A DNA stretch of 61,042 bases from Tortispora ganteri (Eukaryota), in NCBI GenBank assembly GCA_003707115.1, contig PPNB01000035.1:1-61042 (forward strand), given 5' to 3'. The notes under the pieces were generated by a model. That model did no database searches and had not been told where the DNA came from. It saw only the letters and a program-made list of their open reading frames with translations. The translations under genes were made by a program, and so were the position numbers. Positions within the stretch are counted from its first letter, which is position 1. Every line of letters begins with the position of its first letter. Below are positions 1 through 61,042 of the stretch, piece after piece.

Positions 1-53
1 TCTACAATTTACAATCATAACATACAATCATAATATACATATCGTAACTGCTA

Positions 54-639
54 TTACATCCATTGATTCTTATCCCATTGTGGGTCTTGGATGAATGCAC
101 AAAGCACTTTAGACCCCGTTTGAAGTAAAGGGTGTCCAGCCACACTATCAATTAGTAGATGTCTATCACAACAAAATATCAAATACTTACGTTTGCAAAA
201 ACCTTTCGAGTCCATCTCGTCGATGTTCAATTACATCGTCTGAGAATCGATTGGTAAACACTTTCCCAGGTAACGGCGGGATAGTCACGCGGAACGATTC
301 ACGTTCAAGGATATCACGAAAATGTTCAAAATCAGAGTACCTACGTCTCACAGTCGAATTTCTTAATTTAAATGCCGGAATATTTGTCTTGCATACTATT
401 TCGTAATCAGTATACATTTTTCGGCCAATCCCATGTGTTTTAGGGTCACGTACCTTTGTTTATTGTTAGTTCCTTGTCAAACCTCATCCATTGTTACTCC
501 TACTTACTTCTATCTCTAGGAAATTCTCCGGTTCACCATAAATCTCTTCAAATGTCTGTTGTTTAATCTCTGGCCGAATCTCAAACCCTCGCGTCCCAAG
601 CATAGATCCTTTTAAGAATCGCTTGTCTTCCTGGCTCAT
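54..639 (-). CDS. SNX3: Sorting nexin 3 (PX domain); 3 exons: 639-508, 453-191, 144-54
   Basis: Spliced protein reads [37 protein letters not shown]...[18 protein letters not shown]...[21 protein letters not shown]...[14 protein letters not shown]. Introns 507-454 (GTAAGT..ACTAAC..AAG) and 190-145 (GTAAGT..ACTAAT..TAG) restore the frame. Confidence 0.95.
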
Positions 640-767
640 ATTGTTTCCTTGAAAATGGTCAAGTAAAAAGCTTGAAGCTTGGGGCACACTTTCTTCTTAT
701 TGGTCACTTCCCATCTTCGACTCCTTAAACTCAATACCCACCTTATTTGTCTTCTCACCTATAAACA

Positions 768-2936
768 ATGGCTGAATCTTGGCCTAATCAATTCATATCT
801 TCTCATAAAATTGTCCTTCTTCTCCTTTTAGATATTTACATTTATGATTCTGAAAATTTTAATAATCATATTCCTACATTCCTTCGTTTCGTCTTATCTT
901 ACCTTCGCGCCCCCTATCACCATGATTTCAACTGGTTCATGCTCCAGTTAGCTCATATTGACCCAGAAAATACCATTACAAACTTACTTCTTGATCGAAT
1001 AACTCAAATATCATCTCTTGACCTTCTCTGCTCCTTCCTTGAAGATGCTGAGATTTATATCACCCCAAATCATGAATCTAATCAATACCTCATTCACCCA
1101 GAATCCCCAGCAGGCCGTTTTGTTCGTGCAATGTTCCTTGATTTCTCATCTATGCCTTTTGAATCCCTCTCAGATATTTGGATTTCATTTACTGGTTTCG
1201 TCGGTCGTGACCCACTCGCAGGCGCCGACGACTTCGCCCATCTCCTCTCTGACCCCACCGTACATGCAATTATAGCCGAAAATCACAAACAACTCGCTCC
1301 ACTCTACGATATATCCCTCCTTATAGACGCTCAGGTCGCCACCCTTACATCACCATTTATTAATTTGTCTTCAAAATCCGCACAAACATCCTCCCCCGCT
1401 GACCCGCACATTCTTGCAGACTTACTCCATAACGTATTCACAAAAGCCGCTCATACCCCTCCGCTTGTACACTATGCAGATTTCCTGCTCGCACGTAGAG
1501 AAGGAGACTACTCAAAATCTTTCGAACGGCTCCGCACTTACTTTGATTACTCCTCAGAGGGCAAGCACGACAATAATCTCGTCTACCCTTATGCTCTACT
1601 CAGTCTCGCTGTGCTCCAGACAGAATTCGCCTGCTTCCCGGAAGCTTTCAAGGCCATCAATGAAGCTATAAGCGCCGCAAGAGAAAGTCAGGACTTGTTT
1701 TGCTTAAACTACGCTCTATCATTCTTAGTCTCTTTCCAGCACAACTACCCGGAACACTCAAAACCTTTCCCCGTTGAGCTCTCCGAAGACCAGATGCTGA
1801 ACTTCATGAAATCAAATACTTCTGAGCTCCACGCTTCAGATTTTAAGTCTCTGGCTTACCTCACAGACGTCAAAATATCAGCACAACAAGCAGCCCCCTT
1901 CTCCTCTGTCTTCGAAGCCTTAACTAAAGCTCTCGCTACTCCTGCAACTAATGACCACCAACAAATGCAATATGTCATTAAATCAACATACTGGCAACGT
2001 CTTGGGTACCCTGCGCTAGCTCTGCTATCTATTAAAGCGTTCCAAAACCTACTACCTTTGCAGCAGTCTGCTGAAGAGTTCGTTAGTGTCTGCTCATGGA
2101 GTAGCCTCTACTACGTATACGCCGGTCACTACGATCGCGCGATTGAACACATCCAGCAGCTCAAATCAATGAACCGCCCTTCTCTGAGATCTGACCAAAC
2201 ATTAAAATACCTCGAAGATCTTATCATGCTGATTAAATATACTCAGACGAGCAAATATGAGCAGGCATCTGTCCACAAACAGCGACTAGAGCAAATGAAC
2301 TGCTTTAATTGTGATCTCCATTTTGAAGCAGTTATAGCATCTCTAGAGCTTGAATTATGTCTTGGTAACTATTCTGTTGTTACCAACTATGTGCACAACC
2401 GCCTACCCAATTTGCTAGAGATCCATGACGATGTTTATCACCAATTACGACTTATGACTTTGTACGCTAAAGCTATGATTCAAGCTGGTACACCCCATCG
2501 TGCCTTGTCAATTTCTATTCGTGTGATAATTAGCGGACAGCGAAGCGGGCTAATGGCAGTAATGCTTGAAGGCGTTTGCTTGCTGGCCGAGATATTGGTA
2601 TGTGTGAATTATCCTCAGGACGCTCTGATTCTCCTTGATGAAACTATGCCGCGCTTTTATCAGATTAACTATGTGTCCTTAACAGCTAAGGCTCTGGCAG
2701 TAATGAGCGATGCCATGTTTGCAATGCTGGATGATGTACAGGATGTTCAGTTTGCACGCCGTTGTCTGAAATTTGTCGAGCAAAGCCGAGCGCTGTACCA
2801 AAGGATCGGAAACTGCCTGGAAGTGAAGAAAGCACTGGCTAAGACGGTACCTCTTCACAGTATACTTAACGATGCTAAAAAACGAGAAGAAACTCTACGA
2901 CTAATTACTGCATCTTGTGAATCTTTGAAAATATGA
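768..2936 (+). CDS. APC5: Anaphase-promoting complex subunit 5 (TPR)
   Basis: Apc5-type segment GDYSKSFERLRTYFDY...YALLSLAVLQTEF...AINEAISAARESQDLFCLNYAL; helical TPR-like C-half. Confidence 0.85.
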   Translation: MAESWPNQFISSHKIVLLLLLDIYIYDSENFNNHIPTFLRFVLSYLRAPYHHDFNWFMLQLAHIDPENTITNLLLDRITQISSLDLLCSFLEDAEIYITPNHESNQYLIHPESPAGRFVRAMFLDFSSMPFESLSDIWISFTGFVGRDPLAGADDFAHLLSDPTVHAIIAENHKQLAPLYDISLLIDAQVATLTSPFINLSSKSAQTSSPADPHILADLLHNVFTKAAHTPPLVHYADFLLARREGDYSKSFERLRTYFDYSSEGKHDNNLVYPYALLSLAVLQTEFACFPEAFKAINEAISAARESQDLFCLNYALSFLVSFQHNYPEHSKPFPVELSEDQMLNFMKSNTSELHASDFKSLAYLTDVKISAQQAAPFSSVFEALTKALATPATNDHQQMQYVIKSTYWQRLGYPALALLSIKAFQNLLPLQQSAEEFVSVCSWSSLYYVYAGHYDRAIEHIQQLKSMNRPSLRSDQTLKYLEDLIMLIKYTQTSKYEQASVHKQRLEQMNCFNCDLHFEAVIASLELELCLGNYSVVTNYVHNRLPNLLEIHDDVYHQLRLMTLYAKAMIQAGTPHRALSISIRVIISGQRSGLMAVMLEGVCLLAEILVCVNYPQDALILLDETMPRFYQINYVSLTAKALAVMSDAMFAMLDDVQDVQFARRCLKFVEQSRALYQRIGNCLEVKKALAKTVPLHSILNDAKKREETLRLITASCESLKI

Positions 2937-3066
2937 TGCGATGAAAATGATATATACATTAAGGAACATTATTTTCTGTCATTGAGGGCAGTAAATGGTC
3001 TGATTATTCTCTCCGCATATTTGTTTTCTTTGAAAAGTCGATTATTAGCTTTATTTGCATTAAGGA

Positions 3067-4083
3067 TCATCCGAAAGTTTTCATTATGAGGTCCCATGTG
3101 CCGAACATTATGATGCTGTTAGGCACAGTTCTCATTAGATGTGGAGTCAAGCCTCCATATAGGCTGACGAACCCTTCTTCGCGCCATACGAGCTTGAAAC
3201 ACTGTATGAGGCCTGTATATTTTGGTTGGCCTTGTATTAACGGTTTTTGCCTTAAACGAGTGCGAAGTACTTCATGTGGATATGTGAGTATTGAAGCGAC
3301 AACTTTTGCTAAACCGGCTGCACCTGATTTGGCTGCCCATCCTAAGAATTTGTCTGTTGTTGTTATTTCCAGACCTCTGGCTTGTCTTGACTGTTCTTTT
3401 TCAGTGACAAAAGTTTTCATGCGTTCGTATAGAATCCATTGCAACGTGCTTTCGACAACGCCTAGATAGGACGCGGTAAGCCCGCTGTACAGACCCTTTA
3501 TACCTTCATTTCTCATTACTTGGAGTGTGCAATCGAGCGAGTTCTTGTACTGTCGTTTTGCGTGAGCGGACTCGGCGTTTTCTTTGTCGAGCTGGAGCCG
3601 CGTTTTGATAAGCCATATGGGGTTAGTCGCAGTTGAGGTTGCGATACCTGCAGTTGCGGCTGACAGCAGATGGTTATAAGAAGATTCAGATGAAACACCA
3701 AATTTTTCCTCGAAAAGAGTCTTGCCGTTACTGTAACAATAAAAATTTATTGCTCTTGCAGGGATCACGCCCACGAGGTTAGGACCGAGTCCCTTGAAGA
3801 GTGCCTTGGGGCCTTCTATGGTGTAAACTTCTGTGATTATTCTGCATGTGTCGATGATGTGGCTGCCTGCCTGAGCGAAAGGCCTGGCTAGACCACGGTA
3901 GGTAGTGGCAGCTCGATGTCGGTCGATGTACATGTCCGATTGGAGTCGTGTTTTTACGACATCGAAGGGCGCTGTGACGACCGCACCGGCCATGCCGCCA
4001 ATACCGCCCGCAACAAAATGCAGCCATGTCCTGTTTGTTTTTTCGACGGAATTTTGATCCGCAACAGGTTTCACAGTGGCCAT
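3067..4083 (-). CDS. RIM2: Mitochondrial carrier, pyrimidine nucleotide transporter
   Basis: Three PxDxxK/R carrier motifs (PFDVVKTRLQ, PIWLIKTRLQ, PHEVLRTRLRQ) and the Rim2-typical GLGPNLVGVIPARAINF. Confidence 0.93.
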   Translation of the reverse strand: MATVKPVADQNSVEKTNRTWLHFVAGGIGGMAGAVVTAPFDVVKTRLQSDMYIDRHRAATTYRGLARPFAQAGSHIIDTCRIITEVYTIEGPKALFKGLGPNLVGVIPARAINFYCYSNGKTLFEEKFGVSSESSYNHLLSAATAGIATSTATNPIWLIKTRLQLDKENAESAHAKRQYKNSLDCTLQVMRNEGIKGLYSGLTASYLGVVESTLQWILYERMKTFVTEKEQSRQARGLEITTTDKFLGWAAKSGAAGLAKVVASILTYPHEVLRTRLRQKPLIQGQPKYTGLIQCFKLVWREEGFVSLYGGLTPHLMRTVPNSIIMFGTWDLIMKTFG

Positions 4084-4322
4084 CTTTGTTTAGATCTCGT
4101 CTAGGCTGGACGGTAACGAGGAAGGTAAAAACTGCGATCTGGGATAGGGATAGTATTCTCTCGGTGGCAGGAACGATGGCATATTGTCATTTTTAACAAC
4201 GAAAAACCGGTTATTTTTTGGTCTTTAGTTTTTCGAAATACGATATTTAATATTCTCTCTGGTTATGACGCTATATGTTCGTGAGCGTTGATAGCTGCGT
4301 AGCGCCGACAGACTAACGGGCT

Positions 4323-4366
4323 AGCCAGCGGGCAGCCAGCAGCCAGTCAGCAGCCAGTCAGCAGCC
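4323..4366. repeat. Short tandem repeat, unit CAGCAGCCAGT (about 3 copies plus partial units)
   Basis: agccagcgggcagc-cagcagccagt-cagcagccagt-cagcagcc between RIM2 and RPL21. Confidence 0.8.
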
Positions 4367-4494
4367 CTGATTCGATATTTTACTGCATTTTTAACACCTT
4401 TTGGTAAACTACATTCTCAGTTACAACTATACGTCACGCGAAGTTTCAAACCGCATGTGACCCTATTGGAAGTAGGAAGATCATTCATAGACAT

Positions 4495-4974
4495 CTAAAT
4501 GTAAGTCTCGTAAGGAATAGGGGCGACCAATTCGGGTTGCTCAGAGAGTGTAACAGTATGAGCTTCACGGGGGAGAATAGGGGTTCTCTTGAGAAGAACA
4601 GTCTCACCAGCAGCCTTAGCAGCTTTGCGCTTCTCAGCATTTTCCTTAACACGTTTGACGAACTCTTCACGACACTTTGAGTGTTTGATGTGTTCAACAC
4701 GGACAGAGATACGCTTCTCGATGTATCGGTTGCGGACTTGTTTATGAACAATAACACCAACAGAAGTTTTAGTGACATTAAAAACAACGCCGGTCTTTCC
4801 GTGATAGAACTTGTGGGGCATACCTTTGTGAATAGAACCGTTGACTTTGATGTCGACAATGTCTCCGACCTTATAAGTCTTCAAGTAGGTAGAAAGGGGT
4901 AGACCACCATGTTTGCGGAAATCCCGAGCAAACATGTATCGGGTTCCCGATCGATAACCGTGGGTATGTGCCAT
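4495..4974 (-). CDS. RPL21: 60S ribosomal protein L21 (eL21), no intron in CDS
   Basis: [18 protein letters not shown]...[29 protein letters not shown]...PYETYI. Confidence 0.99.
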
Positions 4975-5069
4975 TGTGTTTTGTTATTTAATGGTGCTTG
5001 CCTGGTAAAGCAGATACTAGTATTGCGGTCAATGGGTGTTGTGCGTTATTTGGAACTTGGGAGGATCAT

Positions 5070-5116
5070 TGTGACTGTTTTAGAGTAGTTGTTATAACAA
5101 CGAACTTAAACCCTAA
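5070..5116. promoter_or_regulatory. Homol-D box (TGTGACTG, 5070-5077) and telobox AAACCCTAA (5108-5116) upstream of RPL21
   Basis: Exact motif matches; similar motifs recur at RPS9 and RPS29. Confidence 0.65.
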
Positions 5117-5180
5117 TTGTGCCCTTTCTGCCTCGTTATTGTCCCATCGCCTTGCAGTAGAGGTCAATTTTGCGCCAGAA

Positions 5181-5957
5181 ATGCCAGAAGATCATGGTCG
5201 CAGGAAGGCCGATAGGGATTTGGATAATCCAAACTTACCACAATATGTGGCTAAGACCCCTTGGTACATGGGGGAGGCACCGATTAGCACGGAAGTTGCG
5301 GAAGTAGAACGGTCTAACCTGGAAGCGACCTTAAAAAGGCGGCTTGTAGAAGATGCACCTAAGAAGTTCAAAAAAGGCGCTTGTGAAAACTGTGGCGCTA
5401 CTAATCACAAGACAAAGGACTGTCTGGAACGTCCACGGAAGGTGAGCGCGAAATACAGCAAGAAGTTTAGCAAGAATGAAGAGATCAAGACCAGTGTAGC
5501 AAGCTATGACGCTAAACGCGATCGATGGAACGACTACGACTCAAACGATTACGAGAAGGTGCTGAAAGAATATAATCCTGACGAGAAAATTAATATACAG
5601 AAAGATTCGGAAGTTTTGAAACCCGGGACGTATGCGCGCACGCTGCGGGAAAGACACGATATTGCTGCATACCTACGAAAGGATACTGTTGGACGGTATA
5701 ATCCGAAGACACGGACGTTGAAGGAGGAAGTGGCAATTGGACAGCGTGATTTGAATGCTGATTTTGAAAAGTCAGACGATGTGGAAGCAGAAGTTGTTAA
5801 GAAGCGGCTGGCGTGGAAGACGAATAAGAGCAATACTAAGAGCGATACTTGTTCGATGGCCGCTGTTGCGGCTCCTACTGAGCAAGCATTGCTGCGCAAG
5901 CGAGAAAAGGAAACAAAGAACCAGACAGGAAATTACTTAGAAGAACGATATGGATGA
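5181..5957 (+). CDS. SLU7: Pre-mRNA splicing factor Slu7 (short form)
   Basis: NPNLPQYVAKTPWY, zinc knuckle KKGACENCGATNHKTKDCLERPRK, SYDAKRDRWNDYD, LRERHDIAAYL. First ATG is at 5181. Confidence 0.92.
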   Translation: MPEDHGRRKADRDLDNPNLPQYVAKTPWYMGEAPISTEVAEVERSNLEATLKRRLVEDAPKKFKKGACENCGATNHKTKDCLERPRKVSAKYSKKFSKNEEIKTSVASYDAKRDRWNDYDSNDYEKVLKEYNPDEKINIQKDSEVLKPGTYARTLRERHDIAAYLRKDTVGRYNPKTRTLKEEVAIGQRDLNADFEKSDDVEAEVVKKRLAWKTNKSNTKSDTCSMAAVAAPTEQALLRKREKETKNQTGNYLEERYG

Positions 5958-6109
5958 ACTAATTAGAAATAGTTACGAATGATTACGATAGAAAAGTATA
6001 GTAGAGACGTTGATTTAGTAGATCATTCTGGTGTTCATTAAAGACTGGCAAGCTAGCCTTTTAGGAAACATATAGTGGTGTAGTGGGATCGAAGGAGAAA
6101 TCGAAGCAA

Positions 6110-6697
6110 TTACTCTTCCTCTTCTTCCTCTTCACCGTCATCAGCAGCACCACTGCTAGCAGCAGCGTTTTTGCGGCGTTTTACGCGGCCGGGACGTCCA
6201 CCACCGAAGGGAGAAGTGAGAGCAAAGTCAATATGCTTTTGAGAGTCAAGACGGACCATGAAAGAAGGAACATTGACAAGCTGCTTTCCGACACGGATGT
6301 GACGTTGACGGATAAGAACACGAGCGTGATGGATAGATCTTGCGAGGCCGAGTTTGAAAACTTGAGTCTGGAGACGTCTTTCCAAGAAGTCCTCGATACG
6401 CAGGGCCAACACGTAATCGAGTTTCATGCGGTCTTCTGAAAGAACACCGACACGTACAAGACGGCGAATAAGGGCGTTACCTTCGAACAGACGTTTCTCG
6501 TCTTTCTCGTCACGAGTCAAAAGGTCACGGGCTGCACGGCGGATCTTAGAGAGCTGAAGACCAATACGGTATAGTTCACGCTTGTTGCGAAGACCGTATT
6601 CACCTACAAGTTTGAGTTCGGCATCAAGTCTGGCGGCGTCATAGGGACGCTTAGGAACCGAGTAGGTCTTTGAATAGTTTCGTGGAGCACTAGGCAT
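6110..6697 (-). CDS. RPS9: 40S ribosomal protein S9 (uS4), no intron in CDS
   Basis: [15 protein letters not shown]...[37 protein letters not shown]. Confidence 0.99.
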
Positions 6698-6765
6698 GTT
6701 GACGAAGGTGGTAGTGAATCAGTCGCTGATGGGTTGAGTTATCGGGAGTTGCGTTAACAATGTCA

Positions 6766-6814
6766 CAGTCACGTTTTCCCTGGCAACAGATTTTTTTACC
6801 CTATGAAACCCTAA
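6766..6814. promoter_or_regulatory. Homol-D-like CAGTCACG and two telobox-like ACCCTA sites upstream of RPS9
   Basis: cagtcacgtttt at 6766, accctat at 6798, aaaccctaa at 6806. Confidence 0.6.
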
Positions 6815-6836
6815 ACACAGTAGCAAAAGTGGTCAG

Positions 6837-6858
6837 CGGTTAACGGTTAACGGTTAAC
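6837..6858. repeat. (CGGTTAA)x3 tandem repeat
   Basis: cggttaacggttaacggttaac. Confidence 0.85.
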
Positions 6859-7188
6859 AACTTACTGGTGAATAAAGATAGTCGTATATAATAGTTAAAT
6901 GTATTTTGAGTGTTTTTGTATGTATGTAAGCTATATTTATTGAGAACATTAAGTGTGGAGTGGGAGGTAGCGGCGAATGTGTGGTCGATCGGGGGGTACT
7001 ACGACAAGAGAAGAACTAATAAAATATTAAGAAAAGAACAAGAAGGTCTTGGGAAACTTAGAATCAATAGTACAATAAAAATATACAGCTACAATTATAC
7101 ATTAAATGGTCGTATATAAGCGGTAGCAGTAGTAAAGGCAAAAATGAGTTGTCTAGTAAACTGTCTAACGAGCGGTCTATCGAGCAGT

Positions 7189-7506
7189 TTAAGTGATGAG
7201 CTGCCTAATTGGAATATGGATCTATTCTGTTAGCGGAGGTGGCCAAAGAAACATATAAAAAATACTTACAAGCTTGATAATGAAACCGATTAATCCAATA
7301 ACAATGAATCCGACGGTTATCATGCGGAATGTCTGTTTGTATTCTATGTAAAGGTTAGTGAAAGCTAAGAGATATTTGCAGTAGGGCAAGGCCGCTAACA
7401 AGTAATAAATACCTTTCTCATCGGGTTTTTTACATCGACGAATAAAATTATTGCCATCTTTGATAATAGATTGAGTTTGTTCAACGATTTCTTTAATTTC
7501 TGGCAT
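7189..7506 (-). CDS. SSS1: Sec61 translocon gamma subunit; 3 exons: 7506-7413, 7343-7270, 7221-7189
   Basis: Spliced protein MPEIKEIVEQTQSIIKDGNNFIRRCKKPDEKEYKQTFRMITVGFIVIGLIGFIIKLIHIPIRQLIT. Introns 7412-7344 and 7269-7222 have branch points ACTAAC and GCTAAC and TAG acceptors. Confidence 0.95.
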
Positions 7507-7717
7507 GGCTATAAAGAAGGGTGTTGGTGAATTGTAAAGGACACTTCTCTAACTAGACCCACCCTTGGGAGATGTTAGGAGAAGTCTTCTGCAGGGTATG
7601 ACAGCAGAGACCATAAAAAAAAAGACCATTAAATGATCTTATGATAATGTTTTGACAATTTGTTTATATAATATCGTAATATCGACCCAGATAATCATAG
7701 CTTGATATCAATTATCG

Positions 7718-8440
7718 CTAATCAAATCCCGCCCATTCGTCCTCGGACTCAGACTCAATGGGCGTGTATAGTCCCCATTCAACTAGTCGTTTATCGTTTT
7801 TCACGTCATCATCGAATTTACGCCGCAGTACCTTATTTCGGCAATCTGCAACTTCTATAAACGGCTGTGAAATAATTTCCAGTGCCGTCTTAATGGTTTC
7901 GCGGTCTGTGTCGCCGATAATTGACTCTAGCTCGTCAAGGTAGATATCGAGCAGGTGCAACCGAATCCCGTTTGGTGCACTATTCGAGTCTAATGCAAAC
8001 GCATGAACTCGCAATAGATCAGCAATCTGTTCGGCACTTTCACTTGTCCAGTGATTTCGTGCTACCTTCTTGAACATCGCATTCAATGTCCGTCGGATCA
8101 AGTACAGATACTTGTCTAGCCGATGACGGTCTAGCCTCGACCATTCCGCTCCATGTACTTTCCAGAAAGAAACCACAAACTGACTAAAGTTCTTATCATT
8201 AACAATCAGAAAAAGATTTGCCATGCGATCTGCCAACTCGTACTGGTACTTCGGACGATCTGCTAAATACATAGCATAGTACAAACCTTTCCACAGTTTG
8301 TCCGTTTCTTTCTGTTGCAGCACTTTCTGCCCACTCAAATACTTCTCCAACACATCTATAGCGCTGTCACGTGTACTACGATCAACTGATGCAAGTTTAC
8401 GTACAAAAGGATACTTTTTTGTACCGTCTACTGTCGTCAT
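7718..8440 (-). CDS. RRP1: Ribosomal RNA processing protein 1 (Nop52 family)
   Basis: FVRKLASVDRSTRD, KLWKGLYYAMYLADRP, EWSRLDRHRLDKYLYLIRR, PNGIRLHLLDIYLDEL. Confidence 0.93.
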   Translation of the reverse strand: MTTVDGTKKYPFVRKLASVDRSTRDSAIDVLEKYLSGQKVLQQKETDKLWKGLYYAMYLADRPKYQYELADRMANLFLIVNDKNFSQFVVSFWKVHGAEWSRLDRHRLDKYLYLIRRTLNAMFKKVARNHWTSESAEQIADLLRVHAFALDSNSAPNGIRLHLLDIYLDELESIIGDTDRETIKTALEIISQPFIEVADCRNKVLRRKFDDDVKNDKRLVEWGLYTPIESESEDEWAGFD

Positions 8441-8543
8441 TTACGTCTATCGAAAAAATTGACTTGGCTGTTCCCAGGTCTTTGGGACTTCCAACTCCAC
8501 CAGCCAATCACAGACTTTATCTTCTCATTTAACTGACCTGCAA

Positions 8544-9860
8544 ATGATAGACGTCTTGCTGCATGTATTTCGTTTAGTAGATAGACCACAGTTCAATGTA
8601 TTCTATGATCCTACTACGTTATCAGTTGTTACACGTTTTAAAACCTCAAAAGCTCCTCCACACCGTGATCTCGCACTTTGCGATCCCATCACTTACGCCT
8701 CTCTACGTCTACATTTCCATGATGGATCATCTGCATTATTAACGTCTACCTCTGATATCATCTCGTATGAGAACATCTCTAGTTGCGAGTTTGTACTTTC
8801 AAACTTTTTCTACAATAATCCTGCCCGGAGACCGTCTAGTAGACGTCTGCAAGCGGAATTGCGGTCTGCGCTCCTGATCCATTCTTTAATCGTCCCTGGG
8901 GGCACGTTTGAGCTCACTGTTGCTAAATCACGCGCTGTAGTTTTTGGTGGATCTTCACCAGAACACTGTTTGGCACGGTTTTCAAAATCTCAAGTTACAA
9001 GAACAAACAGAATCGTCAACGGTAATTCAACTGACCTTTACATAGCGCAGCTGAACGGCCCCCAGTTGATCGCTATCTTGAAATCCCGGAAATACATACA
9101 GCTTCCCCGTTCAATTTTAGCAAAACTAAGAAAACTTTTTGTCGGTCAGTCCCTAGTGGTTCAGCTTGCCCAGGATACGTCAATCTCTGACTTCCTCAAC
9201 AGTTTGCTTATGACTCCAACGTATATAGACGCTCGCTCTACCACCAACTTAGCAATCAGTTCAGATTCCCGAATAATTGGCCAATTTGCTGATTGCACTG
9301 TGTTAGTGAAATCTGCAAATAATTTAATTGCTCTTGATCAGCATGCCGCGAGCGAAAGAGTTAACCTGGAGTATTTAATCTCACAATACTTCTCATTTTC
9401 TTCTGTCACTCCTTCTTGTCATATATCTGCATACCTAGACTGCTGTGATAGAATGCTTCTACTTGAATACTTGCCTCAGATACAAATATGGGGTTTCACA
9501 CTTTGCATACACCATAGGCGGGTTGAAGTCATTCTTATACCATCCTTCTATGAACGTTATGGTTTGTCTACTAAATCACTTATCGCCGATCTGCTGTCCT
9601 ACTGCACACAACTACTCAACCAAGAAGTTTCTACAATTGAGTCTCTACCGACATCTATTCTTTTATTTATTAAACAGTGTCCTCGGTTTCTCTACAATGC
9701 ACTAGCTACAGTCAGTTGCCATAGAGCACTCAAGTTCGGCGATACCATTACAAGACACGACATGAACACCCTGTGGTCATCGTTAAACGGCTGTGCAATA
9801 CGTTTTCATTGTGCCCACGGCAGACCTACAATCGTACCAATCACTTCAACGTCAATCTGA
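8544..9860 (+). CDS. MLH3: MutL homolog, Mlh3-like, with degenerate N-terminal ATPase domain
   Basis: Endonuclease motif DQHAASERVNLE (DQHAx2Ex4E), SCHRALKFGD, and C-terminal FHCAHGRPTIVP. Confidence 0.8.
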   Translation: MIDVLLHVFRLVDRPQFNVFYDPTTLSVVTRFKTSKAPPHRDLALCDPITYASLRLHFHDGSSALLTSTSDIISYENISSCEFVLSNFFYNNPARRPSSRRLQAELRSALLIHSLIVPGGTFELTVAKSRAVVFGGSSPEHCLARFSKSQVTRTNRIVNGNSTDLYIAQLNGPQLIAILKSRKYIQLPRSILAKLRKLFVGQSLVVQLAQDTSISDFLNSLLMTPTYIDARSTTNLAISSDSRIIGQFADCTVLVKSANNLIALDQHAASERVNLEYLISQYFSFSSVTPSCHISAYLDCCDRMLLLEYLPQIQIWGFTLCIHHRRVEVILIPSFYERYGLSTKSLIADLLSYCTQLLNQEVSTIESLPTSILLFIKQCPRFLYNALATVSCHRALKFGDTITRHDMNTLWSSLNGCAIRFHCAHGRPTIVPITSTSI

Positions 9861-10114
9861 ATAAAACTTATTGGGTTTGCGTGTTTTCAAATGGCTCCCC
9901 TGTCTGTATTCTCAGCCAAACAACTCCAAGAGATCAAGCGATTGTTGTAATTCTTCGATCGCAATAGATCACTGAAACGGCTTTCATTCTATATTGCAAT
10001 TCTATAACCTTTCATTTAATGTCATGAACCTTCTTATTATTACGATGATTGCCTAAAATGGATAAACAATTTCCTTCAAATTAAAGTTTGGTTGTCAAGA
10101 CAACCAAAAGATCG

Positions 10115-10123
10115 ATCTGATAA
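10115..10123 (+). promoter_or_regulatory. Iron-responsive GATA repressor site ATCTGATAA (SreA/Fep1/Sfu1 type)
   Basis: Exact ATCWGATAA match about 210 bp upstream of a siderophore transporter gene. Confidence 0.65.
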
Positions 10124-10328
10124 CAACCCGAGGTCAGAAAATCAGACTATTATTGTTACTAGTACCACTACTATTAGTTTAAACTAAAAAAAAAGGATCT
10201 TCTGATTTCTTTTGTGCTGTGTTTTATTGCGTGTTTCATGCTGTGGTTTGAAATAAACGATTAGTGTTGTTGCTTTTTGTTGTTATTAAGAGAATAAAGT
10301 ACCGGAAGGCGATCAACAAACTGCGGTA

Positions 10329-12056
10329 ATGACACGGAATACATCAGATCTTACGGGTTATGCCTCTCGCAAGAGAAGCTACGGCAGCATTAAAACGCAC
10401 AAAGTAAGAAGAGCTTCGTCAATAGCTCAATGTAGGAACATGAGAAGATTGTCAAATAGCGTTTCAGCTAAACATATCTTCTTTGGCATTCTATTCCTGT
10501 CTTTCTTCACATCCCTTGATATGCAAGTATCGGCATTGTTATTGCCATATGCGACAAGTTCTTTCTCTATGCACTCGATGATAGCTATGATACAAGTAAT
10601 ACAGTCGATCGTTAATGCAGTCATTAAAGCACCTATTGCGAAATTTGCAAGCGGTATAGGACTCTACCATGCTTTCCTTGTATGTATAGCGCTATATTCC
10701 GCAGGCCACCTACTTGTAGGATTCGCTAATAACCGCTATCTTTTTTGCCTATCTCAGATACTATACGCTTTTGGAAATACCGGACTAGCGGTTCTTATTC
10801 AGTTACTAGTTGTTGACGCCACCAAGATTTTGCATCGTGCTAAGTTCGCCGCTTTACCCTACGTGCCATTCCTCGTAACGGTGTTTGTGGGACCATGGCT
10901 CGCAGATCTGATTGTTCGCTACAGTAATTGGCGGCTTGGTTATATTCTTTTTGCTATATTTATACCTCTCTCTGCTATTCCTCTAGTTGTCGACACATAC
11001 CGACGGTTCAAGTCGCAAGAAACTGAAAGGGTGCTTCCAGATATTCCCTCGATGCCGGAACCTCCGCTAAGTCAACGGATACGTAATATAATGACGAACT
11101 TTGACATTGTCGGTTGCCTGCTGTTTACGGCTTCTTTGTCCCTATTGCTGTTGCCGGTATCCTTGCCTCCCTCTGCTGAAATGTCTGTATGGAAGCAGCC
11201 GTCAATACTGGCCAGTGTAGGCGCTGGCTTGGTATTTGGCGTACTGCTGCTTTTCTGGGAAAGTAACTCGCGACTAGCGCCGCATCCTTTATTTCACCTT
11301 TCTATTTTGAAGAACTCTAGTCTATTAATTGGCTCTATTATAGGATTCTGTGGCAGTGCGTCATACGCGTTGTACCAGCCGTACCTATTTAGTTACGTCA
11401 AAGTGACACAGTTTGCTTCAACAGAGTATTCAGGCCGAGTTTGTGCACTGTTTTCTTTCTTTTCGACAATATTTGGACTATTGGTTTCGCTAGGTATTCA
11501 ATACACGGGGTCTTACAAGCGATTCATTGTGGCGTTTTCGCCGGTAGCAATAATTGCCACACTTATTATGTTGTTCAGTACTCTACATACGAATGTGTTC
11601 TACTGCATGATCATCGGATTATCGCTAATTGGCTGCTCTGTTGGCGCGCTAAATGTTGCAGTACTGATTGGAATGCAAGCTATTGCTGACTCAGAACACG
11701 TGGGTGCTGTTACGGCTCTGTTTCTGACGACATTTGCTGTAGGCCAAGCGATCGGATCATCGATCTCTGGAGCGCTATGGTCGGAACAGCTATGGAAGCA
11801 TTTGGTGGCGAATCTGCCGGAATTAGACCATGAGACAATCAAAAAGATCTATAGTGACATCAATTATGCTGCTGCCACAACAGGAATGGTGCGTGAACAA
11901 GTGAACCTCGCGTTTAACTACGTAATGGGTATCTCGCTAATATTTGCGCTTGTTGCGTTGCTGCCAATGCTTTTTGGTGTTTTTATCAAATCAGTGAGTC
12001 TCGAAGAGAATCACGAACAAGAAAATGAACAAGAAAGCGAACAAGAAAACGAATGA
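10329..12056 (+). CDS. MFS siderophore-iron transporter (ARN/SIT/MirB family)
   Basis: About 14 hydrophobic segments; YATSSFSMHSM, PIAKF, WRLGY, AVGQAIGSSISGALW and IYSD motifs typical of the ARN family. Start codon uncertain. Confidence 0.85.
   Translation: MTRNTSDLTGYASRKRSYGSIKTHKVRRASSIAQCRNMRRLSNSVSAKHIFFGILFLSFFTSLDMQVSALLLPYATSSFSMHSMIAMIQVIQSIVNAVIKAPIAKFASGIGLYHAFLVCIALYSAGHLLVGFANNRYLFCLSQILYAFGNTGLAVLIQLLVVDATKILHRAKFAALPYVPFLVTVFVGPWLADLIVRYSNWRLGYILFAIFIPLSAIPLVVDTYRRFKSQETERVLPDIPSMPEPPLSQRIRNIMTNFDIVGCLLFTASLSLLLLPVSLPPSAEMSVWKQPSILASVGAGLVFGVLLLFWESNSRLAPHPLFHLSILKNSSLLIGSIIGFCGSASYALYQPYLFSYVKVTQFASTEYSGRVCALFSFFSTIFGLLVSLGIQYTGSYKRFIVAFSPVAIIATLIMLFSTLHTNVFYCMIIGLSLIGCSVGALNVAVLIGMQAIADSEHVGAVTALFLTTFAVGQAIGSSISGALWSEQLWKHLVANLPELDHETIKKIYSDINYAAATTGMVREQVNLAFNYVMGISLIFALVALLPMLFGVFIKSVSLEENHEQENEQESEQENE
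12015..12053 (+). repeat. 12-bp coding repeat GAACAAGAAAxx x3 (EQEN/EQES) at the transporter C-terminus
   Basis: gaacaagaaaat gaacaagaaagc gaacaagaaaac gaa. Confidence 0.8.
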
Positions 12057-12160
12057 CTTTTTTCTAATGAATAATGATATAATTGACGATAAAATACTGA
12101 AAATCTATATTAGTGGGAGTTTCTCAATTTGGATGTTGTTTACTTTCTACTTACTCCATA

Positions 12161-13591
12161 ATGTGTCAATACACTACATTTGCAAACATAATTGATTCAT
12201 TTATTAAATCTCCTAATATTGATGCAGTTAATTTGTGTCTTTTAGACTGTAAACGTGAAGGTGTTGATGTAGCAGGGTACTTGCACCAATGGTACCTTAC
12301 TCATGGGATCAGATTAAATGAACGACTTTGTGAAGCAATATTTACACAAATAGACCAAAAATCAGCAGCTAACGTTCTCAGTATGTTAATGTCTGTAAAA
12401 CAATTTGTTCAATTGTTTCATACTATTGGAGGATTACAGAAAATGTTTGATTTGTCTACATCTAATGGTAAACTATTCAAAAGGTACAGAACTGCTTGCG
12501 TGAATGCTCTAAAACACGATGATCTCACAATTGCTAATGTCGATAAATTTGTCTTACAATATATGAAATATACCTTTCGATTACGTACATCTGAAACATT
12601 GGACGATCTGGTAGCGCTGGTCAGATCACGTAACCTGTCATCAAATGCTACCTTTCTGCTTAAGGAATATCTGAACGACCACAGACACCTCGAATGGGAC
12701 GCGCTGCCTATAACTGAGACAATCGCACATCAAGCGTTGGCATTATGCATGGAACTAGACAATTTCGTCGTTTGTTCAGACCAAAGCATCGCTCGCACAG
12801 TCACTATCACTACAGAACTATTAATACGGAGCTGCGACAGAAGAAAACCGCAATATATTAATTCATTAGTATCAACTATTGAAAACGGTCTTTTAGTTAC
12901 AGAACGTTGTAACATTGATGTGCTGCAAAAATTTTTCAAACTTGAAAAGCACAGAACGGATATCGCCAAACTGACGCGCAAAATCTTTATACCGTCAGTA
13001 AGTCCACGAATTCTGATACTGACATTGCAATTCATAAAAATATTGCTTAACAGAGGCCTCCAAATACCAAATTTAGCCAACCTCGCCAGAGATCTGCTTC
13101 TAATGGAAATAACAACAAAACCTTCCATATATACTATTGAGCTGCCCGAGCTACAATGGTACATAATTAGAGCATCCAATGCTAACCACTTATCTTTCTC
13201 TCTCACAATAAGAGAAGTCACACGCATCATTCATAGTTTATGCTATGACACAGCTACCTATTCAGACATTGCTAACAGTATTCAGTGCTTTTATGACGCC
13301 CAACTGCTAACGCAGCTATACACACATGGACACAAGTTTCAAGGACTAACAGTCGAGCTGAACGGAACTTTGTATGACCACACAAAAGAGTTCGCACAAA
13401 TTTCAACCCTTTCTAGTGAGATGAGATCAAGGGCCGCTCTAGAGGTAGTGATAGCAATGATGGCGCTGCCTATTAAATGTCTTATAAAGCAGAATAATGG
13501 TCAGAATTCGTGGTCCGCAATTTTGGCATTAGAGTCTATCAAAAAGATCGCTAGCCGCAGTCCACTTAGTGTGCTTGAAAACGTGCCGTAA
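12161..13591 (+). CDS. Hypothetical protein (about 476 aa, leucine-rich, probably helical)
   Basis: Long uninterrupted ORF filling the gap between two genes; no motif recognised; first ATG at 12161. Confidence 0.7.
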   Translation: MCQYTTFANIIDSFIKSPNIDAVNLCLLDCKREGVDVAGYLHQWYLTHGIRLNERLCEAIFTQIDQKSAANVLSMLMSVKQFVQLFHTIGGLQKMFDLSTSNGKLFKRYRTACVNALKHDDLTIANVDKFVLQYMKYTFRLRTSETLDDLVALVRSRNLSSNATFLLKEYLNDHRHLEWDALPITETIAHQALALCMELDNFVVCSDQSIARTVTITTELLIRSCDRRKPQYINSLVSTIENGLLVTERCNIDVLQKFFKLEKHRTDIAKLTRKIFIPSVSPRILILTLQFIKILLNRGLQIPNLANLARDLLLMEITTKPSIYTIELPELQWYIIRASNANHLSFSLTIREVTRIIHSLCYDTATYSDIANSIQCFYDAQLLTQLYTHGHKFQGLTVELNGTLYDHTKEFAQISTLSSEMRSRAALEVVIAMMALPIKCLIKQNNGQNSWSAILALESIKKIASRSPLSVLENVP

Positions 13592-13666
13592 GAACCTTTT
13601 GTGGGTTCTATGGAATTTAGTTTCTTAATAACACCCTTGAAAGAAATCGATCGCTCAGCGTAACGA

Positions 13667-14974
13667 TTATGAACTGCTTTCAGTGAAATAATAACAGTCT
13701 TTAAAGTATACAACCGCAAATATTAGGAACGTAAATCCACCGCCTAATGTTACGGTTCTAAGAGATATTTTAGTAGCAAGCAATTTACCCCCAATGACGG
13801 CTAATCCAGTGCAGATTGCATGTCCAACTATACCGCCGTATACTACCTGATGAAAGTCTCGTCCTGCAGCCATAGCAATTGTAGCGATCTGAGAACGGTC
13901 ACCCCATTCGGCGAGAAAGGTCATGACAAATGTCTGGACCCATGCGGCACTGAATACAAGGTAGGCTAAATTTGTGAAACCCTCAAATACTCGTTGAGCA
14001 GTTGAGTTCTTAAAGTTTGTTATAGAGGAGCGACGAGGACGGTAGGCGGTAGATGCAGGTTCAGAAGTGGCACTATTTTCCGGTTTATATTGATCAGCTC
14101 TGCCTTCTTCCGCTGCAAGCTGGTCGTTTTCTATTTCGAGGTTTTCAAGTTCACTCTCGACTTCATGGAGCTCCTCATCAATACCATTTTCAGGACCCAT
14201 TTCGAAGCCTTCACGAATCATTTTGACGCCAAAAACGACAAACAGAATGCCGGCGGCTAGCATAGTATACTTTCGTGACAGCAGTGTGGGGACGGTACGG
14301 CCAACAACGGCAGAAAGAACAGTCATGAATGCGAGGGCGGCAATTGCACCACCAAAGACTGTGCCGCGAGAATGTCGCATTGCCATTAAGGCAGCGACGA
14401 GGAAAGTTTTATCGCCGATTTCTGAAGTGACGATCATGGCGGTAGCCATGATGAATGGGGCTATTGATTCCGGAATGAATTCTTGCGAAAAAGCGGATGA
14501 CTCTACATTTTCTGTGGCGTCTGATTCAGAGAGGTCATCAACGAGAAAATTGGATTTCTTTTTAGGATTTGGAACCGTTTCCTTAGTAGACTTATCGAAG
14601 AAAGGTGTGTCATTGTTCATAGATTCGTCATATTTTTGAGCTTTCTTTATTTCATCTTGAAGCAGTTTACTTGTTCTAGACTCTTCTTTAAGGGCAGCTA
14701 TACCTTTCGGGTCATTTTTCGCACCTGGGCTAAGCATCTGATCGATCTCACTACCTTGCGATTCAGGTACTTTGTTCTTCCAGGAGCTGTCTGCGCTCTG
14801 CTTTAGGCCATCACCATTGTCGAGTGGGAATGGTGCGTTCGGATCAGGAGTGTCATTGACATTATTTACCGCAACAGGCGCAGTATCTGCGGCGAACTGA
14901 TCAATTTGTGGTGTTGTAGCTGGTATCGATCCGGCGAGCGCCAGTCCAATAAGATTCGCGTAGATAAGTTTCAT
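13667..14974 (-). CDS. GDT1: Golgi Ca2+/Mn2+/H+ antiporter (UPF0016/TMEM165)
   Basis: Signature motifs SEIGDKTF and AEWGDRSQ; N-terminal signal peptide. Confidence 0.95.
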   Translation of the reverse strand: MKLIYANLIGLALAGSIPATTPQIDQFAADTAPVAVNNVNDTPDPNAPFPLDNGDGLKQSADSSWKNKVPESQGSEIDQMLSPGAKNDPKGIAALKEESRTSKLLQDEIKKAQKYDESMNNDTPFFDKSTKETVPNPKKKSNFLVDDLSESDATENVESSAFSQEFIPESIAPFIMATAMIVTSEIGDKTFLVAALMAMRHSRGTVFGGAIAALAFMTVLSAVVGRTVPTLLSRKYTMLAAGILFVVFGVKMIREGFEMGPENGIDEELHEVESELENLEIENDQLAAEEGRADQYKPENSATSEPASTAYRPRRSSITNFKNSTAQRVFEGFTNLAYLVFSAAWVQTFVMTFLAEWGDRSQIATIAMAAGRDFHQVVYGGIVGHAICTGLAVIGGKLLATKISLRTVTLGGGFTFLIFAVVYFKDCYYFTESSS

Positions 14975-15489
14975 GGCAGGCGGTGCAAGGGTAGCAATGT
15001 GCAGTGCAAATTGCTGTTGGAAGTGATATTAGAGTCCGATCCGGTTGAAGAATAGAAATATAAATACGCGCTAAAGCTTCAAAGGCAACGCGGGATGTAA
15101 AGCAGTTCAAATGATAAAGAAACAGGCAATTGAAGAGATATACAGACAGTAAGTGTAAAGGCTTTTTTTTTACTTTGCCGCTCTTGCGCGTTGCATTAAG
15201 GAGTAAAACTTTATATTTATTTAATAGATCTTGATTGGTTAACTGACTAATTAGTACAGCGAACACAGGAACAACTGCGTAAACATAATTATAAATATAA
15301 TCATGAAGTACGATCTTATGAAAATGGCCAGATAAAAATGTAATTTTTTACTGATTTATTGCTTTTAACTCATTATTCCAAGCTGTAAATGTAGAAAACT
15401 TAAATTGAGCGCAACCTGCATCATGCATTAACGATGCCTTCGAAAATGGGTGAAGTAAGGATCCTTTTCGACTGATTTGCCCTTCCGAC

Positions 15490-16431
15490 ATGAAATTCTG
15501 TGAGGTAAGAGAAAGTAATACAGGCGGTAGAGGTGTATTTGCCACTCAATATATACCACGTGGCACTGTAATTCATAAGGAGCAAGTACCATATGCAAGT
15601 ATAATCTTTAAACCGTTCCGTAATGAGACCTGTGCATACTGCTTTAAATGGAATTCATACCGCAATATGCCACTTTGTGCTGTAGTTCCTGGCATCAGAT
15701 TCTGCTCGACAAAGTGTATAGAGGCATGGTACTTAGAATATAACTACCACGGCTACTTGACATCCGCTATTGACGCTATAACACAGTACTATAATACGCA
15801 CAAGAACGTACGCGGCGAGACAGCTGCCGCACATCTATGGGACGCTCTGGAGGCCGATCAGGGACCCTCATTAGACCTCGATGAAACCGCATGCAATATC
15901 GCCATATATGCAGCTTCTGTATTAGCCAGAGAATGTGTTCCTACAGAAGATGCATATCGTCAAGTGGCACAGACTTGTAAGCTACAGAGCTCACTAACGG
16001 AGCTTTTGCAAACGATCCCTGAAATCCTTCAGACCTATCAAGCGGCATTTCAAATCCTTGTACGTACTATAAAAAAACAGCCGGAATTTAAAGATAAAGT
16101 CACTAAGGAGAAAGTCTGCTATTATTTCGGTATAGAGGCCGTCAACGCTTTTGGTATATGGGAACAGCCGCTATTCTCAGATAGCGAGTGTCTTGGGTCT
16201 GCCGTGTACCCGGAAGCCTCTTTTTTCAACCATTCATGTGAACCAAATTGTGAAAAATCATTCATTGGACCGGCGCTAATTATTACTACTGCGCGAGATA
16301 TTTCTCAGGATTCAGAACTTTTCATCTCTTATGGATCCCACAAACTTCCAGAGAATCGCGACGAACGTATCGAATATTTGCAACAGCGTTGGTTCTTTAC
16401 GTGCCATTGCCCCAAATGCGCATCTACGTGA
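15490..16431 (+). CDS. SET6: SET/MYND-type (SMYD) lysine methyltransferase, Set6-like
   Basis: GGRGVFATQYIPRG, CAYCF...FCSTKC, NAFGIWE, ASFFNHSCEPN, ELFISY, WFFTCHCPKC. Confidence 0.8.
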   Translation: MKFCEVRESNTGGRGVFATQYIPRGTVIHKEQVPYASIIFKPFRNETCAYCFKWNSYRNMPLCAVVPGIRFCSTKCIEAWYLEYNYHGYLTSAIDAITQYYNTHKNVRGETAAAHLWDALEADQGPSLDLDETACNIAIYAASVLARECVPTEDAYRQVAQTCKLQSSLTELLQTIPEILQTYQAAFQILVRTIKKQPEFKDKVTKEKVCYYFGIEAVNAFGIWEQPLFSDSECLGSAVYPEASFFNHSCEPNCEKSFIGPALIITTARDISQDSELFISYGSHKLPENRDERIEYLQQRWFFTCHCPKCAST

Positions 16432-16586
16432 TACACAATCTTAATCAAAATATATTATGAATTGATGTGATGAATGTGGTAATAAAGGTATATTACTAAA
16501 CATTTCTACTAATCGCTCTATATCTCTCTACCTCAGCCGCATGAACAATCACCCAACCGTGCAACCTTCACTTTATCATCCGACAA

Positions 16587-17291
16587 ATGGGCCTCGAAGA
16601 CCAGTTCACGGTGTACATTCGTGTACCTGGCCGTAGGGGCGACTTTGTCGATCCGCAGCCTGTTGACTGGGATGACACAAAACAAGCAAAATTATGGAGC
16701 ATTTTATCGGGAACGGACGGTTCCACTACTTCACTCGACTGGGCAAGTCTAGCCCGATCACTCAACGTCCCACTCGATTTCTTACTCCAACAGTCTTCAT
16801 GGCTCTATCAGAGACAATTACGAAAAGTTCAAGAACAGATGCGCCAACTACATATGTCTTCGCGTACATCCGACTCCCCACGACCGGAACCGCAGTCCTC
16901 ACAGGCTGGCCCTGTCTCTCACCTTTCGCCACCTGATCTTGACACAACATCCCACACCAGCTTGCACAATTCGCCAGATCGTTTCTCAGCGAGCCCAAAA
17001 TCTCATAACCTGGACGTACCTGCACCTTCATCACAATCGCCTGCAGCTACCTCCGTTCAGAGCAACTCACGAGATGACTATGACGACGACGAAATCGCGT
17101 TCTTGCCCTTAGAGAAAACCGCTAGCTCGCCACCCACAGTTGCTGCCAGCGGTGAGTCCTCGTTCAGTGACATCTCTGAAACAAGCGTCTCACAGGTCGC
17201 GTTAGAGGAGGCGTACCTCAGCGATGTTCGCAGAGGCATATCGAGTAAAATGTCAAACGTGTCAGCAATACTGAAAAGTCGATATTTTTAA
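16587..17291 (+). CDS. ATG29: Autophagy protein Atg29
   Basis: FTVYIRVPGRRGDFVDPQPVDWD...LWSIL...LDWASLARSLNVPLDFLLQQSSWLYQRQL; C-terminal SFSDISETSVSQVALEEA. Confidence 0.9.
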   Translation: MGLEDQFTVYIRVPGRRGDFVDPQPVDWDDTKQAKLWSILSGTDGSTTSLDWASLARSLNVPLDFLLQQSSWLYQRQLRKVQEQMRQLHMSSRTSDSPRPEPQSSQAGPVSHLSPPDLDTTSHTSLHNSPDRFSASPKSHNLDVPAPSSQSPAATSVQSNSRDDYDDDEIAFLPLEKTASSPPTVAASGESSFSDISETSVSQVALEEAYLSDVRRGISSKMSNVSAILKSRYF

Positions 17292-17334
17292 ATCATTCCA
17301 AGAAATCTAGCTATTGTTAATTCTAGTACAGTTG

Positions 17335-19764
17335 TCACCGCATTGCTTGCAGTTGTTTTCTCTTTTTGTTCATGCTCCCCGCTAACGAGAACCGTCTATT
17401 AGTTGATCCATTTTGTGATTTGTCGTTCTCTTCCAACGATCTCTGGATCGAACGTTTCAGCCCGAGCGCATCGTCGCTGTACCAATCGGGAGTCGTATTC
17501 GTCTTAACCATCGGCTTCCGCGCTCCATTCTCATTTTGCTGGTCCTGATCGAGCATTTTCTCCTTAAATGCCTGAGAGGCAAATAACGTGCTTCTCTTAT
17601 TCTTCCTATGAGTGGGGCTTACACTGGGGGAAGAGCCTTTAAAACCATCACTTGTATCTGACTTCACCTTGTATTTTGGACTTGATACCTCTTTGCTGTA
17701 CGAGCTCTCTTTTTGCGACTCGAAACCCAGCGCTTTGGCATGGTTCTCATCTGACGAAGGCACTGCTGCCTCAGATCTCTTCTCTTCAATAGTTGCTTTG
17801 GCAGCTACTTCAGTGACTGCTTCACTAGGCGTTTTAGTGGGCGTCTTAGTAGGCGTTTTAGTAGGCGTCTTAGTAGGCGTCTTAACAGGCACCTCGATAG
17901 GTACTTCCCTAAGCGCATTAGTACCTGGAGTACTAATGCTAGTTCGTGATGGAGCATGAGAGTTAGATCCAAATAAAGGTCCAACCGTATCACCTCTTCG
18001 GGAATTACTCTCGATAGCATTTCTCGTCATTTCTTGTGCCTCAGGGGTACTCGCAGTCTCTCTTGGCGTGGTTTTGTTACCATTCTCGGGCCATGATGTG
18101 TATGTAACTTGATACTCCATGCGTGTATTAACATGTGGTGTAGACGCGATCTGTTCTCGTCCTGTATCCAAATCCGAGACGGTAGATTGCGTAGAATTTA
18201 CTGTGTCGTGTACATGCATAGAATTTCCTAGTTGTAGACCTTTTGGCTGAGGAATGCCGCCAGACAATCCTGCTGCTTGCTGCAATGCAAATTTTCCAAC
18301 TGCTGGACCCACTGAGTCGGTTTCCTCAGGGGTACGTACCGTTCGCCGAAAATAAGAATAAGCGAGAGGCGCTGATATGTTATCATTGTTATCGTACTGC
18401 GAGTAGGATATATTCTCCTTAGCAGTTGTCGGTTGTGTAAGATGATGCTCTGTCAGGAATGCTTCCGGTGGGGCCGCCTGAGTAGATACAATCGAAGATA
18501 TTGCTGCTTGTGGTCTGGAGTTATTGATAGATGAAAAATTGTCCTTGTAAGGGTATGAGTGAGCTGAAACTGGAGGACATAGCTTGTCTATGTTCGGAGT
18601 GGAAGTATTAGAAGTATGTGCACGTTGTTCCTCTGGTAGGTGGATTGCGCTAGCGGGTGCATTTGTATGCGCGGTAGGCGTTAAGTTCAGCGGTGCAGTA
18701 TCAGATGTACCCAAATCAATCTGGGTTGCGTCGAATTTTTTGGCTCTCAGTGTGCCTGGAGATGAAAGAGCGTTGAGCGGATAATGTGCAGCTTGTCTTA
18801 TAGCGGTTCTCGAAAAGAATGGTGAAGGCGGGTCAGCGAGTGACTGGTCAGCCAGCACTGTTTTAAGCCAAGAAGATTTATCACGTGTAGATATGTGAGG
18901 GTTAGTACGTGAAGCTGAAGGCGACTGGTGTTGCGGATGAGTAGGCGAACGGCGGGCTGAGTGTTGTTGAATTGAGCGTGAAGCGAATTGTCGCGGGGTA
19001 GAAAACCGCGTAGTATCACCAGAAATAAAAGAGCTACGGGGTGTTTCTGTATCTGTAGAGACATAGTTTCTTTCTGTAGGGAAACTAGATTGAAACGCAA
19101 GTGATTCTGCGACGTCAGTATTATCGTACGTAGTGGAGACAAATGTCATAATTGTTTTATGGACGTCGATGTCGCTAAACTCTGTCTGAGGGTTCATGAT
19201 AATACGTTCGAGGTACGCAATTCCATCATTAATTTTTGCGAGAAAAGGTGTGATGTAATCAATCAGGGCATTCTTATCGACTGCAGCCTGGTCTGCAGTG
19301 CTGAGGTAGAGGAACTTCTGGGCGATCTTTATCATGAATGACGCAAGTTCAGAGTCCACAGACAAATGTACAACACCAAACTTGTAGGGGAATGAGTCAA
19401 ACAGGTTTGACCAAAACTCTGGGTCGTTCGTGAGAGGAATAGCAAGGAAGTTGTGGATAAGCAGCGCGAGGTTTACGCGATAGATAATATAAGTGTGTGA
19501 AGGCACTTTAAGCAGATTATACCAAAATTTCGGGTCGATAAACTCACAAACATTTGACCTTAGCCTGTTTATAAGCGCCAAAGTGTTTGTAGGCAGCGGT
19601 TGGACTTTTGCGACCTTGACGGTAGTGCAGAGGTAGCGATCGAGCTGCTTGTCAAGCTGATGCCAGAATTCGGCACTAAATGCGAAATCTACGCTAGACG
19701 CAATAACATAAGTGGTATGTCTATCCTGATGTACAACCGAGAGTCCAAGGAAATCGTCTGTCAT
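17335..19764 (-). CDS. Hypothetical protein (809 aa): folded N-terminal ~220 aa, long S/T/P-rich disordered tail, basic C-terminus
   Basis: Long ORF with many S/T-P sites and a KKRK NLS-like end; see findings. Confidence 0.75.
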   Translation of the reverse strand: MTDDFLGLSVVHQDRHTTYVIASSVDFAFSAEFWHQLDKQLDRYLCTTVKVAKVQPLPTNTLALINRLRSNVCEFIDPKFWYNLLKVPSHTYIIYRVNLALLIHNFLAIPLTNDPEFWSNLFDSFPYKFGVVHLSVDSELASFMIKIAQKFLYLSTADQAAVDKNALIDYITPFLAKINDGIAYLERIIMNPQTEFSDIDVHKTIMTFVSTTYDNTDVAESLAFQSSFPTERNYVSTDTETPRSSFISGDTTRFSTPRQFASRSIQQHSARRSPTHPQHQSPSASRTNPHISTRDKSSWLKTVLADQSLADPPSPFFSRTAIRQAAHYPLNALSSPGTLRAKKFDATQIDLGTSDTAPLNLTPTAHTNAPASAIHLPEEQRAHTSNTSTPNIDKLCPPVSAHSYPYKDNFSSINNSRPQAAISSIVSTQAAPPEAFLTEHHLTQPTTAKENISYSQYDNNDNISAPLAYSYFRRTVRTPEETDSVGPAVGKFALQQAAGLSGGIPQPKGLQLGNSMHVHDTVNSTQSTVSDLDTGREQIASTPHVNTRMEYQVTYTSWPENGNKTTPRETASTPEAQEMTRNAIESNSRRGDTVGPLFGSNSHAPSRTSISTPGTNALREVPIEVPVKTPTKTPTKTPTKTPTKTPSEAVTEVAAKATIEEKRSEAAVPSSDENHAKALGFESQKESSYSKEVSSPKYKVKSDTSDGFKGSSPSVSPTHRKNKRSTLFASQAFKEKMLDQDQQNENGARKPMVKTNTTPDWYSDDALGLKRSIQRSLEENDKSQNGSTNRRFSLAGSMNKKRKQLQAMR
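17827..17883 (-). repeat. 12-bp coding minisatellite encoding (KTPT)x4-KTPS
   Basis: AAG ACG CCT ACT and variants, tandemly repeated on the minus strand. Confidence 0.9.
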
Positions 19765-20097
19765 ACAGTGCTATGGCGAAAACGCGTAAATGTGTTGATC
19801 CTTGTTGACAGATGTTAGTCAATTCTTGCAGGAATGAAATAAGGTTTGACTTGGATAGTGATATGAGTAGTTTATTGACCTTATGTACTTTCCAGTAGCA
19901 TTACAGAAGTATAAGAATGTAACTGAACTAACGATTTCCTTTTATTGGCTGACTAGCTAGTTGGCCAAAAACTTTAGTGGTCTGGTGGCATTAGATTCAG
20001 TCAACACTGCGCTATTGCGAACAGTTCAAAGATAGCGCCAAGTAGATGCACGTGACCAACCAAAAAAAGATGCGGAATTGACAATAAAACTATGATT

Positions 20098-20127
20098 TTA
20101 CCGCAAGCTAAATTACCGCAAGCTAAA
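20098..20127. repeat. Perfect 15-bp tandem duplication TTACCGCAAGCTAAA in a divergent promoter
   Basis: ttaccgcaagctaaa ttaccgcaagctaaa. Confidence 0.9.
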
Positions 20128-20298
20128 TCGCTCTTTATACGAAAGATTCCGGTTCGGCTTAAATTTCCCCACACTCTGGCGTGCTCATACACGCGATGGG
20201 TTGGGGGGTCACGCCAGCGAAGGGTGGGGTTAGGTGGGGTAAATACCTTCACATATCAATAATTGCAATCTGTAAAAAACCTGCAACGTATTATTGTT

Positions 20299-21984
20299 AT
20301 GTTTAGGGCCCGTCCTATATTGCGAAACTTATTACGTGATGCAGTTGCAAAACGTACAAAGCGGCTCTACAGTTCGACGCCGCCACCGCCACCGTCTCAG
20401 CCGTCGTCGAAGGGCTTCTCACTAGCCACCCTCGCTGGCGTTGTTGCTGCAGCCTGTGGAGGCACGTATTTACTTACAACCCGCATTTCGTCAACAAATT
20501 CCCGTGAAACTTCGCTCGATCTCGATTTCTCACGTCCTAAGTATGGTGGACCAAATGAAATCAAAACTGCAATTACCGAGTTCACCCAGTTGCTTGGCAA
20601 AGATGCCGTCAGTACCGACGACGACGACCTCAAAAGACACGGATACTCGGAATGGTCCACTTGGAACACAGATGTCAACCCATCTGTGATAGTTTATCCG
20701 CGATCAACAGAGCAAGTTTCACAGATCGCAAAAATATGTTCTAAGCACAAACTGCCAATGGTACCTTACTCTGGCGGTACCTCTCTCGAAGGCAACATTT
20801 CGGCTCCCTACGGCGGCGTTTGTATCGACATGGCTTTCATGGATCGCATCATCGCTGTACACGAAGAAGACATGGACGCAGTCGTCCAGCCAGCAGTCGA
20901 CTGGATGGAATTGAACCAACACTTAGAAGCTACCGGCTCCCAGTTACTCTTTGGCGTTGAACCTGGACCTTCCGCGAAGATCGGCGGAATGGTCAACACA
21001 ACATGTTCTGGCACCAGCAGCGTCCGCTACGGTCCCATGCGTGACAATATTGTCAACCTTACAGCCGTCCTTGCCGACGGTACCGTCATCAAAACCCGTC
21101 GCCGACCTAGAAAATCTTCCGCCGGTTATAGTCTGCACCACCTGATTTCAGGTTCAGAGGGCACTCTCGCAATTGTCACAGAGATAACTGTCAAACTTCA
21201 TCCGCGACCTGCAGTTGCTCGGTTGGCGCTTTGCACTTTTCCTACACTCACTGACGCTACAAAAGCCGCGAGTGATATCATCCGCAGTGGCGTCGCCGTC
21301 GGAGCGCTCGAATTTATGAACGCACGCGCCATGCAAATCGTCAACCAAAGCGGCATCACTCCACGCGTCTGGGACGAACGCCCTACGCTCATTATGAAAT
21401 TCATTGGTACCGAGAAAGGTACAAAAGAGCAACTCGATATTGTTGACCGCATCAGCAAACAGCACAATGGCGGCAACTTCATCTACCCGAAAACCGCTAA
21501 GGAAGAGAAAGAGCTCTGGTCTGCCCGCAAGGAGATCCACTGGTGCAATATAGCTCTGTTTAAAGGTGATGTTCCTCAGGCGTGGTCGACAGACGTTGCA
21601 GTGCCGATATCGCGACTCGCTGAGGCCGTAGATAGAGCCAATGAGGAAATGGAAAAGCTGGGTATCTCTGGAGGCCTCTTGGGCCATGTTGGAGACGGAA
21701 ACTACCATGCAGGTATAGTTTTCGAGAAAGATGACGATGAGATGCGCGCCAAAATCAAAGAGTTCTCCCGCAGGATCGTCCAACACGGTATCGAACTAGA
21801 AGGAACATGCACAGGCGAGCATGGCATTGGTGCCGGCAAAATAGAGTACCTTATGGACGAACTCGGGCCCGAAACTGTGGCTGCAATGCGTACTATAAAG
21901 AAAAGTCTTGATCCACACGAGCTGCTGAACCCCGGTAAGGTGTTTGATGCTGGTCTGCTCGAAAAGAGATTTGCGTCTAAATAG
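20299..21984 (+). CDS. DLD1: Mitochondrial D-lactate dehydrogenase (FAD-linked oxidase)
   Basis: Arg-rich presequence plus TM segment; PYSGGTSLEG, RPRKSSAGY, GSEGTL, GHVGDGNYH, GTCTGEHGIG, LNPGKV. Confidence 0.92.
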   Translation: MFRARPILRNLLRDAVAKRTKRLYSSTPPPPPSQPSSKGFSLATLAGVVAAACGGTYLLTTRISSTNSRETSLDLDFSRPKYGGPNEIKTAITEFTQLLGKDAVSTDDDDLKRHGYSEWSTWNTDVNPSVIVYPRSTEQVSQIAKICSKHKLPMVPYSGGTSLEGNISAPYGGVCIDMAFMDRIIAVHEEDMDAVVQPAVDWMELNQHLEATGSQLLFGVEPGPSAKIGGMVNTTCSGTSSVRYGPMRDNIVNLTAVLADGTVIKTRRRPRKSSAGYSLHHLISGSEGTLAIVTEITVKLHPRPAVARLALCTFPTLTDATKAASDIIRSGVAVGALEFMNARAMQIVNQSGITPRVWDERPTLIMKFIGTEKGTKEQLDIVDRISKQHNGGNFIYPKTAKEEKELWSARKEIHWCNIALFKGDVPQAWSTDVAVPISRLAEAVDRANEEMEKLGISGGLLGHVGDGNYHAGIVFEKDDDEMRAKIKEFSRRIVQHGIELEGTCTGEHGIGAGKIEYLMDELGPETVAAMRTIKKSLDPHELLNPGKVFDAGLLEKRFASK

Positions 21985-22020
21985 GTTTAGTTTACCTGTT
22001 GGATGTCAATATCATTATGA

Positions 22021-25000
22021 TTAAAAAAGTTCATTCAAAATTATTGTGTACCCGTCATGCGCACCGCTAATAATTCTCTTGGCCGTCTCGCGATGGTGAT
22101 AGACATTGCAATCGATATTAAGACATTTTGAAAACTCGCGAACTGCGCCACAACACATTGTGCAAATTTTAGCGTAGTCCAAGAATTCCATATGTTTCTG
22201 CTGATACTGTGTCTGTAGCATGTAGGCTGTTGCTGGTTTATTAGTTAAACATACCGCACAAAGTGGCAATTCTTCGCCTGCAGAGCTGTCTACTTGATTG
22301 GATCCACATATTGTGCATACTCGACTCTTCATGTAAGACTTTAAAGTAGAAGAGTTGACCTTTCTGCCTAAAACTTGAAGAACGTCTCTGGGCCGAGATC
22401 GCGCGCTAGTCTGGTACCATTCCATAACATCGCAACCAATTAGCTTGAATATGCGATCCAAAGGCGGTACTATGACTTTCGTTATGTAATAGTCGTAGTC
22501 ACAAATCAGGCCCGGATGGCTAAGAAATTCAGGCAGTCCATAACTGCGGTCTGCTATACGTGTACCTGGAGGCCCAGCCGTTACAATGTATGGAATGCGT
22601 TCTCCGTAATGTGGCAGATACGCTTCATCGTTTTCCAGTCTTTCCATGGCTATCTTTGCTCCAGGCGGGTATGTGCCGTTCTTGACTGTACGCTCCTTAT
22701 ACGTTCCAAGTTTTACTTCTTTAGCAAAACAAAAGTCTGATATCAGAACATCTCCATTCATAATTGATGTACATTTAGACTGGAATGCTTTTTTCACTTT
22801 AGAAAGATCATTGGTCTCAAACAGCAATAGTAATAGCTCCTTTTCGAGCTTCTGAATCGCAGGAATGCCGTCACGACGTACAGTTTCCATACCTTTGGAA
22901 TCAAAGAAGGCATTTTCCTGATTTCTAGACTCATATGCATACCCGACATACCGTTTCTTCGTCAAAAGTACCGATTTCGAATACACTTTCTCTAGTTTCA
23001 GCTTGATCGGTGGTGGAAACAATGCAGATACTTCTCTGACAAGATCTTCACCTATATCGAACGCTTGAGACATAGAAGCGTTCGGAACATGCACAAAAAG
23101 ACTATCTGTGTCCCCATACACTACTTCTGCATGCCATTCCTTATGCGCATTAATATATCTCATAGCTTTGTCCATGATTGTGCGCCCAATAGATACAATA
23201 CTATCTGCAATCTCGGAACATGGCATTCTTCCTGAAAAAGATGCCGATGTATATCCATAAACAACAGCTGCAAACATTTTGATACTCGCTTGACGGTTGT
23301 TTAATAACATAGCTGTGTCAGGATCATTAGACTTAATATTTCTCATGTGTGCTTTGATCATGTACCGAGTTTCCAGAATAATACGTAGCATGCGCCCAAG
23401 TGAACCTTCTCTTATATGTTTTCTGACAAACATCATTTTGTTCGGGGTTATCATAATATCATCTTCTGCCAGTTTTAATATTTTTTCATCTATATTGAGT
23501 TTTTTAAACCCCATAGCGTACTCAGGGAGTAGTGAAGCAGCTTTTCCAAGAAATGTAGAATAGCATATGTTGTAAGCAATCATGATCGAAGGGTAGAGAC
23601 TGTTAAAATCCACTACAATGACAGGACTATTGTAGTAGTTAGACTTTGGTTCCATGACCATAGGTATGACTTCTAAAGGTTTCTGTTGAGTAATTTGGTG
23701 TCTTGAAGGCGATATTAATATAAATCCTTCAAACTTAACAATTCTTAGTAGTAAAGACTCTACTTTAAACTGCGATCCTCTTGTCAAAACTGACATAAAA
23801 TCAATACCGTTAAACCTGCTCTGTTCACATATAGCAGCTATAGTACCAAGTTTATCAATAATTCGAAGAACAATGTCGTTCCTTTCCATATAGTAGTGAG
23901 CCATATCGTACACAAGCAATGTTTCTGCCCATTCCGTCAATGTTGAAATAGAAAAGTACGGTGTAGTTACCTTTAGAACATGTTGTGCAATGTTTTCCAG
24001 ATGATAACTCGATAGATGTAAGTTTTTTCTCATTATCTTCCATATATCCAATACATGGCGACCAGGAAAAGTAAGAGCACTGGATTTTCGAGCATACCAT
24101 TCGTTCAGGTTCAGATTGTCAAGCATATCGTTACTGTAATCTGTGCAAATCCGGCTTAGGTGCATAGACAGGTTGACTGAATATGCTGACCGCGCTCGTT
24201 CTACTAAGTATCCCCAAGATCCAGTCTGAACATCCATACCTACCATTAAATCTGGGTCACATTGTTGCACAATTCTAGCCACTTGCATTATTAAATCCAG
24301 TTCAGTATCCACATAGTAAACTTCAGAGTCATGTAGGCTAGATAGTAATTCATTTGACGTGACCACTATATTGCGTTGTGCTGTCATTTGAGAGTCCGCC
24401 CTGAAAGACAAGAAGGCAAATGTAACTATATCTTTCTTAAAATCTGGGGTTCTGTCTTCTGAGCAGCTCATATGTACTTCAAGCAACATTAGACTCATAT
24501 GAGACAATCGGTGGCTTTTAAAAGTTAATCGTTTAGGATCCTCGAGCGAATAGCTTACAGGATGAGTAATAGTGTTCCTTAGATCAGCGATCACTCTGCT
24601 CCTGGAAGGAGGTCTAGACGATATTTGCCACTTTTTCAAAGTCACAGGAGAAGGAGGGTACGTGAACTGAGTCCTAAATGTCTTCAAATACTTGTAGTTA
24701 CTGCTCATAACCGGCAACTGTACGTCAGCAATATTGGAGTATTTAGGCGTAGGATAAACAATCTCTTTGTGCACGGAATCGTACTTGAATTTATTAAACT
24801 CATTAGAAGCAATTCTGAGCGGTTTCTTGAAAATTGTACGTCCTGTTTCTCCGTGTAGCGGTACAATCCTCTCCGAGATATTATCTTCACGGTTAGTAGA
24901 ATTAGCTGCTGCAGAAAAAGATAATCTTGGGCGTTTCGGTTCCTGACTTGACTGTATGCTGCTGCTATCTGCGTTCCGCTGATGTATAGAGGGATAACTA

Positions 25001-26064
25001 GGCATTAAAGAGTCTATACTGTCTTCAGTAGTAGAATCTGTGGTTGCAATACCTAAGATTCTTTGCTGCGCGGTAACGATATCAGGCAGCTCAGGGCTGG
25101 CTATTCCGCGAGACGATACGGCTTTGTGAGCTGAACTGACGTAATTTCGCACAATTTCCTGACTATTTTGTTCCTTATACCAAAAAGGTATAAGATTCTG
25201 GCTCTGCGATAAAACACTAGAAAGGATTTCAGCACTGAGGTTTCTGTTCCAGTTTTCTGAATCTCTCCACATCTCGTGCACGCTTGAAATGAGCTCGAAC
25301 GGCAGCATTTTTGGCTGAGATTCGGGAAATTCATGGTGAAAAAAGCGCTTTTTGAGTTTTGAAGCGTTATTTATATCGCAGGGTCGGACGTCAATCTCGA
25401 GCTCGCATATACTCATTCGAGGCATCGCATTGGTGTTGCTAACGTTGTTGCTATTGTATATGAGCACATCCGGCATCAGCTGCGAGTCTGAAAAGTCTCT
25501 AAAAGAATCTGAAAGCGTATTTTCAGCTCCTTGTGCAGGGAGCGGCATTCTGAACGTCTGATGCGATAGATCAAGCCAGTTACACCCGTATAAGTTGAAA
25601 TCAATAAAGAACTTCATGATATACGAAATATGCGACTCATAAGGTTGCATATTTATACCGTAACTATTCTTTTCAAACCAGTTAGCAAGATTATTAGTCA
25701 TCCCAGGATGAGAATAATGAATCATCCAGAACTGCTCTTGTTGCGTCGAATACCCGTAAAAGTCTATAGCTTGTACTGGGGTGATCGACAACACCTGCTG
25801 GTCTTCAGATTGTTTTAACTGCATATTCAAATCACTATTCAAAATCTTTATCAGATCTTCGGGTAAAATATCATAATTCTCAGGCTTCACGTACATATAT
25901 GGGTAGATCCCGTGTATATGTGCGAGTACAGACTGGCCAGCTGGTGTTCGGCCATAAACTCTGATTACCGGAGACTTACCCGTATACTGCTTAAATGTAT
26001 TATAGTAATCATCAGCAAATAATTTAGCCATATAATAGTCAACATAATTAATTTGCAAGTTCAT
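22021..26064 (-). CDS. REV3: DNA polymerase zeta catalytic subunit
   Basis: Family B motifs DFNSLYPSIMIAYNICYST, YGYTSASFSGRMPC, YGDTDSLF, KKRYVG; RGSQFKVES; C-terminal CysA/CysB clusters. Confidence 0.97.
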   Translation of the reverse strand: MNLQINYVDYYMAKLFADDYYNTFKQYTGKSPVIRVYGRTPAGQSVLAHIHGIYPYMYVKPENYDILPEDLIKILNSDLNMQLKQSEDQQVLSITPVQAIDFYGYSTQQEQFWMIHYSHPGMTNNLANWFEKNSYGINMQPYESHISYIMKFFIDFNLYGCNWLDLSHQTFRMPLPAQGAENTLSDSFRDFSDSQLMPDVLIYNSNNVSNTNAMPRMSICELEIDVRPCDINNASKLKKRFFHHEFPESQPKMLPFELISSVHEMWRDSENWNRNLSAEILSSVLSQSQNLIPFWYKEQNSQEIVRNYVSSAHKAVSSRGIASPELPDIVTAQQRILGIATTDSTTEDSIDSLMPSYPSIHQRNADSSSIQSSQEPKRPRLSFSAAANSTNREDNISERIVPLHGETGRTIFKKPLRIASNEFNKFKYDSVHKEIVYPTPKYSNIADVQLPVMSSNYKYLKTFRTQFTYPPSPVTLKKWQISSRPPSRSRVIADLRNTITHPVSYSLEDPKRLTFKSHRLSHMSLMLLEVHMSCSEDRTPDFKKDIVTFAFLSFRADSQMTAQRNIVVTSNELLSSLHDSEVYYVDTELDLIMQVARIVQQCDPDLMVGMDVQTGSWGYLVERARSAYSVNLSMHLSRICTDYSNDMLDNLNLNEWYARKSSALTFPGRHVLDIWKIMRKNLHLSSYHLENIAQHVLKVTTPYFSISTLTEWAETLLVYDMAHYYMERNDIVLRIIDKLGTIAAICEQSRFNGIDFMSVLTRGSQFKVESLLLRIVKFEGFILISPSRHQITQQKPLEVIPMVMEPKSNYYNSPVIVVDFNSLYPSIMIAYNICYSTFLGKAASLLPEYAMGFKKLNIDEKILKLAEDDIMITPNKMMFVRKHIREGSLGRMLRIILETRYMIKAHMRNIKSNDPDTAMLLNNRQASIKMFAAVVYGYTSASFSGRMPCSEIADSIVSIGRTIMDKAMRYINAHKEWHAEVVYGDTDSLFVHVPNASMSQAFDIGEDLVREVSALFPPPIKLKLEKVYSKSVLLTKKRYVGYAYESRNQENAFFDSKGMETVRRDGIPAIQKLEKELLLLLFETNDLSKVKKAFQSKCTSIMNGDVLISDFCFAKEVKLGTYKERTVKNGTYPPGAKIAMERLENDEAYLPHYGERIPYIVTAGPPGTRIADRSYGLPEFLSHPGLICDYDYYITKVIVPPLDRIFKLIGCDVMEWYQTSARSRPRDVLQVLGRKVNSSTLKSYMKSRVCTICGSNQVDSSAGEELPLCAVCLTNKPATAYMLQTQYQQKHMEFLDYAKICTMCCGAVREFSKCLNIDCNVYHHRETAKRIISGAHDGYTIILNELF

Positions 26065-26189
26065 AGTGCTGCTATGGCGTTCAGTTCATGGTTTTTCATG
26101 TGATACAGTGTAAGGTGGTGGAGTGGGGTGGTTGGGATAGAAGGCCGATGTGATGTCACGGCTCCCCTATATCCATGAGTCATTGATCA

Positions 26190-28406
26190 TTATTCGTTCT
26201 TGGTTTCTGAATCCAATTCTGGAGGAGGGAAATACATTGGTGAATCACCATGCGTAGGTATTTCTTCTTTCGGATTGATAAGTGCTCCAGCACGTCGCAG
26301 AACTGGTGGAATGGCTTCGATCCCGCCTAAGGTCACAGCTCTAGCGCGACGCTGTAGCCATGTACCTTTGCTGGACTCGGATCCTGAATTGTCTCGAGGG
26401 CTCACAGCAGGACTAGACTGTTTGACTGTGTGTGGAGATACTGACTGATCCTGTCGCGCAATTCCTGAATTGGCTGATGAAGATTTAAATGCCTTCGGTG
26501 ACAGCCATTTAGGCACTACCGAAGATGGAGACGGCTGCTTGAAACTATTGCCAGCAACAGGATCAGCAAATATTGAGGTCTGCTTACCCACTGGTTCAGG
26601 TATTCCTGGCGGTTTGAGACTCTCCTGTGAAACGTCATGCTGGATCTCAGAACCGTAAGGCGCAAAGTTTCGCTGTGCAGAATCAAACAAATGCGGGTCA
26701 AGGAATGGGTGTGTTTTGGCCTGTTGCGGTGTCCACCTTTCGAATGGGTTCTCATTTAGCAATCCAAGAAGAAACTCGGTAAATATATGACGCCGATGAA
26801 ATTCTCCGCTAACTTCTGCGGGAGTCATTGTCCGTCTAGGCATAGGGTACTCTCGAATTAGCTCGGGAAGTGTGTCAGCATTGAAATACTTCTTACCCGG
26901 TTTCTCGCGCTTCTGGTTTTCAACAGAGTATTGTTCCACGGTTTTCAGAGTATACACACTTCGACCTTCGAGATCTCTCTCTTTGTTGAAATACTGGTTA
27001 GTATTCTTACCCATCTCTAGCATAAAATTAGGTGGCATCCCGAGCATCTCAACAATACGCGATATCTGATTGTACTCTGAATTACCAGGAAACAAAGGCA
27101 AGCCAAGAAACAACTCTGCTAAGATACAGCCTAACGACCACATATCAATAGCAGCGTTGTACGGCATTCCGAGCATAACCTCGGGCGATCTATAGAAACG
27201 AGATTGGATGTAGGTGTAGACAGTCTGACTTTCATGACAAGCAGATCCGAAATCAATCATTTTGATATTAATGGGGGCTTCTGACGTCTTAAGAAGAATA
27301 TTTTCAGGCTTTAAATCGCAATGAATCAACCTGTGATCCTTTAACGCACAAAGCGCTTCGACCAGCTGAGCTGCAATAGTCTGAATGTGTTGCAAGTGCA
27401 AGCCTCTAAACTTATTCTGACGAATAAGCTCGTAGAGATTAGAAGAGAGCATTTCGGAAACAATGCATAGGTGCTCTTTGTGTATGAATCTATCTTTGAG
27501 ACGCAATAAATGGTACTGATCGTCAGGGTCAACAGTCTGATTCAAGAGCTCGAGAATAGACACTTCCATCATCGATTGGTTGAAATAGGCGACCTTGTTC
27601 TTTATCACTTTCACTGCGACAGTCTCCTTTGTTCGCGTGTTCTGGCATTTGACTACCTGACCGAACGTGCCCTGTCCGAGCAGATCTAGAACCAAGTACC
27701 GGCCACGGCCATTCTTGTCGTCTCCTAGTATATCATTAACATAAAGGATATAGTCAGATTCTGAGTTATCGTAACCGTTATTTCGCACACCTTTAGAAGG
27801 TTTGGTGAGGACTCTTCTAGGGTTTTTCTTGGCTTCGTAGATAAACGAGGGGTTGCAGATCCTGTATGTCTCGGGAAGGTAGAGTGTGAGACTGATGAGG
27901 GGGCTGAGGTATTTCCCGCCATTCGGGTCAACGCGGCGGAACGCGGGATGTCTATTTACTATGGGAGACAAGTTAGCAGCTGAATGCACACGTTTAAATG
28001 ACTGGGTGAATGGAGGTGTGATGAGCGAGACGTCATGTAGTTTTGAGGCCGGGTTTTGACGAGCATTGTGAGGAGGTGAATCGAAGGAACGTGTCGATTG
28101 GCGCTGACGCGAGCGGGCAAGCAAAGTAGAACTCGAGGCATCTACTAAATGGATATTCTTTTTTGGAGGGTCCGTTAGAGTGCTGCGGGGTGGTAAAGGA
28201 GGGTGACGGGCAGCGGCCGCCGCCGCTGCGGCCGCTGCAGGTGACAAAGAATCAGGTGTGGATGGCGCAGCGCGTGCAGCAGAGTTATGAAGACTATTTG
28301 CACGTGACAATGAAGAAATTCTAGGAGATTTATTGGTAACATTTCTCGGAACGCGAGTAGGTGAGGGAGAACCTGATCCAGATCTGGACTGGCTCATTGA
28401 AGCCAT
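26190..28406 (-). CDS. YAK1: DYRK-family protein kinase
   Basis: NPRRVLTKPS, GYDNSESDYILYVND, LGQGTFGQVVKC, HCDLKPENILL, DFGSAC, YTYIQSRFYRSPE. Confidence 0.95.
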   Translation of the reverse strand: MASMSQSRSGSGSPSPTRVPRNVTNKSPRISSLSRANSLHNSAARAAPSTPDSLSPAAAAAAAAAARHPPLPPRSTLTDPPKKNIHLVDASSSTLLARSRQRQSTRSFDSPPHNARQNPASKLHDVSLITPPFTQSFKRVHSAANLSPIVNRHPAFRRVDPNGGKYLSPLISLTLYLPETYRICNPSFIYEAKKNPRRVLTKPSKGVRNNGYDNSESDYILYVNDILGDDKNGRGRYLVLDLLGQGTFGQVVKCQNTRTKETVAVKVIKNKVAYFNQSMMEVSILELLNQTVDPDDQYHLLRLKDRFIHKEHLCIVSEMLSSNLYELIRQNKFRGLHLQHIQTIAAQLVEALCALKDHRLIHCDLKPENILLKTSEAPINIKMIDFGSACHESQTVYTYIQSRFYRSPEVMLGMPYNAAIDMWSLGCILAELFLGLPLFPGNSEYNQISRIVEMLGMPPNFMLEMGKNTNQYFNKERDLEGRSVYTLKTVEQYSVENQKREKPGKKYFNADTLPELIREYPMPRRTMTPAEVSGEFHRRHIFTEFLLGLLNENPFERWTPQQAKTHPFLDPHLFDSAQRNFAPYGSEIQHDVSQESLKPPGIPEPVGKQTSIFADPVAGNSFKQPSPSSVVPKWLSPKAFKSSSANSGIARQDQSVSPHTVKQSSPAVSPRDNSGSESSKGTWLQRRARAVTLGGIEAIPPVLRRAGALINPKEEIPTHGDSPMYFPPPELDSETKNE

Positions 28407-28767
28407 AGTCTAGCTGGTTCCAGCGGGGAATGCAATTGCGCTGCAGAATTAGGGTAACCTTGAGTGAAACTGAGTTCTAAATGACGCTCTACTTGCCAAC
28501 AATAACAAACGACCGCGATACAAATCTGGTGATTGCACAATCTAGCGAATGCCAGAGACCAAAAATGATGCAGATGTATTACACTATAGGGGAAGAAGGA
28601 GGAAGGGGTGGGGGTGTGTGGTGATAGGTTGTAATGCAAGGGTTGAGGTACCAGGTCTAACTGGGAACTGTTGGGAGTAATATCCCGATTAGGTAATTGA
28701 CTATTTTCTCGTTTTGAGTCAACCACTATAAGGGAGGCAAGTGGTGAGGAAATCCGTACAGGTAGAT

Positions 28768-31700
28768 ATGGATGATTCAAAAGAGTTTCCTGATGACGCT
28801 ATAGATACTGGTTTGTTACAATATGCTGCTGGTACTGTTGGCCAGGATGAACTCGAGAGACAGATCGCTCAAACTGCCGATCGGGCTCTCGCGGAGAAGG
28901 AAATGAGTAATGAGCAACGACGACTTGAAAAAACACTCGCTTTGCAGTCAAAACTACAGAAAAGACTTGATCAGCTTATTGAACGTAGAAGCGATATGAG
29001 AACAAGAATATCTGAACGACAGAAACTTGATGCCGACATAGATCATCTCAAGAACGAACAGCTTGCTCAAGTGAATCAGGACTTGGCAGACATTCAACAA
29101 CGTTTACATATTGCAACTGTTACAACTAATAGTTCGACAGCAACCGATCTTGTTCAACCTTTGGAACAAGAGTCTGATCGCGAATTTTTAATTCGTACGG
29201 GCAAAATTACTCCATTCGCTGCAATGAGTGGCCTCCAGCGCCGTGGTACCACCGAACCATCTGCGCTCAGCGATCGCACATCCGTCCAAAATTTACACCG
29301 ACCCGTGCTTCACGACTTCACTGTGCCCTCTGGTATGTCTACTAATGCTTCAGACTTAAAAAAGCGGAAACGTCGCAGTTCTGAGGACACAGATTCGACA
29401 ACTAGTGACGAAGCTTATATGGCTTCCGACGCAGGCTCTGACAGCGACGCGACAGATACAGAAGAAGAGGTGGACGACGCTTTGAAGCTTGAATCTGGCA
29501 TGGACGACGGTGATGAATTATATTACCAGCGCCGCTTGCAAAACTGGTCATCTAAAAGAAGAGCCCTCAGGCGGCATACGCTGGGCGACGATGCCATTGA
29601 TGACTCTATAGACGAATCACATCTTCCTCATCCTACAATTTCAGATGTTTCGTTTGAAGGTGGTTATAGGATTCCTGGTGATATATATTCTACGCTATTT
29701 GACTATCAGAAAACTGGAGTACAATGGTTATGGGAACTACATAGCCAGAACACTGGAGGCATTATAGGCGACGAAATGGGACTGGGCAAGACTATCCAGA
29801 TAATCTCATTTTTAGCAGGTTTGTCCTACTCTGGCTTGTTGAATGGTCCTGTTATTGTAATATGTCCAGCAACAGTCATGCAACAATGGACAAATGAGTT
29901 TCATACCTGGTGGCCGCCATTTAGAGTCAGCATCCTCCATTCAAGTGGCTCTGGTATTGCCAATGCCAAAGAAGATTCAGATATTGAAAAGAAGTTAGAC
30001 ACTCAACGCGGTAGGTTTCAGATGAGTGGAAAAACTGAGCGGTCTGCTAAAGGCATTGTCTCTAGGATTACGGACATGGGCGGGGTACTGATCACAACAT
30101 ACGCCGGTATTCGAATATATAGAGATCTTTTGCTGCCTATTAAATGGGGCTATGCTGTGCTGGATGAAGGACATAAGATCAGAAATCCAGAGTCAGATGT
30201 GACAATTGTCTGCAAACAAATTAAAACTACGCATCGCATTATTCTATCCGGGACTCCTATGCAGAACAATCTGAAAGAATTATGGTCATTGTTTGATTTT
30301 GTATTCCCTGGAAGGTTAGGCACTCTCCCTGTTTTTCAGAGTCAGTTTTCTGTTCCAATAAGCGTTGGAGGTTATGCGAATGCAACCAACGTTCAAGTCC
30401 AAACAGCATATAAGTGTGCGCTTGTTCTGAAAGATCTAATTTCTCCATTTCTGTTGCGCCGTATGAAAGTTGACGTTGCTGCTGACCTACCTAAAAAATC
30501 TGAGCAGGTGTTGTTCTGTAGGCTTACTCGTGTTCAGAAAGAGGCTTACCGCAATTTTCTGAAATCTGATGAGCTATCATCCATTATGTCTGGCAAAAGA
30601 CAAATGCTCTATGGCGTCGACATATTGCGCAAAATTTGCAATCATCCTGATCTGGTAGAGCGTGAGTATCTCTTACATAAAGCTGGTTATAAGTATGGTG
30701 ACCCTACTAAATCTGGTAAAATTCAGGTGGTGAAATCATTGTTGCAGCTTTGGACTCGGCAAGGACACCGTACGTTGCTGTTTAGCCAAGGCCGTCAAAT
30801 GCTGGACATTCTGGAATCTTTTATCAAGAGCGCTTTAGATATGAAGTACTTACGAATGGATGGAACCACTTCTATAGGTGACAGGCAAACTCTGGTTGAT
30901 TTGTTTAACAATAACGAATCTTATAAAGTATTTTTGCTTACTACAAGGGTTGGCGGGCTTGGGGTGAATCTCACAGGTGCAGATCGCGTAATAATTTTTG
31001 ATCCAGATTGGAATCCATCAACTGACATGCAAGCTCGTGAACGTGCCTGGCGTCTAGGTCAAAAAAAGGATGTAGTTATTTACAGACTGATGACAGCTGG
31101 AACAATTGAAGAAAAAATTTACCACAGGCAGATCTTCAAGCAGTTTCTAACTAATAAGATTCTGAAGGATCCGAAGCAGAGACGATTTTTTCAGAACAAC
31201 GACTTGCGTGACTTGTTTTCGTTTGGAGATGGAGGAGAATCTGGTACAGCAACAGGAAACATATTTCACGGCGCAGAGACGAAAATTACTGGTAAACTTA
31301 ATCCTGTGAAAGGAGGTGATGATCCAGAAACAATGAAGAAAATAAGCGGAGTTACTGGATTAGAAGAATACAGAGCTGAAGATGTTAACGGCGAAAACTC
31401 TAACTCTGTGAAACAAGAAAAGCCTTTAGACGAAGAAGGACGAATTATGGATAGTTTGTTTGCCAGCAGTGGTGTTCATGCAACACTGAAACATGATGCT
31501 ATTATTGACGGCTCTTACTCGAACCAAGTATTAGATCAGGAGGCTGAACGAGTAGCCAGGAAAGCGAAAGAGGCTCTTCGTGAATCACGGAGAAAGGCAC
31601 AAAGAGCAGAGATTGGTACGCCTACTTGGACTGGACGCTTTGGGTCTGCGGGTCGTTCAAGATCGACTACGCCTGCATTAGCTGACCGATCTGGTGTGCG

Positions 31701-32115
31701 AGGCAGCTCGAGATCCTCTACGCCAAGTGCTTCCAGTCTTGGTGTTCAATCCATGCCTTCTTCGAGCACGTTACTTGAATCTATTCGGCAACGCAAAAGT
31801 GATGTAAACACTGTGCTCCCGTCATTGCAAGCGGAACCACGACTGCTTGCAGGTAGCACACACACCAGTGCTCCCGAGTTTGGTATACGACGGGATCTGC
31901 TTACAATGACTGAACCGGAAAAAGTCCAGTTCGTTGAGCAAGTAAAAAAGTACCTTAGCGAGCACGGAGGTCATGCTATTAGTGGGCAAATTATGGAAGG
32001 GGTGAATATTCGCGTAACGAACCGGGAACAAGTAACTATTCTGCGTGAATTACTGAAGAGAGTGGCTACATTTAAAGAAGGGGAGTGGCATCTGGACGAC
32101 GGAGATTCGAAATGA
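28768..32115 (+). CDS. RAD26: Transcription-coupled repair SNF2 ATPase (CSB/Rhp26)
   Basis: [70 protein letters not shown]. Confidence 0.96.
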
Positions 32116-32135
32116 ATAAACATGACATTTTTTAA

Positions 32136-33488
32136 TCATAAGAAATTGTATATGAGGAAGGCTATGACAGGTATTGCGACTGCGCTGAACAGCAGGGCGA
32201 GTAATGTGAGATCTGCGAGGAATACAGGAGGACGACGTTTTTGTTTGCTGACTTTTTCAATGGTTTTTTCAAATGCTTCAGCCATTGCTTCTCTTGAAAA
32301 GTTGTTGTGAATGTGGTTTATGCCATTGTCGACCATTTTGGAGTAGGATGCATTGATGAACTCATCGTCAAAGCAGACTTTGTAGAGGACTTTTGCCCAT
32401 GCGTCGATATCGTTGGCATCTCTGAGCCATCCTGTTACATTTTCCTTGACAGTCTCTGTAGGTCCGCCGCTGTTCACGGCAATCACGGGCGTCCCTGCGT
32501 ACATGGACTCAAGGGGAACTATACCGAAGTGCTCGAACGCCGGGGTGTATAGCAATATGCGAGAGTTTTCAAGCAGAACAGCTTTCTCTGAGTCTGTAAT
32601 AGAAGGCAAAAAAAGCACATTGATCTGCGGGTCAATAGTATCGAAAGACTCTCCGGGGTTCCGTAGATAGTAGGTCAGTCGAAGATCTTTAGCGAGTGTG
32701 CACAGTTCGCTGAGATACTCGATATTCTCTGCGACACGTGGGTCGTAGCCACCAGCGATGACAAGCTTGAGTGTGAGTTTATCCTCTGTGCCAAGTTTTG
32801 GAAGGTGAATAAGTTTAGCATATGCTTTGAGGGCGAGTTCGACGTTCTTTTTCCTTTCGAAGCGGTTTATAGAAAGGACAGTGGTATAGGGGGCGATGAG
32901 AGTGGCCATGTGGCTCAACGTAATGCTAGGAGCAATAGGAACACATGGATAAATGACGTTTGGGGTCCGTTTAATGAATTTGAACGTTTTGGTAAACACA
33001 GAGCGGGTGAACTTCGAATTGACAAGGATCTCGTCCGCGACGGCTGTAGTTACCTGTTCCAACCAGTCCCAGGGCAGTCGGTAGAGAGAACGGATAGTAG
33101 AGGACCTCTGTGCAAGTAATTGGTCCGGGAAATGGCAATAGAAGACAATCTTAGAATCCGATCTCAGTCTCAGTAGCGGTAAGCAAGCGGATAGTTGATC
33201 TACAATGTACACATCGCTGTCTGTGGGTACAAACCAAGATAGGTAGAGTTGTCTGACAATGGCGCCGATTATATGGAACTTACCCGCTACGCTTCGAGGG
33301 AAGAAATCACCATACACATGGTATTCTATGAGCCCCTTTTTTATCTCCGTGAAGGCATGGTTGGGGTCGCAATGAGAAGTGTAGATTGAGACTTCATGGC
33401 CCAAATCTTGTAGTCCAAGCGCGGCATCTAGCACGAGTCTTTCGGCACCTCCTAGTCCCAGGTCTGGATGTATAAATGTGACTTTCAT
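32136..33488 (-). CDS. ALG2: Alpha-1,3/1,6-mannosyltransferase (GT4)
   Basis: FIHPDLGLGGAERLVLDAA, FYCHFPDQLL, SINRFERKKN, EHFGIVPLE. Confidence 0.97.
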   Translation of the reverse strand: MKVTFIHPDLGLGGAERLVLDAALGLQDLGHEVSIYTSHCDPNHAFTEIKKGLIEYHVYGDFFPRSVAGKFHIIGAIVRQLYLSWFVPTDSDVYIVDQLSACLPLLRLRSDSKIVFYCHFPDQLLAQRSSTIRSLYRLPWDWLEQVTTAVADEILVNSKFTRSVFTKTFKFIKRTPNVIYPCVPIAPSITLSHMATLIAPYTTVLSINRFERKKNVELALKAYAKLIHLPKLGTEDKLTLKLVIAGGYDPRVAENIEYLSELCTLAKDLRLTYYLRNPGESFDTIDPQINVLFLPSITDSEKAVLLENSRILLYTPAFEHFGIVPLESMYAGTPVIAVNSGGPTETVKENVTGWLRDANDIDAWAKVLYKVCFDDEFINASYSKMVDNGINHIHNNFSREAMAEAFEKTIEKVSKQKRRPPVFLADLTLLALLFSAVAIPVIAFLIYNFL

Positions 33489-33769
33489 GCTTACCGATTG
33501 GAACTATATTGCTATCTTAATCTGAATGTTTACAGTGAGTAATAGTCACACAATTTAAAGTAATAAAGGAAACTCTTATCTTCCTAGTGGTGCCTGGGTC
33601 TAGGCCCTCTTAGGGGAGCCCTTCTTGGGTGTATAGCCTGCTAGCCGCATCTTGGGAAATACCGTTACAACTGTAATATACACGTGACTTTATTGCTTAA
33701 GGTTTTTTGCCATTTTTTCCTCTTTACCCTCGAACAATCTAGTGTTTCCTTTTAATTTATTAAACATCT

Positions 33770-35101
33770 ATGTCTTTTCAGAAAGTAGGAGATATTGCAT
33801 CAAAAGTAGACGCCAATGCTGAAGATGAGGATCTAGGCGTTCAGCAGATAGAGTCGTTGTGCATGAATTGCGGTAAGAATGGAATGACGAGACTTCTGCT
33901 GACCTCGATCCCGTACTTCCGCGAGATCATAGTTATGTCATTTCACTGTGACCACTGTGGGTTTCGGAACTCTGAAGTACAGTCGGCTGGCGAGATCCAA
34001 GTGAAAGGAACCAAGTTTACACTCATAGTAGAAGACGTGAAAGACCTCGAGCGCCAGATCATCAAGGCAGACAGTGGCGCTGTCAAGATTGTTGAGCTCG
34101 ATTTAGAGATCCCCGCTTACAGAGGTCAGTTCACTGACGTCCAGGGTCTGTTAGTGACTGTCATTGATGACCTGGCTGCTGGTCAGGAAGAGCGCAAGGA
34201 GTCTGCACCTGAAGTGTATGGCAAGGTGCAAGAGATTATCGACCGCCTGAAAGCTATGAGCGAAGGCAAGGAACTACCATTCACTGTTGTTCTTGACGAC
34301 CCTGCAGGTAATAGCTGGATCGAATTTGTTCCTGGCGAAGCACAGCACAAATGGAGCAAATCTGAGTATTTCCGTACACCTGAACAGAACGAGAAACTTG
34401 GTCTAGCGCCCACTTCTGGTGAGGAAGGCGAGTCGTCCGCGCCAGTTGAGAACTCAGGTATCCATGTGAATAGCGTCGACGATACAGGCAATCCAGAAGA
34501 CGAAGTGGCAACGTTCCCGGCGACTTGTCCGAGCTGTTTGCGCAAGTGCGACACCCACATGAAACTGACAGACATCCCGCACTTTAAACAAGTGACCATC
34601 ATGTCTACCAACTGTGAGTATTGCGGATACAAGTCGAACGAGGTCAAGACTGGTGGAGCTATCCCTGACAAAGGCAAAAAGATTACTTTGCATGTCACGG
34701 ATCCGGAAGACTTATCGCGCAGTTTGCTCAAGTCTGAGACATGCCATATGCAGGTACCCGAACTCGATCTGGATCTTACGCCCGGAACATTAGGAGGTCG
34801 ATTCACTACAGTAGAGGGTATTTTGGTTGAGGTTAGAGATGAACTGGACAACAAAGTACTGAAAGAGTCTAATGATGCCACCAATGAAACCGCTAAAGAG
34901 AGATGGGATCGGTTTTTTAAGAAGGTGCAAGATGCGATCGAAGGAAAGATTAATTTTACTATAATCCTAGACGACCCGTTAGCGGCCAGCTATATACAGA
35001 ACATATACGCTCCGGATCCTGACCCGGAAATGACAGTTGAAGAATATGAACGAAGCTACGAACAGAATGATGAGCTTGGATTGAACGACATGGTCGTATA
35101 A
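33770..35101 (+). CDS. ZPR1: Zinc finger protein Zpr1 (eEF1A chaperone)
   Basis: ESLCMNC...IPYFREII..SFHCDHCGFRN and second finger CPSC...IPHFK...CEYCGYKSNEVKTGG. Confidence 0.97.
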   Translation: MSFQKVGDIASKVDANAEDEDLGVQQIESLCMNCGKNGMTRLLLTSIPYFREIIVMSFHCDHCGFRNSEVQSAGEIQVKGTKFTLIVEDVKDLERQIIKADSGAVKIVELDLEIPAYRGQFTDVQGLLVTVIDDLAAGQEERKESAPEVYGKVQEIIDRLKAMSEGKELPFTVVLDDPAGNSWIEFVPGEAQHKWSKSEYFRTPEQNEKLGLAPTSGEEGESSAPVENSGIHVNSVDDTGNPEDEVATFPATCPSCLRKCDTHMKLTDIPHFKQVTIMSTNCEYCGYKSNEVKTGGAIPDKGKKITLHVTDPEDLSRSLLKSETCHMQVPELDLDLTPGTLGGRFTTVEGILVEVRDELDNKVLKESNDATNETAKERWDRFFKKVQDAIEGKINFTIILDDPLAASYIQNIYAPDPDPEMTVEEYERSYEQNDELGLNDMVV

Positions 35102-35171
35102 CAAGACGATAACAAAGTGATAGGGTTCTCTTAAGCAGCATTTTTTCCTCTTTTTTTTTTTCTTTTTTTGC

Positions 35172-35945
35172 CTAGCCAAGACGCTGAAGAAGATATTCTA
35201 CTTCGACTTCTTTAGTTAGCGGAATGACATAATTCTTGTAAATATCGACGACGACTTCAGGATCGAGTTTCCGCGAGTCACCCGTGAGCGTCGGGCTTAC
35301 ACCGTAAGACTCTGCTTTTTTCCGTAGACGATTTAGTACCTGTTCTTCGACTGCTGCGTTAGTAATTGCTTCGTCAAGTCCTTTAACATCCTTTTCTTTA
35401 ATTAGTTTGTTGAATTTTTCGGTCTCGGAACGGTACTTGGACTCAGCGACGAACTTTCCATAATGAATTCGACGAGAAAGCGATCTCAGACAGTCGGCAT
35501 CGCAACATATAGTAGAGCCCTGGTTTTCCGGATCAGAACCAGGTCGACAAAGCGCTGGAATAATTTTTTCTAAGTACACTTTCTTGATCTGCGAGTTATA
35601 ACTGAAAGCTTTAGGTGCGGGGAAAAGTACTTGTGGATAATTTATAGGAGGCAGGACAGGTTTAACGATCTCTTGCGGAAAGAAAGGGTACTCTAATGGT
35701 GACTCGAACCTTCTAATGACACTATGAGTACGTTCTTCTTCTTTCATGATCCAATCAAGAAGGTTACCTTCAAACTGCAAAGAATCTATGAGTGAAGTTT
35801 CATAGACCTCTGTTTGTGTGGGGAAAAGTGCTCTCTCAATAAGGTCGAATACTATCGTATCTTCCATACGAATGAGTGTTGCTCTTATTTCATTTAAATC
35901 GAGCACTTTTTCTGCGTATTTTGCCTGTTCAAAATAATTAGACAT
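35172..35945 (-). CDS. ARO7: Chorismate mutase
   Basis: LNEIRATLIRMEDTIVFDLIERA, LSRRIHYGKFVAESKY, VIPLTKEVEVEYLLQRL. Confidence 0.97.
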   Translation of the reverse strand: MSNYFEQAKYAEKVLDLNEIRATLIRMEDTIVFDLIERALFPTQTEVYETSLIDSLQFEGNLLDWIMKEEERTHSVIRRFESPLEYPFFPQEIVKPVLPPINYPQVLFPAPKAFSYNSQIKKVYLEKIIPALCRPGSDPENQGSTICCDADCLRSLSRRIHYGKFVAESKYRSETEKFNKLIKEKDVKGLDEAITNAAVEEQVLNRLRKKAESYGVSPTLTGDSRKLDPEVVVDIYKNYVIPLTKEVEVEYLLQRLG

Positions 35946-36103
35946 GACTTTTAAAGACGAATCAAATGGAAATATTAAAACAAAACAAAAGAAATCGTAG
36001 TTCTAGTCAAATTCAACATTCTCCTTCGCAGGTGTTAAATGGGATAATTCAGCCTTTAATTTTACTACCTACGCCCCTTTTCTCGCATCTTTACTCTTTA
36101 CAA

Positions 36104-38328
36104 ATGACTGCACCCACACATTCCGACAAAATACCAGAGTAAGTAGATTTTATATCTAATTTTTTAAATAATTTCTAACAGTTAGAATCCTCCAGGAACG
36201 TGTTGGAGATGCTATTGCTAATAGAAACCTCGCAATCGGCTCATGGAAACAGCTTGGACCCCCTGACCTCGTCACTTTACTAAAAACATCGCCTTCAAAG
36301 GTCGAAGACGAAACTATACATTTCTCTACAGGTATAGATGTTTCCTCTGAGGCATCAATTGCAGCTCATCTCAATACCCTTGTCTACAAACTTGGTCATA
36401 CCCAGACCTGGTTCGGTAGATCCGTCCAATGGAAGGTCTCTGCAGGTACTTATTGTTGCTACAATGCATTCTCAGATTTAGACGTCCGTGTAGAAGTCTC
36501 TATACCGGGCTCAGTAGAGGCATACATGATAGATGCTGCTGGAAGTAGAAGAGAATTCTCCTCTGAGTCTGCACCGCGGATATGGCACGAAACTTTCTTG
36601 TCTGCCATGCTGCGCTCGCTACTCTTCCCCGACGACGAGTCACATTTTGTCACTGCTTGCTACGCATCAAACCCTTTTGATATTCAGGATTTTGAAACTC
36701 GCTTTTTAGACGCTGTCGAAACTTTCTTCTTTCGTGGACCAGCTACCGGACCTCCACCTGGCTTCCAGGTCGCTACACTCGTTAATAACAACCTCGTACA
36801 AGGTCTCTTTAAATTCGTCTCTGCCACTGGTCGCTACGACAGATCAATCTCTATATTATCCAAAATCGCTCTTGAAGAACCCGCTGTCGCCTCTCTGGTA
36901 GCTAAAGCCTTTTTAAAATCCGACCTCGAAGTCGACGCAGTCGCTACTCTTTATGAGGCTCTTAAGAAGAACTCCCGCGATCCACTGGCTCTCGAAATCC
37001 AGTCTCAGTTCTGTCTCCTCAAAGGGAAAACTGACTACGCGATCTTGCTTGCCAATCGCGCCGTAGAAGCGGCTCCAAGCGAATTCACTACTTGGGCGAA
37101 CCTCGCTGAGACATACACAAAAGCCGGCGACTATGAACAGGCACTACTCACTCTTAACACCTGCCCTATGTTCGCCAATTTAGAAAACGATATGTTTGCG
37201 CTCCCCGCAGCGGCAAAAGTCCATTTACCACTTCCCAGCGAAGGGATACTGGATGAGGTGCTGGATTTAGGAGATTCTGAAATATCAGGAGTATCGAAGG
37301 CGGCAAGCACAGGACCAACCTCTGGTGCATTCTTAAGGGATGGCGAAGAAGTACATTTGAATAGGTATAAATCAACGGCAAGAGACCGTGTTATCACTGG
37401 TGCCAACTATATACATGGTGGACCTCCTACCGCAAATGAGAATATAGACGCCCGCCTCAGCAGACTCGTTGGGTCCACACTCAAGGGAACTTTTGCCCAC
37501 GCTTACAGCATCTTGACACGTATAATGCTTGAAACAGGTTGGGAAAGTCTGTTGATCCTTCGTGCGAAAATATTTGTCATGGACGAAGAATATAGAACTG
37601 AGAGAACCGCTAGTTACAGTGGAGGTGCAAAAGCAATGGCTGACAATGATGACAGTGATAGCGGGGTATCAAGTGAGGTAGACGAAAAGCAATCCGAAAA
37701 GCCGGTTCGAGCCAATGGCGTTGGAGGAATCACAGAGGTACGCGCACCGGAGAACAGTGTGAGCGCTAGTGTTATAAAGGGCTCCGAAGAGGGAGCCAAC
37801 GAAACAACAGTTCCTTTTAGAAACAAGCGGCTGTGTGAACGGTGGTTGGATAACCTGTTCATGGTGCTCTACGAGGATTTGAAGGTGTATATTGAATGGA
37901 GGTCCGAGCAAACACATTACCAGAGCAACAATCTTGAGTACAAGAGAAGTCCAATCGAGTGGGAAATTCTTGGCCTGCTTGCACACAGATTGCACCACGA
38001 AGATGAAGCAATCGAAGCTCTGTGCTCTGCTGCTCGTTTGCGGTTCACTCCTCGTGCCCATTGGGCGTTGCTAGATTTGTTCCTTGAAAGGAAGCAATAC
38101 GATAAACTTATCGACACAGCTATTCGTCTTGCCTCGTGGAATCATCGCTGGTATGTTGAATTTTCTCCCCGACTACTTCATGCATTTAGAGTTATTGTGG
38201 AACAAGATGGAGCTACTAAACTGCACTCAAAATTGATATCGAGGTCATTGCCAGACAATGTGTGCGATATCGTAATGAAATATGTGAGGATTATTTCGCC
38301 TGATGAACCTTTGAATAGTGAATATTGA
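36104..38328 (+). CDS. Exomer cargo adaptor, ChAP family (Bud7/Bch1-like); exons 36104-36138 and 36186-38328
   Basis: A 47-nt intron (36139-36185, GTAAGT..TCTAAC..TAG) links to LGPPDL and YCCYNAFS; also ALLTLNTCPM and KRLCERWLDNLFMVLYEDL. Confidence 0.92.
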
Positions 38329-38879
38329 TTCCTAATCAAATAATAACTATGAAGTTTCAAAGAATATCAGCCGTAGTATTGTTACCAAGATCTTGTTCAA
38401 CCAATCAATGTTTCTATAGCAACAATTAACTTTATGCAGCTTTTGTCCTATGTGGCTAAACAACACCATTTACAACCTGTGCCTCGCGTTATCACATTTC
38501 TTGGTTTCCATTTAAATTTTGGCTCTTGGACTTGTTTGTTTATCAATTCGAATAGGTTCTAAAAATTTATTTACCTGTGTAATTGTGCAATTGTGCGATA
38601 CTAATTCTATTGCGCCGCAATTACCTGTCTAAATCTTGACAGCTTTTGTGCGGCTCCATTCATCACATCGTGCGGCTTAAATTCCATCAAAGACCGATCG
38701 CGTAGCTAATCGCGAATAACGCTGCTGGTCATCCAAAAAATAGTCTTCCACCCTTCCTGAGCGGACATTAAGGCTGTGCGCTTAGTGCTATTCTCCTTCC
38801 GCCAGCATTTGCTGTATTGAGGGATCTTTTCTATAGTGAAATAAGCTAGTTCTTGCCGTAAACACATCAAACGATCACT

Positions 38880-39908
38880 ATGGATTTCCGGTCATTATAC
38901 GGTGGGCTAATGGACCAGTTCTATACGAATTCACATAAATCTTTAGTCGAAAATGAACAGTTGAATGAATCCAACGCCGACGAGCCACCCGGCACTGCAC
39001 CAAAAACGAAGAAGAGACGTGTGGGCGGCAACAAAGGGAAAGCCAGGCTTCCGGATTCTGACAAATATGAAGGAGCCATGGCTTTGCTTAATCTAGTGGA
39101 TGGGAGTCGGCCTGCAGATACAACTAATGCTGAAGAAGATGGTTCAAGGTATATTGGAGAGGCTATAATTGATCTCGGACCGCCTAAACCTGACCCAAAC
39201 AGTCTTACGGGGCCTTGGGCGAGTAGCTCGAAGCAGCTCGATGCAAGCTTGATCGATCCCAAAATGCGCCCAGTTCAGTTTTCTACAGATATATCGCTAG
39301 AAAAAGCGGTACAGGCGCAAGATCATGCAGTGGATCCTCTGATAAGAGCGGACGGAACAATAGCGCCCGTTGATCCGTATCCCAACAATGGGGGAAGAAT
39401 GGTACCTTTACCTTCGTCTACCCACAAAATACTTGTGAAAATCCCTCAGAATGGATTTGGAAAGTTTACTGCAACTGATAGTAAGGCTGACATTTCGTCT
39501 CGACCTCATGCATGTCCTTACCCTGGTTGTGAATGGAGATTTACCCGTCCTTCGGATCAGCGCCGGCATCTGCGTTCACATTACATGCCTGCTCTTCAAT
39601 GCCCGTTCTGGCGAGTGCACCAGAACTGTCACAGAAATGGAGGAGCTTTTAACCGCTTAGATGTTCTCAAAAGACATTTAAAGCTCGTGCATTATGTTCA
39701 ATGGTCAAAAACTGAAGAGGGATCTTGTCGTGTCTGTAAACAGCGGTTTGAGAATATAAAAAGCTTCATTGACCATTGCGCTACTTGTCCAAAAGTTCTA
39801 GAGGCAGATAGGCAAAGAGAAGCTGAGGAAGAAGCTAAAAATCAAGCTCGAGAAACTCAGATTGGCGCAGACCCGAATACTGTTCAATCTAGACCTATGA
39901 ATCTTTAG
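38880..39908 (+). CDS. C2H2 zinc-finger transcription factor
   Basis: CPYPGCEWRFTRPSDQRRHLRSH, CPFW...CHRNGGAFNRLDVLKRHLKLVH, and a third CxxC..HC finger; NLS-like KKRR. Confidence 0.85.
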   Translation: MDFRSLYGGLMDQFYTNSHKSLVENEQLNESNADEPPGTAPKTKKRRVGGNKGKARLPDSDKYEGAMALLNLVDGSRPADTTNAEEDGSRYIGEAIIDLGPPKPDPNSLTGPWASSSKQLDASLIDPKMRPVQFSTDISLEKAVQAQDHAVDPLIRADGTIAPVDPYPNNGGRMVPLPSSTHKILVKIPQNGFGKFTATDSKADISSRPHACPYPGCEWRFTRPSDQRRHLRSHYMPALQCPFWRVHQNCHRNGGAFNRLDVLKRHLKLVHYVQWSKTEEGSCRVCKQRFENIKSFIDHCATCPKVLEADRQREAEEEAKNQARETQIGADPNTVQSRPMNL

Positions 39909-40056
39909 TCCTGACGAACAAAACAACTCTGAATATTTTTTTGCTCCTTATCTTTGACGGAAAAGAACCCATTTTACCTATTATGTTATGTCTATGTATA
40001 ATTTTTTAAGAAAGCATAAGTGTTATAAACATAATACACCGTCAATCGTAGGCAAA

Positions 40057-41727
40057 TTACATACGCCAAACCCCGAAATTTTTATTATCAACTGTACGGC
40101 GACCGCCTCGAGAAGCTTCTATTGCCATTCCAAGCACACGTCTAGTGTCACATGGTTTGATAATACCGTCATCCCACAATCGTGAAGAACCAAATTTGAC
40201 GTCAGACTCTGCTTCAATTTGAGCGCGTAGCTTCTCTGTGGCTTCTGCGTTCTTACTGCCTACAGTAGACATAACTGAAGCGAGCTGCTCGGCACCCATT
40301 ACAGCAGTACGAGAGTTAGGCCAAGAGAACAAAAATCTTGGACTGTAAGCACGACCGCACATACCGTAGTTTCCTGCACCATATGAACCTCCAATCAAGA
40401 CCGTAAACCGTTCGACTCCCGAGCCAACCACTGCGTTGACAAGCTTAGCGCCATTCTTTGCAATTCCACCTCGTTCTGCAGCAGAACCAACCATGAATCC
40501 TGATATATTCTGCAAAAACACCAAAGGAATATCACGTTGCTTGCAGAGTTCAATAAAGTGAGCACCCTTGAGCGCAGATTCAGAAAAAAGAGGGCCTTGG
40601 TTCGCAAGGATACCGATCGGATGGCCATAAAGCTTAGACCAGCCGGTGACGAGAGTAGTACCGTATTCTCTCTTAAATTCTGCAAACTCAGATCCGTCGA
40701 CAATACGGGAAATGACTTCTCTCACATCATACGCGATACGAAGATTGTCGCCTACAACGCCATCAATTTCGGTAGGGTCGTATAGAGGTTCAGTAACAAT
40801 TGAAGGGTCAGCAGTAGTAACGTCGTTTTGGGGGTAATTAAGCATTGCAACTGCTTGCCGCATTCTGGCGATTCCTTCAGGCTCAGATTCGACAAGATGG
40901 TCAACAACTCCGGATATAGTGGCATGCATCTCGCCGCCACCCAAGTCCTCTGCTGAGACGACTTCACCAGTAGCAGCCTTCACAAGAGGCGGACCGGCCA
41001 GAAAGATATGGCCGCCTCCTTTGACAATAATTGTCTCGTCAGACATAGCAGGGACATAAGCGCCGCCGGCAGTACATGGACCAAGGACTAGTGAAAGTTG
41101 TGGAATATTCTTACCAGACATAGTCGACTGATTGAAGAAAATTCTGCCAAAATGCTCATGACCAGGGAACACATCCGACTGGTGAGGTAAATTGGCGCCG
41201 CCAGAGTCTACAAGGTAGACGCAAGGGAGGTTGTTTTCAATAGCGATTTCCTGAGCGCGAAGATGTTTGCGTACAGTGATCGGGTAGTAGGTACCGCCTT
41301 TTACGGTAGCGTCATTTGCAACAATAATACATCGAACACCAGAAATTGATCCAATACCAGTAACTAGACCGCCAGAAGGAACCTCTTCACCCGGGTACAA
41401 TTGATAGCCGGCTAATGGTGACAGTTCGAGAAAAGCAGAACCAGGGTCGATCAAGGACGCGATACGATCGCGTACAAGTAATTTATTACGAGAGATATGC
41501 TTCTGGCGAGCCTTTTCAGAACCACCTAAAGCAAATTTAGCGTGAAGTTGATCTAATTCGGAGATGAGGTCTTTCATTGCCTGCGACCGCTGGATGAACT
41601 CAGGGTCGCTGGGGTCAATTTTTGTCTTCAGCACAGACATTTGGTTCTGGATACCGGACGCGACATAAGTGTGGACTTTTCGGCGCCCTAGCCTCATTAC
41701 TGGTCTAGATAACACAGTAGATCTCAT
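40057..41727 (-). CDS. mccB: 3-methylcrotonyl-CoA carboxylase beta subunit (mitochondrial)
   Basis: ANDATVKGGTYYP, YLVDSGGANLP, CTAGGAYVPAM, GGSYGAGNYGMCGRAY, LWDDGII; Arg-rich presequence. Confidence 0.95.
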   Translation of the reverse strand: MRSTVLSRPVMRLGRRKVHTYVASGIQNQMSVLKTKIDPSDPEFIQRSQAMKDLISELDQLHAKFALGGSEKARQKHISRNKLLVRDRIASLIDPGSAFLELSPLAGYQLYPGEEVPSGGLVTGIGSISGVRCIIVANDATVKGGTYYPITVRKHLRAQEIAIENNLPCVYLVDSGGANLPHQSDVFPGHEHFGRIFFNQSTMSGKNIPQLSLVLGPCTAGGAYVPAMSDETIIVKGGGHIFLAGPPLVKAATGEVVSAEDLGGGEMHATISGVVDHLVESEPEGIARMRQAVAMLNYPQNDVTTADPSIVTEPLYDPTEIDGVVGDNLRIAYDVREVISRIVDGSEFAEFKREYGTTLVTGWSKLYGHPIGILANQGPLFSESALKGAHFIELCKQRDIPLVFLQNISGFMVGSAAERGGIAKNGAKLVNAVVGSGVERFTVLIGGSYGAGNYGMCGRAYSPRFLFSWPNSRTAVMGAEQLASVMSTVGSKNAEATEKLRAQIEAESDVKFGSSRLWDDGIIKPCDTRRVLGMAIEASRGGRRTVDNKNFGVWRM

Positions 41728-42020
41728 TTTCGACAATATAAAAAAGCGCCAGTAGATGTGTTTAGGCTAGTATATAGAGGAAAGGTGCTCCTCCTTGCTG
41801 GTTTTTAAATGTGGTGAGTCCGGCGTTGGGTCGCATAGTATAAAGCCTCTTATTGGCTGAAACTCCCAATATCCGTCTCTACCCCGGATTATTTGATGCC
41901 CCCACATGAACGGGCCTCGCGCGGAAACTTTATTGCGCACCCTGCTGCACCTGCCTACTTATATCAGACCATTTAACGCTTCTTCTCCCGTCTTCACTTG
42001 CACTACCAAACACTTAAAAG

Positions 42021-43244
42021 ATGCTTAAGACTAATTTTATACGAACATCTACTCGTGCAGTTACTAATGCGACCACTCTCCGCGTCGCCTCCCAGGTACG
42101 TTTTGCTCACGTCGACGCGGAAGAACTTCGCGACGCAACGGTAGCTTTCTGTCAGGCAGAGATCCCGCGTGAGCTCGCCTTCGAGGTCGACAGATCTAAT
42201 ACCTTCCCGCACCATCTCTGGAAGAAGTTTGGCGAAGCCGGTCTTCTCGGTATAACTGCCCCAGAGAAGTATGGCGGTCTTGATGCCGGCTACCTTGCCC
42301 ACTGCGTTGTCCTTGAAGAAATTTCTCGCGCGTCTGGCTCAATTGGTCTCTCCTACGCAGCACATTCGCAGCTCTGTGTCAACCAGCTGACTCTGCACGC
42401 GAATGAGATGCAGAAGGAGAAGTACCTTGTGCCTCTGGTCGCCGGCGACAAGGTCGGCGCACTTGCCATGTCGGAGGCGGGTGCTGGTTCCGATGTCGTC
42501 TCGATGCGCACCCGCGCAGACAAAGTTGATGGTGGATACCTGCTTAACGGCTCAAAGATGTGGATTACCAATGGTCCTACTGCTGATATACTCGTTGTCT
42601 ATGCGAAAACTGACCCTGCTGCGGGCAAGAACGGTATCACTGCTTTCATCGTCGAAAAGGGTTTCAAAGGCTTCAAGGTCGAGAGGAAACTCGACAAGTT
42701 CGGTATGCGTGGCTCAGATACCGGCGAACTTGTTTTTGAAGATGTCTTTATTCCTGAAGAAAATATTCTCGGACCGCTCAATAAGGGTGTCTACGTCTTA
42801 ATGAAAGGCCTCGATCTTGAACGTCTTGTACTGTCCGCTGGACCCATTGGGTTAATGCAGGCTGCTCTTGACGAAACACTTCCCTATGTTCATACCAGAC
42901 AACAATTTGGCAAGCCTATCGCTCATCAGCAACTTGTTCAAGGCCGTCTAGCTGACATGTACACTAAATTCGCAGCCTCTAAGGCTTTTGTCTATAGCAC
43001 CGCTAAGGACTGTGACAATGGAAAGGTTGATACCAAAGACTGCGCCGGTGCTATCCTCTACGCTGCTGAACGCGCCACCGAAGTAGCATTAGATGCAATT
43101 CAACTCATGGGTGGTATGGGCTATATGAACGAAACTTCTCCTGGCAGAATCTTGCGTGACGCTAAGCTTTACGAGATCGGCGCTGGAACATCGGAGATCC
43201 GCCGTATGGTTATTGGCCGTGCCTTCAACAAGGAGTACAAGTAA
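42021..43244 (+). CDS. ivdA: Isovaleryl-CoA dehydrogenase (mitochondrial)
   Basis: [67 protein letters not shown]. Confidence 0.95.
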
Positions 43245-43382
43245 CATGAAATTGTAACGAATAAATAAGTTCAAATATTACTATTGATCATTAGAATGAA
43301 ACTGAAATGAACTGAAAAGTAATTGAAAAAAAATAAACCTGAAAAGAGTTCCTTACTCCATAGAGAATACCATTTTGTCATA

Positions 43383-45659
43383 CTAAGTCGAGAAATCATC
43401 GTACTGATCTGTAGGTGCAATCTCTTGCAACTCTTCCAGAGTCTGATCGTAGTCACAATCCTCTAACTTATCGGGATATTCTCCAATTATAGTCTCCAAT
43501 ATGTCATAAAAGTATTGATACAGCGATTTCACTCCACAGAGGTACCCTTCATCCGGCTTCCGAGGATTGGAAGGAGGAAACGGGTACGCTTCAAGCTGCG
43601 GATCCGGCGAAACAACACATTGCGCAAAATCTATCACGCGCAAATGAATTCCGCTCTCATTATCATAACCATCGTAAAGTAAAAGCAGAGAAGAACCATA
43701 CAGTCTGTAACCGCTTATCCTCTCAACAATGTCATAAATCTGCCTTAGTTTCCTCAACAGCTCAATGAGTCGTCTTGTTGTGGCTCTTGCATTCCCATTG
43801 TCTATAAATTCCCGAAGTACGGCTTTAAATTCAGCACCAACTTTGACTTTTCTTCCATCGTATTTGTCTCGATACAAATATGATTCGGTATCAGCCTTCC
43901 AAACTTGCATTCCGCAGATTCGAACACCGAGACTTTTAGAAGTCGTCAATTCACACTTTCGACGCTGTGACTTCACTTTGGCAGGTGTAGCTTCAACTCC
44001 ATACTGTCTGGTACCCATCTTCAAGTCTAACACACACGGATGCTTCATATCAGTTGTAAGATCCTCAAAAAGAAGAAACCTTTCCGTGAGAGTAGGCTTC
44101 TTTGAATCCACGCTCAAAGAAGCCTTTCGGGGGTTACTATCTATGTCTTCGACAGCGACGCTATCGGCTCCACTATCTTCGTCCATGTGAAAAACTTCAT
44201 CATCATCCGTTCCAGCCGACAATTTGATCGGTTCCGAAGTCATTGGTCTAATAGTATTAGCCGGGGCTGCATTAGTAGGAATTGTTTTTGCATCGGTTTG
44301 CTGAGTGGCACGAAGAGAATAATCAGAAATGCCTCGTCGTAGAGATTGCAGTCTAGATGCATCACTGTCAAATGAACTGCGTCCGCTAGCAAATCTTCGA
44401 GGATTTCGGTCTTTAACAACAGGTTTCATAGAGAATACTTCCCGCAGTACTTGTTCTTGAAGTGTTCTGTTGACAGTGGTAGCACCCAATGAGGTTCGGC
44501 CTCGTCTACGCCTTTCAACTTCTTCGTCAACCAAGCTGGTGTCGGGTGTAGATAAAGAGTACCGTTTCAGTAAAGATTCAGGAATAATGTGAACATTATC
44601 GTCAAGTAACACTTCAGGACGTTTGGCCGATTTGTCAGAATGATGGTTAGCATCAGAGTATCGGACATTCAATACACCGATGTACTTAGGCATAAATGGT
44701 AGTAAGTCAGAATGGTGTGCTTCAACATTCTCGTAAAAAAGATTCTCCCTCTGTATTAACGGTTTGCATATTGCCCTTCTAGAGAACCTGAAGAAAGCGT
44801 TATGACCACCTACACGATGTCTAAATGGCCGCAATTGAACAGCTTGTGGGTGCGCATCAAGTTCATCATCGAGTGCTTCAGATGGAAGCGTTTTTGAAGG
44901 TTTAGTAGATTTGGTAGAGGTTTCTGTAATAGTAGTAGAAGAATTGTTCGAGAGTTTTTGTTCATCTGGTGAATCCGGCTGAGATTTCGCCTGGACAGCA
45001 GGTGTATGTGGTATATATGTTGCCATTGCAATTTCGTCATTGTGTTTTTGTTCTGGGGCAGAAGAACCTAGCCTAGGTTTAGAATTTGCAGCTAAAGCGT
45101 TATCATTATGGTCCATTGATGGAGCTTCAGAAGTTTCGATGCTTCCTTTAAATAAGCGAAGTGTATGAGCGGCTTTTCTGGATCCATTTGGTTCCATTAT
45201 AGAACGCATTGCCATAGAAGAATGCTCCACATTGCGTGCCGCGGAAGTTGTGCTAGTGCCATATCTGGTTGTAGGCTGCAAGTTAAATATGGGCGAAGCA
45301 GCAGGCGAAAGGAAAGGCATATCGATAGCTTTTGATGACTCGGATAGCATAAATGGGCCAATAGGAGGTCTGCGCTCATTTGAATTGGACGATCGGTCAA
45401 ACGGTGGCTGAATAGGTGAGAACGATTCACGATCGTTTAGATGCAGATTATGGAGTGGAGGAGCAGATGCAGAAAGTAGAGGAGACTCATGCTGAGGAGA
45501 GCGGAAATTTATAGAGTCGTCATTGCTGGTTAGAGAGACCAGAGAGTCTGAACTGATATTAGGAACAGTATTCAATTTATTTTCTATAAGTTGTTCATTG
45601 GGCCAAGAACCAGGTTGTGATTGCAGGTCAGCTGCTAGGATGCGATCTGAATCGTCCAT
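43383..45659 (-). CDS. KCS1: Inositol hexakisphosphate kinase
   Basis: [27 protein letters not shown]...[35 protein letters not shown]. Confidence 0.92.
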
Positions 45660-45992
45660 TTGATGAAAAGATTGGACAGAGAGTATTTAAAGAGTGCACA
45701 AAGCGCACATTGGAAGAGCGGCGTGATAACAAGAATAAATGTGTCTAGATCAAAAAATTTCCTCCAACGTAACAGATCTCAACAGCAAAATATATGGAAG
45801 ATGCAGTGTGTACTAAGAGCGTACAATAAATGGTGGCTTTGTTATCTGTGCGGGTGTGTAAATGTGGTGGACCATTATCGCAGGGCTTACCCCAAGAGAA
45901 AACAACAAAAATTAAGGTTTCACTGAACAGACCAATAAAGTTATGCTGATGATGACACATGACGAAAACAATATTGACCTGTATATAAATAT

Positions 45993-47162
45993 TTATGTGC
46001 AATTGCGACTCAGAATCAAGTCTGTGACAGTATGATAAACTCCAGGTGCAAAAGTTTTAATTTTGTTCAATTCGCATTTAACAATTGCAAGATGTTTGCC
46101 CGTTAGATCATTGAATTGTTTTCGAACATAGACGGGCCATTTTGTAAGTTCATGATCTGCGACATTTTCGTGAACATGTATTGCAGTTTGATCGCTGCCT
46201 ATAGTTTCAACAATTTTTGCCGCGACAGGCCACGAAAGCTGACTAGACGGTAGTAGTCCTAAATTTATATGTGAGATTTTGACGTATTCATGAAGGTCTT
46301 TAAGTCGCTCACTTGCGTACTTGTTATCTTCTTCGAACACTACTATACAGTCATTCGAATTGAAAACAAATGACTCATCTCTTTTCACTGTACGCACATT
46401 GAACCCATTACGCTTTGCTCCACGAACCAGTCCCTCGATAGAAAATGGATTAATTTCCCAACAAAACACATGCTTAGCTCCTGCCTTGACGTAAGAGAAC
46501 ACAAAGTAACCTATACCGGCATACAGGTCCACAACTGAATCTTTCACTTCCATTTTCAAAATTCTAGCTTTCTCTTTGATGTTACCTCTAGAAAACATCG
46601 TGTACATTGGACACCATATTTGGTAGATTCCGTTCTGTTTGCATTCTGCCCAATATAAACTGTCGTGCTTGTGACAAAGATTTCCAAAATCTCCAAATAA
46701 AGGTTTAATAAGCGGTTTCCGCATATCGTCTTCACTCGGAATAGGTGAATTTATAGCCAAATGCGTCAATTTTAGTCTATTGGCAATGTTCGCAAATATA
46801 TCTTTGTGTTCTGAGAGATCCCACCCATTAAATGACCCGCTCGAAAACAGCCCGAACTTGCCATAGATCGCCAGCCGACGAGGCACGTTAAACGCTTCTG
46901 GATCGTGTCCACGGATTTCCAACTCCTCAATAATCATTTTCCGAACATCTGTCATTTCTTTCTTGTTCATATTCGCTTCAATTTCTACTCGATCGTATTT
47001 TTCCAGCTCTTTAACCATTTCATCCGTATTGTAGCGTGTCCCCACTCGGTATACGCCTTCTCCGACATCGGCAATACCAATCTCGGTACTGAACTTACCC
47101 TCGGCCTCCAACAGCTGCTTCACATACTTGACATCCCGCGCTGGTACTAGCAGCCCGATCAT
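45993..47162 (-). CDS. TYW2: tRNA wybutosine synthesis protein 2 (Trm12)
   Basis: QNGIYQIWCPMYTMFSRGNIKEKARI, VDLYAGIGYF, WEINP, HINLGLLPSS, HVHEN. Confidence 0.92.
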   Translation of the reverse strand: MIGLLVPARDVKYVKQLLEAEGKFSTEIGIADVGEGVYRVGTRYNTDEMVKELEKYDRVEIEANMNKKEMTDVRKMIIEELEIRGHDPEAFNVPRRLAIYGKFGLFSSGSFNGWDLSEHKDIFANIANRLKLTHLAINSPIPSEDDMRKPLIKPLFGDFGNLCHKHDSLYWAECKQNGIYQIWCPMYTMFSRGNIKEKARILKMEVKDSVVDLYAGIGYFVFSYVKAGAKHVFCWEINPFSIEGLVRGAKRNGFNVRTVKRDESFVFNSNDCIVVFEEDNKYASERLKDLHEYVKISHINLGLLPSSQLSWPVAAKIVETIGSDQTAIHVHENVADHELTKWPVYVRKQFNDLTGKHLAIVKCELNKIKTFAPGVYHTVTDLILSRNCT

Positions 47163-47325
47163 TGGCAAAGACTATAAATTGCACGTACAGTGACTTCTCT
47201 GCTCCTTCAGATCTTGCAAATTGTGGTGCACCTAGTTCTGTTGCTATGCAGTGGTGACCTGCCAAAAATTGTTCACAATAACCACCCCTTTCACCACCAC
47301 TTTTCTAGAACTAAGGAACCAATCA

Positions 47326-50300
47326 ATGTCTATCGAGTACATATCCTCACTAGACATTCCTTTAAAGGACGCCTCTGAGGTGGTCACAATAAATCTTGAA
47401 ACAGAGCTGCCTGATGACCCTACTGAACTCTGTAACTTACTTGAAAACGAGTCCGCTCCGAGACTTTTCTGGCTAGCCATCTCCGCAGCTTATGGCCGAT
47501 CTGGCAAACTTGACGAAGCCACAGAAGTAATTAACCGCGGGTTGGCGTTCTCAGAATTCTCTTCGACTGAAGACCGCGCAGCATTCTATTCTGCTCTCAG
47601 TTGGCTCTATATTCACCGTTCACGCTCAGCTCCTAGATCCGATCTCGCTACCATCCAAACAGCTGCCACACAGGCAATCAATGAAGCCATGAAACTGGAC
47701 CCGCACAGAATATCAACTACTCTTGCAAGAGGAGTTTGGACAATTACGAACAGCAATGACCCAGCAGAACTCGAAAAGGCTTCACGAATCTTCGAAGAGG
47801 TCCTGCGTAGAGATTCTCGCAACCTGCTGGCTTTAATGGGCCGTGCCAGAGTCTTGTACTCTCGTGGTGCCTATAATGCCTCCTTAAAAATATACCAAAA
47901 CGTGCTATCTTTGAATCCGTCGTTCTCTCCCGACCCACGTATAGGCATAGGTCTTTGCTTCTGGCGTCTTAACCATCCCGATATGGCCGTCGCTGCTTGG
48001 AAACGTGCTGATGCAGTGTCAAACGGTACAAATACCACTGTTACTTTACTGCTAGGTGTTTCGTTAATGCACAATGCTTTACAGAATCCATACTCTACTG
48101 AATTCGCTTCTTTGTACTCTACCGGGCTAAATATGGTGCAATCTGTATACAAACAGAATAAGCAGTCCCCAGCTGCTGCTGTGATTCTCTCTTCTTACCT
48201 GTATTCTAAAAAGCAGACTGATAAATCAATCAAACTGCTTGAAAACGTCATCGAGTATGCCCATGTACCTTCGTTGGCTTCTGATGCACACTTCTGGATG
48301 GCTAGAGCTTACCACTTCAACAACGACTTTTCACAGGCCCTCAAGTACTATAAACTATCTAGAAAATTCTCTTCAGATAGCGTACTTGCACAGCTTGGAA
48401 TAGCACAAGTATCTGCTCTTACTAACGACATCACTCAATCTAAATTGTTCCTGGAGCAGATCATACATGATAACCCTAAATGTCAAGAAGCAATTCTCTT
48501 GCTTGGCAGTATATATGCACAAGAGGCAGCCGACCCACTTAATGTGCAATCTAAAACAAAAGCACATCAGCTTCTTAAAAAGTATATAAACATGACCTCT
48601 TCCACTGCTTCAAAGGTCCACTTGGTCGACTCTACTAATGTTGTTCTAAGTCATCTTATATACGCACATCTGACTGAAATGGATGATCCACCCGCTGCTT
48701 TATCCTCTTTGGAGACTGCAATCTCGATTCAGCGCCTTACTAAAACAGATGACTCTGCATTTGTTGATCCACGTCTGTATAATAATGCTGGTGTACTCTA
48801 CGCTAATCAAGGTCAATTAATCGAGGCCAGAAAAATGTTTGAACAAGCAATAGCAGTGGCAGAAATTGCCAAATCTAAAATGTCTGATGCTGAGGAAATG
48901 ATGCCTACTTTCCAATTTAACTTGGGTCGTCTGCTTGATGAGATGGGTGAGATTGATGCTGCAAAGAAACTGTATGACGAACTTCTACAAACTACTCCTG
49001 GTTATGTCAATGCTAGAATCCGTTTGTGTTACTTGGACCTCGTGAATGGGGAAGCTCAAATAGGTGCTGAGAAACTTCAAGACTTAATTGACACAGATAC
49101 GGGAAATCTGGAAGTTCGTGCTCTTTTTGGATGGTATTTAAATCGAACTAGACGTCACCCAGTGTCACCGAAGACAATGAATGAAGATGCCGAACAGCGT
49201 CATCACAAACATACATTACAGCACTACGATAAGCATGATGTTTATGCGCTAACGGCTATGGGCAATATTCTTTTACAAGCTGCTAGGGAGTTCCGTCCGA
49301 AATCCGACTCTGATGTTCAAAAGCAGAGCAAGTTATATGGAAAGGCAGTCGAATGTTTCGACAAAGCTTTACAGTATGATAGCAAGAACGTATATGCTGC
49401 TCAAGGAATTGCTATAGCCATGGCTGAACATAAAAGGTCCTATAATAGCGCATTGGCTATCCTTACTAAAGTACGTGAAGCAGTGAAAGATTCTTCTATT
49501 TACGTATGTTTGGGTCATGTGTTAACGGAGATGAAACAGTATGGACGTGCCATTGAGGCCTATAATGCTGCACTGACTCAACGTGGTGAACGTGATGGAC
49601 AACTTTTGACCTGTCTAGGTCGTGTCTGGTTTTTGAAGGGCCGCGATGAGCGCAGTCTTGGCTCATTGAAACAAGCCCTGAACTACGCTGAGAAGGCATT
49701 ACATACAGCGCCTGATATCCCGCAATTGCAGTTCAATACTGCCTTTGTTAAGTTCCAAATTGCAGATGTTGTACGACGTATGAGAGAGAGTGAACGAAAC
49801 AAATCTGATATTGAGAATGCCATGAAGGAGCTCAAAAATGCCATCGAGGTCGTTGAGAAATTATCTAACAGTGATAAGCCCCCCTATCCTGCTGAAGATC
49901 TGAAACAACGTGTCACCATGAGTCGCAATACCACAATGAGACAGCTTGAACGTGCATTGCAGCAGCAAGAAACGTTTGAAGCAGGAAACGTTGAACGTCT
50001 TGAAATTGCGCGAAAACAACGTGCCGAAGAAGAAGCTCGACTCGAAGCCGAGCGCAAGGCCAGGGAGGAGGCAGAAGCTCAGCGACGGAAAGAATTAGCG
50101 GAAGAACGGCAAAGACTTACTCAGCAAGCACTTGATTGGGCGGAACAATCTGCGCGCGATTCGGAACTGTACGAAGCTGCAATGTCTCAAAAGAAGGGAA
50201 GTCGAAGGTCTAAGCATTTGGCGCAACAAGAAGCACGAGCTAATGGAGAAATTCTTTCAGATAACGATGACGAAGATGATCAAAACGGATATTCTGAAAA

Positions 50301-50547
50301 TAAGTATGCATCTGATGAGGAAGAAAAGGAGATCGATGTGTTTTCGCGAGATGCGTCACCTGAAAACAAGGAAGAGGAACTTCCAGCTCTTCCTGACAGC
50401 GAACCAGAAGCTGAATTTTCCGACGTTGAGTCAAAGGGCAAGAAAGACGAAACTTCTGTGCGCCGTAAACCCGAAGAAGAGCTAAACGAGGAAACTGCTA
50501 GGCCAAAAAAGCGAGCCAGACAGATCGAAGACTCTGATGAAGAATGA
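47326..50547 (+). CDS. CTR9: Paf1 complex TPR subunit
   Basis: LDIPL...LPDDPTELCNLLENE, PDPRIGIGLCFW, HTLQHYDKHDVYAL, NVYAAQGIAI; acidic tail. Confidence 0.95.
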   Translation: MSIEYISSLDIPLKDASEVVTINLETELPDDPTELCNLLENESAPRLFWLAISAAYGRSGKLDEATEVINRGLAFSEFSSTEDRAAFYSALSWLYIHRSRSAPRSDLATIQTAATQAINEAMKLDPHRISTTLARGVWTITNSNDPAELEKASRIFEEVLRRDSRNLLALMGRARVLYSRGAYNASLKIYQNVLSLNPSFSPDPRIGIGLCFWRLNHPDMAVAAWKRADAVSNGTNTTVTLLLGVSLMHNALQNPYSTEFASLYSTGLNMVQSVYKQNKQSPAAAVILSSYLYSKKQTDKSIKLLENVIEYAHVPSLASDAHFWMARAYHFNNDFSQALKYYKLSRKFSSDSVLAQLGIAQVSALTNDITQSKLFLEQIIHDNPKCQEAILLLGSIYAQEAADPLNVQSKTKAHQLLKKYINMTSSTASKVHLVDSTNVVLSHLIYAHLTEMDDPPAALSSLETAISIQRLTKTDDSAFVDPRLYNNAGVLYANQGQLIEARKMFEQAIAVAEIAKSKMSDAEEMMPTFQFNLGRLLDEMGEIDAAKKLYDELLQTTPGYVNARIRLCYLDLVNGEAQIGAEKLQDLIDTDTGNLEVRALFGWYLNRTRRHPVSPKTMNEDAEQRHHKHTLQHYDKHDVYALTAMGNILLQAAREFRPKSDSDVQKQSKLYGKAVECFDKALQYDSKNVYAAQGIAIAMAEHKRSYNSALAILTKVREAVKDSSIYVCLGHVLTEMKQYGRAIEAYNAALTQRGERDGQLLTCLGRVWFLKGRDERSLGSLKQALNYAEKALHTAPDIPQLQFNTAFVKFQIADVVRRMRESERNKSDIENAMKELKNAIEVVEKLSNSDKPPYPAEDLKQRVTMSRNTTMRQLERALQQQETFEAGNVERLEIARKQRAEEEARLEAERKAREEAEAQRRKELAEERQRLTQQALDWAEQSARDSELYEAAMSQKKGSRRSKHLAQQEARANGEILSDNDDEDDQNGYSENKYASDEEEKEIDVFSRDASPENKEEELPALPDSEPEAEFSDVESKGKKDETSVRRKPEEELNEETARPKKRARQIEDSDEE

Positions 50548-50720
50548 TGGCACAATCGACGTCGACAGGCGATTATTGCGGTACCAGAACGTATGTCGCC
50601 GCATATTGACTTTGGCGCGTTAGATAGTCCATTATGTAACGAATAAGGCTTAATAAAAATAGAAATGAAAAATAATTGTGGATTTGAGGCATGAAAACTA
50701 CACCATGGAGCAGAATTATT

Positions 50721-50728
50721 GCACGTGC
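50721..50728. promoter_or_regulatory. E-box GCACGTGC (Pho4-like) upstream of the GT4 gene
   Basis: Palindromic CACGTG core lacking the RTCAC flank typical of Cbf1 sites, about 180 bp upstream of the ATG. Confidence 0.4.
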
Positions 50729-50906
50729 ATTTTCTGTTCAGGTATTAAAGTTTTGACCAATAGAAGGAGTCAGTAAGACCACGTCCATATGATATCTAAA
50801 GACAGCACTCTATAATTCCCCAGGATCGCGTCTCTAATCATTGATTGTTCAGTTACATAAACAATATCAGAGTGATCAATAACTTGTCACTATTTTCAGT
50901 GTCGAA

Positions 50907-52103
50907 ATGAAAGTAGCCTTGATTACAGAAGTATCACCACTGCACGTAAACGGCGTATCAAGAGCCATATCTAGACTCTTGGAACATCTCACCGCAGAAG
51001 GGCATCAAATATTGGTAATCGGACCTGCTGGAGGTGATCATTATGGCGCAAAACTTGTCGCTTGCCCAGGAATCTCGCTCCAGTTCTATCCGGAGCTCAA
51101 ACTGTGCTTTGCAACTTATGCTGCGTTAAAAGCTCTAATTGATTTTCAGCCAGATGTCTTACACTTCGCTGATCCGAATCTTTTAGGACCTCAAATAATA
51201 TTGGCATGTGAGCTGCTCTTCCCAAATGTTCCTAAAGTATCCTCCTATCACACAAATATTGCACAGTATGCCGGACAATTTGGCTATGGATACCTCACAA
51301 ACGCGATCTGGCATTTGTTGCGGTTATATCACAGCAGATGCTCATACGTTATGTGTCCGTCAAATGGAACTAAACGCCTACTTGTAGAGCATGGATTTGA
51401 CTCTTCAAAGGTGTTAATCTGGTCAAGAGGAGTCAATCTGAGTTCTTTCAACGCATCAAAGCGAGACTCGGCACTGAGACGCCATTGGCTTCAGCAATTC
51501 TCTATATTTGACACAGACGATGAAGGCGACGAAGGTATATCATTCTCTCCTAATATTACCAGGCGTGCAACCATCCTACTTTACGTAGGAAGGCTGTCTT
51601 GGGAGAAGAATTTGAGAATTTTAGTCAGTTCTTTCTTGAGAGCTCGTCAGATCGATCAAAGTGTTGTGCTTGTGCTCGTGGGAGATGGTCCTGCAAGAAA
51701 TGATTTAGAGACTTTACTTAAGGGGCACCCAGCTATATTCACAGGCTATTTGAAAGGAGACGCATTGGCAAAGGCATATGCCTCTGCTGATGTGTTCGGA
51801 TTTCTTTCAAAGACCGAGACATTCGGGCAAGTAGTCCTTGAAGCACTTGCCAGCGGTTTACCAGTAATTGGCATCAAAGACGCACCCGGGGTTTCAGAAA
51901 TAGTCACAAATGAAGTGGCTTGTCTCGTGAAAGAAGAGGTTGACAGTATAGTAGACTCTATTATTGCGATGGGACACGTATCAGGAACGAAGCGGAAAGA
52001 GATCAAGAAATTGTGTATGCAAAGGGCTTCACAATTCACATGGGACGCGGCAGGTCGTTCGGTGTCGGAAACGTATAAACTTGCCATAAATAAATGCAAC
52101 TAG
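50907..52103 (+). CDS. Glycosyltransferase family 4, PimA/SQD2/Agt-like
   Basis: MKVALITE...VNGVS, SYHTN, WSRGV, YVGRLSWEKN, VGDGP, YASADVF, Ex7E motif ETFGQVVLEALASGLPV. Confidence 0.88.
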   Translation: MKVALITEVSPLHVNGVSRAISRLLEHLTAEGHQILVIGPAGGDHYGAKLVACPGISLQFYPELKLCFATYAALKALIDFQPDVLHFADPNLLGPQIILACELLFPNVPKVSSYHTNIAQYAGQFGYGYLTNAIWHLLRLYHSRCSYVMCPSNGTKRLLVEHGFDSSKVLIWSRGVNLSSFNASKRDSALRRHWLQQFSIFDTDDEGDEGISFSPNITRRATILLYVGRLSWEKNLRILVSSFLRARQIDQSVVLVLVGDGPARNDLETLLKGHPAIFTGYLKGDALAKAYASADVFGFLSKTETFGQVVLEALASGLPVIGIKDAPGVSEIVTNEVACLVKEEVDSIVDSIIAMGHVSGTKRKEIKKLCMQRASQFTWDAAGRSVSETYKLAINKCN

Positions 52104-52269
52104 AACTCAATGCATGTTCAAGGCATATCGGTCAACCTGCTTGCAATGTACCGTTTGTATTCATTATATCTCCAATCATTTACTCACTTATTCATTCATT
52201 CAATCAACAAATTCATAATCATCATAGTATGTTCTCGATATAATTGCTTTCCGTTTGCTTCTTTTCAGG

Positions 52270-52959
52270 TTACGTAGATCCGATTATTTTACAATGCTTG
52301 ATATCCTTTAAAATGCCAGCCGCCTTAGCGTAGTCAAACGAGACAACTTTCTCTGCGTCATACTTGGAACAAAACTGCATCACTGCAACCTTATATGATT
52401 TCTTAGGCATCTTTATAATTTGAATAGAATCAACTTTGCTGATCTTGCTAAAGGCAAGTTCCAGTGCCTCGCTTGAAGCAGATATAGGGACCTGGCATTT
52501 GACTGTAGTTCCTGATTCTAGATCAATAGAGCGGGGGCGGTTCCGTGCTTGAAGAAACTCAGCTGACTCCTTTTGCAGGCGTGCTATCTCAGAAACAGAG
52601 GTAGTCTCGGCTTTGCGGCGTTTTGAGGAGGCCTCTCTTTGTTCTAGGTCATGTTTCATTTGCCTTCGCTTTGAATCCAATGCTTTATCGCGTTCAATTT
52701 GAAATATTCTAGCTTTACGAGACTCATCGACTTGCTTTCTCGTTTTAGGGTTTGTAAGAATATCGTAAGCGAGAGATATAAGTTCAAACCGTTCTCTGGC
52801 AGAATCATCAGGATTCTTGTCTGGATGGTACTTCAGAGCGAGCGACCTGTACGATTTTCTAACCAGTGAATCAGTTACGACATCAGTATTTTCGATATTT
52901 AACACCTCATAGGGATCCAGGCCTTTGTTTTTGAATAGTTCTAACGCATCAGATGACAT
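52270..52959 (-). CDS. CWC23: Spliceosomal J-domain protein (DNAJC17/Cwf23)
   Basis: J-domain with YHPDKN, RRQMKHDLEQRE coiled coil, and an RRM-like C-terminus. Confidence 0.85.
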   Translation of the reverse strand: MSSDALELFKNKGLDPYEVLNIENTDVVTDSLVRKSYRSLALKYHPDKNPDDSARERFELISLAYDILTNPKTRKQVDESRKARIFQIERDKALDSKRRQMKHDLEQREASSKRRKAETTSVSEIARLQKESAEFLQARNRPRSIDLESGTTVKCQVPISASSEALELAFSKISKVDSIQIIKMPKKSYKVAVMQFCSKYDAEKVVSFDYAKAAGILKDIKHCKIIGST

Positions 52960-53201
52960 TCATGGAAGTAGTGTCGAATGGGTAGTCAAAACCGGACCAG
53001 TCTTAAAACGTAAGAAAGACGTACTCTAATGCCTATCTTTTCATAAAATATATATATTATGTCCAAACTTCTACAAGTGCAATATAATTTTAGCATTCAG
53101 TGTTTCATACACTACATATCATTAGATAAAACGAGAGCACGCGATTCCATATCCTGTAATAGAATCGATGTTGCTCTTTTAGTATTCTTCATACGAGAGC
53201 T

Positions 53202-53369
53202 TTAATTCTTGACGAATCCAATATCATTCGCATATTCGCGGAAGCACTGACGGCAAAGCATAAGGTCGTACTTTCTGATGAGACCAGCCTTGTGTGCACA
53301 AACGCGGCATTGACGGGATCCTTTACCGTATTTCCTAGGATGAGAGAACCAAATATTTTGATGAGCCAT
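53202..53369 (-). CDS. RPS29: 40S ribosomal protein S29 (uS14), 55 aa; absent from the ORF track
   Basis: [55 protein letters not shown]. Confidence 0.98.
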
Positions 53370-53371
53370 GT

Positions 53372-53495
53372 CTGCAGCGGTCGTTAGCTAAGAACTTCTT
53401 TAAAACAATAAAATAACAGTAATACAGAATAGATCTCAAAATAAAAATGATTAATTCACAACTATTCGGGCAATATTTTGTTTTTGTGCACTTAC
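53372..53495 (-). other. 5'-UTR intron of RPS29 (124 nt)
   Basis: GTAAGT donor, GCTAAC branch point, and a CAG acceptor 2 nt before the ATG. Confidence 0.85.
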
Positions 53496-53586
53496 TTGTC
53501 GTTCTTTAGAGATGTGTATAGGTTAGTTAAGCAAGTCCACAGGAGATGTCAGCGTATGTGCGTCTCAGCGCCTTCTCCCAAAAACA

Positions 53587-53637
53587 CCGTCACGTTTTTG
53601 TAAACCCTACGTCTCTGCGCACTCCCCCAAACCCTAA
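53587..53637. promoter_or_regulatory. GTCACG element and two AAACCCTA teloboxes in the RPS29/APC13 divergent promoter
   Basis: ccgtcacgtttt at 53587, aaaccctac at 53602, aaaccctaa at 53629. Confidence 0.6.
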
Positions 53638-53674
53638 TACGTTATCTCTCGATTTATTGTTTGTATTGATCACC

Positions 53675-54019
53675 ATGTTAAGCGTGTCAGATTCTGATAG
53701 AAGCCAAGTACACATGAACTATGCTCATTTAATAGACTCTCTTGAGGATTGGTTTACGGATAAACTAGAAATAGAAGATATAGAGATTCCTCCATATCTA
53801 CATGCTTTGTTTACACCCGAAGATGAAGAAGAGGGTCTAATTCCTGATCAAAACGCCATAACGGCGATCTTTCAGTCGCAAAAGAAAATATACGAAACTC
53901 CATGGCAGGACCTGGAGCTGCGTGATCTGTTAGAATCACCAGAATACACGAGAGCAGGTGCACCTGTCCTTGGAACGATCTCAAGCTTTTCCAAAACAAC
54001 CTTACGACCGCCACGATAG
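53675..54019 (+). CDS. APC13: Anaphase-promoting complex subunit 13 (Swm1/Apc13)
   Basis: EDWFTDKLEIEDIEIPP, LIPDQ and WQDLEL match the fungal Apc13 pattern; the second ATG (53675) is the likely start. Confidence 0.82.
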   Translation: MLSVSDSDRSQVHMNYAHLIDSLEDWFTDKLEIEDIEIPPYLHALFTPEDEEEGLIPDQNAITAIFQSQKKIYETPWQDLELRDLLESPEYTRAGAPVLGTISSFSKTTLRPPR

Positions 54020-54090
54020 ATTGTAACTACAACTTTTGCATGTATATTATACTGAGTATTAATGTTACTTCCATTATGTAGAGCGTGAAT

Positions 54091-54123
54091 AGAAAGAAAA
54101 AAGAAAGAAAGAAAGAAAGAAAA
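54091..54123. repeat. (GAAA)n microsatellite
   Basis: agaaagaaaaaagaaagaaagaaagaaagaaaa. Confidence 0.85.
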
Positions 54124-54183
54124 CTATAGAGCAGGGGCCCGGGGGTGTCATTTTGGCCTTTAAGCAAATTCATCGATTGTCCT

Positions 54184-56077
54184 TCATGTCGCGGTTTGCT
54201 GGATAACCATTATGACCTGGTTAGCCAAGGCATTCACTTCCCCTTCTCCTTCCACATCTACTTCCTCGCCATTTGCTAGATTAGACGGTTCTGGAACTGG
54301 TCTGCGCGCCAATACTGTGACTGCGTCGATTAGGTCCTCAGAATTCAAAATCAAGCTCTTGAGCTTGTCGTCATTAGAATCTAACAGCTGCAGCATAGTC
54401 CAAACTGCAATATGTTCAAACGTCGTGTCCTGGCTCGTTAGAAATCTCTGCAAATATCCATGGATTCCCCCGTCAGGTGATTCCCAGTTCTCAATAAAAG
54501 GATTGAACACCTGGATCTTGGAACTTAGGTTTCCCAGCGCAGCCGCACTATTTCCTTGAACGTCTAAACTAACAGAATGCGTGAGGGGGATAAGAACTGT
54601 GAAAATTCCTGATTCAAGCAATATTGGTTTCAGCTCTTCGCTTAATGCAAGCACAGCTAAACATGCCGTCATTTCACTCTGCACCGATAGAGGAACAGAT
54701 AGGATCAAATTTTTGCAAGTTTCAACAGCACCTGCATCAACGATAGCCCGCTTATTACGTTCAGAACTCGCTGCCAAATTCCTAAGCGTAGAAATGGCGT
54801 GACATTGAATCTCCTCGTTGTCGCTATTGTTCAACAACTCGACCAGAGGCTTCAAAAATCCAGCATCAACAATCGGACTTTCGTTCAGAGGATGAATTGA
54901 AATATTTCTAATACATGCAACCGACGAAAGTACCAGAGGCATATAGCCAGATACCAAAAGGCGTTTCAAGGGTTCCAAACCGTTGTTCCTCACTATATCC
55001 AGCTGATAATTTTCATCACTGGCCAAATTTCTCAATGCTAAAGCCGCTTGACATTGCACACGAGCGCTTGTAGAATCCATCAAATGAATTAAATAGTTAA
55101 CTAAACGCGGCTCTGTTTGCGCAAGTTTCTTCCTGTTAGCAGGGTCCACCGCAATATTACTCAAAGCCGTAGTACAGTAGTAATGTACATCAACATCAGT
55201 GCTACTCAAAAGAGAAACAAGAACAGGAATGGCACCAGCATTTACCAACTCTTGTCTGTTTTGATCGGAATGAGTCATGTTAAGAAGCGCCCCTGTAGCA
55301 TTTCGCTGAACACGCATATCTTTAGACTTTGCCAATTTTGTAAGAGGTACAAGCGCACCTGATCTGGCTATCTTAGTTTTGTTGCTTTCATGAGTAGCAA
55401 GATTAGTGATACAACCGACGGCATTGCATTGGACCTCCACATTCGGAGACATCATTTGACGAATCAAAGGTTCCAATCCGCCCATCTCAACGATCAGCAC
55501 TTTATTGTCATCATCAACTGCAAGGTTCCCCAAAGCAGCAGAGGCAGCACGTTGAACTTCTATGTCGTTTGTTTGAAGTAAAAGCAAAATCGGCTCCAAG
55601 GCATCTCTCGTCACGGGACGTACATCTTTCTCCGTGATTTCTGCAAATGCCAGAGCCGCACTTCTATGTAGGTCAACATTATCGGAATACACTAAAGTGC
55701 AAAGAGCACGTAAAGGGCCATCGGTAAAGAAATCGACATCGTTGCGATTCTCCAAATACCTAAGGAGCAACGCGACAGCTTCCCTTTCGTTATCGGCGAG
55801 TAGAGGGGCGTACCCGTCCTTTGACTTAGCTAATATGAAGTTAGTTCCTAATGTTCCAAAATTTTATTATTTCCTGCAAAATTCCAATGCATTTTATGTG
55901 CTTTTTACGCGAGGTTCTGTAAGATTACTCTGCTAGTTGGAGTTTCAGAAATTGACTCGCCTTAATCATGAGAAGAGATGTTGCGGAGTCGTGCCCGCGT
56001 TAAGAGTAATCCCACGGTGGCGCTATATAAAGATACTTACATCGACAACAAATACAAGATGAAATAACACCTCCCAT
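54184..56077 (-). CDS. VAC8: Vacuolar armadillo-repeat protein; exons 56077-56041 and 55829-54184
   Basis: Spliced N-terminus [35 protein letters not shown] (myristoyl/palmitoyl SH4); ARM repeats [12 protein letters not shown] and [14 protein letters not shown]; 211-nt intron 56040-55830. Confidence 0.96.
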
Positions 56078-56429
56078 ATTTTACTCTAGGTAAGAAGCTA
56101 TATTACCGAAAAAAAAGGCAGAAAAGAATGCAGATCCTTTTCTCTTTTTTTTCAATAACAGAGTAAGTAGGTGAAAAGGGAAAGTTATTCTTCCCAGCGC
56201 GGAGTATGGTAAAAGCAGGATAGGGGCCCACCCAACAATACAAAGGAAACCTAGCTATATTTAATCCAATCAGGCAAAAATCCTAGGGTTCTAAATAAAA
56301 TAAATACCTATTTCAGAAAACTCACTTGCGAGCACATGATTTCAGTGGTATTCTGTTGCGAGCAATAATACAAATATGAAGAGATAGCGCGGGTTCAGCT
56401 CGCCAACCCTTCGTTTACTGTATGCAATA

Positions 56430-57953
56430 TCAGCCCTGTACTAACTTCAAGTAGTAATCGGGACCGAACCGCAGCTGACCAAGTCTCTTCATGCTCCTGC
56501 TTTGAAATGCAGCCCTGGGTATACCAATATCGCCCACATAGAAATGGCATTCACTATGTCCTGTTGCCCACTTGTTTTTCCAGTAGACCAAACTACTTAC
56601 CGGAATACCGAGACTGAGAACCCACTTCGGCTCAATACACTCACCAATCGTACCTTCAGAGTCACGCGTAGACAAATCACCTGTGGAGCTGTCGAGCCCT
56701 GCGGGCAAATCGATCGATAACTTTGATATTCTCTTGCGATTAATCCACTCAATCAATTTGTAGGTATCCTCTACTGATGCAGGATCACCGCCAAACATAT
56801 CTAGAATGCTAAACTCAATCCCTGCCAACGCGTCAATAATTAATTCGGTAGGGGTTTCTTGTTCATCCAACACCTTTTCAATAAGATTTGGCTCAGATAC
56901 GATAACCCCCAGTTTCTCTAGCCTTTGGAATTCTCGTAATATGCCCGCGTCATCCGAGTGTTGGATCGCTGGCTTGCAAACCACCACATGTATGTCGTGG
57001 TTAAATAGGTGTCTGGCTGCTGCTAAACCCCTCAATCCTGATCGACCTATTCCACAAAAGATCGCAACTAATGGCGGACTATTGTGATTACATGCGTTCA
57101 TACGTCTAGATCCCCCTAAAAGCTCAAGCACTAATGAGCAGATAGTGCGGCCAGCATTTTCAGTCAATGTCTCCTCTGATAGCGCAAAATCCGTGAGCAC
57201 TTCTCTCTCGAGCTCGATGATCTGCAATGGATTGGCGAGTGGGCAAAATCTACCACCCTTTTCGATCTTTAGCTGTAACTTTTTAGATGCATCAGCCGAG
57301 ATCACTGAGGCATCATTTAGTACATTCTCATCATGTCTATACTTTGCTGAAATCTTATTGTTATCGACCAGCCTTGATGTAGAAGTGTCTTGCTTTTTTA
57401 ATTCGTCGAATAACCCCTTTTTATCAAATTTGTTTAAATTCGCTTCGAAGTCAAAATCATCCTGAATTTCATTACTGTGATTGCCAGTAGCAAAATTATT
57501 GCCATTCACGCTACCGCTTCCGGACCTGCTGTTCTCCTTTATGCCTGAGCCAGTAATGAGTTTAATGGGGCCGTTCATCGGAACATTTTTAGCCGGTAGT
57601 TTTTTCGATTTCTTCGGTTTTTCTCTTGGCGCTTTCTGCTCATGCAAGACCTGTATGTCTTCCTTTCTGTCTAAGCCAGTAATGTGTTCAGTAGAGCTAT
57701 TCTTAGAAGCAGTTTTCACTGGAGGTTTTTCCGTTTTTTTCGGTTTTTCTCTTAGTGGTTTCTGCTCTTGCAAGACCTGTAGGTCTTTGATATCGGATCC
57801 ATCTATTTCGTAATCGTAGTCGATCGCTTGGTCGTTGATCTTCACATGCTTCAATCTTAGAGTTGTGCCCTCGACACCTTCGATAACTCCATAAATATTT
57901 GTTCCTATATTGTGCACAATGCTAACTGGTAGCCCTATAAACTGCGATGCCAT
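56430..57953 (-). CDS. EDC3: Enhancer of mRNA decapping 3
   Basis: LSm start MASQFIGLPV, FDF motif DDFDFEANLNKFDK, and a YjeF_N domain (TENAGR, GLAAARHL, SIDLPAG). Confidence 0.92.
   Translation of the reverse strand: MASQFIGLPVSIVHNIGTNIYGVIEGVEGTTLRLKHVKINDQAIDYDYEIDGSDIKDLQVLQEQKPLREKPKKTEKPPVKTASKNSSTEHITGLDRKEDIQVLHEQKAPREKPKKSKKLPAKNVPMNGPIKLITGSGIKENSRSGSGSVNGNNFATGNHSNEIQDDFDFEANLNKFDKKGLFDELKKQDTSTSRLVDNNKISAKYRHDENVLNDASVISADASKKLQLKIEKGGRFCPLANPLQIIELEREVLTDFALSEETLTENAGRTICSLVLELLGGSRRMNACNHNSPPLVAIFCGIGRSGLRGLAAARHLFNHDIHVVVCKPAIQHSDDAGILREFQRLEKLGVIVSEPNLIEKVLDEQETPTELIIDALAGIEFSILDMFGGDPASVEDTYKLIEWINRKRISKLSIDLPAGLDSSTGDLSTRDSEGTIGECIEPKWVLSLGIPVSSLVYWKNKWATGHSECHFYVGDIGIPRAAFQSRSMKRLGQLRFGPDYYLKLVQG
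57548..57786 (-). repeat. Diverged 126-bp (42-aa) tandem duplication inside EDC3
   Basis: agccagtaatg recurs at 57548 and 57674; DLQVLQEQKPLREKPKK / DIQVLHEQKAPREKPKK. Confidence 0.88.
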
Positions 57954-59232
57954 GATATTTCTACACAGTTCGTCACAAGTCGTGGGGTGAAGATGGTGCG
58001 TTCTAGGTGGCTGTCCCAAAAAGAAGAGCCCGAAAGAATCGTCATTTCAAATATATACGAGTATACCAGCATACGAGATTACTAACCGCAACTAAGGCGC
58101 CAGTTTAATTTAGACTCGTATATTTTTATGTAGATATCTGTATAAGGAAAGATACTATCATTGATGTTCTGATCGTTGTCTTGGTTGCTGTCATTTCTGC
58201 GAGACATTCAGCGGCCAAAGTTGCTCGGATCGTAGAAGTGCTCAACGCTAGTAAAAAATAACTAATAATAGCTTTGAAATGTACTCTATAATACCAGTGT
58301 TACAATGCTTGTAGGCAATAAACGCGTTAGAGACTGATGTATCGGCCTAAACTACATATAATTACCAGTACATCAATTGGATCTTATCCTTACCAAACGA
58401 TAAGAGAGCGAAACGGTCCTACTCAGGTTCAATTAGCTTCTTGTACTTCTAGCCATATAAGCATTGCTTAGATATAATGACATAATTTACTGTAGGTTTT
58501 CTCGCCTACAGTGACAGCCCTTTGGCAAAAGTCGATCGGTAAATTGAAGAGCAAGTCCTCGTATATAAGGAGCATAAAGTAGAAAGATCGGCTTCAAAGT
58601 CGCGTTCACACACTTGATTTTCACAAATATGACTTCATGAACTCTGAATTCCGTAAATGCCTGCGTAAAATAGATTATCCTAGTTCGTGCGCAGCTATGA
58701 AATCTAACAGAATATCATTGTGGGATTGGACATAGGTATCACAAATGCATTCATAATAGAATACGCAAGCAAAAAAGAATAAGAACAGTTGTATGATACA
58801 TATATGCCAAGTGATTGCGGAAAACTTGGTTGGTTATCTACCAGCTTTCATCGATAGAAGACGCAATTTCATATGACTATGTATTCGTCGGCGCCCCCCA
58901 AAGATCGCATTTACGACGTAGTCTTCACAACAAGTAAGAATTATCTGCAAGACAACTCAGAAACCTTTGCCCTTCATGCGACCGATTCATGCGCCTCCAT
59001 ATCCGAAGCATAATCTATATGTGTGATTCGCGTCTAGGTATGCGTATTTCTCCCTGCATGAGATTACCTGCTATTACTCACTAAACAGTAAAAAACTCAT
59101 ATGCTTCTAAAATAAGAAAAGAAGTAATATTGATAGCTTCATCAGTTGTATAGTAATTGCACATATCAGCTGACTGTTTGCTTTTCCTATATACCTTGGG
59201 ATGTCATCGGCCCCACCTTCACCACTTCCACG

Positions 59233-60096
59233 ATGAAGGTGCCTGCGAGGTTCTACGCACAACTCGATGCTTTGAGAATAATCAGACGGTCAATAAAGGG
59301 ACCTGTGGATTATGTAGGGTGCCACATGCTGCCCGACCGAACTGCCGAACCTAAAGCCCGAAGATATCAATGCTTAGTGAGCCTGATGCTCTCATCGCAA
59401 ACCAAAGACGCAGTAACCGCTGGTGCGATGGCTAACTTAAGAGAAGCTCTCGCAAACCGCAACTGGATTTTCTCTGTTGATGGAGTTTGTAAAATGACAC
59501 TGGAGGAGATCGACGAATGCATTGCTAAGGTTGGGTTCCACACAAAAAAAGCACAGTATATTCTAGAGACCAGTCGTATACTTCGAGAAAAGTACGACGG
59601 TGATATTCCTGAAAACACAGAAGAGTTACAGAAACTTCCCGGAGTAGGGCCCAAGATGGCGTATCTCTGCATGCAATCTGCCTGGGGTAAAGTGCAAGGT
59701 ATAGGTGTTGATGTACATGTTCACAGACTCTCTCGAATGCTAGGATGGCTGGACTGTGATCCAGTAGCTAAGCAGAAAAACACACCTGAAGCTACGAGAT
59801 TATCATTGGAAAAATGGCTTCCTAAAGAGCTTTGGAGTGAACTAAATCCACTTCTAGTAGGGTTTGGTCAGACAATGTGCCCGAAAAGATCGCCACATTG
59901 CGACCAATGTCTATTGGCAGCTCGCTATCTTTGCAAGAACGCTAAATCACGCCCAGTTGAGGCCGATTTGCATTATATTGGTTCAAAAACGCAGGATTTT
60001 AAACAAATTGAGGATATCGAAGATCTCGTAGTCAAACGAGAGTTGGAGAACTACGGCTTGCCTGCGAAACGCATGAAACTGGAGCATGCACCTTAA
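59233..60096 (+). CDS. NTH1: Endonuclease III homolog (DNA glycosylase/AP lyase, HhH-GPD, 4Fe-4S)
   Basis: PVDYVGC, LMLSSQTKD, LPGVGPKMA, GIGVDVHVHR, NPLLVGFGQTMC...CDQC...C. Start uncertain. Confidence 0.93.
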   Translation: MKVPARFYAQLDALRIIRRSIKGPVDYVGCHMLPDRTAEPKARRYQCLVSLMLSSQTKDAVTAGAMANLREALANRNWIFSVDGVCKMTLEEIDECIAKVGFHTKKAQYILETSRILREKYDGDIPENTEELQKLPGVGPKMAYLCMQSAWGKVQGIGVDVHVHRLSRMLGWLDCDPVAKQKNTPEATRLSLEKWLPKELWSELNPLLVGFGQTMCPKRSPHCDQCLLAARYLCKNAKSRPVEADLHYIGSKTQDFKQIEDIEDLVVKRELENYGLPAKRMKLEHAP

Positions 60097-61042
60097 CCAT
60101 TACAACGCAGGTGTATCATATAATGTGCTCTACTCATTTATTCATGTCTTTCAATGTATATTACGTCAAGAATCTATAATAATTCTCAGCATCACTTTTT
60201 GGAAACCAATTATGAGTTTCATCGCTATTGGACTAGACATATCACAATGATTTCTTCCTCTTACGCTGGAACTGTTAATCCACCCGCAGGAAATTTTGCG
60301 AAAAATAAAATATCACCAACAGAACAAGATAAACCTAGATTGATAGGGCATCCAAAGATGCACAGAATGTGAGCCAACATAAATAACCTCGACTTGTTCA
60401 GCTGACTAGTATAGTACTGATGTACTGTTTCACCACCAACGCCTATATTTTACTTTTACAGCACTCAGTTCTAAAACTCTTTGACTTCAAACTATTTCAT
60501 ACCAAGTAAAAGAGACCAGGTAATCATATATACCAGATAGACTAACCAAACCTCACATGACCGCTACTAGTTTTCCGAAGAAAATTGCGTATTCCAGCAC
60601 TACTTTCCCTAATAGTTAATTCAGCAACTTATAGTTTAAATATAAGAAAGCACTCATATACTCTCGCCAATATTACTAATTCTCGTCCTGCCTTATCCTA
60701 CGCAGTTCCATGATAACAAAACTCATTAACTACGCTATAAACAAATCGCGAAATCCTTAAGCTGCAACTTATGTTATACAGAATCTCTTAACATGCAACA
60801 CTGTTCCCATATATTAACGGTTCGGCGCACATACGGCGACGCCAATACGATCAGACTATTGCAAGGCGAATCCATGTACTCAAACCTTATCTCATGGCCG
60901 TTACAACCGTCGTGCGGCTGTTAAGATTATCAATGGTGTCAAACCTTATTCTAAACGAGCCTGTCAATCGCCCCGTCATATATACAACTCCCTCCCACCG
61001 CCCCCAGCCACCTTCACATCCGTCGCGGCTCATGTACTACAT

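What the first reader, a model, noticed from the sequence alone, without database searches (positions are those of the whole stretch)
50907..52103. Bacterial/plant-type GT4 (SQD2/Agt/PimA-like) in a yeast: possible glycolipid synthase, possibly horizontally acquired
Seen: an intronless 398-aa GT-B enzyme with no signal peptide. Its motifs (KVALITE..P..VNGVS, SYHTN, WSRGV, YVGRLSWEKN, ETFGQVVLEALASGLPV) differ from those of Alg2 in this window and do not look like Alg11, Gpi3 or glycogen synthase. Known: this GT4 subgroup includes plant/cyanobacterial SQD2/SqdX and bacterial Agt/MgtA-type enzymes that make sulfo-, glucuronosyl- or glucosyl-diacylglycerol. S. cerevisiae has no such gene. Inference: an undescribed yeast glycoglycerolipid pathway, from HGT or patchy retention.
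Basis: partly seen in the sequence, partly recalled or inferred. Interest (0 to 1): 0.7.

Follow-up and report, generated by a model that had tools for sequence, protein, structure and literature searches.

The report
Uncharacterised fungal GT4 sugar transferase gene
This yeast gene encodes an intact sugar-transferring enzyme of a little-studied family that many fungi inherited from an ancient bacterial donor, and it may build an unrecognised membrane glycolipid, though that is not yet shown.

Summary
The ORF at 50907..52103 (+) is real. It has no signal peptide or transmembrane segment.

It is not peculiar to this yeast and is not a recent transfer:
- Tortispora caseinolytica has a 94% identical protein.
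- Yarrowia and Geotrichum hold orthologues that share a yeast-only insertion.
- Composition and codon usage match the neighbouring genes.

In a careful tree the fungal sequences form one clade, with Mucoromycota sister to yeasts plus Basidiomycota. That clade sits inside sequences from Ktedonobacteria (Chloroflexota). This points to one ancient inter-domain transfer followed by vertical descent and many losses.

Function is unproven. Sequence profiles favour glycerolipid-acting relatives: PimA, GpgS and an alga's "sulfolipid synthase". Eight of 24 fungal-clade relatives carry a C-terminal membrane anchor. A published survey finds the UDP-glucuronate pathway in budding yeasts only in Tortispora, Lipomyces and Yarrowia. 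Structure ranking, however, puts soluble-acceptor enzymes first.

No characterised SQD2, SqdX or Agt sequence could be retrieved, so membership of that group stays untested.

The parts
50907..52103 (+). Complete intronless ORF, 398 aa plus stop: GT4 (GT-B) glycosyltransferase
   Evidence: It is 94% identical to the T. caseinolytica GT4 protein P0002.
50946..51443 (+). N-terminal Rossmann-like (acceptor-side) domain, residues 14-179. It holds G16 and the family-invariant loop Y61-P62-E63-L64.
   Evidence: Pfam Glyco_transf_4, E 5e-26. Invariant columns are listed in alignment A1.
51243..51257 (+). SYHTN motif (residues 113-117), invariant in all 35 aligned fungal and Ktedonobacteria relatives
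   Evidence: The same motif was used as the search pattern.
51495..51569 (+). Acidic inter-domain loop (residues about 197-221) containing DEGDEGISF. It is an insertion shared only by the budding-yeast orthologues and is predicted to be disordered.
   Evidence: Alignment A1 columns about 225-285. Mean pLDDT is 55-60 for residues 201-220.
51543..51971 (+). C-terminal Rossmann-like (nucleotide-sugar) domain, residues 213-355
   Evidence: Pfam Glycos_transf_1, E 2.6e-26.
51588..51611 (+). GRLSWEKN (residues 228-235), with invariant R229 and K234. Their role in binding the diphosphate of the donor is recalled from GT4 structures and was not tested.
   Evidence: Invariant columns.
51816..51842 (+). 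EX7E motif, E304 to E312, within ETFGQVVLE
   Evidence: Both glutamates are invariant. It is the only stretch shared with the second GT4 of the window.
50722..50727 (.). Single CACGTG E-box 185 bp upstream of the ATG. It is a lead only for Pho4/Cbf1-type control.
   Evidence: CACGTK is not enriched in the window (46 matches, 47.8 expected).

Best explanation
The ORF encodes an active-looking, cytosolic, retaining GT4 glycosyltransferase. It belongs to an uncharacterised fungal orthogroup. The yeast inherited the gene vertically. The orthogroup is present in Mucoromycota, Basidiomycota and early-branching budding yeasts (Tortispora, Yarrowia, Geotrichum) and has evidently been lost from most other budding yeasts. 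Its only close non-fungal relatives are in Ktedonobacteria, within whose sequences the fungal clade nests. The family therefore probably entered fungi once, from such a bacterium, before Mucoromycota and Dikarya split. Inferred mechanism, not shown: the enzyme takes a UDP-sugar and transfers it with retention to the headgroup position of a membrane glycerolipid on the cytosolic face of a membrane. The donor is most likely UDP-glucuronate or UDP-glucose, and the acceptor most likely diacylglycerol, otherwise PI or PG. The product would be a non-phosphorus or modified glycolipid. My odds: real GT4 enzyme gene of this orthogroup 0.95; vertical inheritance within fungi 0.9; transfer direction bacterium to fungus 0.65; glycerolipid acceptor 0.45; glucuronosyl-diacylglycerol specifically 0.2.
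For: Gene and fold: (Z 38.7 to MshA, 358 residues aligned, rmsd 2.7). The catalytic-type residues G16, H115, R229, K234, E304 and E312 are invariant in 35 relatives. Native status: GC 0.444, GC3 0.404 and RSCU correlation 0.564, against window means of GC3 0.424 (sd 0.048) and correlation 0.545 (sd 0.213) over 30 ORFs. The flanking genes are ordinary eukaryotic ones. Orthologues: T. caseinolytica 94%, Geotrichum 48%, and Yarrowia YALI0E26279p in the P0007 cluster. The yeast orthologues share an insertion. Careful IQ-TREE of 45 rows, supports as UFBoot/SH-aLRT: yeasts 100/99; yeasts with P0008 and P0009 100/99; Basidiomycota 100/98; Dikarya 97/94; Mucoromycota 98/93; all fungal rows 99/97; fungi plus 7 Ktedonobacteria 97/85; plus Thermosporothrix 100/99; plus a second Ktedonobacterales clade 100/98. 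The AU test rejects all 11 Ktedonobacteria rows as one clade (p 0.0017). All 80 best prokaryote loci are Ktedonobacteria/Chloroflexota. Lipid lean: the family profile aligns over its full length to only one kind of solved protein, PimA (positions 1-378, E 4.8e-18); the other solved matches listed are partial, nearly all starting at profile position 136 or later. The only full-length NCBIfam match is the GlcNAc-phosphatidylglycerol synthase GpgS (function read in PMC12713373, section 12). There is 33% identity to a 'sulfolipid synthase'-labelled algal protein. Eight of 24 fungal-clade relatives have a hydrophobic segment at the extreme C-terminus. Donor lean: passages of PMC8092308 state that, among Saccharomycetales, the UDP-GlcA pathway is predicted only in Tortispora caseinolytica, Lipomyces and Yarrowia.
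Against: No member of the orthogroup has a tested function, and 10 literature searches found none. Structure ranks enzymes with soluble acceptors first: MshA Z 38.7, sucrose-phosphate synthase 38.1, BshA 36.1. Lipid-acting enzymes rank lower: PimB' 34.3, PimA 32.5, DGD2 28.8. The NCBIfam GpgS score is 104.8 against a cut-off of 480. This yeast's protein has no membrane anchor. In Ktedonobacteria the conserved neighbours are an LCP-family protein (35 of 80 loci), PD40 repeats (37), a Ser/Thr kinase (41) and a PMT_2 GT-C (26). That is an envelope-glycan flavour, not a lipid-remodelling one. A phospholipase C lies next to the gene in only 1 of 80 loci. Only 12 of the 39 'fungal' rows carry a fungal name; the rest are unnamed and judged fungal by their placement. 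The 8 nearer Ktedonobacteria rows are not rejected as one clade (p 0.15). The transfer direction therefore rests on the second bacterial clade being the next outgroup and on a root outside the 35-row clade. The AU groups were named after the tree had been seen. The UDP-GlcA co-occurrence rests on three yeast lineages. Per PMC8092308 the UDP-GlcA pathway is predicted in most Ascomycota lineages, yet only one Pezizomycotina relative of this GT4 was named.
Confidence: 0.5

Rival explanations
1. The enzyme glycosylates a small soluble acceptor in the cytosol, such as an inositol phosphate, a sugar phosphate, an organic acid or a secondary metabolite, rather than a lipid. MshA, BshA and sucrose-phosphate synthase work this way.
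For: The best structural matches are MshA (Z 38.7), sucrose-phosphate synthase (38.1) and BshA (36.1), all aligned over the whole model (Foldseek order agrees). The yeast, Mucoromycota and Ktedonobacteria proteins have no membrane segment. The search-listing abstract of PMC5498572 reports a rice SQD2-like enzyme involved in flavonoid glycosylation.
Against: Sequence identity to all these structures is 22% or less, and fold rank does not reveal the acceptor. At sequence-profile level MshA, BshA and SPS match only from about profile position 140-200 onward, whereas PimA matches end to end. C-terminal anchors in 8 of 24 relatives place the enzyme at a membrane.
Confidence: 0.3
2. The enzyme initiates or extends a cell-envelope glycan or a glycoprotein, for example on a polyprenol-linked or wall-polymer acceptor.
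For: In Ktedonobacteria the gene sits in a conserved block with a divergently transcribed LCP-family wall-polymer ligase homologue (35 of 80 loci) and a convergent PMT_2 GT-C glycosyltransferase (26 of 80). GT4 structures that act on polyprenol-linked sugars (PglA, WaaG-type) are also good matches (Z 30-33).
Against: The neighbours are on the opposite strand, and the species are close kin, so the block may be plain synteny. Fungi have no LCP system. Nothing in the window links the gene to wall synthesis.
Confidence: 0.12
3. It is a true sulfolipid (SQDG) synthase, orthologous to plant SQD2 or cyanobacterial SqdX.
For: Three Yarrowia sp. records carry the automatic name 'Sulfoquinovosyl transferase SQD2'. 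There is 33% identity (E 2e-50) to Chloropicon 'sulfolipid synthase'.
Against: The labelled algal protein lies in a different clade, with choanoflagellates and Rhodothermia-type bacteria. No UDP-sulfoquinovose synthase candidate was seen among 30 window ORFs or 26 Ktedonobacteria neighbour proteins. The names are automatic and untested.
Confidence: 0.03
4. The gene came into the Tortispora lineage recently from a bacterium.
For: Bacterial proteins at 40-46% identity crowd the hit list. The Tortispora branch is long (1.27).
Against: Tortispora groups with Yarrowia and Geotrichum at 100/99 and shares their insertion. GC, GC3 and codon usage are typical of the window. A sister species holds the protein at 94% identity.
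Confidence: 0.02

Closest known systems
Uncharacterised fungal GT4 orthogroup: T. caseinolytica 'glycosyltransferase family 4 protein' (P0002) and Yarrowia lipolytica YALI0E26279p (P0125)
   Same: 94% identity (Tortispora) and about 45% (Yarrowia). Same length class, same motifs and the same yeast-specific acidic insertion. One clade at 100/99.
   Different: Nothing of substance: this is a member of that orthogroup. None of its members has a tested function. YALI0E26279 occurs in no paper of the searched library.
Ktedonobacteria (Chloroflexota) GT4 proteins, e.g. from Ktedonobacter, Dictyobacter, Thermosporothrix, Tengunoibacter
   Same: 40-46% identity over the full length. The motifs SYHTN, YPEL, GR.S.EKN and ETFGQ..LE are invariant. 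They are the closest non-fungal clade.
   Different: They lack the yeast insertion and are bacterial. Their conserved neighbours (LCP, PD40, kinase, PMT_2) have no counterpart in the window. Their function is untested.
SQD2/SqdX-type sulfolipid and glucuronosyl-lipid synthases. The role of plant SQD2 in SQDG and GlcADG synthesis is recalled; for PMC3586718 I saw only the search listing and the start of the abstract.
   Same: GT4 with the same motif layout. There is 33% identity to an alga's 'sulfolipid synthase'. Automatic SQD2 names are attached to Yarrowia orthologues.
   Different: The labelled relative is in another clade and carries an N-terminal membrane segment. No characterised SQD2, SqdX or Agt sequence could be retrieved for a direct test. 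No UDP-sulfoquinovose synthase was seen nearby.
GpgS, GlcNAc-phosphatidylglycerol synthase of Pseudomonas aeruginosa (NCBIfam NF053787; PMC12713373, abstract and section 12 read)
   Same: It is the only NCBIfam model that matches both domains (residues 22-391, E 4e-30). Like this protein, it is a cytoplasmic GT4 without a membrane segment, and it acts on a glycerolipid.
   Different: The score of 104.8 is far below the family cut-off of 480, so this protein is not a member. No deacetylase or flippase partner lies beside it.
PimA, phosphatidylinositol mannosyltransferase of mycobacteria (PDB 2gej, 4n9w)
   Same: It is the only solved protein that the family profile matches end to end (E 4.8e-18). 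It has the same fold (Z 32.5, 339 residues aligned, rmsd 3.5). It is a peripheral membrane GT4.
   Different: Identity is 21-22%. PimA uses GDP-mannose. Structurally it ranks below MshA, SPS and BshA.
MshA, inositol-phosphate GlcNAc transferase (PDB 3c4q)
   Same: It is the best structural match (Z 38.7, rmsd 2.7, 358 residues aligned; Foldseek E 1e-20).
   Different: Identity is 18-20%. The sequence profile matches only the C-terminal half. Its acceptor is soluble.

Membership tests
CAZy GT4 / retaining GT-B glycosyltransferases (Pfam Glyco_transf_4 + Glycos_transf_1) | Both Pfam domains score above their gathering cut-offs, in the N-to-C order | tested here: met
   92.2 bits (cut-off 28.5) at residues 14-179; 92.6 bits (cut-off 26.4) at residues 213-355.
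CAZy GT4 / retaining GT-B glycosyltransferases (Pfam Glyco_transf_4 + Glycos_transf_1) | Two Rossmann-like domains with a C-terminal helix crossing back (GT-B fold) | tested here: met
   Model pLDDT 89.4. Z is 30-39 to 35 or more GT4 structures over residues 1-397.
CAZy GT4 / retaining GT-B glycosyltransferases (Pfam Glyco_transf_4 + Glycos_transf_1) | EX7E motif, an Arg/Lys pair and an N-domain Gly/His (the roles of these residues are recalled from GT4 structures) | tested here: met
   E304 and E312, R229 and K234, G16 and H115 are present and invariant in 35 relatives. Catalysis itself is not testable here.
Fungal plus Ktedonobacteria GT4 orthogroup (unnamed) | Placement inside the clade with strong support, and the shared invariant motifs SYHTN, YPEL, GR.S.EKN and ETFGQ..LE | tested here: met
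   32-row clade at 100/99, fungal clade at 99/97, yeast clade at 100/99. Motifs.
SQD2/SqdX sulfolipid synthase | Orthology to an experimentally characterised SQD2 or SqdX | not testable with these tools
   No characterised sequence could be retrieved. Thirty representatives were looked up by name, and 240 listed hits were checked. The only labelled relative, Chloropicon 'sulfolipid synthase', falls in another clade at 33% identity.
SQD2/SqdX sulfolipid synthase | A UDP-sulfoquinovose synthase (SQD1/SqdB) in the genome, often adjacent in bacteria | tested here: inconclusive
   None among 30 window ORFs of 200 aa or more, nor among 26 neighbour proteins from 7 Ktedonobacteria loci. The whole genome is not held.
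Agt-type glucosyl/glucuronosyl-diacylglycerol synthase of phosphate-starved bacteria | Pairing with a phospholipase C that supplies diacylglycerol | tested here: not met
   A Zn-dependent phospholipase C lies directly upstream on the same strand in 1 of 80 Ktedonobacteria loci (L014). None lies in the window.
Agt-type glucosyl/glucuronosyl-diacylglycerol synthase of phosphate-starved bacteria | Availability of the donor UDP-glucuronate in the organism | not tested
   Literature only: passages of PMC8092308 predict the pathway in T. caseinolytica, Lipomyces and Yarrowia alone among Saccharomycetales. This genome could not be searched.
GpgS, GlcNAc-phosphatidylglycerol synthase (NF053787) | Score at or above the curated cut-off of 480 bits | tested here: not met
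   104.8 bits, although the match spans both domains.
PimA, phosphatidylinositol mannosyltransferase | Close sequence kinship to PimA | tested here: inconclusive
   There is a full-length profile match at E 4.8e-18, but identity is only 21-22% and Z is 30-32.5, below several other GT4 enzymes.
Canonical yeast GT4s (Alg2, Alg11, Gpi3) | Significant full-length similarity | tested here: not met
   Against the second GT4 ORF of the window (32136..33488 -, presumed Alg2, identity not verified), BLASTP gives E 0.056 over 48 residues only. Alg11 and Gpi3 were not tested.

The most novel reading that the evidence does not exclude
Fungi hold an unrecognised two-gene route to a non-phosphorus anionic membrane lipid: UDP-glucose dehydrogenase plus this GT4, making glucuronosyl-diacylglycerol (or glucosyl-diacylglycerol). 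On this reading the transferase was captured from a Ktedonobacteria-like soil bacterium before Mucoromycota and Dikarya diverged, and it is kept only in lineages that still make UDP-glucuronate. Among budding yeasts those are Tortispora, Yarrowia and perhaps Lipomyces.
Probability: 0.2. Interest if true: 0.75.

Novelty: new member of a known kind. Interest (0 to 1): 0.42.

Why it matters
This fungal-wide GT4 orthogroup has no assigned function, yet it is present in the genetically tractable yeast Yarrowia lipolytica and in oleaginous or pathogenic fungi such as Rhodotorula, Rhizomucor and Malassezia. If it makes a glycoglycerolipid, fungal membrane biology gains a lipid class so far tied to plants, algae and bacteria, together with a possible phosphate-sparing response. 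Whatever the function, the tree gives a well-supported case of an ancient gene exchange between Chloroflexota (Ktedonobacteria) and early fungi, followed by vertical descent. It also explains why the gene looks 'bacterial' in a yeast. It may further account for why a few budding yeasts keep UDP-glucuronate synthesis.

Tried and rejected
1. Whole-genome search of the window's own assembly: no genome is held. UGD, SQD1 and paralogues could therefore not be sought.
2. Placing a characterised SQD2, SqdX or Agt in the tree: three name look-ups covering 30 representatives and two further database searches produced no characterised plant, cyanobacterial or Agrobacterium sequence. They gave only an alga's 'sulfolipid synthase' label plus choanoflagellate and Rhodothermia-type proteins.
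3. ESM Atlas: only generic bacterial GT4 clusters, some named alpha-1,6-mannosyltransferase, and no structure search.
4. Sequence search of the PDB with the single protein: only C-terminal-half matches.
5. Expression: no RNA holder was listed for the stretch.
6. Phosphate-control motif: there is one CACGTG 185 bp upstream, but CACGTK is not enriched in the window (46 matches against 47.8 expected). It remains a lead only.
7. Phospholipase C pairing in bacteria: 1 of 80 loci, so it is not a general feature.
8. Earlier findings of this scan: nothing by place, sequence or words.
9. Literature: 10 searches found no paper on a fungal member. The ranking favoured papers with many fungal names, so a paper pairing GlcADG with one fungus could have been missed. 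PMC10629195 (Mucoromycota lipid genes) contains none of SQD2, sulfoquinovos-, glucuron- or GT4.
10. The first tree (FastTree, 170 rows) and the quick tree of 72 rows left the base of the fungal/Ktedonobacteria clade unresolved, with the fungal split at support 64. They were superseded by the careful 45-row tree.
Full report
**Observation**

The window holds an ATG-to-stop ORF at 50907..52103 on the + strand, 398 codons. Pfam places Glyco_transf_4 on residues 14-179 and Glycos_transf_1 on residues 213-355, both about 92 bits against cut-offs of 26-29. An AlphaFold2 model built on a 35-sequence alignment has mean pLDDT 89.4 and pTM 0.87. It shows two Rossmann-like halves joined by a poorly predicted loop (residues 201-220, pLDDT 55-60).

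Foldseek and VIA-align match the whole model to solved GT4 enzymes. The best is MshA (Z 38.7, rmsd 2.7, 358 residues aligned), and sequence identity is never above 22%. The protein starts with the first beta strand, exactly where its relatives start. No 19-residue window reaches Kyte-Doolittle 1.7.

The window's second GT4 ORF (32136..33488, - strand, 450 aa) shares only the EX7E stretch with this protein (E 0.056). I did not verify that it is Alg2.

**Who has the gene**

The nearest protein is the 'glycosyltransferase family 4 protein' of Tortispora caseinolytica NRRL Y-17796, at 94% identity over the full length. The window therefore comes from a close relative of that yeast.

- Next comes Geotrichum candidum (48%), then unnamed sequences, then a cluster holding Yarrowia lipolytica YALI0E26279p.
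- Three Yarrowia sp. records in that cluster carry the automatic name 'Sulfoquinovosyl transferase SQD2'.
- Further named fungal relatives are Calcarisporiella, Rhizomucor and Umbelopsis (Mucoromycota); Mixia, Malassezia, Rhodotorula and two Mycena species (Basidiomycota); and, on a long branch, Aulographum (Dothideomycetes).
- Bacterial hits at 40-46% identity are nearly all named Ktedonobacteria.
- A scan of one genome per prokaryote species with the family's two most conserved peptides found 286 relatives among 292 pattern matches. All 80 best loci are Ktedonobacteria or are labelled Chloroflexota/Chloroflexia.
- An exhaustive HMMER pass over 1.84 billion cluster representatives gave 504 proteins at E ≤ 1e-30 and 7,248 at E ≤ 1e-10.

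**History of the gene**

I built three trees.

- FastTree on 170 rows: the 150 best representatives plus named and near hits, keeping rows of at least 300 aa.
- A quick IQ-TREE PMSF tree on 72 of these rows.
- A careful IQ-TREE PMSF tree with 1,000 ultrafast bootstraps on 45 rows.

For the careful tree I dropped 27 rows before the run. These were long-branch rows, short fragments and close duplicates: P0151, P0217, P0165, P0171, P0211, P0182, P0143, P0155, P0158, P0162, P0262, P0203, P0176, P0212, P0187, P0191, P0141, P0139, P0147, P0148, P0169, P0153, P0164, P0213, P0198, P0232 and P0157.

In the careful tree the supports (UFBoot/SH-aLRT) are:

| Grouping | Support |
|---|---|
| The two Tortispora proteins with the Yarrowia and Geotrichum groups | 100/99 |
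| These plus two unnamed sequences (P0008, P0009) | 100/99 |
| Basidiomycota | 100/98 |
| The yeast-lineage clade plus Basidiomycota | 97/94 |
| Mucoromycota | 98/93 |
| All 24 fungal rows | 99/97 |
| Fungal clade plus 7 Ktedonobacteria rows | 97/85 |
| These plus Thermosporothrix | 100/99 |
| These plus a second Ktedonobacterales clade (P0142, P0045, P0117) | 100/98 |

The internal order of the fungal clade is thus the order of the fungal species tree. Forcing all 11 Ktedonobacteria rows into one clade costs 23.2 log-likelihood units (AU p 0.0017). Forcing only the 8 nearer rows together is not rejected (p 0.15).

Caveats:
- Both test groups were named after I had seen the tree.
- The root is a midpoint root lying outside the 35-row clade.
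- In the 72-row tree only 12 of the 39 'fungal' rows bear a fungal name; the others are unnamed and judged fungal by placement. There the fungal split had support of only 64.

Independent of trees, the budding-yeast orthologues alone share an acidic insertion containing DEG[VI]SF between the two domains. The ORF's GC (0.444), GC3 (0.404) and codon-usage correlation with the rest of the window (0.564) lie within one standard deviation of the 30 ORFs of the window. Its neighbours are ordinary eukaryotic genes: a Ctr9-like TPR protein upstream, and a DnaJ+RRM protein and an Arm-repeat protein downstream.

Reading: the gene is native to this yeast and was inherited from the common ancestor of Mucoromycota and Dikarya. 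The family most likely entered fungi once, from a Ktedonobacteria-like bacterium. I put the odds of that direction at about 0.65. The patchy presence in budding yeasts reflects loss elsewhere.

**What it does: evidence for a glycerolipid acceptor**

The residues that GT4 enzymes use are all present and invariant in the 35-sequence alignment: G16, H115, R229, K234 and the EX7E pair E304/E312. Their roles are recalled from solved GT4 structures. An active enzyme is therefore likely.

- The family profile aligns over its full length (positions 1-378) to only one kind of solved protein, PimA, the phosphatidylinositol mannosyltransferase (E 4.8e-18). The other solved matches listed are partial, nearly all starting at profile position 136 or later.
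- Of 29 NCBIfam matches, the best, and the only one of the 25 shown that spans both domains, is GpgS (104.8 bits; cut-off 480, so this protein is not a member). GpgS is the enzyme that puts GlcNAc on phosphatidylglycerol in Pseudomonas aeruginosa (PMC12713373; abstract and section 12 read).
- The protein is 33% identical over 355 residues to a Chloropicon protein labelled 'sulfolipid synthase'.
- Among 24 proteins of the fungal clade, 8 have a hydrophobic segment at the extreme C-terminus, which looks like a tail anchor. They are P0008, P0009, Malassezia, Rhodotorula, Mycena filopes, P0113, P0140 and P0144. None of the 3 Ktedonobacteria proteins examined has one, and neither does the window's protein.
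- The family consensus has an aromatic and basic stretch, YPELKFNFFRPLF.RRL, in the N-domain.

**What it does: evidence against, or neutral**

- Structure ranks soluble-acceptor enzymes first: MshA 38.7, sucrose-phosphate synthase 38.1, BshA 36.1. PimB' (34.3), PimA (32.5) and DGD2 (28.8) come lower.
- In Ktedonobacteria the conserved neighbours are a divergent LCP-family gene (35 of 80 loci), PD40-repeat genes (37), a Ser/Thr kinase (41) and a convergent PMT_2 GT-C (26).
- A Zn-dependent phospholipase C directly upstream on the same strand occurs in only 1 of 80 loci (L014, a second copy in Thermosporothrix).
- No UDP-sulfoquinovose synthase candidate was seen.

**Donor sugar**

A kingdom-wide survey of nucleotide-sugar enzymes (PMC8092308; passages read) states that the UDP-glucuronate pathway is absent from Saccharomycetales except in Tortispora caseinolytica, Lipomyces and Yarrowia. 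It is present in Mucoromycota and in most Basidiomycota. Two of those three yeast lineages are exactly the ones where I find this GT4. P0008 and P0009, unnamed sisters of the yeast clade, could be a third, but that is a guess.

This fits a UDP-glucuronate donor. Such a donor would make the product glucuronosyl-diacylglycerol, as for plant SQD2 (recalled; for PMC3586718 I saw only the listing and the start of the abstract). The evidence is thin: three lineages, one paper, Geotrichum not mentioned, and the UDP-GlcA pathway predicted in most Ascomycota lineages while only one Pezizomycotina relative of this GT4 was named.

**Comparison with known families**

The protein is a GT4 by every test. 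It is a member of an unnamed fungal plus Ktedonobacteria orthogroup. It is not GpgS by score, and it is not like the other GT4 of the window.

Whether it belongs with SQD2, SqdX or Agt could not be tested, because no characterised sequence of those enzymes could be retrieved with the tools. The one labelled relative sits in another clade, with choanoflagellates and Rhodothermia-type bacteria.

No paper on any fungal member turned up in 10 searches. bioRxiv supplements are closed and I opened no supplement, so gene lists in supplements may mention it.

**Verdict**

This is a real, intact, native gene: a new member of a known enzyme kind, in an orthogroup of unknown function.

- The 'possible glycolipid synthase' idea remains the leading reading but is unproven, at about 0.45. 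A soluble acceptor stands at about 0.3.
- The HGT idea holds only as an ancient event at the base of the fungi, not in this yeast.
- Interest is moderate. The gene offers an easy experiment in Yarrowia and a clean ancient bacterium-to-fungus transfer, but nothing here is out of line with what GT4 enzymes are known to do.

Noticed in passing
Its identity was not verified. It shares only the EX7E stretch with the finding's protein (E 0.056).
   Followed up: partly
window 40057..41727 (-) and 42021..43244 (+): A divergent pair: a carboxyl-transferase protein (Carboxyl_trans, E 4e-145) and an acyl-CoA dehydrogenase (three domains). It looks like the methylcrotonyl-CoA carboxylase beta / isovaleryl-CoA dehydrogenase pair of leucine breakdown. 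From memory, that pathway is missing in S. cerevisiae. It may be a second example of retention in this early-branching yeast.
   Followed up: no
L014:5067-5984 (+), next to L014:6001-7149 (Thermosporothrix hazakensis): A Zn-dependent phospholipase C ORF ends 13 bases before a second copy of the GT4, on the same strand, with a methyltransferase upstream. This is the arrangement expected for lipid remodelling (phospholipid to diacylglycerol to glycolipid). It occurs in only 1 of 80 loci.
   Followed up: partly
L001, L005, L016, L051, L074 and others, positions about 1000-5600 and 7300-8900: A conserved block surrounds the Ktedonobacteria gene: a Ser/Thr kinase (77-99% identical to the L001 copy in 32 of the 41 loci that hold one), PD40-repeat proteins and a long LCP-family protein on the opposite strand upstream, and a PMT_2 GT-C glycosyltransferase convergent downstream.
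   Followed up: partly
proteins P0008, P0009, P0134, P0138, P0113, P0140, P0144, P0170 (C-termini): Basidiomycete orthologues, and two unnamed sisters of the yeast clade, carry long low-complexity extensions that end in a single hydrophobic segment at the extreme C-terminus (tail-anchor-like). The yeast, Mucoromycota and bacterial forms lack it.
   Followed up: partly
proteins P0197, P0185, P0328, P0329, P0322: Choanoflagellates (Stephanoeca, Barroeca, Salpingoeca rosetta, Monosiga brevicollis) and the green alga Chloropicon share a different clade of this GT4 superfamily, with Salinibacter/Rhodothermia-type bacteria. Of the three whose hydropathy was checked (Chloropicon, S. rosetta, M. brevicollis), all have an N-terminal membrane segment. 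This looks like another eukaryote-bacterium patchwork.
   Followed up: no
window 5181..5957 (+) and 54184..55485 (-): The Slu7-domain ORF (258 aa) matches its Pfam profile only from position 76 onward. The Arm-repeat (Vac8-like) ORF of 433 aa looks short at its N-terminus. Both may have a 5' exon separated by an intron, whereas the GT4 gene is intronless.
   Followed up: no
window 50722..50727: One palindromic CACGTG lies 185 bp upstream of the GT4 start codon. It could be a Pho4/Cbf1-type site, but the motif is not enriched in the window.
   Followed up: partly
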